This document shows, in pieces, positions 1 to 32,000 of a stretch of 32,000 nucleotides of DNA. Source of the stretch: an uncultured Phycisphaeraceae bacterium (GTDB taxonomy: Bacteria > Planctomycetota > Phycisphaerae > Phycisphaerales > Phycisphaeraceae); assembly GCA_964605235.1 (NCBI GenBank), contig CAZSBB010000001.1, forward strand, positions 68,841-100,840. The letters are read 5' to 3'. The translations under genes and the position numbers were made by a program. The notes under the pieces were generated by a model. That model saw only the letters and a list, made by a program, of their open reading frames with translations. It was not told the origin of the DNA and ran no database searches. Within the stretch, counting starts at the first letter, position 1; every line of letters begins with the position of its first letter.

Positions 1-312
1 CAGGCGCTGGGCGTCGCCCGCGGCCTGCTCATCCAGGCGATGGCCAACGGCGTGCCCGTGCTGGCGCTGCGCGATCCCTGGCTCGATCATCTCATCGACG
101 GCCACACCGCCTGGCTGGTCGACCAACCCGACCCGACACGCTGGAACGCCCTGCTGCGGAAAGTCATCGAGCAGCCGGAACAGACGCTGGCATTGACCCA
201 GAGCGCCCGCCAGCATGTGCGGCAAAAACACGTCCCGGCGCGGCAGGTCGCGCTGTCCTTAGCCCTCTACCGCCGAATGACCGGCGAAGGTTTCCTGTTC
301 AAAAGCGAGTGA
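1..312 (+). CDS. glycosyltransferase (GT-B, family 1/4-like), C-terminal fragment entering from upstream of the window
   Basis: Frame 1 is open from base 1 (QALGVARGLLIQAMANGVPVLALRDPWLDHLIDGHTAWLV...). This is the A.G.PV.A......E.I..G.TG.LV pattern of the C-terminal half of GT1/GT4 enzymes. TGA at 310-312. The listed ORF 40..312 is only the Met-start version. Confidence 0.6.
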   Translation, partial: QALGVARGLLIQAMANGVPVLALRDPWLDHLIDGHTAWLVDQPDPTRWNALLRKVIEQPEQTLALTQSARQHVRQKHVPARQVALSLALYRRMTGEGFLFKSE

Positions 313-321
313 GCAACAACC

Positions 322-1179
322 ATGTGGGTCGCCCACACCATTGCCGATCTGCGGCACCGCCGCACCGCCTGCACCGGACCCGTCGGCTTCGTGCCCACCA
401 TGGGCGCGCTGCACCGCGGCCACGTCGCGCTGATCGAACAGGCGCGCCAGCGCTGCCCGCAGGTCATCGTCAGCATCTTCGTCAATCCCACGCAGTTCGG
501 CCCCAACGAGGACTTCAACCGCTACCCCCGCCCGCTGGAAGACGATCTGGCGGCCTGCCGGGCGGCGGGCGCGGCCGGCGTCTTCAACCCTGCGCCCGAG
601 CAGATGTATCCCCCCGCCCGGCCGGCGTGCGAGGTGAATGTCCCGTCGCTGACGAACGACCTGGAAGGCGCGCTTCGCCCGGGCCATTTCGCCGGCGTCT
701 GCCGGGTGGTCGCCAAGCTGTTTCACCTGGTGGCGCCGGATTTCGCCTGCTTTGGCCGCAAGGACCTGCAGCAGTTGCGCGTGATTCAAGCCATGGTCGC
801 CGACCTGGACCTGCCGGTGGAAATTGTCGAGTGCGAAACCGTGCGCGAGGAGGACGGCCTGGCGCGCAGCAGCCGCAACCGCTACCTCACCGCTGCGGAG
901 CGCCCCCGCGCCGTCGCGCTCTTCAAAGCCTTGACCGAAGCCCGCCTGCTCATCGAACAGCAGGGCGAAATCGAACCGGCTGCGGTGGAGAGCGCCATGA
1001 GCGTCATCCTCCGCGCCCATCAGCTCACGGTGGATTATGCCGTTGTGCGCCATCCGCGCACGCTCGCCAGACTGGAAGTGATCGAGCCGGCGCTCACCGG
1101 CGGCGTGGCGGCGCTGATCGCGGCGCGCCTGGGCAGCGTGCGGCTGATCGACAATATGCTCATCGGCGTGGATGCGTGA
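322..1179 (+). CDS. panC: pantoate--beta-alanine ligase
   Basis: 285 aa. Motifs PTMGALHRGH, SIFVNPTQFGPNEDF, FGRKDLQQL and ARSSRNRYL are collinear with PanC. Starts 9 nt after the upstream stop. Confidence 0.93.
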   Translation: MWVAHTIADLRHRRTACTGPVGFVPTMGALHRGHVALIEQARQRCPQVIVSIFVNPTQFGPNEDFNRYPRPLEDDLAACRAAGAAGVFNPAPEQMYPPARPACEVNVPSLTNDLEGALRPGHFAGVCRVVAKLFHLVAPDFACFGRKDLQQLRVIQAMVADLDLPVEIVECETVREEDGLARSSRNRYLTAAERPRAVALFKALTEARLLIEQQGEIEPAAVESAMSVILRAHQLTVDYAVVRHPRTLARLEVIEPALTGGVAALIAARLGSVRLIDNMLIGVDA

Positions 1180-1187
1180 AGTGCTGC

Positions 1188-1853
1188 TCAGCGCGCGGGG
1201 GTCGGCCCCGCCGGCCGGCTTTGCCGACGCAGCATCACTTCCACCGGCAGGCTGCCCATCCCCATATAGCCCTGCTGCGGCGTGTCGCTGACCTTGTTGG
1301 ACTTGACCTGCCCGTTGATCATGGTGTTGATCTGGCGATTGACCTGGCGATCGATCGGGCGGGCGACAACCTGATTGGGCGCGAGGGGCGTCTGCCGGCG
1401 CTCCAGTTCCTCAAGCTGCTTCTGAGCATAGCGTGGATCAGAGCGCGGGTCGAGCAGGAAGACGGTGTTGGCGGGCAGCACCTCGACGAACTGGCCATCG
1501 CGCTTGCCCTGCACGTTGGCGTTGAAGGTCTTCTCGCGGTAGGGATCGACGACCATGTAGGTCATGCGGTCGACCTTGGCGGTGAAGCCGGGGCCGACGC
1601 GGTAGAAGCCGTCCTGGGTCTGGGCGCCGCCGAGCATGCCGGCGGCGGCATCCTGAGCTTTGATGCGATACAGCGAGGTGCCTTCGCCGTCGCTGCGCAG
1701 GCCGGTCTGCGTCTGCCGCATGCTGTGGGAAAGCACGTCGAGGTCGCCCACGCCCTGGTCCACGCCTTCGATCGCTTCGGCGTGCAGCGGCGCGCTGCTG
1801 AGCGCCGCCGGCAATACGAGAACCCAGAGCCACAATCGGCTGAAGTAGCGCAT
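1188..1853 (-). CDS. secreted hypothetical protein
   Basis: 221 aa. ATG at 1853. N-terminal signal-like MRYFSRLWLWVLVLPAALSSAPLHAEA. Non-repetitive composition, unlike the shadow ORFs. No recognisable catalytic motif. Confidence 0.6.
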   Translation of the reverse strand: MRYFSRLWLWVLVLPAALSSAPLHAEAIEGVDQGVGDLDVLSHSMRQTQTGLRSDGEGTSLYRIKAQDAAAGMLGGAQTQDGFYRVGPGFTAKVDRMTYMVVDPYREKTFNANVQGKRDGQFVEVLPANTVFLLDPRSDPRYAQKQLEELERRQTPLAPNQVVARPIDRQVNRQINTMINGQVKSNKVSDTPQQGYMGMGSLPVEVMLRRQSRPAGPTPAR

Positions 1854-2003
1854 GGTCAGGTTATCGGCAGTCTGGCTGCGGGAAATGCAGCCAAATCCGC
1901 TGAACCACGCTCACCGCCAGCTTGACCAGACGTTTCATGGAATAAACTACGTCGTCGGGCGGTAGCTTTGCCGTCCCGCTGTTCAAGTTCGGAGCCCGCC
2001 TGC

Positions 2004-3047
2004 ATGTCGCCAACCCTCACGTTGCCGCAGTTGTTCGCCCAGGACCGCTTTGCCGCCCGGCTGCAGGCCGAGGGTCAGACATTGGTGCGCGACCGGCTAC
2101 GAACGATGCAACTGAACCTGGGCAAATTGTGCAATCAGGCGTGTCATCACTGCCACGTGGAAGCCGGCCCGCAACGACAGGAGGTCATGACCTGGGCCGT
2201 CATGCAGCGCGTGCTGGCGTGGATCGATCGCCATCAGGCGGCGGCGGGGCTGGAAGTCGTGGACCTGACCGGCGGGGCGCCGGAGCTGAATCCGCATTTT
2301 CGGCAACTGGTGGTCGCCCTGCGGCAGCGCGGGTTGCAGGTGCTCGACCGCTGCAACCTGACCATCCTGCTCGAACCCGATCAGGACGACCTGGGCGCGT
2401 TCCTGGCGGAGCAGGCGGTGGGCATTGTCGCTTCGCTGCCCTGCTATCTGGAGGAGAACGTCGACGCCCAGCGCGGCGCCGGCGTGTTTGCGGATTCGAT
2501 CCTCGCGCTGCAGCAGCTCAACGCCCTGGGCTACGGCGCCGACGACGGGAAGCTGACGCTGGACCTGGTGTACAACCCGGTGGGCTATGGTTTGCCGCCG
2601 GCGCAAGGGGCGTTGGAAGCCGCGTACAAGGAGCAATTGGCGCAGCGGTTTGGCATCCGGTTCAATCGGCTCTTCGCGCTGGCGAACATGCCCATCCGGC
2701 GGTTCGCCCACGCCCTGGAGCGCGACGGCAAAGTGGGGATGTACCAGCAAAAGCTGGAGACGGCGCATCGCCCCGGGAATGTCGCAAGCGTGATGTGCCG
2801 AGCGCTGGTGAGCGTGGGCTGGCAGGGCAGCGTGTACGACTGCGATTTCAATCAGATGATGCAGATGCCGGTGGAGCCGACGACGTTTGGTTTGGGCGCG
2901 GAGGAAGCGTTGGTGGAGCGGGACAGCCGGAAGCTGTGGGAGTATGAGCTGGCGGAATTGTGCGGGCGGGCGATCCGCACCGGGTCGCATTGCTTTGGCT
3001 GCACCGCCGGCGAGGGGTCCAGTTGCACCGGGGCGCTGCAGGCGTGA
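2004..3047 (+). CDS. arsS: radical SAM/Cys-rich domain protein, ArsS-like (arsenosugar-type radical SAM family)
   Basis: CNQACHHCH (CX3CX2C radical SAM cluster motif) in LNLGKLCNQACHHCHVEAGP. Also DLTGGAPELNP, DRCNLTIL, ASLPCY, VYNP, NMPIRRF, YDCDFNQM and a Cys-rich tail GSHCFGCTAGEGSSCTG. The listed ORF starts at TTG 1968; ATG 2004 (MSPTLTLPQLF) is the more likely start. Confidence 0.78.
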   Translation: MSPTLTLPQLFAQDRFAARLQAEGQTLVRDRLRTMQLNLGKLCNQACHHCHVEAGPQRQEVMTWAVMQRVLAWIDRHQAAAGLEVVDLTGGAPELNPHFRQLVVALRQRGLQVLDRCNLTILLEPDQDDLGAFLAEQAVGIVASLPCYLEENVDAQRGAGVFADSILALQQLNALGYGADDGKLTLDLVYNPVGYGLPPAQGALEAAYKEQLAQRFGIRFNRLFALANMPIRRFAHALERDGKVGMYQQKLETAHRPGNVASVMCRALVSVGWQGSVYDCDFNQMMQMPVEPTTFGLGAEEALVERDSRKLWEYELAELCGRAIRTGSHCFGCTAGEGSSCTGALQA

Positions 3048-3077
3048 ACGGGTTTGTTCGCGGATGAAACGGCGCAG

Positions 3078-5000
3078 CTAGGCGGCGTGGCCGGCGGTGG
3101 TCAGATGCGCCTGCAACGCCTGTCCCAGTTGGCCCAGCGTGATGGGTTTGGTGTAGTAGCCATCACAGCCGGCGTCGAGGCAGCGCTGGCGCGTCTCGGG
3201 AATGGCGTCCGCAGTGAGCGCCAGCACCGGCTGGTGGTAACCGAGCTTGCGCAGCTGCCGGGCGGCGGTGTAGCCATCAATTTCAGGCATCTGCATGTCC
3301 AGCAGGATCAGCTCCGGCGGATCGTTGGACTGCACGCGCTGGTATGCCACGGCAGCGCCGTCCACCGCTTCCGCTTCATACTTGAGCCGCTGCAGCAGAT
3401 GCACCAGCAGCTTGCGGTTCATGGCGTCGTCATCGACCACCAGCACCCGCGTCGGCGCGGCGGCGGGAACCGGCAGCGCTGGCGTCTGGGCTTCCATCTG
3501 CGTCACGCGCGGGGCGGCGCACTGGGCGCTGGTCAACGGCAACTCCACGATGAAGGTGGTGCCTTGTCGTGGGGTGCTGCGGACGGTGATCTGCCCACCT
3601 AAGCTCAGGATGATCTGCCGGGTGATGGGCAGCCCCAGCCCCAGGCCCGGGAAATGCCGGCGCATGGAATCATCCGCCTGGGCAAAGGGTTCCCAGAGCT
3701 GTTCCTGCTGGGCGGCGGTCATGCCCATGCCGGTGTCGCGCACCTCCAGCCGCAGCAGTTGTGAGGAAGGGGCGACGCCCGCCCACAGAGTCACTTCGCC
3801 ACCGGCAGTGAACTTGACCGCATTGTCCAGCAGTTTGACCAGCGCCTGCCGCAGCCGCAGGGGATCACTGGTGAGGGTCGGGGGAATGCCCGCTTCCGCC
3901 AGCCGCATGGTCAAGCGCAAGCCCTTGGCGCGCGCGGGGTCCGCAGTGGCGTCCATCACCGAACACAGCAACTGCGGCAGGTTCACTTCTTCCAGATTGA
4001 TCCGGGCGGTGCGGGCGTCGAACTCCGACATCAGCAGCACATCGTTGACCAGTTCCAGCAGATGCTGCCCGCTGCGGCGAATGTCCGCCAGCGCCGAGGA
4101 TATCTGCGCCGGATCATCGCGCTGGGGATTGATGGTGTCCCCGTAGCCGAGGATGGCGCCCAGCGGGGTGCGCAGCTCGTGGCTCATGTTCGCCAGAAAC
4201 TGGCGTTTGGCGGCCAGGGCGGCTTCCACCTGCTGCGTCTGCTGTTTCAGTTTGCGATGGGCGGCACGCACTTCCAGCAAGCGGTGGCGCAGATCGCGCG
4301 TCATGGGTTCAAAAATCAACAACGCTTCGCCGGCGAGCGCCAGCAGCACCAGCACCGTCAGGGCTATTTCCAGCCCCTGCAGCGAGCGCACTTTGCGGGC
4401 CGCCAGTTCCTCATACAGCTTGACGATCTGGTCCATCTGCACCAGAAAATCCTGCTCGTGCGCCAGCGCCCGCGCGGCGGCGGCGGCGTGCTCCGCCGGG
4501 GTGGTCGCCTGCAGCGCGGCATGCGCGGCGGCGACCAGTTCCTGGTGATCACGGTCCAGCCGATGGTAGCCCTCGGTGATCGCCGGCACGATCAGATGGG
4601 GAATGCCGCGGGCGTCGTCGCCATCGCGCAGCGCCTGATGCGCCGCTACAAACTGCTCCACCGCTTGAGTTAACTCGATGCGCAGCGCGGGCGCGTCCGC
4701 CGGCGCCGGGCTGGCCGCCAGCCGGAGGATGAGCTGCGTCAACCGCTGGCTGAGCATGCGTTGACGCCCGGAGATATTCACCACATGGCTGTCATGGCGG
4801 GCCGCCACCAGCGCGTACTGCACCAGCGCCTGGCTGATGAGCGTCAAACCCGCCACCAGCGCCAGCGCCAGCACATAGCGCCGGCGGACCATGCGGGTGA
4901 GCGTCAGCGGCCCACCACTGGGCGCCAGGGCCGATGGGTTGCTGACTGGTGTTGAGCAGGTTTCAACCCGCGCCATAAATCCGCCTTTGCACAACTTCAT
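3078..5000 (-). CDS. hybrid sensor histidine kinase/response regulator with periplasmic PilJ/NarX-like four-helix sensor
   Basis: Two TM segments flank a domain with VVNISGRQRMLSQRL (PilJ/NarX P-box-like). H-box FLANMSHELRTPLGAILGY. HATPase_c motifs (LLDNAVKFT, DTGMGM, GLGLGL). C-terminal receiver (VLVVDDD...LLDMQMPEIDG...LTADA). Start is uncertain: alternatives at 4976 and 4895 (MVRRRYVLALAL). Confidence 0.9.
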   Translation of the reverse strand: MKLCKGGFMARVETCSTPVSNPSALAPSGGPLTLTRMVRRRYVLALALVAGLTLISQALVQYALVAARHDSHVVNISGRQRMLSQRLTQLILRLAASPAPADAPALRIELTQAVEQFVAAHQALRDGDDARGIPHLIVPAITEGYHRLDRDHQELVAAAHAALQATTPAEHAAAAARALAHEQDFLVQMDQIVKLYEELAARKVRSLQGLEIALTVLVLLALAGEALLIFEPMTRDLRHRLLEVRAAHRKLKQQTQQVEAALAAKRQFLANMSHELRTPLGAILGYGDTINPQRDDPAQISSALADIRRSGQHLLELVNDVLLMSEFDARTARINLEEVNLPQLLCSVMDATADPARAKGLRLTMRLAEAGIPPTLTSDPLRLRQALVKLLDNAVKFTAGGEVTLWAGVAPSSQLLRLEVRDTGMGMTAAQQEQLWEPFAQADDSMRRHFPGLGLGLPITRQIILSLGGQITVRSTPRQGTTFIVELPLTSAQCAAPRVTQMEAQTPALPVPAAAPTRVLVVDDDAMNRKLLVHLLQRLKYEAEAVDGAAVAYQRVQSNDPPELILLDMQMPEIDGYTAARQLRKLGYHQPVLALTADAIPETRQRCLDAGCDGYYTKPITLGQLGQALQAHLTTAGHAA

Positions 5001-5032
5001 TCAAGGTCGGCAGGCGCCCATCCCTGGGCCGA

Positions 5033-5821
5033 TCAACGATCCCGGTACAACGCGAACACGCACACCGTGGCGAACCGCCGCAGCGCGGGAATCTTCAGCA
5101 AGAGGTAATCCAGCCGATGCAGCCCCGCCACCAGCGGCCAGCAATTGGGGAACGCCGGCCAGACGCGGCTGGTCATCTGGAAATGCCGCATCACGCAGCG
5201 ATCAAACGGCTGGGCGAACGCGGCGATGTCGGCGTCGTTGAGCGGCTGCTCGTCCTCGGTGGGCGGGAAAAACGAATACGGCACGCACTGCCGCAGCCGA
5301 TGCAGCAGGTGCGAATTGATCACCGGCTCGGCGAACACCGCGCTCCCGCCGGGCCGCAGCCGGTCGTACACCTGCTGCGCCATCCCTTCCAGCGGGATAT
5401 GGTGCAGCGCGGCATAGCCGATCACATGGTCGAACTGCTGGCCGGGAAACGCCTGCGTGAAATCGCCGGTCACCTGCAACTGCACGCGCTGGTCCACGCC
5501 GTTGACCTGGGCACGGCGGCGCACCATGGCGATCGACTGGGCGCTGATGTCGTACGCATGCACATTGGCGCCGTTGTAGGCGCAGATGCTCGCGTCAATG
5601 CCGTTGCCGCAGGCGATTTCCAGCGTGTCCTTGCCCGCCAGCGGCGCCAGCAGGTGGTAGTAGTACTCGCGGGGATAAACGGTATGGGCGGAAGGATGGG
5701 CGTAGCGCTCCTGATCGAAAGCGTCGAGCGGAGCAATGCCGCGCGCTGCTTCCTGGGCGTAATGCTCTTCAAAATGCGCGACCTCGCGCGCCAGCCGTTC
5801 CGCGACCTGCACCTGCGTCAT
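5033..5821 (-). CDS. class I SAM-dependent methyltransferase
   Basis: 262 aa. Motif I LEIACGNGIDA, an acidic residue after beta-2 (VHAYDIS), and post-I/II motifs (FDHVIGYAALHHI, LRPGGSAVF). Ends 32 nt upstream of the kinase ORF on the same strand. Confidence 0.85.
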   Translation of the reverse strand: MTQVQVAERLAREVAHFEEHYAQEAARGIAPLDAFDQERYAHPSAHTVYPREYYYHLLAPLAGKDTLEIACGNGIDASICAYNGANVHAYDISAQSIAMVRRRAQVNGVDQRVQLQVTGDFTQAFPGQQFDHVIGYAALHHIPLEGMAQQVYDRLRPGGSAVFAEPVINSHLLHRLRQCVPYSFFPPTEDEQPLNDADIAAFAQPFDRCVMRHFQMTSRVWPAFPNCWPLVAGLHRLDYLLLKIPALRRFATVCVFALYRDR

Positions 5822-5909
5822 GCCACTGCTCCCTGCGCGCGACGCCGGCGCGGCATCTGCGCTCCTTGTTGGGTCTGTATCGGCTGATCGGGCTTGGCAA
5901 TTGAGTCAA

Positions 5910-5923
5910 TGAACGGGCGTTCA
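5910..5923. promoter_or_regulatory. 14-bp palindrome TGAACG-GG-CGTTCA in a divergent intergenic region
   Basis: Read directly. Six-bp arms are perfectly complementary with a 2-nt centre. Lies between the methyltransferase start (5821) and the M16 peptidase start (5988/6036). Confidence 0.3.
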
Positions 5924-6035
5924 CTTCCTATCGGACGCAACCGCGTCTGCCGGCGGTTATCATGCCCCCGCCCTGACCCGCCGGAGGGTGAAACCTCCTG
6001 TCGGCGGCCGGGGTAAGACCTCGGGAGGACCCTCC

Positions 6036-8888
6036 ATGACGCCAATTCGCGCCGGGAATCGCTGGACCGCGGTCGCCGTGCTGACCTTCACCTTCACCCT
6101 CTTGCCGACCGCTGGCAGCGTCCGGGCCCAGACCCCCGCCGCCAGCGCCGGCGCGGAGATCAAAGTGCTTCAGGAACGACCCGACCGACTGCTGGCGGTG
6201 CTGCCCAATCGCATGATTGTCGCCGTGCAGGAGCTGCGCACCGCGCCCGTGGTTTCCGCCCAGGTGTGGGTGAAGACCGGTTCCATCTACGAACAGGAAT
6301 TCGTCGGCGCCGGGCTGAGCCATTTCCTGGAACACCTGCTCGCCGGCGGGTCCACCACCACCCGCAGCGAGGATGAAACCAACGCCATCCTCGGCCGGAT
6401 CGGCGCCAAGACCAATGCCGCCACCGGGCTGGACAATGTCCACTACTACATCGACACCACCGCCGACCATGCCGACACCGCTATCGACCTGCTCTCCGAC
6501 TGGATGCGCAACAGCGTCATCTCCGACGCCGAGTACCAGCGCGAGCGTCAGGTCATTCAGCGCGAATTCGAGCACGGCCTGGGCAGCCCCGGCCGGGTGT
6601 TCTGGAAGCTCACCCAGCAGGCGCGCTATCGCGCCCACCCCGCCCGGCATCCGACCATCGGCTATCTCCAGCAATTCCTGAGCATCAGCCGCGATCAGAT
6701 TTATGACTTCTACCGCCGCATGTACGTGCCCAACAACATGCTGTTCGTGGTGGTGGGCGATGTGGACAAGCATGCGGTGCTGCAGCGCATCGCCCGGGCG
6801 TGGAGCACCGACACCACCGGCAGCCTGCCGCGCCTGAGCTTTCCGGTGGAACCTGAACTCACCGAGCCGCGCCAGTACACCGGCGTCGCCGCCATCACCG
6901 CGCCCAAGCTCCGCCTCGCCTGGCCAGGCACGCAACTGGCGGAGCGCGGGGATTACGAGCTGGACCTGCTGGCGTCGATCCTCGGCGGCGGCGAAACCAG
7001 TCGCCTGGTGCGCGTCATCCGCGATGAGCTGCAACTGGTCAACAACATCAGCGCCTACAACGCCAGCTTCTCCTGGGGCAAAGGTTTCTTCGGCATTGAC
7101 GCCGACGTGCGCGTGCCCGCAGGCGAAACCCCTCAGCAAGCCATCGGCCGAGTGCAGGAAGCCATCCTGCTGGAAGTCGCCAAGCTGCGCAGCGAAGGCG
7201 TCACCGCTGCCGAACTCGCCCGCGCCAAGCGTCAGGTGCTCGCCGGGGTGATGTATGAAGGTCAGACCGCCAACGCCCTGGCGAGTCGGCTCGCCAGCGA
7301 CATCCTGGGCATGGGCGATGCCGACTATCTCCAGCGCTACGCCCGGGCGGTGCAGGAACTGCATCCCGATGCCCTGCAATTCACCGCCGCCCGTTTTCTG
7401 GAAGCGAACAAGCTCATCAGCGTCACCCTGCTGCCGCTCCCGCCGGGCGAACGCATGGGCGAGATGGAGCGCCCCGCCGAGCCGACGGCAACTGACGACC
7501 TGGCGCGCACCCCGGTGCTGCTGGACAACGCCCTGGTGATCGACCGCCTGAGCGCCAAGGTGCTCGAACCCGTCGGCGACGACCGGGCGGGCGCGGTGCT
7601 CGGCCCCGTCGAACGCTTCACGCTGTCCAACGGCCTGCGGCTGCTGGTGCAACGCAGCACGCTCACGCCCACCGCGTCCATTCAGCTTTATCAATTAGGC
7701 GGTCTGCTGGCGGACGAACCGGGACGCGAAGGCCTCGCCAACGCCGTCAGCGCCATGCTGACCAAAGGCACCGCGACCCGCAGCGCCCAGGACATCGCCC
7801 TGCAGACCGAAGACCTGGGCGCCAGCCTGGACTTCGCCTGCGGCAACAACACCAGCTACGCCCGCGCGGTGTGTCTGCGCGACGACGTGCCGGCCGTGCT
7901 GAACCTGCTGGCGGACTGCCTGCTGCACAGCAGTTTCCCCGCCAGCGAATGGGCGTTGCTCCAGCCCCGGCTGATGGCGGCAATCGACCGCAGCCAGGAA
8001 AGCTGGGGCGGCGAACTCAACGCGCGGTTCCGGGCCGCCTACTTTGGGGCAGCGCATCCCTGGTCGCAGATGACTCTGGGCCGCCGCGAAGTCATCGCCA
8101 GCCTCACCCCCGCCGACCTGGCGCAGTTTCATCAGCAGCGGCTGAGCGCCAAGGATGCGGTGCTGGCGGTGTTTGGCGATGTCGATCCGCAGGCGATCAA
8201 GCAGGCCGCCGAGGAATTGTTCGCTGCCCTGCCGCGCGAAGCGCAGGTTCCCTTCACGGCACAGCAGCCGGAGCTGCCCGTCGCCGGGGTGCAGCAGTTC
8301 CACACCGACAAATCGCTGGCGGCGGTGCAGATCGGCCTGGGGCCGGGCGTCGACCGCACTGACCCGGACTACCCCACCCTCAGCGTGCTGTGCAACCTCA
8401 TCAGCAGTTTCCCCTCCGGCTGGTTGGAAGCGGAGCTGCGCGGCAAAGGGCCGGGGCTGGCGTATGCCGTGTGGGCGTACCAGGCGACCGGCATGATCCC
8501 CGGCTACATCGCCGTCGGCTTCAACACCCAACCCGACAGCGTGGAGGAAGCCACCCGTCGGGCGTGGTCGGTCGTCGAACGCGCCAAGACCGCCAGCGAT
8601 ATTGATGACGCCACCCTCGCCCGCGCGAAAGCCGCCGTGCTGGTCGGTGAGTTCCTCGACAAGCAATCCAACAGCCAGCGCGCCGCCGAAGCCGCGCTCG
8701 GTGAGCTATATGGCCTGCCCGCCGACGACGCGCAGCGGTTCTTTGCCGCGGTGCGCAAGCTGACGGTTGAAGAGCTGCGCGCCGCTGCGGAACGCCATCT
8801 GCAAAATGCGGTCACGGTAGTGATTTCCCCGGCGGTGGCGGCTCCCACCGAAACGCCAGCGCCGGCAGCAGTCGGCGCGGGGTCGTAA
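6036..8888 (+). CDS. M16 (pitrilysin/insulinase) family zinc peptidase, two tandem M16 units, secreted
   Basis: HFLEH inverted zinc motif at 6321..6335 in the first half. The second half is M16-like without HxxEH. Signal-like MTPIRAGNRWTAVAVLTFTFTLLPTAGSVRAQ. ATG 6036 is preceded by GGGAGG. The listed ORF starts at GTG 5988. Confidence 0.9.
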   Translation: MTPIRAGNRWTAVAVLTFTFTLLPTAGSVRAQTPAASAGAEIKVLQERPDRLLAVLPNRMIVAVQELRTAPVVSAQVWVKTGSIYEQEFVGAGLSHFLEHLLAGGSTTTRSEDETNAILGRIGAKTNAATGLDNVHYYIDTTADHADTAIDLLSDWMRNSVISDAEYQRERQVIQREFEHGLGSPGRVFWKLTQQARYRAHPARHPTIGYLQQFLSISRDQIYDFYRRMYVPNNMLFVVVGDVDKHAVLQRIARAWSTDTTGSLPRLSFPVEPELTEPRQYTGVAAITAPKLRLAWPGTQLAERGDYELDLLASILGGGETSRLVRVIRDELQLVNNISAYNASFSWGKGFFGIDADVRVPAGETPQQAIGRVQEAILLEVAKLRSEGVTAAELARAKRQVLAGVMYEGQTANALASRLASDILGMGDADYLQRYARAVQELHPDALQFTAARFLEANKLISVTLLPLPPGERMGEMERPAEPTATDDLARTPVLLDNALVIDRLSAKVLEPVGDDRAGAVLGPVERFTLSNGLRLLVQRSTLTPTASIQLYQLGGLLADEPGREGLANAVSAMLTKGTATRSAQDIALQTEDLGASLDFACGNNTSYARAVCLRDDVPAVLNLLADCLLHSSFPASEWALLQPRLMAAIDRSQESWGGELNARFRAAYFGAAHPWSQMTLGRREVIASLTPADLAQFHQQRLSAKDAVLAVFGDVDPQAIKQAAEELFAALPREAQVPFTAQQPELPVAGVQQFHTDKSLAAVQIGLGPGVDRTDPDYPTLSVLCNLISSFPSGWLEAELRGKGPGLAYAVWAYQATGMIPGYIAVGFNTQPDSVEEATRRAWSVVERAKTASDIDDATLARAKAAVLVGEFLDKQSNSQRAAEAALGELYGLPADDAQRFFAAVRKLTVEELRAAAERHLQNAVTVVISPAVAAPTETPAPAAVGAGS

Positions 8889-8895
8889 GCCAACC

Positions 8896-8989
8896 CCGTT
8901 AGCCCCGGGCTCTGCCCGGGGACTGGCGCGCGTGCAATCATGCGGTCCAGTGCAACGAATCATCCCCGGGCAGAGCCCGGAGCTAACGG
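8896..8989. repeat. nested inverted repeat (27-bp arms, 40-nt spacer); candidate bidirectional terminator or REP-like element
   Basis: Arm 8896..8922 (CCGTTAGCCCCGGGCTCTGCCCGGGGA) matches the reverse complement of 8963..8989 at 26/27. Each arm is itself a hairpin (CCCCGGGC-TCT-GCCCGGGG at 8903..8921; CCCCGGGC-AGA-GCCCGGAG at 8964..8982). Sits between convergent stops at 8888 and 9012. Confidence 0.6.
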
Positions 8990-9011
8990 ATGGACGTTGC
9001 CGTCGTGCATG

Positions 9012-11114
9012 TCACTGCCACCAGACTGTCTCCCACGCCTCGGCTTCACGGTCGCTGATCCGCACGCGCTCGCCCTTGATCTGCAACCCGACGGGCGCGG
9101 GGGCAACCGCCAGCAGGTGCGGCCGCAGCACGGTCGCCAGACGCCAGCGCGAACCCGCCATCCGCAGCATCAGTTGGCCCATCGCATCGGGATACGGCTG
9201 GCCGGGCGCGACGGCGGCGGTGAACTCGCAGGGCGAATCCGTCGCGGCCACCAGTTGCAAGCCCACGCGCGACGACACCCGCCAGTGGGCGTGGAGCGCC
9301 TCCTGCACCCGGCCGCGCTGACGCTGGCGCCACTGGGCGTAGCCGATGCAGTCCGGCAGGGCGGGCAATCCCAGCGTGTTGGCTGCGTGCTCATCGCCGG
9401 CTGGCGTGTCAACGGTCAGCTTGCCATAGGCGTGAAACATCCAGCCGAAGCGCCGCGCGGTTGATGGCAGCGTCGCGCGACAATCATCGAGCACCAGCAG
9501 CAGGTCGCCGCGCAGGAGCAGGCGGCGGCGCAGCTCATACCCTTCGCCCACCAGCACGCCCTGCGCCCACGGCTCGTCGGCGTCCCCGCCCCAGGTCAGG
9601 TCGGCGCGGCCCATTTCGTTCTGCTCGTCGACGCAGAGCATGTTGTGCGCTGCACTGGTGCGGTAGTAACTCAACTCGGAGCCGCGTTGCCGCAGCGAAT
9701 AGCCCGGTTCGCCCAGGTCAGGCGCAATGAGTTCGCCCAGCGCGTGCAGCGTGAATTGCAGCCGATCGGGATGGTCGTGCCCGCTGATGGGCTTGCCGCA
9801 GCGAAAGGCGACTTGCAGCCGGCTGGGCGCGGAGCTGCGCAACACCCCGAGCTGCGCCACCGGCAGGAGCGTGGCACGGCGCGGCGGATCGGCGGGCGCG
9901 GGCAGTTCATCAGGACCAAACGCCAGTGCCGCCCAACCGGGACGCGCAGCCAGGCCGGCGGCGCGACGCTGGGCGGTCAGCGCGGCGACGACCGGCGCGA
10001 AGCGCGCCGCGTCCAGTTGCCCGGCGGCATACTCGTACAGGTGCGCGTAACGGGTCAGGTTCATATGCCGGGGATTGCCCAGGTCGCCCACCACGGTCAG
10101 CCGCCATTGGTCGTCGAGCAGTTGGAGCGGCGCAGCCGCCATGGCGCACAGCCGCTGCTGCAGCAGGTCATGGTCGGCCGCCGGACGGTGACGCTGGATT
10201 TCCCAAAGCCCCAGCAGCGGATACAGCGAGTAAAAGTGATAAAACAGCGTGCCTTCATACCAGAACCCGTCGCACCGCCCGGCGGCGTCGGCGGGCACGC
10301 CGGCGAGCAGTTGGCTGCGCAGGCCGGTCTGCTGCCCAAACGCCGGGGCGATCCAATCCTCGCGCTGGTAGAGGCGGCCGGCGGTCGCCAGCGCCAGGGA
10401 GACGAAGCACGACATGTTGTGGGTCGGTTGCCGACGCAGGAACTCGACCATGGTGGGCAGGCGATCCTCGAAGATGTCGCGGCGGATGGCGTCATGGTCG
10501 GCGGGGGTGAAGGCGGCGCTGCCGCGGGTCATTTCGTAGATCGCGCCGATTTGCGCCAGGATCGCAGCGTCGTACAGATTGCTGAAGTAGTGGGCGGGTC
10601 CGCCGGGGTCGGGGCGACGGGGCAACGGCAGGGCGAAATACGCCGCCGCCTGACGCAGACCTTGCGCGACCCATGCGGCATAACGCTCCTCACCCGTCAG
10701 TTGGTACAGCAATCCCACGCTGCGCAGCAGGCGGTAGGCGCGTTCATGGCTCAGCAGCACCCAGGCGCGCCGCTGGGCGTCGTCGCGTTCGCGCTGGTGC
10801 GTGCTGGGATCGAGGAAATCCTGCCCCCCCGCCGGCTCAAACACCAGATGCTCGCCGGTCTGCCGGGAGTAGAAATCGTGGCGCCAACCCGCCGGCTCCA
10901 TGACCAGCGTCGGAGGCGCCGCGAGCATGGCGTCCGCCTGCGCCCGCAACTGGTCCAGCAGCTCTCGTGCCCAGGCAAGTTGACCAACCTTGCGGCGAAT
11001 CTCCCCCACCACCGCCCCGGTGAAAAACAACCCGGGCCAGAAATCCTCCAGCAGCAAACCGGTGGTGGCGGGCGACAACAAATACGGCTCATGTCGAGCA
11101 AACGGGGCAGCCAT
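9012..11114 (-). CDS. heparinase II/III-like (alginate-lyase-superfamily) protein, no signal peptide
   Basis: 700 aa. The N-terminal half has (alpha/alpha)-toroid lyase-like motifs (WRHDFYSRQTGEHLVFEP, LLYQLTGEERYA). The C-terminal half has the heparinase II/III-type His cluster SGHDHPDRLQFTLHALGELIAPDLG and AAHNMLCVDEQNE. ATG 11114 lies 1 nt after the upstream stop, with GGAGG 8 nt upstream. Confidence 0.78.
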   Translation of the reverse strand: MAAPFARHEPYLLSPATTGLLLEDFWPGLFFTGAVVGEIRRKVGQLAWARELLDQLRAQADAMLAAPPTLVMEPAGWRHDFYSRQTGEHLVFEPAGGQDFLDPSTHQRERDDAQRRAWVLLSHERAYRLLRSVGLLYQLTGEERYAAWVAQGLRQAAAYFALPLPRRPDPGGPAHYFSNLYDAAILAQIGAIYEMTRGSAAFTPADHDAIRRDIFEDRLPTMVEFLRRQPTHNMSCFVSLALATAGRLYQREDWIAPAFGQQTGLRSQLLAGVPADAAGRCDGFWYEGTLFYHFYSLYPLLGLWEIQRHRPAADHDLLQQRLCAMAAAPLQLLDDQWRLTVVGDLGNPRHMNLTRYAHLYEYAAGQLDAARFAPVVAALTAQRRAAGLAARPGWAALAFGPDELPAPADPPRRATLLPVAQLGVLRSSAPSRLQVAFRCGKPISGHDHPDRLQFTLHALGELIAPDLGEPGYSLRQRGSELSYYRTSAAHNMLCVDEQNEMGRADLTWGGDADEPWAQGVLVGEGYELRRRLLLRGDLLLVLDDCRATLPSTARRFGWMFHAYGKLTVDTPAGDEHAANTLGLPALPDCIGYAQWRQRQRGRVQEALHAHWRVSSRVGLQLVAATDSPCEFTAAVAPGQPYPDAMGQLMLRMAGSRWRLATVLRPHLLAVAPAPVGLQIKGERVRISDREAEAWETVWWQ

Positions 11115-11115
11115 G

Positions 11116-12429
11116 TCAGGCCTCCGTCAAGTCCCGCACCAGCGCGAGCGCGGCACGATGGGCGGTGGACCATGCCCATTGGAAATTAAATCCGCCGATG
11201 CGTCCATCCACGTCCAGGATTTCACCCACCAGGTACAAGCCCGCACAGCAACGCGATTGCATGGTGCGATGGTCCAGTTCACTCAGCGGTATGCCGCCGG
11301 CGGTCACCTCGGCGTGGTTCCAGCCCCGATCGCGCAGCACAGGCAGTTCCAACTCCGTCAGCGCATGCGCCAACCCCCGGCGCGCCTCACGCGGAAGCTG
11401 CGCCCCCGCCCCCGGAGCCGCCCCCGGAGTCGCCCCCGGCAGTTTCAGGTGCGCACACAGCGCCTGCGCCAGACGCTGGGGCAGCCGCTGACCGAGCACA
11501 TTGAGCAAACTCGCCCGCCCCTGCCCGGCATCAATCAGCCATTTCTCCACGCCGGCGAAGTCGTCCTCCACCAGCGCCATCCGCAAAGCGAACGGCTGCC
11601 CGGCGGCGAGCGCGCCCAGACAGAAGCGGCTGGCGTCGAGCACCACCGGGCCACTGACGCCAAAGTGGGTCCACAGCATTTGCCCGCTGCGTTCGTCCAC
11701 CCGCTTGCCGGATACGAAGCTGCGCAGCGTCACCGGCTGGCTCAGGCCGGCGAGCTGGGCGTGAAAGAAATCTGACGCCAGCACCAGCGGCGCCAGCGCG
11801 GGGTAGGTGGGCGTGACGGTATGTCCCAGTGCTTGCGCCAGGCTGTAACCCTGCCCATCCGAGCCGGTGCGCGGCAGCGATTTTCCGCCGGTCGCCAGCA
11901 CCAGGCGACGACAGTGCAGTTCTCCCTGCGCGTGGCTGACGAGAAAGCCCGTGTCGTCCCGGCGCACCGACCGCACCCGGCAAGCCGTGGCGAGGGTGAC
12001 GCCCAGTTCGCCGCAGCGGCGCAGCAGGGCGTTGAGCACGGTGTGGGCGTCGTCGGTGGTGGGAAAGAGCTTGCCGGTCGGTTCGCGTTTGAGCGTGACG
12101 CCCAGGCTCTGGAACCAGGCGCTGGCGGCGGCGACGTCGAATCCCGCCAGGACATGTTTGATCAGGTGGCGTGGGCCGTGGTAATCGCGTTCGCTGACGA
12201 CGGCATGGGTGACGTTGCAGCGGCCCCCGCCGGCGACGAGGATTTTCGCCCCCAGGCGCGGCGCGCCATCAAGCACCAGCACCCGGCGAGGCCCCAACTG
12301 CTCGGCGGCAAACACCGCCGTCGCCAGCCCCGCGGCGCCGCCGCCGACGATCGCCAGGTCAACTTGAGGGTCGGTGGTGGAAGGAGCATGCATCACGCGC
12401 TGCAGCATACCGCCGACGGGGTCAGTCAT
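11116..12429 (-). CDS. HI0933/BaiN-type NAD(P)/FAD-dependent oxidoreductase
   Basis: DLAIVGGGAAGLATAVFAAE (GxGxxG), LGAKILVAGGGRCNVTH and C-terminal LYLVGEILDVDGRIGGFNFQWAWSTA are typical of the HI0933 flavoprotein family. The listed 527-aa ORF carries a spurious 90-codon 5' extension. ATG 12429 overlaps the upstream stop (ATGACTGA). Confidence 0.85.
   Translation of the reverse strand: MTDPVGGMLQRVMHAPSTTDPQVDLAIVGGGAAGLATAVFAAEQLGPRRVLVLDGAPRLGAKILVAGGGRCNVTHAVVSERDYHGPRHLIKHVLAGFDVAAASAWFQSLGVTLKREPTGKLFPTTDDAHTVLNALLRRCGELGVTLATACRVRSVRRDDTGFLVSHAQGELHCRRLVLATGGKSLPRTGSDGQGYSLAQALGHTVTPTYPALAPLVLASDFFHAQLAGLSQPVTLRSFVSGKRVDERSGQMLWTHFGVSGPVVLDASRFCLGALAAGQPFALRMALVEDDFAGVEKWLIDAGQGRASLLNVLGQRLPQRLAQALCAHLKLPGATPGAAPGAGAQLPREARRGLAHALTELELPVLRDRGWNHAEVTAGGIPLSELDHRTMQSRCCAGLYLVGEILDVDGRIGGFNFQWAWSTAHRAALALVRDLTEA
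11407..11442. repeat. in-frame 12-nt tandem repeat x3 inside the flavoprotein gene
   Basis: CGCCCCCGGAGC / CGCCCCCGGAGT / CGCCCCCGGCAG, plus a partial CGCCCC at 11401..11406. Encodes PGAT-PGAA-PGAG on the minus strand. Confidence 0.8.
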
Positions 12430-13150
12430 CTGCCACCGCACGTCGGGCGGTCCAGGCGCCCGCCACGGCTTCGTTGCGAATGCCCAGTTGTTTTTCCAGC
12501 AGACGTTCGAGGTACAGCGCGCCTTCGTCATTGGGCAGTCGGCGCAGCAGGGACACATCCTGTCCCTGTTGGGTGCGGAAGCGCACTTCATAGCTGTAGC
12601 TGGTGCCGTTCTTGGTGTGATGCGTGCGTCGCTTGCAGTAGAGTTGGGCGATGTCGAGGGGATCGAGCTGGCAGTTGCCGCGCCAGGGCAGGGGTTCATG
12701 GCGGACGGTCAGGGCCTGGGCGTCGAGGGTGATGCGGGTGCGGTTAAACAGCAGCGCGAGGATGAAGTAGATCAAACCCAGGCCGACCGCCAGATGCAGC
12801 AGCGGGAAGAGGGCGAAGAAAATCGGGGCGTTGCCGGAGAGTGCTGCCCCGATGAAGGTGAACACGATGCCGTTCCAGAACAGGGCGAAGGGGATGAGGA
12901 ACAGCACGATCCAGGAGAACCAGCGGCGCTGGATGGTCAGCGTGCGCCCGTCGTCGTGGACGGTCCAGCCTTTGGGCGGTTGCAGGTTCAGGGGCTGGGG
13001 TTCGTCGGCGGTGGGGTCGGCCGGGTCTGCGGGGGTCGTTGAGGTGCGAACCGTACACCCGCAGTAGTCACAGGTGGACCACCGCTGGGCATCAGGTGGG
13101 GGCAGCGCACTACCGCATTGGGGACACATCAGGCTGCGGGCGGGTTCCAT
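12422..13150 (-). CDS. zinc-ribbon membrane protein, unknown function
   Basis: N-terminal CPQCG...CDYCG (CxxC-N18-CxxC), a Pro/Asp/Thr linker, about three hydrophobic helices (WFSWIVLFLIPFALFWNGIVFTFIGAAL, IFFALFPLLHLAVGLGLIYFILALLF), and a soluble C-terminal domain. ATG 13150 has GGAGG 4 nt upstream. The listed ORF starts at ATG 13186. Confidence 0.65.
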   Translation of the reverse strand: MEPARSLMCPQCGSALPPPDAQRWSTCDYCGCTVRTSTTPADPADPTADEPQPLNLQPPKGWTVHDDGRTLTIQRRWFSWIVLFLIPFALFWNGIVFTFIGAALSGNAPIFFALFPLLHLAVGLGLIYFILALLFNRTRITLDAQALTVRHEPLPWRGNCQLDPLDIAQLYCKRRTHHTKNGTSYSYEVRFRTQQGQDVSLLRRLPNDEGALYLERLLEKQLGIRNEAVAGAWTARRAVADD

Positions 13151-13412
13151 GGGACCTCCGTCTTGGGTCACTGAGCTTCGCCACATTTCCGCGTGACATC
13201 CGGCTGGGGGGTTGACCCACCCCCGGTGTTAGCAGTAGGTTATGCGCAATTCAAGCGTTCCGGAAGTCGCGGAGCAATCCTGTCTTGCCCAGCACGCGCC
13301 CGGTGAAGTATGAACTGCGTTTGGTCGGCTCCGGACGACGGGGTCGATTTATGCCCACGGGGGCGATGTCTTTCACGTACCGTCTTGCGTTCATCCGCCG
13401 CCAGGATCGCCC

Positions 13413-13898
13413 ATGAAAGTCGGCGTCATCAGCGACACGCACGACCGTCTGCCCACCTTTCGCCGGGCATTGGCGTTGTTCAAGCGGCTGCGCGTGGAAG
13501 CCATTTTCCACGCCGGGGATTTTGTCGCCCCCTTTGCCGCCAAGCTCATGGCGCCCGAGGTGCTGTCCATCCCGCTGCATGTGGTGTACGGCAACAACGA
13601 CGGCGAACGCAAGGGCCTCAAAGCGGTGCTGCCCAACCTCATCGACGGTCCCGCGAAAATCAAGCTTGCCGACCGGGTCATCGTGATGCATCACTTCTTC
13701 GACTGGCTCAAACCCAGCGACTACGCCGACGCGGATGTCATCATCACCGGGCACACCCATCAGGTGGTCAACGAAACCCGCGCGGGCAAGCTCTTCCTCA
13801 ACCCCGGCGAATGCTGCGGCTGGGTCACTGATCGCTGCACGGTGGCGCTGCTGGACCTGGCGACCCTCACCGCTGAGATCGTGGAAGTTCACGAGTAA
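13413..13898 (+). CDS. YfcE/MJ0936-family metallophosphoesterase
   Basis: 161 aa with the ordered calcineurin-like motifs ISDTHD, HAGDF, GNNDGE, MHH and GHTH. Confidence 0.88.
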   Translation: MKVGVISDTHDRLPTFRRALALFKRLRVEAIFHAGDFVAPFAAKLMAPEVLSIPLHVVYGNNDGERKGLKAVLPNLIDGPAKIKLADRVIVMHHFFDWLKPSDYADADVIITGHTHQVVNETRAGKLFLNPGECCGWVTDRCTVALLDLATLTAEIVEVHE

Positions 13899-13903
13899 GC
13901 AAC

Positions 13904-14044
13904 GATCTCAAATGAACAGCAACCACAGAGCCACAGAGATCACCGAGCCATACGCACAGAGCATGCAGGAATATCCAGAGGCTCAGTCAGCTTCTCAGGC
14001 TTGCTCTCTGTGTCCTCTGTGCCTCGGTGGCAAGTCTTGAGATC
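13904..14044. repeat. CACAGAG/CTCTGTG-rich imperfect long hairpin element between convergent genes
   Basis: 13923..13947 (CCACAGAGCCACAGAGATCACCGAG) can pair with 14006..14030 at 20/25. An outer pair is GATCTCAA 13904..13911 with TTGAGATC 14037..14044. Tandem CCACAGAG x2. Lower GC than the flanks. Confidence 0.55.
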
Positions 14045-14069
14045 ATTTATATGCCGCCGGCTGGCGGTC

Positions 14070-15110
14070 TTACCACGGACAGGCGACGCCCGCCTGCTGC
14101 GCCAGTTCCGTCAGCTTCTGTTGCATCGCCGCCGGGACTTCCACGCCGGTTTTTTCCGCCGCGCGCAGGCTCGCCAGCGCCCGTTGGCCGGGCAAGCGGA
14201 TGGCGTCAAAACCGGGCCGCAACCGGCTGGTGTGCAGGTGCGGGATCAGCCGCTTCATCTCCTGCAGATAAGCCCCGCGCCCGGCGAAATGCTGGGGGTC
14301 CAGCACCAGCAGCGCCACCGTCTGTCGCTGCGGCGCCGTGGGATCATTGGTGCGCCCGCCCGCCAGCGCGGTGAGCGCTTCGCACCAGAGCGAAAACGCA
14401 AAGCCCTTGTAGCCGTCGTGATCGCCGCCGAGCAGCGCGATGCTGCCGCCCTGCTGCATCACGCCCGGGTCCGTGCTGGGCATCCCATCGGGGCCGACGA
14501 ACGCCGGGTAATCCGCCTGCTTCCGCTGGGCGAGCAACTGGTTGACCTTGCCCATCGCCATGGTGGAGGTCGAAAAATCCGCCAGCACCACGTCGTCCGC
14601 GCCTTCGCCCACCGGAAACGCCAGGGCGATCGGATTCGTGCTCAAACGCGGCTCGATTCCGCCGAACGGCGCGCTGTCCTGGCAACGACAATTCTGCGCC
14701 CAGAGCTGCGCCATGAGTCCATGGCGCGCCAGCGGCAACAGGTAAGGCCCCAGCGCCCCGATCCAGTGCGTGTTGGCGACCACGGCAAACGAACTGCCCA
14801 GTTCGCGCGCCTGCCAACCCGCCTGCTCGACCGCGCGGTGCAGCGCCCATTGCCCCATCACGCCCTGGCCATCGTAGAACAGGTTGCCCGGGGCGCGCGG
14901 GGCGCTGCGGACCTCGCGCTGCGGGTCCACCGGGTCCGGGATCAAACCCGCCAGCGATACCCACTGCGCCAGCCCGTGGGTCTGCGAACCCATGGCCGCC
15001 GCCGTGACGGCGTAATCCGCCACCACGGCCGCCCGGTCCTCCGGCACGCGCCAGGCTTGCAGCAGGGAAGCGCCAAATTCACGCAGGTTCGCGAGGGAAT
15101 GAAGTGACAT
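14070..15110 (-). CDS. Ldh_2 family (malate/L-lactate/ureidoglycolate dehydrogenase-like) oxidoreductase
   Basis: Collinear by eye with the AllD/YlbC-type family: GSQTHGL, FGG..PRLSTNPIALAFP, ADFSTSTMAMGKV, LLGGDHDGYKGFAFSLWCEAL. ATG 15110 (MSLHSL) is preferred, because the listed start at 15194 would overlap the divergent gene. Confidence 0.82.
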   Translation of the reverse strand: MSLHSLANLREFGASLLQAWRVPEDRAAVVADYAVTAAAMGSQTHGLAQWVSLAGLIPDPVDPQREVRSAPRAPGNLFYDGQGVMGQWALHRAVEQAGWQARELGSSFAVVANTHWIGALGPYLLPLARHGLMAQLWAQNCRCQDSAPFGGIEPRLSTNPIALAFPVGEGADDVVLADFSTSTMAMGKVNQLLAQRKQADYPAFVGPDGMPSTDPGVMQQGGSIALLGGDHDGYKGFAFSLWCEALTALAGGRTNDPTAPQRQTVALLVLDPQHFAGRGAYLQEMKRLIPHLHTSRLRPGFDAIRLPGQRALASLRAAEKTGVEVPAAMQQKLTELAQQAGVACPW

Positions 15111-15192
15111 CACTGCAGTGTAACAACCCCGTCGGGTCTGATGAACCGATACTTGACGACCGGCTTCAACCGCGGGCCTAACATATCCCGCC

Positions 15193-15669
15193 ATGCCGCT
15201 GCGGGAATATCAACTGGAATGCGAACTCCTCCTGCCGGGTACGCCCGCGCAGGTGTTTCCCTTTTTCGCCGACGCTTTCAATCTGCAGCAGATCACCCCG
15301 CCCTGGTTGCATTTTCAGGTGTTGACGCCCGCGCCGATCGCCATGGCGCCCGGCACGCTGATCGACTACCGCCTGAAGCTGCACGGACTGCCGCTGCGCT
15401 GGCGCACACGCATCAGCGTCTGGGAGCCGCCCTTCCGTTTCATCGATGAGCAAATCCGCGGCCCATATCGCCGGTGGATCCACGAACACACCTTCGAACC
15501 GGTAGGCACGCAAACCCGCTGCCGGGATCGCGTGAGCTATGCGGTCCCGGGTGGTGCGCTGGTGCATCGGCTGTTCGTCCAGCGCGACGTGCAGCGGATT
15601 TTCGACTACCGCCAGCAGCGCTTGCGGGAGCTGTTTGCCGCCTCCGCGCCGGCGTCACAGACCAGCTGA
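15193..15669 (+). CDS. SRPBCC (START/Bet v1-like) family protein
   Basis: 158 aa. The pattern FADAFNLQQITPPWL...YRLKLHGLPLRWRTRISVWEPPFRFIDEQIRGPYRRWIHEHTFEP is typical of the COG4276-type SRPBCC ligand-binding family. Confidence 0.72.
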   Translation: MPLREYQLECELLLPGTPAQVFPFFADAFNLQQITPPWLHFQVLTPAPIAMAPGTLIDYRLKLHGLPLRWRTRISVWEPPFRFIDEQIRGPYRRWIHEHTFEPVGTQTRCRDRVSYAVPGGALVHRLFVQRDVQRIFDYRQQRLRELFAASAPASQTS

Positions 15670-15674
15670 AGTCT

Positions 15675-16412
15675 TCACGCCGGCAGCCGCGCCAGTGCTG
15701 TCTCCAGCGCCAGCGCCTGTGGGAAGAGAAGGTTGTTTTCCTTGTGGACATGCTGATGCAGGTCGGCTTCCAGACGCGCCAGACCATCGAGCATGGCGCG
15801 ATAGGTATTGCAGGCCCAGGCGGGCGGCGCGTACCCGTCCGTGGCGTCATGCATGGTTTCCAACGCCTGGCCGGCGTGATCATGCTCCAGTTCCATGCGG
15901 GCGATCGGATTGGCGATCGAGCCACAGTGATGATGAAGCGCGGCAACGGCGGGAGCTTCCAGGGCGCGGATCAGCGGGAACAGAATCTGCTCCTCTTTGA
16001 CCAGGTGCGACAGCAGCTCATCGCGCAACGCCACAAAGGCCTCGCGCAGCTCCGTCAGCCGCGGCTCCCGCGCCCCGTGCACCCGCGCCACCTTTTCCGT
16101 CATCACATCCAGCCGCGGCAATTCCTCGCGCAGATAGACATGGTGAGTCTGCTCAATGTGGTCCGCCAGGGCGCTTAAGCTCAACGCCCGCACATCGGGA
16201 ACGGCGGCGTCAGCGGCGGCGTCACGCGCATCCAGTTCCTGCAACTGGGTGATGATCTGCGCCGGTTCGACCTGCCGGCGGGCGCAGGCTTCCGCCAGCG
16301 ACAGTTTCCCGCCGCAGCAGTAATCAATGCGCCAGGCTTCGAACACCCGAGCGCGGTTGGGGGCGGCTTTGACCAGTTCGCCCACCGTGGATTCGATCAG
16401 GATCGTGGACAT
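15675..16412 (-). CDS. ric: iron-sulfur cluster repair di-iron protein (RIC/YtfE/ScdA family)
   Basis: N-terminal ScdA_N motif WRIDYCCGG. Hemerythrin-like His/Glu motifs (HHVYLREELP, EEQILFP, MELEHDHAG, HVHKENNLLFP). ATG 16412 is preceded by GAGGAG. The listed ORF has a 48-codon 5' extension. Confidence 0.9.
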   Translation of the reverse strand: MSTILIESTVGELVKAAPNRARVFEAWRIDYCCGGKLSLAEACARRQVEPAQIITQLQELDARDAAADAAVPDVRALSLSALADHIEQTHHVYLREELPRLDVMTEKVARVHGAREPRLTELREAFVALRDELLSHLVKEEQILFPLIRALEAPAVAALHHHCGSIANPIARMELEHDHAGQALETMHDATDGYAPPAWACNTYRAMLDGLARLEADLHQHVHKENNLLFPQALALETALARLPA

Positions 16413-16480
16413 ACAACAACTCCTCAGCAACAGGCGGGATGACGGGAAACCATGAGCCGCGTGCCCGGCTCGGACGACAT

Positions 16481-18862
16481 TCATGCAGACGTCGAGGAAA
16501 CGGGCTGGCTCGTGCGGGAGTACTCGGCGGGGGTCGCATCGGTGCAGAAACCCCAATGCAGGCCCGCGATGAAGTAGCCCAGCGCCATGATGCCCACGGC
16601 AAAGAGCGTGTCACCGATGACGCGCAGCCAGCGCAAGGTGTCCATGAGCTCGGTCTGCAGGAACGCCGCCGAGCGGGCGTACCACAGGCCGTGTTCGACG
16701 GACGCCACCGTCTGGAGCAGGCCCACCGGGAGAATGCTGATGAGGACCATCAGCGCCAGCCCGACGTTGATGCACCAGAAGGCGAATTTGAGCGACCCGG
16801 TTTTCCAGCCGGTGTGGCCGGTCAAGCCTTTGAGGCAGAAGAGCATCAACCCGATGCCGAGCATGCCGTAGACGCCGAACAGCGCGGTGTGCCCATGGAC
16901 GGGCGTGGTGTTCAGACCCTGCATGTAGTACAGGGCGATGGGCGGATTGATCAGGAAGCCGAACAAACCCGCGCCGACCAGATTCCAGAACGCCACCGCG
17001 ACGAAGAAATAGATCGGCCAGCGATAGGCCGCCACCCACGGCCGACTGCGGGTCAGGGACAGATTCTCATACGCTTCAAACCCGATCAGCACCAGCGGCA
17101 CCACTTCCAATGCACTGAAAGAAGCGCCCAGCGCCAGCACCGCGGTGGGCGTGCCGGTGAAGTAGAGATGATGGAACGTGCCGATGATGCCGCCAAACAG
17201 GAAGATGGTGCAACTGAACAGCACTGCCGAGGTCGCCATGGCGGTGCGCAGCAGTCCCATGCGGGTGAACAGGAAGGCAATGACCACCGTGGCGAAGACC
17301 TCAAAAAAGCCTTCCACCCACAGGTGCACCACCCACCAGCGCCAATACTCGATGATGGCATAGTGGCTGCGCTGGCCGTACATCAAACCCGCGCCGTAGA
17401 AGCCGGCGATCGCCAGGGAACTGATGAGAAACAACGCCAGCAGATGCTTGTGCTCGCCCGGCTGCCGAAAGGCCGGCCACATCGCCCGGCTCATCAAACC
17501 CAGCCATAAAAACAGCCCCACCAGCAGAAACCATTGCCAGAACCGCCCCAGGTCCACGTACTCCAGTCCCTGATGGCCAAACCAATAGCTGGTGGTTAAG
17601 TCCATCTGCTGCCGCGTGGAATACCAGGTTCCAAACAGGGTGCCCAGGACGATCACCAGCAACGCGACGAACAGGAAGTTGACCCCCGCGCGCTGGAACT
17701 TCGGCTCGTAGCCGGACACTGCCGGCGCCATGAACAGCCCGGTCGCCAACCACGCGGTGGCGATCCAGAAAATGCCCAGTTGCGTGTGCCAGGTGCGCGT
17801 GACCGAGTACGGCAAAATTTCCGCCAGCGGCAACCCATAAAACCCTTCGCCCTCCACGCCGTAGTGCGCGGTGACCGCCCCCAGGCCAACCTGCAGAACA
17901 ATCAGGGCTGCCACCACCCAGAAGTATTTGCGAGTGGCGCGCATGGATGGCGTCGGCTGCAGCGCCAGCAAAGGATCGTGCGCGGGCAGGTGGTCCTGCT
18001 CTTCGCCCGACTGCTTCAGCGTCGCGTGAAACCACGCCAGCGCGCCCACGCCCGCCAGCAGGAACACGAAGCTCAACACCGACCAGATGACGATCGAACC
18101 GCCGGGCCGATTGCCGATGAGCGGCTCCGAGGGCCAGTTGTTGGTGTAGGTCACGCGGGCATCCGCCAGCGCCGCATCCGTCGAAGCATTTGTAGCAACA
18201 ACGGGACGCTCGGTGCCGCACGCCCAGGCCGCCCAGAAAAAGAACGCGTTCATCGCCCGCTGCCGCTGTGGATCGCGCAGGGTGCGGGCGGGGATGGCGT
18301 AAGCGTCACGCAGCTCCGGCGGCGTCCTGCCCCCATCGGCGAGAAACAGCAAGTCGTCGTCAAACGTCTGTGCGTCGCCAAACAACGCCGCGTAATACCG
18401 CCCCAGCGCGTCAATGCCAGCCGCACGATCCGCGGACACCGTCAGGACGTCGGCCTGGGGGTCATACCGATTGGTGCGGTACTCCGCCCGCAAACGCGCC
18501 TCGACCTCCGCGCGGGCGACCGCATCCAAAGCCGCGAACGGCTGACCATAATCACGTTGCGACCAGCGCTCGGCGACGTACAGAATCTCCCGGTGCAGCC
18601 AGTCCGCTGACCAGTCGGGCGCCACGTAGGCCCCGTGTCCCCACACGCTGCCGACCTGTTGCCCACCGATGGATTGCCACACCGCCTGGCCGGTGAGCAT
18701 GTCCTCCCCGGTCATCAGCACCGTGCCGTCGGCCGCGCACACCTGTCCGGGATAGGGCGGCGCCTGCCGATATATCTCCGAGCCGTAGTACCCCAGCACC
18801 GCGAACGAACCCAGCACCACCACCGCGAATGCCACCCAGTGTTTCACGTAAGACCGCTTCAT
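16481..18862 (-). CDS. norB: quinol-dependent nitric oxide reductase, single large subunit (qNOR)
   Basis: 793 aa. About 280-aa N-terminal extension without CxxCH (GQAVWQSIGGQQVGSVWGHGAYVAPDWSADWLH), followed by a 12-TM haem-copper-oxidase core with conserved His (TPVHGHTALFGVYG, HHLYFTG, WVVHLWVEGFFE). AGGAG lies upstream of ATG 18862. Confidence 0.92.
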   Translation of the reverse strand: MKRSYVKHWVAFAVVVLGSFAVLGYYGSEIYRQAPPYPGQVCAADGTVLMTGEDMLTGQAVWQSIGGQQVGSVWGHGAYVAPDWSADWLHREILYVAERWSQRDYGQPFAALDAVARAEVEARLRAEYRTNRYDPQADVLTVSADRAAGIDALGRYYAALFGDAQTFDDDLLFLADGGRTPPELRDAYAIPARTLRDPQRQRAMNAFFFWAAWACGTERPVVATNASTDAALADARVTYTNNWPSEPLIGNRPGGSIVIWSVLSFVFLLAGVGALAWFHATLKQSGEEQDHLPAHDPLLALQPTPSMRATRKYFWVVAALIVLQVGLGAVTAHYGVEGEGFYGLPLAEILPYSVTRTWHTQLGIFWIATAWLATGLFMAPAVSGYEPKFQRAGVNFLFVALLVIVLGTLFGTWYSTRQQMDLTTSYWFGHQGLEYVDLGRFWQWFLLVGLFLWLGLMSRAMWPAFRQPGEHKHLLALFLISSLAIAGFYGAGLMYGQRSHYAIIEYWRWWVVHLWVEGFFEVFATVVIAFLFTRMGLLRTAMATSAVLFSCTIFLFGGIIGTFHHLYFTGTPTAVLALGASFSALEVVPLVLIGFEAYENLSLTRSRPWVAAYRWPIYFFVAVAFWNLVGAGLFGFLINPPIALYYMQGLNTTPVHGHTALFGVYGMLGIGLMLFCLKGLTGHTGWKTGSLKFAFWCINVGLALMVLISILPVGLLQTVASVEHGLWYARSAAFLQTELMDTLRWLRVIGDTLFAVGIMALGYFIAGLHWGFCTDATPAEYSRTSQPVSSTSA

Positions 18863-18898
18863 CCGCCAGCTCCTGTACGCCTTGAACCTGCGCCAGCC

Positions 18899-18945
18899 TT
18901 ATTTAACGCTTTAAGGCTTTAATAAATTATTGACTTCTTTTAACG
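18899..18945. promoter_or_regulatory. AT-rich candidate promoter/operator core between norB and the Rrf2 gene
   Basis: TTATTTAACGCTTTAAGGCTTTAATAAATTATTGACTTCTTTTAACGG. Tandem GCTTTAA at 18908..18914 and 18916..18922. TTTAACG at 18902..18908 and 18939..18945. Imperfect palindrome TTAACGCTTTAA (10/12). TTGACT at 18930..18935. Confidence 0.4.
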
Positions 18946-18986
18946 GCCGGATACGCTGTTGTCAATCACCTGTTGCGGAATCCACC

Positions 18987-19463
18987 ATGAAATTGCTATC
19001 TGATGCCGCCGAGTATGGACTGCGGGCGGTGGTCTGGTTGGCCCAGCGCAGAGGACAGGCGCAAAAGGTGCGGGAGATCGCCACCGGCACGCGCTCGGCC
19101 CCGGGTTATCTGGTGAAAGTGCTGCAGAACCTCGCCAAAGCGGGCATCCTCGAAGGCCGACGCGGCAGCCTGGGCGGCTTCACCCTGCAACGCGACCCGG
19201 CGCAGCTCACCGTGCTGGATGTGCTCAACGCCGTCGATCCCCTCGAACGCATCCACACCTGCCCGCTGGGTTTGCCCAGCCACGGCCGCGAGCTATGCCC
19301 GATGCATCGGCGAATTGATGAAGCCATGGCCGCCATCGAGGCGAGCTTTCGGGCCTCCACCATCGACGATCTGCTCAAGGAACCCGCCAAATCCCGGCCG
19401 CTGTGTGACACGCCGGTGGCGCTGACCCGTTCAGCTCGGCCGCGCCAGACCATCAGGTCATAA
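18987..19463 (+). CDS. Rrf2 family transcriptional regulator (NsrR/IscR-like), divergent from norB
   Basis: MKLLSDAAEYGLRAVVWLA...IATGTRSAPGYLVKVLQNLAKAGILEGRRGSLGGF is an Rrf2 winged helix. Cluster-region residues C92, C104 and H107, numbered from ATG 18987. The listed ORF starts at TTG 18930. Confidence 0.88.
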   Translation: MKLLSDAAEYGLRAVVWLAQRRGQAQKVREIATGTRSAPGYLVKVLQNLAKAGILEGRRGSLGGFTLQRDPAQLTVLDVLNAVDPLERIHTCPLGLPSHGRELCPMHRRIDEAMAAIEASFRASTIDDLLKEPAKSRPLCDTPVALTRSARPRQTIRS

Positions 19464-19532
19464 CGACCGCCATGGGCATTACGCACGTCACCGCAGGATC
19501 ACCGGTGAGGGCCAGCTGCGGCCCCGGCCGGC

Positions 19533-21185
19533 TCAGCGTTCGCGCAGCACCACATAGCAGACGAACTGCGGGGCGAAACTGCCCGCCAGCGGCAGCGTGA
19601 TCGGCTGTCCGGTCCACGGCGTTTCCAGCACCGGCGCGCCCCAGTAGTCTTCGACATTGATGAAGCGGAAACGCTCGCCGGGTTTCGCCTGCCACAACTG
19701 CGCCAGGTCGAGAGGAATCGTGGACGCACCCGGCCAGTTGTAAATAATCAGATGGGCGCGGTCGAGTTCATAGGGATTGGGGCGCAGGTACACCCACGCT
19801 TCCTGCGGCGCGGTGGAGACGAATTCGCTGTGCGCGCCCCAGCCGGTGGCCTGCTGCCAATCCGCCAGGCTGTCGAAAGATCTGCCATCGCGGTAGATGT
19901 GCCGGGACGACGGAGCTCCCTCGGCGAAGTAGGTATTGCGGTCCAGTTCACTGCGGCGGGGATCGTAGCGCAGGTTCGGCGCCGCCTGGGGTTCCTCCAG
20001 GAAGTCCATCACGGCATCCCCCTTCGGCGCGACATAAAACGGATCGTCGCCCTGGGGACTGGTCATCATCAACCCGTAGCCGGTGTGGGTGTAGCAGCGG
20101 TTGTCGGTGAAGGTCAGGCGATGCCAGTTTTTGATTTCCACCGCGTTGAGACCGCCGACGAAGACGCTGTGACGGATCGCCAGCGTGCCGTTGTTTTTGG
20201 CGATGTAGCCAAAGTCCGCGCCGCGCTTGAAGCGTCCCGCTGAGCCGCCGCCCTGGGCGATCGCCGCCGCGACGGCCTGCTGCACGTCACCGCCGCCGAC
20301 GATGTGCGCCTGCTGCGGGAAATAGGTGTAGCAGTGGTCCACCTGAATCTGATTGGCGTCCTTGTGCCCGCCGAGCAGGAAGTTGACCACCGGGAGGGCG
20401 CTGCCGACAGGCAGGCCATTGCCATAGAGCACGCAGCCTTCGAAGCGGAAGTTCGCCTGGGCTTTTTCCTCGGCGTAGCCGTGCATGCCCCAGCCGAAGT
20501 TGTTGAAGATCAGGCACTCGCGAAAGGTCTTGGTGGTGTGGGCTTTGGTGTTCTGGGTGTAGATGCCATGCGATTGGGCTCTGGTGTCCCGCCCATTGCG
20601 ATAGAGCAGGCAGCCGGTGATCTCGTGGTCGTTGCCGATATCCCAGGCGCCGATGCCCGAGCGGTCGGGATTGTCGTGGATGATCAGGTTGATGAGCTTG
20701 ACGCCATCGCCGCCCGCCAGCCAGACCGCCCCGCCGCGGCGTGGAGGCAGATCGCCGCCGACGGTGACTTCCACCCCCCAGAGCCAGGTGTGCGAACCCT
20801 GGAGGGTCAGCACATGCTGCACCTCCGCAGCCGCGGTGATGGTCGCCCGCACCCCGGGCAGCGCGCGGTAGATGATTGGCTGCTCCGCGGTGCCGTTGAG
20901 CGCGGCGTTCTGCTCGAAGGGGCCTTGATAAGTTCCTGCCAGCAGCCAGATGGTGTCGCCGGGCGCGATGCGCTGGGCGTCGGTCAGCGCGGTGGCCAGG
21001 TCCAGCGGCGCGGCGCGCGTGCCCGGCGCGTCCGGCAAACCCTCGGGGCTGACGTACAACTCACGCGCCGAGGCGATGCCCACCAACAGCAACACGCCCA
21101 ACCCCGTCAACGCCATTCGCATGTCCAGCATCCTTATACGATCCATGGTGAAAAACAGCGGTCGGGGCGAGCAGCGCTGGTTCAT
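19533..21185 (-). CDS. secreted right-handed parallel beta-helix repeat protein (pectate-lyase-fold)
   Basis: LYVSPEGLPDAPGTRAAPLDLATALTDAQRIAPGDTIWLLAGTY is a typical beta-helix N-cap. PbH1-like repeats follow (LINLIIHDN, ITGCLLYRNG, CLIFNNFGWGMHG, FEGCVLYGNG). ATG 21185 overlaps the upstream stop (ATGA). An alternative start at 21122 (MRMALTGLGVLLLVGIASA) gives a cleaner signal peptide. Confidence 0.75.
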   Translation of the reverse strand: MNQRCSPRPLFFTMDRIRMLDMRMALTGLGVLLLVGIASARELYVSPEGLPDAPGTRAAPLDLATALTDAQRIAPGDTIWLLAGTYQGPFEQNAALNGTAEQPIIYRALPGVRATITAAAEVQHVLTLQGSHTWLWGVEVTVGGDLPPRRGGAVWLAGGDGVKLINLIIHDNPDRSGIGAWDIGNDHEITGCLLYRNGRDTRAQSHGIYTQNTKAHTTKTFRECLIFNNFGWGMHGYAEEKAQANFRFEGCVLYGNGLPVGSALPVVNFLLGGHKDANQIQVDHCYTYFPQQAHIVGGGDVQQAVAAAIAQGGGSAGRFKRGADFGYIAKNNGTLAIRHSVFVGGLNAVEIKNWHRLTFTDNRCYTHTGYGLMMTSPQGDDPFYVAPKGDAVMDFLEEPQAAPNLRYDPRRSELDRNTYFAEGAPSSRHIYRDGRSFDSLADWQQATGWGAHSEFVSTAPQEAWVYLRPNPYELDRAHLIIYNWPGASTIPLDLAQLWQAKPGERFRFINVEDYWGAPVLETPWTGQPITLPLAGSFAPQFVCYVVLRER

Positions 21186-24100
21186 GGCTGCACGCGCAGG
21201 TAAAGCGGCCCGGCGGTCAGTTGCGCCGCCGTAAGCCGCAGCTTGCTCCAGCCAGCCTGCGCGGGCACATCCGCTTGCCGCCACTGACGCTGATCCGTCG
21301 AAAACCCCAGCGTCTGGGCTGGGAAGGCAAGCTCCACATCCACATCGCCGGTGATCTCGAAGACCTGCGGCGCCACGCGACGCACGCTGATGGCAGTGGT
21401 TTTGGTCACCGTGTCCCCCGGGCCATACCACCAGGCGTGCATGACGCCGGCGGGGCCGAAGTCCGCCAGTTCCGGCAGCTTTTCGTCCACCACCTGCCAG
21501 CGCCCCGGCCCACACCGATTGACGCGCCAGAACCGCGTGGCGTCATCGTCCGTCGCCACCCATGTGCGCGGCACGGCCGACTGTTGATCGAGCCAACTGC
21601 CCAGACTGCACTGAATCTCCCGGCTTTCCGCGGCAATCGCGTTGATCGGCGACCGATACAACTCCGCGGTCAGCCGGGTGACGATGCGCGTGCCCGCACC
21701 TGCCGTCAGGTCCGCAGCGATATCCAACGCGGGCACCGCCGACCAGGTTGCACCGCTGCCGACGACGAGATTCCCCCCGCGCGGATCGCTGGGCCAGCTT
21801 TGATCGAGCCACAGCGTGCGCTGACGGTAATCCACGCGCACGATGCGCCCTTCGCGCCGGGCGGCCTGCGTTTTGATCTGCACCAACGGGCTGGCGAGCA
21901 ATGTGCCGCCGGTGAGCGCCGCCTGCCGCAGCCCCTGCTTGTCCTGCGAGTGGAAAGCAAATTCACCGGCCACACGGTAACCGCTCTCTGCCAACTCGCG
22001 CGGCTTATCCGGGCGACCGTCGGCAAAACACACATCCTGCCGACCATCCGCCAGTTGCACCCCCACCGCCACCGCCCGCAGGTGATCGGTCTCATTGTCG
22101 TTGACCGCCAGCGCTTGCACGGACTGGATCAACGGCTCACCTACATAGGCTTCAATGATGGCGGGGAAGACGGATTGCACCTGGCGTTCGCTGCTGCTGC
22201 GCTGCTGGACGTAGATGTGCGTCATGCCATAGTCCATGCGCTTGGAGATCGCCCGCGCACGCAGCGCCTGCGCGCCATCGGCTTCCAGCAGATGCAGGCG
22301 CACGAACTTGCGCGGCGAGTCGGGGTCGAAGTTGATCCCCAGCAACCGATTCTCCGTGCCGTACGCCTGGGCATCGCGGCTGTAGCGCCAGGTGGCGGTG
22401 AGTTGCCCGGCGATCTGGCCGGCGAATTTCGACTCCGGCGCTCGGCCGAAGATGCTCAGGTAATGCTCGGGGGACGCGACGGACGCCGGCCCCATCGCGC
22501 CGGCGTCAAAGCCCTCGGGCGCAGCGCCAACGGCACGCTCCGCCGAGACATTCCAGGTGAAAGCATCATCCGCCATGGCGTGGAAACAGAAGGTGTTGAC
22601 CGTGCCGGCCGCGGTGCGGGCGCAATCGAACAGGTAGGAGCCGGGCGTGACGTTCGCGCGGGGCTCAAGCTGGGGCAACTTCGCCACGGGGTATTGCTGT
22701 GCGATGGTGAGCGGCTGCGACGGCTGGCTGTGGTCCACATCAATCAACGCAGCCTGGCGACTAAAGTGCTGGCTGGCGATTTCCGCGAGCCCCCGCGCTG
22801 CCACATAACGCGCCTGCGGCGCATCGGACAAGCTGGTGATCCAGGCGTGAAAACGCTGCGATCGGCCGTCCCATTCCACGACATTATGAACCCGGCGAAT
22901 GGTGTCGGAAGGAACGGTGTAACCCAGACGCTGCCCCCCGTCGATCAGCATGGGCAGGCCATGGGCGACAAACTGCAGGTCGAGTGAATCGTCATGGTGA
23001 TGGCCATAGCCCAAGCCGGTGCGCAGGTAAGCCGCCCGACGGAAACGTGGGTCGTCATGCTCGTGTCCGGTTTCCAGAATGCCCGCCCAATTGGGCAGCA
23101 CGCGCGAGGGTTGGTCGAGCCACGGCGCGCGGTGCAGTTGCGCCGCGGCGGTTTCAATCGCCTGCCACTGGGCGTCGGTTTCGTTCTGGCGGCCCAGGTA
23201 GTGCTTGAGGATGAAAGCGAACAGGGGGTCGCCACTCCATTCCCAGCCGTCGCGCATCATGTGACGCATCTGCAGGTGCATGAAGCCGGGCAGTTTGTCC
23301 GGGCCGGTGACATCGCCGACGCGCACAAAGTCCCAGCCGGCGACAATGGCGCGCACCATCCAGTAGCAATGCGCCAGCGGCTTGGGATAACGCTGGGGGT
23401 CCATCAGGCTGTAGCGCGGGTTCCCGCCGGCGGCGAGGTAGGCTTCAATCGGCGCGACGATGGTGCGGGCGCCTTCCATCGCGCTGTAGTGCGACGACGC
23501 GCCGTTGCCGTAAGCCGGCCCGTCGGGGTCGGTGCCGCTGATGAGCGCGTCCTGGATGCCCGCCAGCGCCATGGGATAGTAAAACGTGCGGGAAAAGGCC
23601 CATTCCATCCAGGGATCGGTGATGGCGTTGTCGCCCAGCACGGTGGCGACGGTGACGATGGATGCGGGATACACCACATCGCAGTAGTGCAGTATCCGCC
23701 GCGCGGTGTGCTGCACGCCAAAGACATCCATCAGCATGATCAGATCGGAAGGCTGCTTGACCCACGGCACAAATCGGCCGACGGACTGAGCGAGTTCCTG
23801 GTTGTCCTTGATGTAGTCGTAGATCATGTCGTACGACTGGGCGATCCACTGATAGCTGCCGTAGTGGCCAAGGGCATAGGCTTCCGCGGAGCGATAGTGG
23901 AAGCGATCGCGGCCGTACATGCCGGTGGCGTGCACCGCGAAGGCGTGGTAATTCGCCGAGTCCAGCGCGGGCAGGCTGTAGGCGTAACGGATCAGCGCCA
24001 GCACCTGATCGCGCAGGCGGTCCTCGCTCAAGTCCGCAGGCCATTGGGAATCCGGGCGCGGCGTGAGATTCTGCAGGTAAAACTGCCGGTAATACTGCAC

Positions 24101-25318
24101 CGCGTCGGCAATCGGACTCCAGTACCAGCACTTGTTCGGATCACGCGGATCCGGTGTGACGATGCCCTCGCCCACATCCTTGAAGGGATACGGGTCCGGC
24201 AGCGGCTTGCGGGCGCGGAAATCCGCCACGGTGTATTTGAGGTTCAGCTTCTTGTTGATGATGAAGGCATCGTGGTACTGCGGATCGCTGAACAGGTATG
24301 CGCCGCGTCCGTCATGGGCCGGCGTCCATGCGCCGAATTGCGCCTCGATCTGCTCGGCGGTCAGGTTGGGCATGCCCTTGGTCACTTCCCGCGGGAACAT
24401 GACCGTGGGTTGCGATTGCTTGAACTGGTAGCCGGCGCCCTGGTCGTTGAGCAGGGGGAACAGCTCCCACAACGCGCGATCGCGCGCCAGGCGCTGCTCA
24501 GGGGTGTAAATGCTGGGTTTGCGCTGCGTCGGCGGCGCGGGCAGGTCGAGCGTGCGCCGCGTCTTGATCGGCCGGCGCACTGCCCCCGCCAGCACGTCGT
24601 CCACGGTGATGTTGTGCAGCAGCAATGGCACTTCGCTGCCTTCATCCACAGCCAGCGTCACGTGGTATTCGCGCGCGGCGGGGGCGTGAAAATACAGCTC
24701 AGCGATGCAGTAGAACGTGTCGGTGTAGTTGGCGCGGAAGCGCGTGGTCGTCACTTCGCCCGCCAGGCCGTCGTTGACCGTCAGGCGCAGGAACAGCGGT
24801 TTGCGGATCGGCTGCAGGTGCTGCGCTTCGACTGCGCCGATCACGCGCACGACGTACATGCCCCACGGCAATTGGCCCAGATCCAGCGTGAAGACGGGGG
24901 CGTTGGCCGTGACGCGCAGCACCGTGGCCGGGGGTTCCTGTGCCTCCTGCCGGGTGGCGCCGGCGCGCACCACGGCATATACCGGGGCGACATAACTCTC
25001 CGGCTTGAGCTGCGGACTTCCCGGCGCGACTGGTATGTGGGGCGCCACAAAATTGCGGAGCTGCGTACCCCGATCGAACAGGCTGCGCGTGGGGGTGTAC
25101 TTCATCCAGTACGCGCGCCAGTGCTCGACGGAGCCGGGGTACAGTTCCCACTCGGGGTGGTAGCCTTCGTAGGCGTAGCCGGGGGGGATGCCGGGCGGGG
25201 CGGCGGCGACGGGCAGGTTGACGCCCGCCAGTGGTCCGCCGATGCCGTATTCCTGAGCGTGAGTCACTGCGGTGAGGAAGCAGACCCACAACCCGATGAT
25301 GCATAACTGCAAGCGCAT
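21182..25318 (-). CDS. very large secreted protein with central heparinase II/III-like region
   Basis: About 1378 aa from ATG 25318 (MRLQLCIIGLWVCFLTAVTHAQE signal); the listed start is TTG 25336. GYGHHHDDSLDLQF at 22970..23011 matches the His-cluster motif of heparinase II/III-like C-domains and parallels SGHDHPDRLQF in the 9012..11114 protein. The flanking roughly 270-aa N-terminal and roughly 600-aa C-terminal regions are unrecognised. Confidence 0.7.
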   Translation of the reverse strand: MRLQLCIIGLWVCFLTAVTHAQEYGIGGPLAGVNLPVAAAPPGIPPGYAYEGYHPEWELYPGSVEHWRAYWMKYTPTRSLFDRGTQLRNFVAPHIPVAPGSPQLKPESYVAPVYAVVRAGATRQEAQEPPATVLRVTANAPVFTLDLGQLPWGMYVVRVIGAVEAQHLQPIRKPLFLRLTVNDGLAGEVTTTRFRANYTDTFYCIAELYFHAPAAREYHVTLAVDEGSEVPLLLHNITVDDVLAGAVRRPIKTRRTLDLPAPPTQRKPSIYTPEQRLARDRALWELFPLLNDQGAGYQFKQSQPTVMFPREVTKGMPNLTAEQIEAQFGAWTPAHDGRGAYLFSDPQYHDAFIINKKLNLKYTVADFRARKPLPDPYPFKDVGEGIVTPDPRDPNKCWYWSPIADAVQYYRQFYLQNLTPRPDSQWPADLSEDRLRDQVLALIRYAYSLPALDSANYHAFAVHATGMYGRDRFHYRSAEAYALGHYGSYQWIAQSYDMIYDYIKDNQELAQSVGRFVPWVKQPSDLIMLMDVFGVQHTARRILHYCDVVYPASIVTVATVLGDNAITDPWMEWAFSRTFYYPMALAGIQDALISGTDPDGPAYGNGASSHYSAMEGARTIVAPIEAYLAAGGNPRYSLMDPQRYPKPLAHCYWMVRAIVAGWDFVRVGDVTGPDKLPGFMHLQMRHMMRDGWEWSGDPLFAFILKHYLGRQNETDAQWQAIETAAAQLHRAPWLDQPSRVLPNWAGILETGHEHDDPRFRRAAYLRTGLGYGHHHDDSLDLQFVAHGLPMLIDGGQRLGYTVPSDTIRRVHNVVEWDGRSQRFHAWITSLSDAPQARYVAARGLAEIASQHFSRQAALIDVDHSQPSQPLTIAQQYPVAKLPQLEPRANVTPGSYLFDCARTAAGTVNTFCFHAMADDAFTWNVSAERAVGAAPEGFDAGAMGPASVASPEHYLSIFGRAPESKFAGQIAGQLTATWRYSRDAQAYGTENRLLGINFDPDSPRKFVRLHLLEADGAQALRARAISKRMDYGMTHIYVQQRSSSERQVQSVFPAIIEAYVGEPLIQSVQALAVNDNETDHLRAVAVGVQLADGRQDVCFADGRPDKPRELAESGYRVAGEFAFHSQDKQGLRQAALTGGTLLASPLVQIKTQAARREGRIVRVDYRQRTLWLDQSWPSDPRGGNLVVGSGATWSAVPALDIAADLTAGAGTRIVTRLTAELYRSPINAIAAESREIQCSLGSWLDQQSAVPRTWVATDDDATRFWRVNRCGPGRWQVVDEKLPELADFGPAGVMHAWWYGPGDTVTKTTAISVRRVAPQVFEITGDVDVELAFPAQTLGFSTDQRQWRQADVPAQAGWSKLRLTAAQLTAGPLYLRVQP

Positions 25319-25342
25319 GAGATTGATCCGTGGCAATACCTG

Positions 25343-25362
25343 GGCTGCAAACCAGTGCAGCC
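25343..25362 (-). other. intercistronic GC-rich stem-loop (7-bp stem, 6-nt loop)
   Basis: GGCTGCA (25343..25349) pairs with TGCAGCC (25356..25362). Lies in the 75-nt gap between the DUF1559 stop (25394) and the large-protein start (25318). No U-tract follows on the minus strand. Confidence 0.35.
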
Positions 25363-25393
25363 GCAGAGCGCAAGTTGGCGGTGCAATTGCTGC

Positions 25394-26200
25394 TCAGTAC
25401 GACGTGCCCGCGGCGTAGCTGAGTTCCCACCAGCGGGCGTTCCAGAAGCGGCTGGCGGTGTTGGCGTAGTAGGTGAAGCTGAGGGGGATCAGCGCACCGT
25501 GGCCGTCGAGGAAAACGAAATTGGTGGTTTCGCCGGGGTGGCGGGGATCGACTTCGTAGTTGGTGCTGTAGGGAAAGCGTTCGCCGATCAGGTAGGTGGA
25601 ATTGCTGACGCCCCCGGTGTCGCCGAGCATGACGGTCTGGCTGTGGGGCGAGCGGATGTCGTCGGGCCGAAAGCTGTACATGCGCTGTTTGGCGGCGATG
25701 CCCGCGCCGTCGCGCAGGGAATACAGCGTGCGGGCGGTGCCCCAGGCTTCCTTGTAGAACTGGTAGTTGACGCCGTAGCTCGTGTAGCGGTTGGTCGCCA
25801 GGTATTCGCCGCAGGCGTGCACTCCGGAGTGCCAGATGGTGCCGCTGGTGAAGGTCTTGCTCGGCGCCGGCAGGTAGTTCCGCCGCACCAGCGTATAGGG
25901 CCAGGGCACAGCTTCGCCCGCGGGCAGAGCGTAGGTCTGCACCACAGCTGCGGAGGCGTCGATCCGCGCGACCGGGTTTTCGGGATACAAGGGCGGAATC
26001 CGCTCGGTGAAGTCGCCGGCGTAGACATTCACCGCCTGCCCGTACTGCCGCAGGTTGCTGGCGCAGGCGATCATGCGCCCGGCGGCGCGGGCCTGCTGCA
26101 ACGCGGGCAACAGCATGGCGATCAGCAGCGTGATGATGGAGATCACCACCAACAGCTCGATGAGCGTGAACCCACGCCTCCGGGAATACCGGTCGTTCAT
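25394..26200 (-). CDS. DUF1559-type protein with prepilin-type N-terminal cleavage/methylation domain (pseudopilin-like)
   Basis: [38 protein letters not shown] is the class III signal G/FTLIE. A C-terminal [14 protein letters not shown] resembles the H-X9-DG motif. ATG 26200 is preceded by AGGAGA. The listed ORF has a 30-codon extension. Confidence 0.85.
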
Positions 26201-26274
26201 GGTGCTGTCTCCTGGGTCGGCACGGACGCCATGGGCATCATAAACCGCGGATGGTTCGGCTCCGTGACGAAGCA

Positions 26275-26309
26275 TTATCTTTAGTAGCAATGAACTTATC
26301 CTTTATGCG
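26275..26309 (-). promoter_or_regulatory. copy 1 of a 35-nt bipartite motif (TTATCTTTA-N18-TTTATGC on the plus strand)
   Basis: TTATCTTTAGTAGCAATGAACTTATCCTTTATGCG. Lies 75-109 nt upstream of the DUF1559 start. Matches 27556..27590 at 22/35, with an exact 9-mer and an exact 7-mer at identical spacing. Confidence 0.45.
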
Positions 26310-27529
26310 ATGCTGTCGGCGGTGCGCGGCGCGGCCAGCGGCGGAACCGTGGCCGGAGCCCCGTCCTGCGGGCCCGCATCCACCACCCACAAGCTGCGTT
26401 CCCCGGGCGTCGAGGTGTTGAAGTAAGCCCGCTGACCATCGCGCGACCAGGTCGGGTGCAGATGACAGGCGCGGTTGCTGTAGTCCGGCTGACTGACCTG
26501 CGCCAGCACCTGAAAATCCTGGTGCGCCACGTCGTACGCCACCACTGCTCCCAAAGGCTTATGCGGCCAGTTGGTGAGATCCACCACGATGCGCGTGCCG
26601 TCGTGGTTCACACAGGCGTGTTTGCCCAGCATGCGTTCGATCAGAGTCCAGCGGGCGCCGGTGTCGGGATCAAATGCGGTCAGGTCCTGCCCGCGATCGG
26701 GGCGATTGACGAAAGTGCAGATGATCGGCCGCCCGCTGCGGGGATCAACACCCCACATCGGATGATGCGCCTCCTCGCCGGCGTAGCGCAGGTTGCCGCC
26801 GTCGGCGTCGGCGACGAACACCGCGTGGACCCCTTCGCCTGGCTGCTGAAGCCGCGTCAGCGGGCTGGTGTTGCTCGCCATGACGAAGAACCGCGCCCCA
26901 TCGGGCGCCCACTTGGTATGCATGAACGCCAGATGCTCACTGCCGGGGAAGCTCACGCCCAGCGGGTGCAGACGCATCGCCTGCTCGAGCGTGAACAGCG
27001 GCGTCAGCCGGCCGGCGGTCAGTTCCATCCGGCATACGGTGTCATCCAGATGGCGCGCCGGCGGGTCATAATCATGGCTGGTGGTCAGGCCGACGGGCGC
27101 CGTGGGGCTGAGCATGCGCAGCGCCCCAGCCATTTCCCGCTGCGTGCCGTCGGTCAGCGACACCAGCACGGTGCGCAGGCTGCCCGGCGCACCATCGCAA
27201 AAGGCAATCGTGTCATCATCCACCCAAAGCTGTCGCGCCCCGGCATGGCGCTCGGCGTGTTCGAGCCGGGCGACCTGGCGCGTCATCCCGGTGGCGACCT
27301 CCACCACGCACACCGTCCCCGGCACGTCGACCAGCGGAACTTCCGGGGGGCGGTCGAACGCCACATACACCACCCGCCGGCCGTCGGGGCTTTCGGGGCA
27401 GACGTCGTAGTAGAAGTGGATCGCATGCACGCCCGGAGGCGTCAATCGCGTCAGCTTGCGCACTGCAGTCATGCCTGTTCCCTGTATGGACGAGCCGGTG
27501 GGTCCGGCGGCGATTTCATGGTACGGCAT
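26303..27529 (-). CDS. beta-propeller protein (TolB/PD40-like; oligogalacturonate-lyase-like by eye)
   Basis: Recurrent blade signatures: CPESPDGRRVVYVAF, KWAPDGARFFVMAS, VNHDGTRIVVDL, HPTWSRDGQRAYFNT. No signal peptide. An alternative start is 27472 (MTAVRKL). Confidence 0.6.
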   Translation of the reverse strand: MPYHEIAAGPTGSSIQGTGMTAVRKLTRLTPPGVHAIHFYYDVCPESPDGRRVVYVAFDRPPEVPLVDVPGTVCVVEVATGMTRQVARLEHAERHAGARQLWVDDDTIAFCDGAPGSLRTVLVSLTDGTQREMAGALRMLSPTAPVGLTTSHDYDPPARHLDDTVCRMELTAGRLTPLFTLEQAMRLHPLGVSFPGSEHLAFMHTKWAPDGARFFVMASNTSPLTRLQQPGEGVHAVFVADADGGNLRYAGEEAHHPMWGVDPRSGRPIICTFVNRPDRGQDLTAFDPDTGARWTLIERMLGKHACVNHDGTRIVVDLTNWPHKPLGAVVAYDVAHQDFQVLAQVSQPDYSNRACHLHPTWSRDGQRAYFNTSTPGERSLWVVDAGPQDGAPATVPPLAAPRTADSIA

Positions 27530-27555
27530 CCGACTCGCTGCCCCAGCAAAATTGG

Positions 27556-27590
27556 TTATCTTTACTGATGAGATTCTTTCCGTTTATGCC
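27556..27590 (-). promoter_or_regulatory. copy 2 of the 35-nt bipartite motif, in the AraC/propeller divergent spacer
   Basis: TTATCTTTACTGATGAGATTCTTTCCGTTTATGCC. Ends 3 nt before the AraC ATG (27593). Lies 27-61 nt upstream of propeller start 27529, or 84-118 nt upstream of 27472. Confidence 0.45.
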
Positions 27591-27592
27591 CA

Positions 27593-28495
27593 ATGGACAT
27601 ATCCATGAAATCGCCCCCTCTGGTGCTGGCGGACCTGCAGTTCAGCCGCTGTCAGTATCGCCTACGCCAGCCGGGCTGGACCTATCCGCCGGCGTACCAC
27701 CGCGACCTGTGGGAAATCTATGTGTGCTGGCAGGGACAATTCGAAGTCGGACAGCGCGGCCGGGCGACCGTCATCACCGCGCGCCAGGCGCTGGTCATTC
27801 CGCCGGGGCGCGCCCATGACGCGCGGGTGCTGGGCGAAGACCCCGCGCTGATCGGGATCATCCTGTTTCGCGCCCGCTGTCCGCGCCTGCGCCGTCGCGC
27901 CTTTGCCGCGCTGCCCCTGGCGGGACGCCGACTGGACCGGCTGCGGCAGTTCATGAACGAGCGCGGCCACGACGCCACCGCCGCCCAGCGACGTCTCGCC
28001 CTGCTGACCCTGTTTCTCCTCGATCTGGCGGAACCCGCCGCCCCGCCCACGACGCCGCACGCCCATCGGCTGCAGATGCTCGCGCCTTACGCTCAAGACC
28101 CGCTGGTGGAGCGCGTGCTCGAACATCTGCTGGAACGGCTGCCCGATGGCCTGGCGCTGGAGGAACTGGAAACCCGCACCGGTTACGGCGCCAGCCGGCT
28201 GCGCCAACTCTTCCGCCAGCGCACCGGCATGAGCCTGCGCGACGCCATGATGCAGTTGCGCCTGGAAGAAGCGCAGCGCCTGCTGCTGTTCTCGGGGCTG
28301 AAAATCGCCGCCGTCGCCCACATGGTCGGGTTCCGCCAGACCCCCAAATTCAACCAGTTCTTCCGCCGCTGCTGCGGTTGCTCGCCCACGCAGTTCCAGC
28401 GCTCGGGCGTGCGCTTTGGCGAAAAATGGGGCGAGGAAGCCGACCACAATGAAGTGCAGTTGCCCGCCGGCGCGTTACGTCGCCCGCGCCGCTGA
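27593..28495 (+). CDS. AraC family transcriptional regulator (cupin-like N-domain plus HTH_18)
   Basis: C-terminal dual HTH: LEELETRTGYGASRLRQLFRQRTGMSLRDAMMQLRLEEAQRLLLFSGLKIAAVAHMVGFRQTPKFNQFFRRCCGCSPTQFQ. The N-domain VIPPGRAHD is cupin-like. An alternative start is 27605. Confidence 0.88.
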   Translation: MDISMKSPPLVLADLQFSRCQYRLRQPGWTYPPAYHRDLWEIYVCWQGQFEVGQRGRATVITARQALVIPPGRAHDARVLGEDPALIGIILFRARCPRLRRRAFAALPLAGRRLDRLRQFMNERGHDATAAQRRLALLTLFLLDLAEPAAPPTTPHAHRLQMLAPYAQDPLVERVLEHLLERLPDGLALEELETRTGYGASRLRQLFRQRTGMSLRDAMMQLRLEEAQRLLLFSGLKIAAVAHMVGFRQTPKFNQFFRRCCGCSPTQFQRSGVRFGEKWGEEADHNEVQLPAGALRRPRR

Positions 28496-29590
28496 CGGCA
28501 GCCGTTCCTGACGCACCAGCACCACGCACCACGCCACCGCGGCGGCATTGAGCACCAGGAACAGCAGGAACCACACCAGCCCGCCGGCTTGCGCCAGCTT
28601 CGCATGCTGGTCGTACAACTGCGTGATGTCGATGGCGCTCAGGCGAATAGCTTCGCGCACCACCGTCATGCCCAGCGTGGTGACGACCCAGCCCAGCGTA
28701 ATCACCGCCATGCTGGGCCACGCGGTTGTCTGCGGCAAACCATTGGCGCGTTTGGCGCGGACAAGAACCAGCAACCAACCCACCGCCTGCACGCCCGCGC
28801 CCAGCAGCGCCGCGAGCAACCACGGCTGCGCCAGCGGACCGGCGATCGTTTCCTGCGTGGCCTCCGGCAGCATCTGGTGATGCCAGCAGGCGCACCCGCC
28901 CGCCAGCAGCAAGCCCACCAGCGCCAGCACCGCCAGCTCACGGGCGCATTGCCCGCTGCGGCGCAACTGCCAGCCGGCGATCAACGCCATCCCCGGCAAC
29001 GCGCCCAGCGCCCACATGCCCAGCCGCGGCCAGAGCAGCGCGTCGTGATACCACATCGAGCGCGAAGCATAAAAGCTGGGCCAGATCCCGCTGTTCAAGC
29101 TCAGCAGGTGGTTCTCCGTCCATGCCCAGGCGGTGTAACCAAAGCACAGGAAGGCGCCGAGCCCCACCAGCGGCGCCGCCCAGCGTAGCCCGGAACCGAC
29201 CTGCCGACTCTTGAGCACATACAGCAGATAGAAACCCACAATCAAAGCGGGCAGCAGCGCCATCCAGCGATGAAACAGGAGCAGATTGGCGCTGTAGAAA
29301 TTCAGCTTGTAGAGCAGTTGCACAAACAGCAACGGCGCCACGCCCGCGGTAATGGCGGCGCCCAGCGCGAAGGGCAACCAGTCACGCAGCAGGGCCGCCA
29401 GCGCGGTGGGCGGCTGAGCGCTGCGGCGTGCTGCCGACCAGGTCGCGCGCTGCAGCGCCCGGCCGGTCACGTAGACAATGCCCGCCAGCACATAGTTCAT
29501 CAGCAGCACATGGATCACCAGCGTCGCCACGTACAGCGTCAGGTACAGGGCGGTCGGCAGCGGAAAACCCAGGGGAAACAGCGTATTCAT
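28475..29590 (-). CDS. polytopic membrane protein (about 9-10 TM), unknown; start overlaps the stop of the bd-like gene
   Basis: 371 aa. Hydrophobic helices throughout (LYLTLYVATLVIHVLLMNYVLAGIVYV, LPALIVGFYLLYVL, and others). The ATGA overlap at 29587..29590 with the upstream gene suggests translational coupling. No motif recognised. Confidence 0.7.
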   Translation of the reverse strand: MNTLFPLGFPLPTALYLTLYVATLVIHVLLMNYVLAGIVYVTGRALQRATWSAARRSAQPPTALAALLRDWLPFALGAAITAGVAPLLFVQLLYKLNFYSANLLLFHRWMALLPALIVGFYLLYVLKSRQVGSGLRWAAPLVGLGAFLCFGYTAWAWTENHLLSLNSGIWPSFYASRSMWYHDALLWPRLGMWALGALPGMALIAGWQLRRSGQCARELAVLALVGLLLAGGCACWHHQMLPEATQETIAGPLAQPWLLAALLGAGVQAVGWLLVLVRAKRANGLPQTTAWPSMAVITLGWVVTTLGMTVVREAIRLSAIDITQLYDQHAKLAQAGGLVWFLLFLVLNAAAVAWCVVLVRQERLPSAARAT

Positions 29591-31074
29591 GGCGTCACCT
29601 CCTGCGGGCGGGAGATGGCTTGACTGATGCGCACCGGCGGCGGAGCACCCTCTGCCCCGCCAGGCGGCGGGGGCGACATCGGCAGCGTGCCGGCTTCATC
29701 GAGCCACTTCTGCAACTGGGCGCGCACCTGTGTGAAATCCGGCTGGGCGCTGCTGTCGGCCCAACTCGGTGGTCGGCCGGCGTCGATCCAGGTGATCCAT
29801 TGCACCACGGCTTCGAGTTCCTCGGGTGAGCCGGCGAACGGCGGCATGAACGGCTTGAGCCGTTGCAGCTTGGCGATGTTCTGCCGCTTCATGTCCAGGG
29901 TCCATGAGCCGGTCAGATGGGTCAGCCCGTTGACGCCTTCGGGGGTATGACAGATCAGACATTGCAGACGGAACACTTTGGCGCCGGTGCGCAGCTGCTC
30001 GGTGGGCAGCAGGTCGCCATCGCGCAGCGGATAGGGATCGTCGGTCACGCTGCCCTGGATCCGCAGCAGCGCCACCTGATCGGGACGGATGGCGTTGGAG
30101 TAAAGCTGATGGCGAATGGTGAAGGGCTTGCGGACGCCTTCGCGGACAAACTCGCCGCCGGCGGTCGCGCCGAAGCCCAGCGCCAGCAGCAGCGTGGCGG
30201 TGGCGCCGTTGATGTAGAGCTTTTGCCGCAGCAGGCCGATCACGGCGTAACCTCCGATCAACACGCTGCACCCGACGGCAAGGGTGAAGAACATGGTCAT
30301 CGCCACGCTGCCGCCGGTGAGCCATTGCTGACTGTCGCGCGGCAGCACGGAGAAGAACCAGCCGCCGAACAGCGGCATCAGCACCATCCCCGCGAGGAAG
30401 TGCGCGGCCCGATTGATCAGCCGGGTGCGGCTGGCGCGGTCGAGTCCGGGCATGGCGTTGATGACCACCATGGCCGCCAAGCCTGCGATGGTGAAGGCGG
30501 CAAAAGTGCGGAAAAACAGCGACGGCCAGAAGCTGGGATTGAAGAAGCCGTCCCACACGCTGCCGGTGTAGGTCCACTGGCCGGGGGTGAGCTGCCAGGA
30601 CAGGATGCCGTTGATCCAGAACAAGCTCATCCACGCGGCGAAGGCATAGAGCAGCAGCAGGCGCATGCGGGCACGATCGGTCAGTTGCGGGCCGCAGCGG
30701 TAGAAGGCGTAGCCGGCAACGATTTCCAGGCAGAAGAAGGTCCACTCGATCGCCCAGACCCAGTGGAACTGGTCGATCATGACGCCGATGGTCCGGGCGC
30801 TGATTTGGATGGTGGTGAACCACATGCCCACGCCGGTGAGCGCGCCGAGCACGAAGCTGATGAGCACGAGGACGCGGAAGAAGCCGTCAAGGAACTGCCG
30901 CGCCAGCGGTTCGCGCTGGGTCTGGGCGAGCCATTGGAAGTAGCACATGAGCCAGCCGCCGCCGATGGCGAACTGGGCGAGGAAGACGTGGAAAATCCCC
31001 AGCCCCCCGATGATCAATCCCTTCATCAGCGGGCCGAAGTCATTGCTGGGATAAAACGGAAAGCTGCTGGTCAT
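29587..31074 (-). CDS. cytochrome bd subunit-I-like membrane domain fused to a C-terminal mono-haem cytochrome c domain
   Basis: 495 aa. TM1 GIFHVFLAQFAIGGG (compare CydA YHFLFVPLT), GALTGVGMWF, and FFCLEIVAGYAFY with a conserved-looking Glu. C-terminal CLICH (CxxCH) at 29947..29961, with KPFMPPF as a likely distal Met. Confidence 0.72.
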   Translation of the reverse strand: MTSSFPFYPSNDFGPLMKGLIIGGLGIFHVFLAQFAIGGGWLMCYFQWLAQTQREPLARQFLDGFFRVLVLISFVLGALTGVGMWFTTIQISARTIGVMIDQFHWVWAIEWTFFCLEIVAGYAFYRCGPQLTDRARMRLLLLYAFAAWMSLFWINGILSWQLTPGQWTYTGSVWDGFFNPSFWPSLFFRTFAAFTIAGLAAMVVINAMPGLDRASRTRLINRAAHFLAGMVLMPLFGGWFFSVLPRDSQQWLTGGSVAMTMFFTLAVGCSVLIGGYAVIGLLRQKLYINGATATLLLALGFGATAGGEFVREGVRKPFTIRHQLYSNAIRPDQVALLRIQGSVTDDPYPLRDGDLLPTEQLRTGAKVFRLQCLICHTPEGVNGLTHLTGSWTLDMKRQNIAKLQRLKPFMPPFAGSPEELEAVVQWITWIDAGRPPSWADSSAQPDFTQVRAQLQKWLDEAGTLPMSPPPPGGAEGAPPPVRISQAISRPQEVTP

Positions 31075-31167
31075 GGCGTCGACTCACCAGACAGCGTGCG
31101 ACGGGAGACACGCGATCAAGCGGTAGCATAGTCAGTCTTGGGGCGTTATCCAGTTGCGTGAAGATGT

Positions 31168-31344
31168 TTTTGCCACGGATGAACGATGATGGATTTGGAG
31201 ATTTGCTGATTTCAGATTTGGTGATTTGCAGCAGGCGGCATCTGGATGAACGTGCCAGTGAATGAGACAGGCGTCGTCACTCGCACATCACCAAATCCCC
31301 AATCAACCCATCAACAAATTCATCATCGTTCATCCGTGGCAAAA
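31168..31344. repeat. 177-bp imperfect palindrome with perfect 24-bp termini, internal GATTTG tandem array and three GGATGAACG copies
   Basis: TTTTGCCACGGATGAACGATGATG (31168..31191) is the exact reverse complement of 31321..31344. In the same register, GATTTGGTGAT (31215..31225) pairs with ATCACCAAATC (31287..31297). Five tandem GATTTG units span 31192..31230. Confidence 0.75.
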
Positions 31345-31380
31345 TATCTGCTGCGTTTTCCGGCAATGGAGTGCTGAGAC

Positions 31381-32000
31381 ATGGTGCAGGTTCCCCGCTG
31401 GCTCGCGGTGTATGGCAATCGGCGGATGGCGGCGCTGGTGGGCCTGGGTTTCGCTTCCGGGTTGCCCGGCGCGTGGGCGCTGTTTGGGACGCCGCTGCAG
31501 GCGTGGCTGCTGGACTGCGGCTATGAAGTCAAACAGGTGACGTTGGTGGGGCTGGTGAGTTTGCCGTTTGCTTTCAACTTCGCCTGGGCGCCGCTGCTGG
31601 ATCGCTTCGCTCCGCCCGTCTTTGGCCCGTTGGGACGCCGGCGGGGTTGGTTGGTGTGGATTCAATTGCTGTTGGCGGTCGGCATCGCCTTGCTGGCGGC
31701 GGTGGGTCCGCGGCAGGCGGGAGACTCCTTGCTGGCGCTGACGCTGGTGGGGCTGGTGGTGGCGACGCTGGCCGCGACGCAGGATGTGTTGTGCGATGCG
31801 TACCGCACGGAGGTGTTGGGTGATGACGAACTGGGCGCGGGCGCGGCGGTGTACGTCAACGGCTACCGCCTGGCGATGCTCGCGGCCGGGGGTGGACTGC
31901 TGTATCTGTCGCACTGGGCGTCGTGGCCGGTGCTGTTTGCCGCGCTGGCGGGGGTGATGGCGTTGTGTCTGCTGGTCACCCTGCTGGCGCCACGCGAGCC
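31381..32000 (+). CDS. ampG: AmpG-family muropeptide MFS transporter, N-terminal fragment running out of the window
   Basis: Not in the ORF track because it has no in-window stop. My translation: MVQVPRWLAVYGNRRMAALVGLGFASGLPGAWALFGTPLQAWLLDCGYEVKQVTLVGLVSLPFAFNFAWAPLLDRFAPPVFGPLGRRRGWLVWIQLLL...ATQDVLCDAYRTEVL. This matches AmpG hallmarks (LGF.SGLP, F.WAPL.DR, LGRRRGW, TQD...DAYR.E). GGAG lies 10 nt upstream. Confidence 0.85.
   Translation, partial: MVQVPRWLAVYGNRRMAALVGLGFASGLPGAWALFGTPLQAWLLDCGYEVKQVTLVGLVSLPFAFNFAWAPLLDRFAPPVFGPLGRRRGWLVWIQLLLAVGIALLAAVGPRQAGDSLLALTLVGLVVATLAATQDVLCDAYRTEVLGDDELGAGAAVYVNGYRLAMLAAGGGLLYLSHWASWPVLFAALAGVMALCLLVTLLAPRE

Follow-up and report, generated by a model that had tools for sequence, protein, structure and literature searches.

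The window, a 32,000-nucleotide stretch of a Phycisphaeraceae genome, contains a block in which four consecutive minus-strand genes stand divergent from a plus-strand AraC-type regulator, and all five open reading frames were found where the sequence-only reading had placed them. The regulator, an AraC/XylS-family protein with an N-terminal cupin, occupies 27593..28495 (plus strand), and alignment with its orthologue makes ATG 27605 the likely start. On the minus strand, a PD40-type beta-propeller without a signal peptide is encoded at 26303..27529; its start was more likely at 27472, since the resulting 389 aa fits relatives of about 365 aa. It is followed by a prepilin-type, DUF1559-like pseudopilin-like protein with a class III signal (25394..26200), a secreted multidomain protein of 1378 to 1384 aa (21182..25318, or to 25336; the large protein below), and a secreted beta-helix protein (19533..21185). 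The letters ATGA are present at 21182-21185, but the gene overlap read from them is doubtful. The beta-helix gene more likely begins at ATG 21122 (529 aa), given an AAGGA Shine-Dalgarno-like site 9-12 nt upstream, the N-terminus of the orthologue and the database gene call, and this start leaves about 59 nt between the large protein gene and the beta-helix gene.

Both flanks are unrelated to the block: downstream lies an Rrf2/qNOR/ScdA module, and the upstream side is occupied by a cytochrome-c membrane pair. The absence of transporters and of 2-keto-3-deoxygluconate (KDG) pathway genes from the locus, noted earlier, was confirmed. When window ORFs of at least 150 aa were scanned with Pfam, no match to SusC/D, ABC or TRAP components was obtained, and the sole transporter-like match in the window was an MFS fragment at 31381-31998.

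The regulator was matched in Pfam by HTH_18 (E 1.4e-19, 70.6 bits), Cupin_2 (1.7e-7, 31.3 bits), AraC_binding (9e-5, 22.7 bits) and HTH_AraC (30.5 bits), all above the cut-offs, and thus has the C-terminal double helix-turn-helix and the N-terminal cupin of AraC/XylS proteins. Judged from its sequence, the cupin is a domain of the sugar-sensing type. A 34-bp bipartite pattern, GCATAAA-N18-TAAAGATAA, was found in exactly two copies when both strands of the 5.86-Mb genome were searched. Both copies lie in the cluster, where they precede its two transcription units. Copy 2 (27556..27590, minus strand) is located in the divergent spacer between the AraC and propeller genes, with its end 84 nt upstream of the start codon of the propeller gene (ATG 27472), and copy 1 (26275..26309, minus strand) ends 75 nt upstream of the ATG of the pilin-like gene at 26200. 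A direct repeat with a 21-bp period, GGATAAG-N14-AGATAAT, is contained in copy 1, and the spacer between the AraC gene and the pilin-like gene of a related locus, L075, carries AGATAAT-N14-GGATAAT with the same period. The locus provides a candidate operator for the AraC regulator.

The large protein carries a Sec signal peptide (MRLQLCIIGLWVCFLTAVTHA, followed by QE). An AF2 model of residues 1-1200 (pLDDT 91.3, pTM 0.91) was composed of a CBM-like beta-sandwich (~85-241), a small alpha/beta region, an (alpha/alpha) toroid (~400-735), an antiparallel beta-sandwich (739 to ~1000) and more beta domains, and the toroid followed by an antiparallel beta-sandwich is the arrangement of two-domain lyases. 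Foldseek comparison returned PL40 (9vtk, E 1.7e-17), PL17 (4nei and 4ojz, ~1e-16), PL15 (3a0o, 1.7e-11), PL21 (2fut, 1e-9) and PL12 (4mmh, 2e-8). All 17 structural matches at E <= 0.001 were polysaccharide lyases, with target-normalised TM-scores of 0.41-0.59 across these five families. At the sequence level, the protein itself had no Pfam match at E <= 0.1, and phmmer and family-profile searches of the PDB gave nothing at E <= 10 except one chance match. PF07940 (Hepar_II_III_C) matched 21 of 36 relatives weakly (best 4.8e-6). The earlier label 'heparinase II/III-like' was thus upheld by family-level and fold-level evidence and not by a match of the protein's own.

The fold assignment was accompanied by a conserved set of residues. 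A GH-x-H-x-D...D-G...HN motif is kept in the large protein and aligns with a PL17-like protein; together with the Foldseek matches, it bears out the lyase-fold support that had been anticipated. Among 77 family members, H773 (73/77), H775 (76/77), D793 (73/77), H811 (75/77), Y611 (76/77), D669 (70/77) and Y800 (72/77) were conserved, and all of these, with N812 beside H811, are present in the window protein. The key residues of the PL40 enzyme Uly1040 are Y305, D358, H485, H487 and Y511 (PMC12915356), and the spacing of Y611, D669, H773, H775 and Y800 resembles theirs. Equivalence was drawn from motif and spacing, not from structural superposition, and on that basis the large protein has a putative catalytic Tyr and a His-x-His/Asp/metal site. 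The carboxylate-neutralising Asn of PL17 and PL40 (N201 in Alg17c, N245 in Uly1040) was not located, as there is no conserved Asn 55-65 residues upstream of Y611. In addition, the window protein departs from four near-invariant family residues (R544H, H546C, R598P and H908N), so that the family sequence R544-Y545-H546 reads H-Y-C. It forms a sister pair with its homologue in another related locus, L084, among 89 family members (support 0.973), and the two share the loss of R598 and a GNG insertion beside Y611. At 50% identity, the family resolves into 439 representative clusters in a set of 1.84 billion proteins.

These properties make the large protein a candidate for a polysaccharide lyase whose family has yet to be described. 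With PL40 (Uly1040, 9vtk), PL17 (Alg17c, 4nei), PL39, PL15 and PL21, it shares the toroid and antiparallel beta-sandwich with a cleft at the domain interface, and the H-x-H, Asp and metal site with a conserved Tyr at similar spacing (PMC12915356). It differs from the solved enzymes in that no sequence similarity to them is detectable even with the family profile, and in being about twice as long, with the N-terminal CBM-like sandwich, an additional alpha/beta region and a C-terminus longer by about 400 residues. The loss of R598 and the gain of GNG beside the putative catalytic Tyr further set the window subfamily apart.

The beta-helix protein was recognised by Pfam Beta_helix (E 2.8e-9), and its AF2 model (pLDDT 90.3) is a right-handed parallel beta-helix. 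The closest folds were those of the PL9 rhamnogalacturonan lyase 5olr (BT4170; 1.2e-8), the PL31 alginate lyase 6kfn (PsAly; 6.9e-7) and the PL9 enzyme Pel9A (1ru4; 6.6e-7), and the profile search against the PDB gave PL31 6kfn (5e-10), GH120 3vst (3e-9) and PL9 5olq (9e-8). With PL9 and PL31 at the top by fold and by profile, lyase-fold support was obtained for this secreted protein too, and its modelled structure indicates a PL9/PL31-like fold. A segment of the form G-x-G-[HE]-G-I-Y can be aligned with PL31. TM-scores to PL9 and PL31 were only 0.45-0.62, with glycoside hydrolases and an epimerase close behind; the protein also resembles GH136, GH120, BT_1002, C5-epimerase and phage tailspikes. 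The residues conserved in its family are E118, H149, E167, H185 and Y188, not a PL9-type Lys and Asp cluster, and neither the Ca-binding Asp cluster nor the catalytic Lys of PL9 was identified. PF22842 (Pel9A-like) was among the precomputed matches for the protein and absent from our Pfam scan at E <= 0.1, and NCBIfam PelX gave a partial match of 28.7 bits against 1490.

The propeller had a Pfam PD40 match just under the gathering score (E 4e-4, 20.8 bits). The best match of its family profile in the PDB was the PL22 oligogalacturonate lyase YeOGL (3pe7, E 3.5e-13), followed by VPA0088 (3c5m, 2e-9), and TolB was nearly as good a match as PL22 (~1e-11). The alignment to PL22 spans residues 215-357, which is only the C-terminal 40% of the protein. 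Within it, H237, H285, H337 and H339 align to YeOGL H242, H287, H353 and H355, the catalytic His and three metal (Mn)-binding His of that enzyme; in the aligned 3pe7 sequence, each of these numbers is indeed a His. By this alignment, the propeller has the catalytic His and the Mn-binding His triad of PL22. The four positions are kept in 36, 39, 35 and 39 of 39 propeller relatives, respectively, and the Gln350 metal ligand of YeOGL is not conserved. PF14583 matched nine of the 39 relatives (E <= 0.1) and not the window propeller. The propeller also shares with PL22 enzymes a cytoplasmic location, a length of ~370-390 aa and PD40-type repeats. The suggestion that it might be oligogalacturonate-lyase-like therefore gained ground from the best PDB match and the aligned histidines, and the protein is described here as a distant PL22-like, putative cytoplasmic oligo-uronide lyase. 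Its context differs from that of PL22, as neither KduI nor UxaC, the classical partners in pectin breakdown, was detected in the genome (96.5% complete).

Conservation of the block was examined in metagenomic relatives. The regulator, pilin-like, propeller and beta-helix genes co-occur in five organisms, and the large protein adjoins such modules in two of them and lies nearby in a third. In L075/L085, an AraC gene is divergent from pilin, beta-helix and propeller genes, with identities to the window proteins of 49% (over the full length of the regulator), 37%, 49% and 51%, respectively. L084 encodes a GntR regulator, a pilin, a 1403-aa homologue of the large protein (45% identical), a propeller and a beta-helix protein, and GntR, pilin, propeller and beta-helix genes are found in L076/L077 and on the contig carrying P0105. 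Orthologues of the window pilin-like gene and regulator were present in one related locus (L075). Of the expected conservation, gene content thus stood, gene order was permuted and the type of regulator can change.

Taken together, the block is probably an inducible degradation module for a uronate-containing (acidic) polysaccharide, a counterpart in the PVC group (Planctomycetota-Verrucomicrobiota and relatives) of a polysaccharide utilisation locus (PUL). In such a module, the large and beta-helix proteins, exported via their Sec signal peptides, would break the polymer down outside the cytoplasm, the large protein by beta-elimination with Tyr and His-Asp-His-metal chemistry as in PL39, PL40 and PL17. 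Oligomers would enter the cell via a transporter encoded elsewhere and be split to monomers in the cytoplasm by the propeller, with its catalytic His and three-His metal site, and the monomers would feed a KDG/Eda-type route. A breakdown product would be sensed by the AraC/cupin regulator, which would bind both direct-repeat operator copies at RGATAA half-sites 21 bp apart and drive two units, the propeller gene on the one hand and the genes for the pilin-like, large and beta-helix proteins on the other. As in the SusC/SusD PULs of Bacteroidota, a regulator is co-localised with secreted and intracellular enzymes for what would be one glycan. Unlike in those PULs, neither a SusC/SusD pair nor any transporter was found in the block, and the place in which one might look for a binding or uptake component is taken by a pilin-like gene. 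PVC-group bacteria play a major part in degrading complex and acidic polysaccharides, and their glycan loci are poorly understood because they lack the SusC/D logic of Bacteroidota. By fold-level evidence, two enzyme families, the ~1380-aa proteins and the distant PL22-like propellers, are placed among lyases although curated sequence models do not recognise them. Should the activities be confirmed, this would benefit CAZy in its lyase families as well as PVC genome annotation.

None of the three predicted enzymes reached a curated family threshold in Pfam or NCBIfam, and this evidence does not place them in any described PL family. At least one of the lyase-fold proteins might not be a lyase, the beta-helix protein being a glycoside hydrolase, or the large protein a hydrolase or a non-catalytic binder or scaffold, in which case the substrate need not contain uronate. 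This reading is unlikely. It draws on the E-values of GH120, GH136 and BT_1002, which are near those of PL9 and PL31, on the conserved residues of the beta-helix family, on the four near-invariant residues that the window large protein has lost and on the lack of PL membership at the sequence level. Against it, the large protein had no significant structural match other than to polysaccharide lyases, it retains D669 and Y611 along with the His-x-His/Asp/His metal site, the propeller retains the PL22 active-site histidines, and three different lyase-type folds are combined in one conserved operon.

Still less probable is that the module serves to remodel or recycle acidic material made by the cell itself (exopolysaccharide, capsule or holdfast), in the manner of AlgL/AlgG-type lyases and epimerases, with the pilin-like protein in a secretion fibre. 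The beta-helix model does match the mannuronan C5-epimerase AlgE4 (2pyh, E 2.6e-5) and the biofilm lyase RbmB (9ozl), and the lack of importer and catabolic genes at the locus, like that of KduI and UxaC in the genome, would fit such a role. However, a divergent regulator of a sugar type (AraC/cupin or GntR) and a cytoplasmic PL22-like enzyme for splitting oligomers are what catabolic loci typically show; genes for a glycosyltransferase, polymerase or export do not adjoin the block, whether in the window or in any of the five related loci; and the related loci encode catabolic partners, namely esterases, a sulfatase, a GFO/IDH/MocA oxidoreductase and an HpcH/HpaI aldolase.

The remaining gene of the degradation module encodes a protein with a class III prepilin signal containing G-F-T-L-x-E, matched by N_methyl (E 1.2e-8) and TIGR02532 (27.9 bits, cut-off 16.3). 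Its earlier description as a DUF1559 prepilin-type protein was sound as to the prepilin signal, but PF07596 scored 19.1 bits, below the gathering score of 23.3, and covered residues 65-101 only. A precedent for such a gene beside lyases is found in Verruconatronum alginivorum, where an alginate-induced lyase cluster contains a pulG-like pseudopilin gene that adjoins the secreted two-domain lyases PL39 and PL15 and has dozens of paralogues (PMC13274419). Both are PVC-group arrangements of known or putative two-domain lyases beside a pseudopilin with paralogues, and they differ in enzyme families, regulator and phylum (PMC13274419). The present locus adds the cytoplasmic PL22-like propeller and the beta-helix protein.

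That the pilin-like gene is a bystander, the functional unit being the enzymes and regulator only, is very improbable: adjacency by chance is conceivable because such genes are so numerous (162 prepilin-type ORFs in 5.86 Mb, ~3% of genes), and one lies directly upstream in just 1 of 41 large-protein loci of other genomes, but in each of the five related modules the gene stands between regulator and enzymes, the copies of the window and of L075 are each other's best match (137 bits, compared with 75 for the best of ~161 own-genome paralogues), four of the ten large-protein paralogues in the same genome have a same-strand pilin-like gene directly upstream, a motif copy precedes the gene, and V. 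alginivorum over-expresses a pseudopilin on alginate (PMC13274419).

The pseudopilin-like protein would then be a conserved, module-specific part of the degradation module, processed by a prepilin peptidase, assembled by a type II secretion or type IV pilus-like machine encoded elsewhere, and serving either export of the operon enzymes or glycan capture. The genome encodes a prepilin peptidase, secretins and T2SS-F platform proteins. A more specific proposal is offered tentatively, as one that may well not hold in full. The pseudopilin would be a dedicated, substrate-specific part, either a fibre or tip subunit routing the operon enzymes through type II secretion or a glycan catcher like SusD and solute-binding proteins, and the 1378-aa subfamily (R598 lost, GNG gained) and the propeller would found new lyase families acting on a uronate polymer. 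If the pseudopilin is so dedicated, each of the hundreds of pilin-like genes in PVC bacteria would mark a 'pilus-assisted' polysaccharide utilisation unit. The block offers a test case that is compact, conserved and linked to a regulator, and here one of the very many DUF1559 pilin-like genes can be paired with a clear orthologue and with clear partners. The H-X9-DG model was absent from the NCBIfam matches of this protein at E <= 0.1, and its C-terminus reads H-X10-DG.

The four co-oriented ORFs read between 19533 and 27529 on the minus strand and the divergent AraC regulator gene at 27593-28495 on the plus strand (window GC ~66%) confirmed the arrangement described in the sequence-only reading. 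The regulator contains HTH_18 and Cupin_2 domains, and the minus-strand genes include those for a 550-aa beta-helix protein with a Beta_helix domain, a 408-aa propeller with a marginal PD40 repeat match, and a 269-aa pilin-like protein. The last had been labelled a DUF1559 prepilin-type protein; its prepilin N_methyl signal was found, but the weak DUF1559 match fell below threshold. Sec signal peptides on the large and beta-helix proteins and a class III signal on the pilin-like protein were recognized by inspection, which revealed no signal peptide on the propeller. Based on an AAGGA site, the orthologue N-terminus, and the database call, the likely start of the beta-helix gene is 21122. The ATGA overlap reported earlier can be read in the sequence, although it probably does not mark the actual gene junction. 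Likely starts for the propeller and AraC genes are 27472 and 27605, respectively. Neither flank is related to the cluster: downstream lies an Rrf2/qNOR/ScdA module, and upstream a cytochrome-c membrane pair. The latter stands between the cluster and an MFS transporter fragment (MFS_1 and Acatn, AmpG-like) at the end of the window (31381-31998, plus strand), which is probably unrelated to the cluster.

The 1384-aa large protein had no Pfam or NCBIfam match, and neither phmmer nor a 36-sequence family profile matched any PDB chain. The protein was placed by fold comparison only. Its homologues are hypothetical proteins of ~1300-1430 aa from metagenome-assembled genomes of Planctomycetota, Verrucomicrobiota, Kiritimatiellia, and Armatimonadota; 21 of 36 relatives weakly matched Hepar_II_III_C. 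The family comprised 439 representative clusters (E <= 0.001, 1.84 billion proteins), and 10 paralogues were present in the genome from which the window was taken. Some members reach ~1800 aa: four of these (P0038, P0068, P0081, and P0083) have HEAT/armadillo repeat domains according to Pfam, and in three others (P0271, P0275, and P0276) the additional ~420-510 residues precede the lyase-like body.

Residues 1-1200 were modelled with confidence by AlphaFold2 from 77 sequences (pLDDT 91.3, pTM 0.91). In the model, a beta-sandwich at the N-terminus is followed by an (alpha/alpha) toroid (~400-735), and further beta-sandwich domains begin at residue 739. The 17 Foldseek matches at E <= 0.001 were all two-domain polysaccharide lyases, in support of the earlier guess of a heparinase II/III-like protein. 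They included PL40 Uly1040 (1.7e-17), PL17 Alg17c (~1e-16), PL15 Atu3025, heparinase II (PL21), HepC (PL12), and GAGase II; the N-terminal sandwich yielded weak CBM6/16/35/36-like matches. Using hhalign, GYGHHHDDSLDLQ...IDGGQ...VHNVVEWDG was aligned to the GH-x-H-x-D...D-x-G...HN core of a PL17-like protein, and the comparison of the family with the heparinase-like protein at 9012-11114 (103 columns, 19% probability) was informative for the H-x-H motif only. Column counts indicated that Y611, D669, H773, H775, D793, Y800, H811, and N812, all present in the window protein, were kept in 70-77 of the 77 sequences. Their spacing resembles that of Y305, D358, H485, H487, and Y511 in Uly1040, in which the catalytic base is activated by a His-Asp-His-metal tetrad and the acid is a Tyr (PMC12915356). 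In the large protein, the neutralising Asn could not be located.

The window protein departs from its family at four positions (R544H, H546C, R598P, and H908N). Because the loss of R598 and a GNG insertion beside Y611 are common to the window copy and its two closest homologues, L084 (from a metagenomic locus of another organism) and P0261, and because the window and L084 proteins are sisters among 89 family members (support 0.973), the changes appear to mark a subfamily and probably have to do with specificity, not decay.

The beta-helix protein was placed by both profile and structure. A 39-sequence profile matched PL31 alginate lyase 6kfn (5e-10), GH120 (3e-9), PL9 BT4170 (9e-8), and PL6 enzymes in the PDB. 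For its AlphaFold2 model (pLDDT 90.3), the first structural matches were PL9 rhamnogalacturonan lyase (1.2e-8), Pel9A, and PL31, in agreement with the lyase scaffold proposed earlier, followed by GH136, BT_1002, GH120, AlgE4 epimerase, PL6, and phage tailspikes. Our best guess is that the protein is a lyase; it may alternatively be a hydrolase.

The earlier aside that such propellers include oligogalacturonate lyases gained substance from a 39-sequence propeller profile, for which the best PDB match was the PL22 oligogalacturonate lyase YeOGL (3pe7, 3.5e-13), with TolB proteins next at ~1e-11. The Pfam PL22 model detected 9 of 39 propeller relatives and did not detect the window propeller. Residues H237, W240, H285, H337, and H339, which are invariant or near-invariant in the family and all present in the window protein, align collinearly to H242, W245, H287, H353, and H355 of YeOGL, whose four His are reported to be the catalytic base and three Mn2+ ligands. 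PL22 enzymes have a cytoplasmic role, with which the lack of a signal peptide on the propeller fits.

The pilin-like gene belongs to a crowded background, as ~162 prepilin-type/DUF1559-like and 30 AraC-family ORFs were counted in the same genome, which also encodes a prepilin peptidase, four secretins, and several T2SS-F platform genes. Nevertheless, the pilin-like proteins of the window and of L075, a locus of another organism, are reciprocal best matches at 137 bits, versus 75 bits for the best of ~161 paralogues. A pilin-like gene lies directly upstream, on the same strand, of 4 of the 10 large-protein paralogues (C1:94234, C9:87249, C9:64499, and C14:56858); in other genomes, a regular-expression test found this for 1 of 41 homologues. 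The pairing of pilin-like and giant proteins recurs inside one locus of another organism (L004, 1-17228), a tandem of N_methyl, 1361-aa, 969-aa beta-helix, 1381-aa homologue, N_methyl, and 1359-aa genes.

Conservation of the module was searched from the large protein and from the propeller. When four cluster proteins were compared by tblastn with 59 loci of the large-protein family, the beta-helix was found in 5, the pilin in 8, and the propeller and AraC in none, and BLAST clustering of 721 neighbouring ORFs revealed no broadly common neighbour; the contexts of this family are therefore variable. The conserved module emerged only when the search began from the propeller, the rarer protein: of 401 genomes in the phylum, 5 carry it. 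In L075 and L085, an AraC gene is divergent from pilin, beta-helix, and propeller genes (49, 37, 49, and 51% identity to the window), and GntR, pilin, propeller, and beta-helix genes occur together in L076, L077, and the contig of P0105. The L084 locus has GntR, pilin, a 1403-aa large-protein homologue (45% identical), propeller, and beta-helix genes. The four-gene block with a regulator, suggested earlier as a unit, is recognizable in relatives as regards the pilin, propeller, and beta-helix genes; the large protein is in the block in L084, with homologues within ~5 kb of the module in L076, and the regulator is AraC in L075/L085 and GntR in the others. The last gene of L075, which encodes 1309 aa, was rejected as a large-protein homologue after comparison showed no homology. 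Distant propellers, with identities no higher than 36%, were unlinked to other module genes in 25 metagenome loci and in 4 phylum genomes. Related modules are flanked by genes for a GFO/IDH/MocA oxidoreductase, an HpcH/HpaI aldolase, GDSL esterases, and an AXE1-like esterase (L076 12825-15334 and 19990-20661; L075 5534-6691), and a sulfatase gene lies beside the module on the P0105 contig; these neighbours hint that the acidic substrate carries acetyl or sulfate groups.

The motif GCATAAA-N18-TAAAGATAA occurs exactly twice in the 5.86-Mb genome, searched on both strands. Both copies are on the operon strand, one at 26309-26275, ending 75 nt upstream of the pilin-like ATG, and the other at 27590-27556, ending 84 nt upstream of the propeller ATG. 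The former contains direct RGATAA repeats that recur every 21 bp; in L075, the orthologous spacer reads AGATAAT-N14-GGATAAT. This pattern would fit a candidate AraC-dimer operator before two co-regulated units. Similar RGATAA repeats ~21 bp apart (GGATAAGTACATT...GGATAA) occur elsewhere in the genome at C6:102026 (minus strand) and C25:12560 (plus strand), where paralogous AraC regulators may use them as operators. A promoter/terminator scan detected nothing above shuffled expectation.

KDPG aldolase is encoded in the genome. Neither KduI nor UxaC was found in the genome, which is 96.5% complete; this argues mildly against classical pectin catabolism here. Among published systems, the nearest is a lyase cluster of Verruconatronum alginivorum that is induced by alginate and includes a pulG-like pseudopilin (PMC13274419). 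Three lyase-type folds unrecognised by curated models set the present locus apart, as do the conservation of the module together with its private, orthologous pilin-like gene, the large-protein subfamily linked to the module, and the candidate operator. A second, separate lyase-like unit lies ~8 kb from the cluster at 9012-12699 (minus strand), where a signal-less 700-aa Hepar_II_III_C protein (E 2.3e-11), weakly similar to PL17 alginate lyases (9irq, 2.5e-7), is encoded directly after an HI0933-like flavoprotein gene.

Follow-up and report, generated by a model that had tools for sequence, protein, structure and literature searches.

The closest described relatives of the locus analysed here are the OR-C1a/OR-C1b proteins, an architecture catalogued by Murali, Gennis and Hemp (2021, bioRxiv 10.1101/2021.01.16.426971), in which OR-C1a is defined by about 8 TM helices, the lack of a quinol site and a CxxCH motif in a C-terminal periplasmic extension, and the OR-C1b partners (their Table S7) are often without haem c and annotated as hypothetical proteins. 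The same survey (Murali et al. 2021) infers a cytochrome c donor for OR-C, reports a shorter spacing of the TM3 glutamates for OR-C and qOR3, finds OR-C relatives to be common in strict anaerobes and microaerophiles (Desulfovibrio, Thermodesulfovibrio, Sulfurospirillum), lists Sulfuricurvum kujiense DSM 16994 as an OR-C1a carrier, and flags OR-C as present in Planctomycetota, with no planctomycete example named in its tables. It is the survey of cytochrome-c-fused bd-like clades to which a preliminary description of this locus had alluded, and it does describe the architecture found here. We found no biochemical work on any OR-C member in the literature, so that which haems these enzymes hold, whether the partners bind, what donates electrons and what is reduced are all matters of inference. 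Other systems relevant to the comparison are the canonical CydAB oxidases (E. coli bd-I, 6RKO/6RX4; G. thermodenitrificans, 5DOQ; M. tuberculosis, 7NKZ), the CydAA' (qOR4a/qOR4b) enzyme of the archaeon Caldivirga maquilingensis, and the cbb3-type haem-copper oxidases.

We analysed a window of 32,000 nucleotides from an uncultured Phycisphaeraceae bacterium, whose ORF listing contains two adjacent genes on the minus strand, as are all coding features given below. The first, P1 (29587..31074), encodes a 495-aa OR-C1a-type CydA homologue with 8 TM helices, a linker, a cytochrome c domain and a Pro-rich tail, and the second, P2 (28475..29590), a 371-aa OR-C1b-type partner with 9 TM helices and no haem c motif, which is a paralogue of P1. 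With these coordinates the stop of P1 overlaps the start of P2 in a shared ATGA (29587..29590), suggesting translational coupling of the two; a 4-nt overlap is present in the divergent locus L085 too. Sequence searches recovered 1833 homologues of P1 and 1016 of P2 at E<=1e-3, and hence both are real genes. Of 77 informative loci, most of them from Planctomycetota, 76 have the two genes side by side. The pair is thus conserved, a point that the preliminary description had proposed to check, and the partner gene also adjoins relatives at 33-37% identity; no other neighbour recurs beside the pair across loci. P1 is separated from a divergently oriented gene for an MFS transporter by an intergenic stretch (31075..31378), which the sequence and the gene calls on the same contig mark as the presumed promoter region and in which no sigma-70-like site was found. 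Across the window the P1 gene was the sole tblastn match to CydA queries, and queries with 9 CydB, 2 CydX and the E. coli CydC/CydD sequences gave nothing better than E 0.17, in line with the earlier remark that no cydB, cydX or cydDC lies nearby. Some 10 kb from the pair the window also holds genes for a qNOR and a RIC/YtfE repair protein, with unrelated genes standing between the pair and the qNOR locus.

Profile comparison, fold and orthologues all show that P1 is truly homologous to CydA, of which it retains TM1-8. In hhalign the P1 family matches a 9-sequence CydA profile with a probability of 97.6% (E 4.1e-12) over TM1-5 (P1 16-231 on CydA 6-232), with a second alignment over TM8 (P1 292-326 on CydA 425-459, E 1.4e-4, probability 52.6%); a single-sequence hhalign comparison of P1 with CydA was reproduced twice, and Halobacterium CydA matches the P1 gene in tblastn at E 4.5e-6. 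HMMER profiles of the P1 family did not reach CydA in the PDB. The AF2 model of P1 (pLDDT 80.5, pTM 0.76) retrieves CydA chains at each of Foldseek ranks 1-10 among PDB structures (probability 1.00, E 3.4e-7 to 3.8e-5, TM up to 0.67). The preliminary description had staked the assignment on a PF01654 match, and taken literally this goes against it: P1 itself shows no match even at E<=1 and misses the gathering threshold. The miss is a threshold effect, since PF01654 does recognise orthologues about 65% identical to P1, at 42-56 bits with a cut-off of 26.2 bits. That P1 is no more than a cytochrome c with a membrane anchor and P2 a membrane protein of other descent, the CydA likeness being superficial or both genes decaying remnants, might be argued from the lack of PF01654 and PF02322 matches in P1 and P2 and from the public annotations of their homologues, mostly 'c-type cytochrome' or 'hypothetical protein'. 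Such a reading is hardly credible against the profile, fold and residue-level evidence of CydA homology, the hundreds of orthologues that are 64-70% identical and keep the functional residues unchanged, and the near-universal synteny. The P1-P2 synteny, the CydA fold and profile matches and the paralogy of P2 and P1 effectively refute it.

The P1 membrane domain (residues 1-318; 30121..31074) has its model helices at residues 15-51, 58-91, 93-130, 133-162, 182-207, 213-242, 257-283 and 290-313, with the N-terminus predicted to be outside and 9 Lys and Arg residues in predicted cytoplasmic loops versus 2 in periplasmic ones. The TM6-7 loop is only about 13 residues long and the Q-loop is absent; the region is indeed, as first judged, too short for nine helices and a Q-loop. 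The CydA-like motifs originally picked by eye likewise fall into register in hhalign, GIFH29VF on E. coli MYH19FL, GALTGVGMWF on GVATGLTMEF and FFCLE117 on AFFLE107. A comparison of these columns across 47 diverse family members (23-62% identity) showed that: 1) H29 (codon 30988..30990) occupies the column of E. coli CydA H19, the axial ligand of the active-site haem, and is His in 46 of the 47. 2) E110 to E117 in TM3 (30724..30747) cover the columns of the proton-pathway residues E99 and E107, which are Glu in 44 and 45 members respectively; their spacing is one residue shorter than that of the E. coli pair. 3) S150, conserved across the family, lies on the S140 column. 4) R189 (codon 30508..30510) stands at the haem b558 ligand H186 (FFR189T on FVH186T) and is Arg in 46/47, and no conserved Met or His common to the whole P1 family was found for haem b558 ligation of the M393/H186 type. 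5) The TM8 motif E308-F-V-R-E312-G-V-R315-K-P317 (30124..30153) places E312, R315 and P317 on CydA E445, R448 and P450 in the secondary hhalign alignment; E308, R311, E312 and R315 are kept in 45-46 members and P317 in all 47. Because the probability of that alignment is only 52.6%, there is moderate support for P1 retaining in TM8 the equivalents of E445 and R448, the Glu and Arg that belong to the second haem of the active site. W85 is conserved along with these residues and with the cytochrome c ligands described below. In view of the Arg at the H186 column, the TM6-7 loop of about 13 residues and the lack of a family-wide Met or His, P1 is not a canonical quinol oxidase. A quinol-oxidising bd oxidase of the qOR1-4a types was considered for P1 and ruled out, as the H186/M393 haem b558 ligands and the Q-loop are missing.

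Where TM9 of CydA would be, P1 bears a mono-haem class I cytochrome c domain (residues ~357-431; 29782..30006), recognised by PF13442 over residues 360-427 at E 6.7e-9. The sole CxxCH of P1, C372-L-I-C375-H376 (CLICH; 29947..29961), lies in this domain, and M410 (codon 29845..29847) takes the distal Met ligand position, KPFM410PPFAG aligning in the profile with the cytochrome c6 stretch GKNAMPAFAG; C372, C375, H376 and M410 are invariant in 47/47 family members. The preliminary description had thus read both ORFs, their ATGA overlap, CLICH and KPFMPPF correctly, and the predicted topology places the domain outside, in the periplasm, as it had expected. The family profile of P1 also reaches multi-haem forms. 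Beyond the domain, a poorly conserved Pro/Gly-rich C-terminal tail (residues ~462-495; 29590..29691) has pLDDT <50 at residues 470-495 of the AF2 model, and orthologue matches to P1 mostly stop near query residue 462-482.

P2 is a CydA-derived, diverged paralogue of P1 with a bd-subunit fold, the equivalent of subunit II and the 'b' subunit of an OR-C1a/b pair. It aligns with the P1 membrane domain over 270 columns in hhalign (probability 95.2%, E 2.5e-8), and its AF2 model (pLDDT 88, pTM 0.87) has bd-oxidase subunits as all of its top 11 Foldseek matches (probability ~1.0), at modest E values of 0.011-0.2. A sequence scan of P2 found no CxxCH, and no Pfam or NCBIfam domain matched, PF02322 included; hhalign gave no direct sequence signal for P2 against CydA or CydB, the E of 0.05 against a 9-sequence CydB profile being comparable to that of a control in which canonical CydA and CydB were equally undetectable to each other (E 0.084). 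We file P2 as a CydA-type paralogue and not as CydB because there is no CydB or PF02322 match, with that control in mind. The preliminary description was therefore right that the partner is not CydB by sequence, but its picture of an unknown protein without a recognisable motif has given way to that of a bd subunit. H27 of P2 (codon 29510..29512) aligns with P1 H29, and therefore with CydA H19, and is His in 97/97 partner sequences. The TM8 motif R312-E313-A-I-R316 (28643..28657) corresponds to P1 R311-E312-G-V-R315, its R312, E313 and R316 being kept in 95-97 of the 97; this register recurs in an alignment of P2 with CydA that is itself non-significant. Both proton-channel Glu columns (E99 and E107 equivalents) hold Leu, and two further His residues, H161 and H329, are near-invariant on the periplasmic side.

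Taken together, the architecture, the OR-C1a signature residues and the adjacent 'b' paralogue fit OR-C1a/OR-C1b, and by its sequence the pair is probably a new member of this known type, a membership that the preliminary description had left as a conjecture. P1 resembles OR-C1a in its 8 TM helices, missing quinol site, C-terminal periplasmic haem c and equivalents of H19, E99 and E107 with the shorter Glu spacing, while P2 resembles OR-C1b in being an adjacent paralogue with neither the E99/E107 glutamates nor haem c. When compared by offsets and family columns, as opposed to direct alignment to the reference sequence, the OR-C1a residues H24, V77, W80, E105, E112, S145 and L153 correspond at a constant offset of +5 to P1 H29, V82, W85, E110, E117, S150 and L158, all of them present and conserved, and there is no H186 equivalent. 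At the H186 column hhalign places Arg, whereas the +5 offset leads from F183 of the published table to F188. Further, the survey table (Murali et al. 2021) has E445 as absent in OR-C1a, whereas we see an E445/R448-type TM8 motif in both P1 and P2. The planctomycete clade of the window has F124, R126 and R136 (the last at CydA channel residue H126) in place of the Tyr, Tyr and His found in most of the family and in the published reference, and H104 and M259 are invariant specifically in this clade.

With canonical CydAB the pair shares the subunit fold, in P1 and P2 alike, the TM1 His, TM3 Glu pair, Ser and TM8 Glu/Arg/Pro in P1, and the organisation as a two-subunit, pseudo-symmetric gene pair. 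It differs from CydAB in that P1 has a fused cytochrome c domain instead of the Q-loop, the H186/M393 haem b558 site and TM9, that subunit II is a CydA-type paralogue and not CydB, with no cydX or cydDC nearby, and that the donor is presumably cytochrome c and not quinol. In CydAA', subunit II is, like P2, a duplicated CydA with the H19 equivalent and without the proton-channel Glu; unlike P1-P2, that enzyme is an archaeal quinol oxidase with a b558 site and no haem c. The cbb3-type oxidases similarly supply their membrane O2-reducing subunit through a PF13442-type class I cytochrome c (CcoP-like), either fused or bound, and catalyse the overall reaction proposed here, but the similarity is functional only, as the catalytic subunits are unrelated, haem-copper in one case and a copper-free bd fold in the other.

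We consider that P1 and P2 probably make up, one subunit each, a bd-superfamily enzyme of OR-C1 type that would act as a copper-free cytochrome c:O2 oxidoreductase. In this proposal, P1 would pair with P2 in a pseudo-symmetric heterodimer, as CydA does with CydB or CydA', and a soluble periplasmic cytochrome c would pass electrons to the fused haem c of P1, which replaces quinol and b558. The electrons would then reach a pair of haems with H29 and E312 as ligands, at which O2 would be reduced to water, and protons would be drawn from the cytoplasm via E117, E110 and S150, so that a membrane potential would be generated by charge separation. The same complex with the same entry at haem c might instead be a detoxifying reductase for O2, H2O2, NO or similar, serving protection and not energy conservation. 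Relatives are frequent among strict anaerobes and microaerophiles (Desulfovibrio, Thermodesulfovibrio, Sulfurospirillum), and as Desulfovibrio is strictly anaerobic, respiration need not be the role; canonical bd oxidases have peroxidase-like and NO-tolerance roles too, and the qNOR and RIC/YtfE genes of the window could be counted on the same side. However, the qNOR locus is separated from the pair by unrelated genes and no neighbour recurs across loci, and the strong conservation of E110, E117 and S150 is what is expected of a proton-consuming, charge-separating O2 reductase, so that we regard detoxification as unlikely.

Because P2 keeps H27 (H19), E313/R316 (E445/R448) and the near-invariant H161 and H329, it might hold a second haem pair, which would make both subunits haem-bearing, with up to five haems including haem c; this we put forward tentatively and with some doubt. 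In every solved bd oxidase known to us subunit II is haem-free, and an enzyme with haem in P2 would be structurally new among bd enzymes, its extra haems serving either as another site, for catalysis or storage, or as a wire through the dimer. Retention of these His and Glu/Arg positions in P2 although the b558/quinol site is gone, with the periplasmic-side H161 and H329 hinting at more haems than catalysis needs, could also point to a module that transfers electrons and has no O2 site. It would act as a quinol:cytochrome c oxidoreductase or as a haem wire through the membrane, b-type haems in both P1 and P2 connecting the membrane pool with cytochromes of the periplasm. Both models do have weak Foldseek matches to NrfD/PsrC-type and ACIII subunits, but these rank below the bd matches at E 0.065 or worse, every fold or profile match that is significant points to bd oxidases, the Q-loop and quinol-site residues are absent, and the conserved TM3 Glu pair is the signature of the bd O2 site. 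A module of this sort thus seems unlikely, and a cytochrome c:O2 oxidoreductase remains our preferred reading.

The clade is widespread in Planctomycetota, with a relative in 455 species-level genomes; the P1 family includes a protein of Sulfuricurvum kujiense DSM 16994 (E 5.8e-49). At least two of the 455 are cultured strains, Zavarzinella formosa DSM 19928 and Maioricimonas sp. JC845, and offer tractable organisms for OR-C biochemistry. The family has already been described, and the result for this window is mainly a correct classification and not a discovery. Annotation of the family is inconsistent, ranging over 'c-type cytochrome', 'cytochrome bd subunit I' and 'hypothetical protein', so that a terminal oxidase is probably overlooked when the metabolism of the Planctomycetota that carry it is reconstructed. 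The cytochrome c oxidase reaction has to our knowledge so far been attributed only to haem-copper oxidases; if OR-C enzymes truly oxidise cytochrome c and reduce O2, they would represent a second, copper-free solution to it.

P1, a 495-aa protein (29587..31074, minus strand), and P2, a 371-aa membrane protein (28475..29590, minus strand), are encoded by ORFs that share an ATGA overlap. P1 contains a single CxxCH, CLICH, at residues 372-376 (29947..29961), and the sequence KPFM410PPF. The ORF listing and the sequence bear out the two ORFs, their overlap and CLICH as reported in the preliminary description, whose observation is thereby confirmed. Searches at E<=1e-3 recovered 1833 homologues of P1, the nearest being 64-70% identical and chiefly from Planctomycetota MAGs, and 1016 of P2; both are real, conserved genes. 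In Pfam scans P1 matched a cytochrome c domain only (PF13442, residues 360-427, E 6.7e-9) and P2 matched nothing, and NCBIfam scans returned no match for either.

The preliminary description regarded P1 as CydA-like and made this hinge on a match to PF01654. The P1 of the window has no such match; this is a threshold effect, since five orthologues of ~65% identity score 42-56 bits against the cut-off of 26.2 bits, over profile positions 11-226 of 418. The profile is also passed by 5 of 10 more divergent relatives. The family annotation of P1 orthologues (P0003-P0120) is inconsistent, with the PF01654 match coming and going among proteins ~65% identical to P1. HMMER profiles of the close P1 family, full-length or of the membrane domain only, recovered from the PDB either cytochrome c proteins or nothing, but no CydA, and are thus too weak to reach CydA from this family. 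A comparison of 25 close P1 sequences with a single E. coli CydA or CydB using the hhalign program was likewise insignificant. Significance required an alignment of 47 family members, which matched E. coli CydA at E 6.9e-6 (reproduced), and a profile of nine diverse CydA proteins, on which P1 16-231 aligned with CydA 6-232 (probability 97.6%, E 4.1e-12). Within the window, tblastn searches with the Halobacterium, Ralstonia and Halobaculum CydA sequences matched the P1 gene alone (E 4.5e-6 to 1.8e-4). When an AlphaFold model of P1 (pLDDT 80.5, pTM 0.76) was searched with Foldseek, CydA chains, covering every solved bd oxidase, took ranks 1-10 (probability 1.00, E 3.4e-7 to 3.8e-5), and CydB chains came next. 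Thus profile comparison, tblastn, fold match and the PF01654 scores of orthologues uphold the CydA likeness of P1, and a chance resemblance is effectively excluded.

A comparison of equivalent positions (E. coli numbering for CydA) showed that P1 H29 falls on H19, the axial ligand of the active-site haem, and E117 on E107, so that both residues singled out earlier lie on the expected columns of the hhalign alignment. E117, together with E110 (CydA E99) and S150 (S140), corresponds to the proton pathway, with the E110-E117 spacing one residue shorter than that of the E. coli pair. The channel residue H126 is replaced by R136, and H186, the His ligand of haem b558, is missing, with R189 on its column. 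In TM8, E308, E312, R315 and P317 appear to correspond to W441, E445 (a ligand of the second active-site haem), R448 and P450. The support for these correspondences is moderate, because they are drawn from a second hhalign alignment (P1 292-326 on CydA 425-459, E 1.4e-4, probability 52.6%). The 47 family members (23-62% identity) show almost no variation at H29, W85, E110, E117, R189, E308, R311, E312, R315 and P317 in the membrane domain and at C372, C375, H376 and M410 in the cytochrome c domain. The alignment of M410 with a Met-containing stretch of cytochrome c6 and its conservation favor the earlier assignment of the KPFMPPF Met as a probable ligand. Eight TM helices are present in the model, and with only ~13 residues joining TM6 to TM7 there is no Q-loop, as expected of a protein that had been judged too short for nine helices and a Q-loop. 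The K+R counts (9 inside, 2 outside), with the model helices, predict an N-out topology and therefore a periplasmic cytochrome c domain. Given this residue mapping, helix count and topology, P1 is CydA TM1-8, retaining the O2-site and proton-path residues, with the quinol/b558 module deleted and the haem c domain occupying the place where TM9 would begin.

P2, previously described as an unknown protein, proved to be related to P1. Its model (pLDDT 88, pTM 0.87) has nine TM helices, and its eleven best matches in a PDB fold search are bd-oxidase subunits, both CydA and CydB (probability ~1.0, TM up to 0.67, with modest E-values of 0.011-0.2). Further, hhalign matched a 97-sequence P2 alignment to the P1 membrane domain with a probability of 95.2% and E 2.5e-8 across 270 columns over TM1-8, placing P2 H27 on P1 H29 and R312-E313-x-x-R316 on R311-E312-x-x-R315, while both proton-pathway Glu columns are Leu in P2. 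Within the P2 family, H27, R189, W193, E313 and R316 hardly vary at all, and H161 and H329 are close to invariant. Direct sequence comparison of P2 with CydA or CydB gave no signal; as a control, this profile test likewise failed to link canonical CydA with CydB (E 0.084). Because the match to P1 is significant, and the signal to CydA and CydB is absent just as it is between these two, the most fitting description of P2 is a 'b' paralogue that derives from CydA and takes the subunit-II role. As both ligand positions are retained in its sequence, it may bind haems of its own.

With one genome scanned for each species, P1 relatives were found in 455 genomes. The best 80 belong mainly to Planctomycetota (e.g. 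Zavarzinella formosa DSM 19928 and Maioricimonas sp. JC845), and a few represent other phyla. The two-gene synteny is conserved: of the 77 loci that extend far enough downstream, 76 have a P2 homologue directly after the P1 gene on the same strand. The exception (L025, JBGTDB010000547.1) is the sole locus with >3 kb 3' of the P1 homologue but without a partner gene; it contains only a 21.8-bit partner-like fragment, in a different frame inside the P1 region, and the absence may reflect loss, rearrangement or a MAG assembly artefact. P2-family genes without CxxCH (112-138 bits) also occur immediately 3' of two P1 relatives at 33-37% identity. A search of the 80 loci for a third gene, such as a donor cytochrome or assembly factor, among ORFs of at least 50 aa recovered no ORF family in more than 11 of the 80 flanks, and tblastn of the window detected no cydB, cydX or cydDC, in agreement with the preliminary description. 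On one side of the pair lies a convergently oriented gene for an AraC-type regulator and on the other a divergently oriented MFS transporter gene; the P1 and P2 genes make up a self-contained module of two. Searched exhaustively, the P1 family profile matched 1049 clusters (50% identity), 257 of them at E<=1e-30, and among the matches are 800-900-aa forms with additional multi-haem modules. Upstream of an 886-aa multi-haem relative (P0283), and overlapping it by 4 nt, lies the end of a gene (L084:1-294) whose 97-aa C-terminal fragment has LVRDAVRG followed by a TM helix, resembling the VVREAIRL motif and TM9 of P2. This suggests a reversed gene order in that lineage, with the fragment scoring below significance against the partner profile.

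The flanking cupin/AraC-family regulator (27593..28495, plus strand) overlaps the 3' end of the P2 gene by 21 nt and is not a conserved neighbour of the pair elsewhere. A long inverted repeat (31168-31229 and 31283-31344) with 62-nt arms, 84% complementary and 53 nt apart, containing perfect 20-nt cores (GCCACGGATGAACGATGATG), takes up a large part of the spacer between the P1 and MFS genes. As RNA its predicted fold is a hairpin (-96.5 kcal/mol, z = -10.7). The repeat has no second copy in the window and no Rfam match, and it may represent either a palindrome with a regulatory role or a short inserted element. A promoter scan yielded no sites, terminator-like matches fell within coding regions at chance frequency, and an Rfam scan of 28000-32000 gave nothing meaningful. 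A single-subunit nitric oxide reductase of the quinol type, 793 aa long (16481..18862, minus strand; COX1 and NorB cytochrome c-like domain), adjoins a RIC/YtfE-type di-iron repair protein (15675..16556, minus strand; ScdA_N and hemerythrin), in what looks like a nitrosative-stress gene pair some 10 kb away from P1 and P2. A 1384-aa protein without a Pfam match (21182..25336, minus strand), the adjoining prepilin-type N-methyl-domain and beta-helix proteins (25394..26290 and 19533..21515, both minus strand) and a heparinase II/III-like protein (9012..11114, minus strand) together look like a locus for polysaccharide degradation or secreted proteins in the planctomycete style. Unrelated to the P1-P2 pair are a radical SAM protein with a C-terminal DUF3641 domain (1968..3047, plus strand) and a SAM-dependent methyltransferase ~2 kb away (5033..5821, minus strand).

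A survey of cytochrome c-fused bd-like clades, of the kind mentioned in the preliminary description, describes this architecture. Three groups of the bd superfamily, qOR, OR-C and OR-N, are distinguished by Murali, Gennis and Hemp (bioRxiv 10.1101/2021.01.16.426971). They describe OR-C1a as a CydA with ~8 TM helices that lacks a quinol site and carries haem c in a periplasmic extension at its C-terminus; it adjoins OR-C1b, a duplicated CydA, and its likely donor is a cytochrome c. They also report a shorter Glu-Glu spacing for OR-C. Their OR-C1a reference (Table S6) has H24, V77, W80, E105, E112, S145 and L153, without H186 or M393, and a constant offset of +5 converts these to H29, V82, W85, E110, E117, S150 and L158 of P1. 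In their Table S7, many OR-C1a genes with a single haem stand beside OR-C1b genes with zero CxxCH labelled 'hypothetical protein', the very arrangement of P1 and P2. They flag OR-C in Planctomycetota, naming no planctomycete, and list Sulfuricurvum kujiense DSM 16994 as an OR-C1a carrier; the P1 family member P0374 (E 5.8e-49) falls in one cluster with a protein of this organism, a correspondence at strain level. In the literature collection searched, no biochemical or structural study of OR-C after that survey came up, and no OR-C structure was among the PDB fold matches up to April 2026. Thus, the pair belongs to an already known, biochemically uncharacterised family, and the earlier interpretation is supported with one correction, namely that the partner is an OR-C1b-type paralogue. 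Slightly new are the direct demonstration of the bd fold of P2 and its full-length paralogy to P1, a TM8 motif of the E445/R448/P450 type nearly invariant in both subunits, whereas E445 is marked absent in OR-C1a in the table of Murali et al., and a nearly invariant Arg on the H186 column. The planctomycete clade has its own invariant H104 and M259, and at three listed positions F124, R126 and R136 in contrast to the Tyr, Tyr and His of the family majority.

While the homology and fold of P1 and P2, their conserved residues, their topology and the pairing of their genes are established, two rival accounts of their role are a protective rather than respiratory reductase and an electron-transfer module without O2 chemistry. 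We propose instead a respiratory O2 reductase, in which P1 and P2 would form a CydA-CydB-like heterodimer and a soluble periplasmic cytochrome c would reduce the fused haem c of P1. From there, electrons would move on to the H29/E312 haem pair, and the reduction of O2 at this site, with cytoplasmic protons delivered via E117, E110 and S150, would generate membrane potential.

Follow-up and report, generated by a model that had tools for sequence, protein, structure and literature searches.

The 177-nt palindrome directly upstream of ampG (positions 31168 to 31344 of the window, by which we mean the whole stretch of 32,000 nucleotides analysed here) is very probably a gene-less, somewhat diverged copy of a dispersed family of hairpin repeats belonging to a repeat-plus-nuclease system. 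Elsewhere in the genome the same arms enclose a matching GxxExxY gene, and for this reason we take the family to be the gene-less majority of such a system. The palindrome is thus not to be read as a control element of ampG or of cytochrome bd, but as a resident copy of a genome-wide repeat.

Structure of the element upstream of ampG

The element and its surroundings are made up of the following features, with positions in the window (copies elsewhere in the assembly are given below as contig:position).

29587 to 31074, minus strand: gene for a cytochrome-c-fused bd-like oxidase subunit, transcribed away from the element
31160 to 31167, no strand: outer left flank GAAGATGT, where the inverted repeat extends outward with weak conservation; pairs with 31345-31351, with one indel
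31168 to 31191, no strand: left terminal arm, a T-run plus the GCCACGGATGAAC core followed by a degenerate second word; perfect reverse complement of 31321-31344
31192 to 31230, no strand: left inner arm, five GATTTG units of 7-8 nt
31231 to 31282, no strand: centre (loop), homologous to that of the copy on C12; includes the third GGATGAACG (31244-31252)
31283 to 31320, no strand: right inner arm, CAAATC units pairing with the left inner arm
31321 to 31344, no strand: right terminal arm GTTCATCCGTGGC plus an A-run; 24/24 identical in the contig L180 of a relative
31345 to 31352, no strand: outer right flank TATCTGCT, partner of 31160-31167
31381 to 32000, plus strand: 5' part of the ampG-like MFS permease gene (Pfam MFS_1/Acatn; a 430-aa gene in L144)

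The perfect 24-bp terminal inverted repeats reported in the preliminary description are present as claimed: the 24-mer TTTTGCCACGGATGAACGATGATG stands on the plus strand at 31168-31191 and its exact reverse complement at 31321-31344, and in 100 shuffles of the window this 24-mer had no match, even with three mismatches allowed. A repeat search confirmed the inner 11-nt inverted pair and delimited arms at 31168-31229 and 31283-31344, which are 62 nt long, 84% complementary and 53 nt apart; the hairpin described earlier therefore stands, with these dimensions in place of arms of about 58 bp around a 61-nt centre. The five tandem units, GATTTG or GATTTC (7-8 nt, starting at 31192, 31200, 31208, 31215 and 31223), and the three copies of the 9-mer GGATGAACG (direct at 31177 and 31244, inverted at 31327) could all be located in the sequence. 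The third 9-mer, at 31244, is unchanged in a 91%-identical relative and reads GGGTGATCG in the closest paralogous copy. With 47% G+C the element is poorer in these bases than the window (66%). It ends 36 nt before the ampG ATG (31381), the distance given before, and lies 93 nt, not 94, from the start of the bd-like gene (31074).

Folding predicted a hairpin with z of about -8 both as RNA (-106 kcal/mol, z = -8.3) and as DNA (-53.7 kcal/mol, z = -8.2), and in neither case was any shuffle as stable. Beyond both ends the inverted repeat continues for some 8 nt, with one indel (GAAGATgt before TTTT on the left, AAAA before tATCTGC on the right), and the span of the element is accordingly taken as about 31160-31352. 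The family consensus before the T-run is T(G/A)A-AGCAG, and many copies have TGAAGCAG or TAAAGCAG just 5' of the T-run, also at ends that face no gene end. The first word of the arms is perfect on both sides of the ampG copy. At the second word, for which the family has ACGGATGAA, both arms read GATGATG; judged from its letters, the ampG copy thus lacks the second decamer word in both arms and may have lost its status as a substrate.

A repeat family dispersed through the genome

When the 177-nt element was used as a BLAST query against the source assembly (5.86 Mb, 65% G+C), 121 matches were obtained, so the element is anything but single-copy. The terminal 17-mer TTTTGCCACGGATGAAC occurs 124 times in the genome at up to two mismatches; at up to three mismatches there are 145 arms, 64 of which have an inverted partner within 450 nt. 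Plus and minus termini form 36 pairs, and 31 of these span 147-297 bp. The consensus terminus of the family is TTTTGCCAC(G/A)GATGAACAC(G/A)GAT(G/A)AA, that is, a T-run followed by GCCAC(G/A)..., and the arms are built from two or three phased 10-nt words; in this sub-lineage, 8-nt GATTTG units come next as an inner arm.

The copy closest to that of ampG, C12:27215-27419 (79%), is homologous to it through the inner GATTTG arms and the centre, and the flanks of the two are unrelated. Such full-length homology amid unrelated flanks indicates that whole units have been copied to unlinked sites. The inner GATTTG module is found in the copies at C12:27215, C27:6521, C24:48047, C25:61215 and C8:21206, as well as in the chimeric copy at C25:94500. 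The latter (C25:94500-94697) has a left arm of CGCAGATG words and a right arm of CACGGATGAA words around the same inner module as the ampG copy.

The window itself holds a second hairpin family, at 13904-14044 between convergent genes (CCACAGAG ... CTCTGTG words), whose words match the arms around the GxxExxY genes at C2:66172-66522 and C1:312196-312543. A look-alike of this hairpin lies downstream of the C12 GFO_IDH gene in a 91-97% relative (L202:1054-1151). An arm match with three mismatches at window positions 25322-25338 looks like chance.

Placement of the copies relative to genes

Gene positions around the elements were taken from a crude ORF caller based on GC3. By this measure, the neighbours of the 31 short elements are tandem genes in 15 cases, convergent genes in 13 and divergent genes in three, the ampG copy being one of these three. 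A facing stop codon is found within 17 nt for 27 of the 31 elements. Among the ends that face a stop, 32 of 41 lie 3-17 nt from it (median 8 nt), and the median for ends facing a start is 43 nt; both TGA and TAA are found at the adjacent stop. Since typical copies are located just after stop codons, the ampG copy in its divergent spacer is atypical. Many intergenic spacers contain little besides the element.

There is a second class of flanks, in which a G-run or a terminator-like hairpin is found just 5' of the T-run. At C4:109781, C51:24101, C1:272384 and C3:20180 a GC-rich hairpin stands directly before the T-run of the arm, and the two jointly resemble an intrinsic terminator reading into the element. 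The elements were also considered as terminators in their own right, and this candidate was rejected: on either strand the hairpin is preceded by the T-run and followed by the A-run, an order that is not that of an intrinsic terminator, and the terminator scan returned none. On the sense strand of the 15 elements in tandem context, stem mismatches comprise 29 G-U and 55 A-C pairs, in a count where the copies are related to one another; this lack of a G-U excess over A-C gives no sign of selection for a hairpin in the mRNA sense.

Gene-bearing copies and the GxxExxY nuclease

One copy of the family carries a nuclease gene. The 533-bp cassette at C16:64159-64691 holds a GxxExxY gene of 126-131 aa (TIGR04256, 144 bits; PF13366, 141 bits), which is 89 nt from arms having 0 and 1 mismatch to the 26-nt core. 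The genome contains four full PF13366 genes and one partial one, and all four full genes are located between inverted word arrays, each array with its own word type: CACGGATGAA words at C16, CGCAGATGA words at C29 and words of the CACAGAG type at C2 and C1. The corresponding arms are of the TTTTGCCACGGATGAACACGGATGAA type for the C16 cassette and of the CGCAGATGAA and CACAGAG types for its paralogues. There are at least 31 short gene-less hairpins and 124-145 arms, compared with one nuclease-bearing copy of the matching word type, that is, one matching nuclease gene for more than 100 arms. At C29:19655-21163 (L142), two GxxExxY genes, one truncated and one full, are separated by 1.1 kb; their arms and sequence on the upstream side are nearly identical, a likeness suggesting that the cassette was duplicated locally.

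Arms of the family can frame other cargo as well, as indicated by a FitA-like RHH antitoxin and PIN toxin pair (VapBC-type) that lies exactly between two perfect arm copies at C51:23023-24105 (L140:524-1606). The remaining longer inverted pairs enclose ordinary genes.

The PF13366/GxxExxY family, of unknown function, is very large, with at least 7,939 homologues at E <= 1e-10. Among 48 relatives, residues E33, D72, E82 and K84 do not vary, in agreement with a PD-(D/E)XK site. Compared with a 97.9%-identical contig from another sample, the C16 gene shows 10 synonymous and two non-synonymous differences, a ratio that points to purifying selection; to judge from these sequence features, the C16 nuclease looks active and constrained. 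The alignment-based AlphaFold model of the protein reached a pLDDT of 92 and was used in place of a single-sequence model (pLDDT 35), which was set aside. The neighbours returned by the fold search, a lambda-exonuclease-like enzyme, Cas4 SSO0001 and a protein with a restriction-endonuclease-like fold (TM 0.53-0.57, E >= 1e-3), are generic for the PD-(D/E)XK fold, so that the search does not discriminate between mechanisms. A PDB sequence search with the C16 nuclease and a tblastn search of phage records gave no match.

Arm words and nuclease lineage

PF13366 is present in 82 of the 121 sampled genomes of the class, and nearly all of 38 genes sampled across the class are framed by inverted triplets of a 10-nt word. 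On a tree of these 38 proteins, word type requires 12 changes, compared with 22.7 when labels are shuffled, and none of 300 shuffles was as low. Four genes with CACRGATGAA arms form one group (SH-aLRT 86), in a tree for which three rows (L175-L177) were chosen for having such arms. The C16 protein is 65% identical to a protein with the same arms from another family of the class, and the paralogues of its own genome are farther away. It should be noted that cassette linkage alone would also explain this co-clustering of words and tree, as it would produce the same pattern as recognition.

Distribution across genomes

The repeat family is strongly expanded in this lineage: the core matches 112 times here, 0-11 times per genome in 120 others of the class, and 0-1 times in five genomes from the same family. 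The core is also found beyond the class: an exact match to the 24-mer TTGCCACRGATGAACACRGATRAA is present in no fewer than 100 stretches of public genomes, including Planctomycetota, Verrucomicrobiota, Acidobacteriota (Geothrix isolates among them), Nitrospirota, Gemmatimonadota and Chloroflexia, and also Betaproteobacteria and Gammaproteobacteria (Arenimonas isolates among them). The 80 loci examined yielded 48 short inverted pairs, 71-279 bp in length, and a GxxExxY ORF is close by at three of them. In protein comparisons between the examined loci and the genome, identity was highest, at 59-77%, for MAGs of Phycisphaeraceae and Tepidisphaeraceae, and on this ground the genome is probably to be placed in Phycisphaerae. 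A literature search for the arm sequence as text found only unrelated primers, and searches for GxxExxY, PF13366 and TIGR04256 found nothing on repeats, nor a repeat-plus-nuclease system of this kind in print.

Occupancy and divergence in relatives

The genome set contains relatives at the family level, with 65-72% DNA identity and none of the same genus; the closer relatives used here (91-98%) are short Logan contigs that were found by exact-protein look-ups. The ampG contig of the 91% relative begins at window position 31244 and shows the right half of the element in the same place, so the orthologous locus is occupied in the closest relative available. Identity is 35 of 39 positions over 31244-31282 and 57 of 62 over the right arm (31283-31344). 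Nine further loci are occupied in the 91-98% relatives, namely the nuclease cassette, both ends of C15:94495-94706, and the six elements at C3:157396, C12:27215, C15:92761, C24:48047, C24:53716 and C25:62721. With the ampG site included, occupancy in relatives of 91-98% identity is thus 10 of 10 reachable loci; most of the relatives' contigs break inside an arm. Among these 10 loci no clean filled-versus-empty site and no movement was seen, so that the case for mobility is made by copy number and homology only.

A metagenome scan with AmpG peptides found no relative, an exact look-up of the bd-like protein found the same strain only (100% identical over 5.4 kb), and a homologue search with the bd-like protein, meant to extend the 91% relative into the element's left half, had its nearest hit at 70%. 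Of four family-level relatives, two are without a hairpin ahead of ampG. In a third, L029 (G002:C363), a word-armed hairpin of the CGCAGATGAA type stands directly before ampG, and the stop codon that precedes it belongs to a different gene. Being of another type and behind another gene, it looks like an independent arrival at a similar site. Most probably the ampG copy has resided there for a long time, passed on by vertical inheritance, at a site that is unusual for the family.

Changes in the copies themselves could be followed at a few loci. Between C24:48047-48234 and L209:1651-1847 the left arm differs by an indel of one whole 10-nt word (two versus three words), as expected from slippage in a word array. 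The element at C15:92761-92919, behind a YebC-like gene, is restructured in L205:1597-1705 and L206 (91-95%): these contigs keep the left terminus and the GATTTG units and are without the right terminal core, their interior differs, and the start codon of an acylphosphatase follows directly. At two loci, element positions were compared with third codon positions of the adjacent genes, and identity was 92/101 versus 358/431 at one and 176/187 versus 237/290 at the other. The elements therefore diverge more slowly than synonymous sites (pooled Fisher p = 7e-6, two loci), which points to constraint or to homogenisation (gene conversion) among copies. For a comparison of compensatory changes there was one complete orthologous element pair, which has few substitutions.

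Discussion

Likeness to known systems

The architecture seen here is common to two described systems, REPIN/RAYT and Ssn/SRM, from which it differs in the nuclease fold and in the repeats. In our assessment these two are the best analogues. REPIN/RAYT consists of REP doublets that form hairpins and a REP-associated tyrosine transposase (Bertels and Rainey 2011, PMC3116915; Di Nocera et al. 2013, PMC3733652). The likeness lies in the inverted extragenic hairpin doublets with tens to hundreds of copies, in the one or few protein genes located between inverted copies of the same repeat, in each repeat type being tied to its own gene lineage, and in the persistence of copies at their sites in related genomes. 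In contrast, the linked gene here encodes a 125-aa PD-(D/E)XK protein of the GxxExxY family (PF13366) and not an HUH/Y1 transposase. Six matches to Y1_Tnp (PF01797) are present in the genome, all of them at least 9 kb from any arm or on contigs without arms. The repeats differ as well: REP palindromes are 20-40 nt long with a GTAG or CGTC tag at one end (PMC3733652), whereas the arms described here consist of a T-run plus GCCAC and phased 10-nt words and have no such tag, the elements are longer (147-297 bp), and the 24-nt core is found verbatim across phyla.

Ssn proteins are GIY-YIG single-strand nucleases accompanied by NTS/SRM hairpin repeats (Chenal et al. 2025, PMC11893778). The NTS is a hairpin of roughly 30 nt around ATTCCC-N8-GGGAAT, and Ssn has been shown to cut single-stranded DNA at its repeat (PMC11893778), which provides a tested precedent for the mechanism that we propose below. 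In both systems a hairpin repeat stands on either side of a small stand-alone nuclease gene and has hundreds of gene-less copies as well, and in both the association between gene and repeat holds across phyla. They differ in that the nuclease here is of the PD-(D/E)XK and not the GIY-YIG type, that a role in transformation is not indicated here, and that the arms are unlike CGTCATTCCCGCG...GCGGGAATC.

Three explanations had been offered in the preliminary description, and of these a MITE-like non-autonomous element comes closest. The dispersed copies agree with it; a transposase-bearing parent and a target-site duplication were not found. The elements share with classical MITEs their terminal inverted repeats, their lack of coding capacity, a size of 150-300 bp, and their multi-copy, intergenic distribution, and differ from them, apart from the two features just named, in flanks that continue the palindrome.

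Alternative explanations

The main alternative to the repeat-plus-nuclease reading is that the family acts at the level of RNA, the hairpins being structures at transcript 3' ends (exonuclease blocks, RNase III sites or unconventional terminators). In this view the GxxExxY gene would be no more than a frequent passenger, and the copy before ampG a stray now located in a 5' leader. Much of the placement data would suit it: most stop-facing ends lie 3-17 nt from the stop (32/41), spacers often hold little but the element, and some copies directly follow a terminator-like GC hairpin and T-run. The great predicted stability of the hairpins and a divergence slower than that of synonymous sites are also in agreement. 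We nevertheless consider it unlikely, because the order of T-run and A-run and the empty terminator scan are not those of an intrinsic terminator, the sense strand shows no excess of G-U over A-C, and it leaves unexplained why arm words track the phylogeny of the nuclease and why a 24-nt core is found verbatim across phyla. A classical MITE, that is, a deletion derivative of an IS moved in trans by that IS or by a Y1 transposase of the IS200/RAYT type, is far less probable. It would account for terminal inverted repeats, small size, many copies and full-length homology between dispersed copies, and the genome does have six Y1_Tnp (PF01797) matches. However, no direct target-site duplication was found in the flanks of the 36 pairs, which are instead mutually inverted, and the longer inverted pairs contain no transposase-like ORF. 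The Y1_Tnp genes keep at least 9 kb from the arms or sit on arm-less contigs, whereas the GxxExxY gene is 89 nt away, and a GTAG or CGTC tag is missing. The classical MITE and RAYT readings thus fail because their defining features are absent.

The other two explanations of the preliminary description were specific to this locus: a multi-site operator shared by the divergent promoters of ampG and the bd-like gene, or a structured ampG leader or small RNA. The position between divergent starts, 36 nt before ampG, the repeated 9-mers and 8-nt units, and the conservation of the right half in the 91% relative, third GGATGAACG included, are what such control would lead one to expect. We regard it as very improbable all the same, since the genome has the same sequence at over 100 unrelated sites, for the most part behind genes, the sister copy has not kept the third 9-mer, and, of the family-level relatives, two lack the hairpin and a third has one of another word type behind a different gene. 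The operator is not supported, as the copies mostly lie a few nucleotides after the stops of unrelated genes; the leader or small RNA fares no better, with no Rfam match at E <= 1 in window positions 30000-32000 and no hairpin upstream of ampG in two of the four family-level relatives. No sigma-70-like promoter pattern matched at the element. It is therefore copy number and placement on which the operator and leader readings fail. A fortuitous local palindrome has nothing in its favour beyond the element being a single short region; with no match to the 24-mer in 100 shuffles, a fold at z = -8.3 and a multi-copy family, it is refuted by copy number.

A proposed mechanism and its implications

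Returning to the repeat-plus-nuclease reading, we tentatively infer that copying depends on the cognate nuclease, which would have to recognise or cut the phased words in a hairpin or in single-stranded form; such nuclease-dependent copying is a real possibility, although we would not call it probable. Resident copies would be kept because their hairpin acts either on DNA or at the 3' ends of transcripts. For the ampG copy, the location leaves one possible mode of action, that of a long hairpin within the ampG leader or ahead of it.

A broader and more doubtful proposal is that GxxExxY proteins are site-specific nucleases, each reading the phased 10-nt words of its own arms. Together with the gene-less hairpins, they might constitute a third class of repeat-plus-nuclease system beside REPIN/RAYT and SRM/Ssn, spread across many phyla, with the more than 100 arms of the present genome having been selected behind stop codons and being domesticated rather than purely selfish. 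If the nuclease is specific for its words, the phased 10-nt words would make a programmable-looking recognition system and a possible tool, as has been argued for Ssn. To the link between repeat and nuclease this genome adds the expansion of the family, the habit of lying about 8 nt after stop codons, sites shared at 91-98% identity, and slow divergence. These features resemble a long-lived, possibly beneficial relationship of the REPIN/RAYT kind more than a fast-moving parasite.
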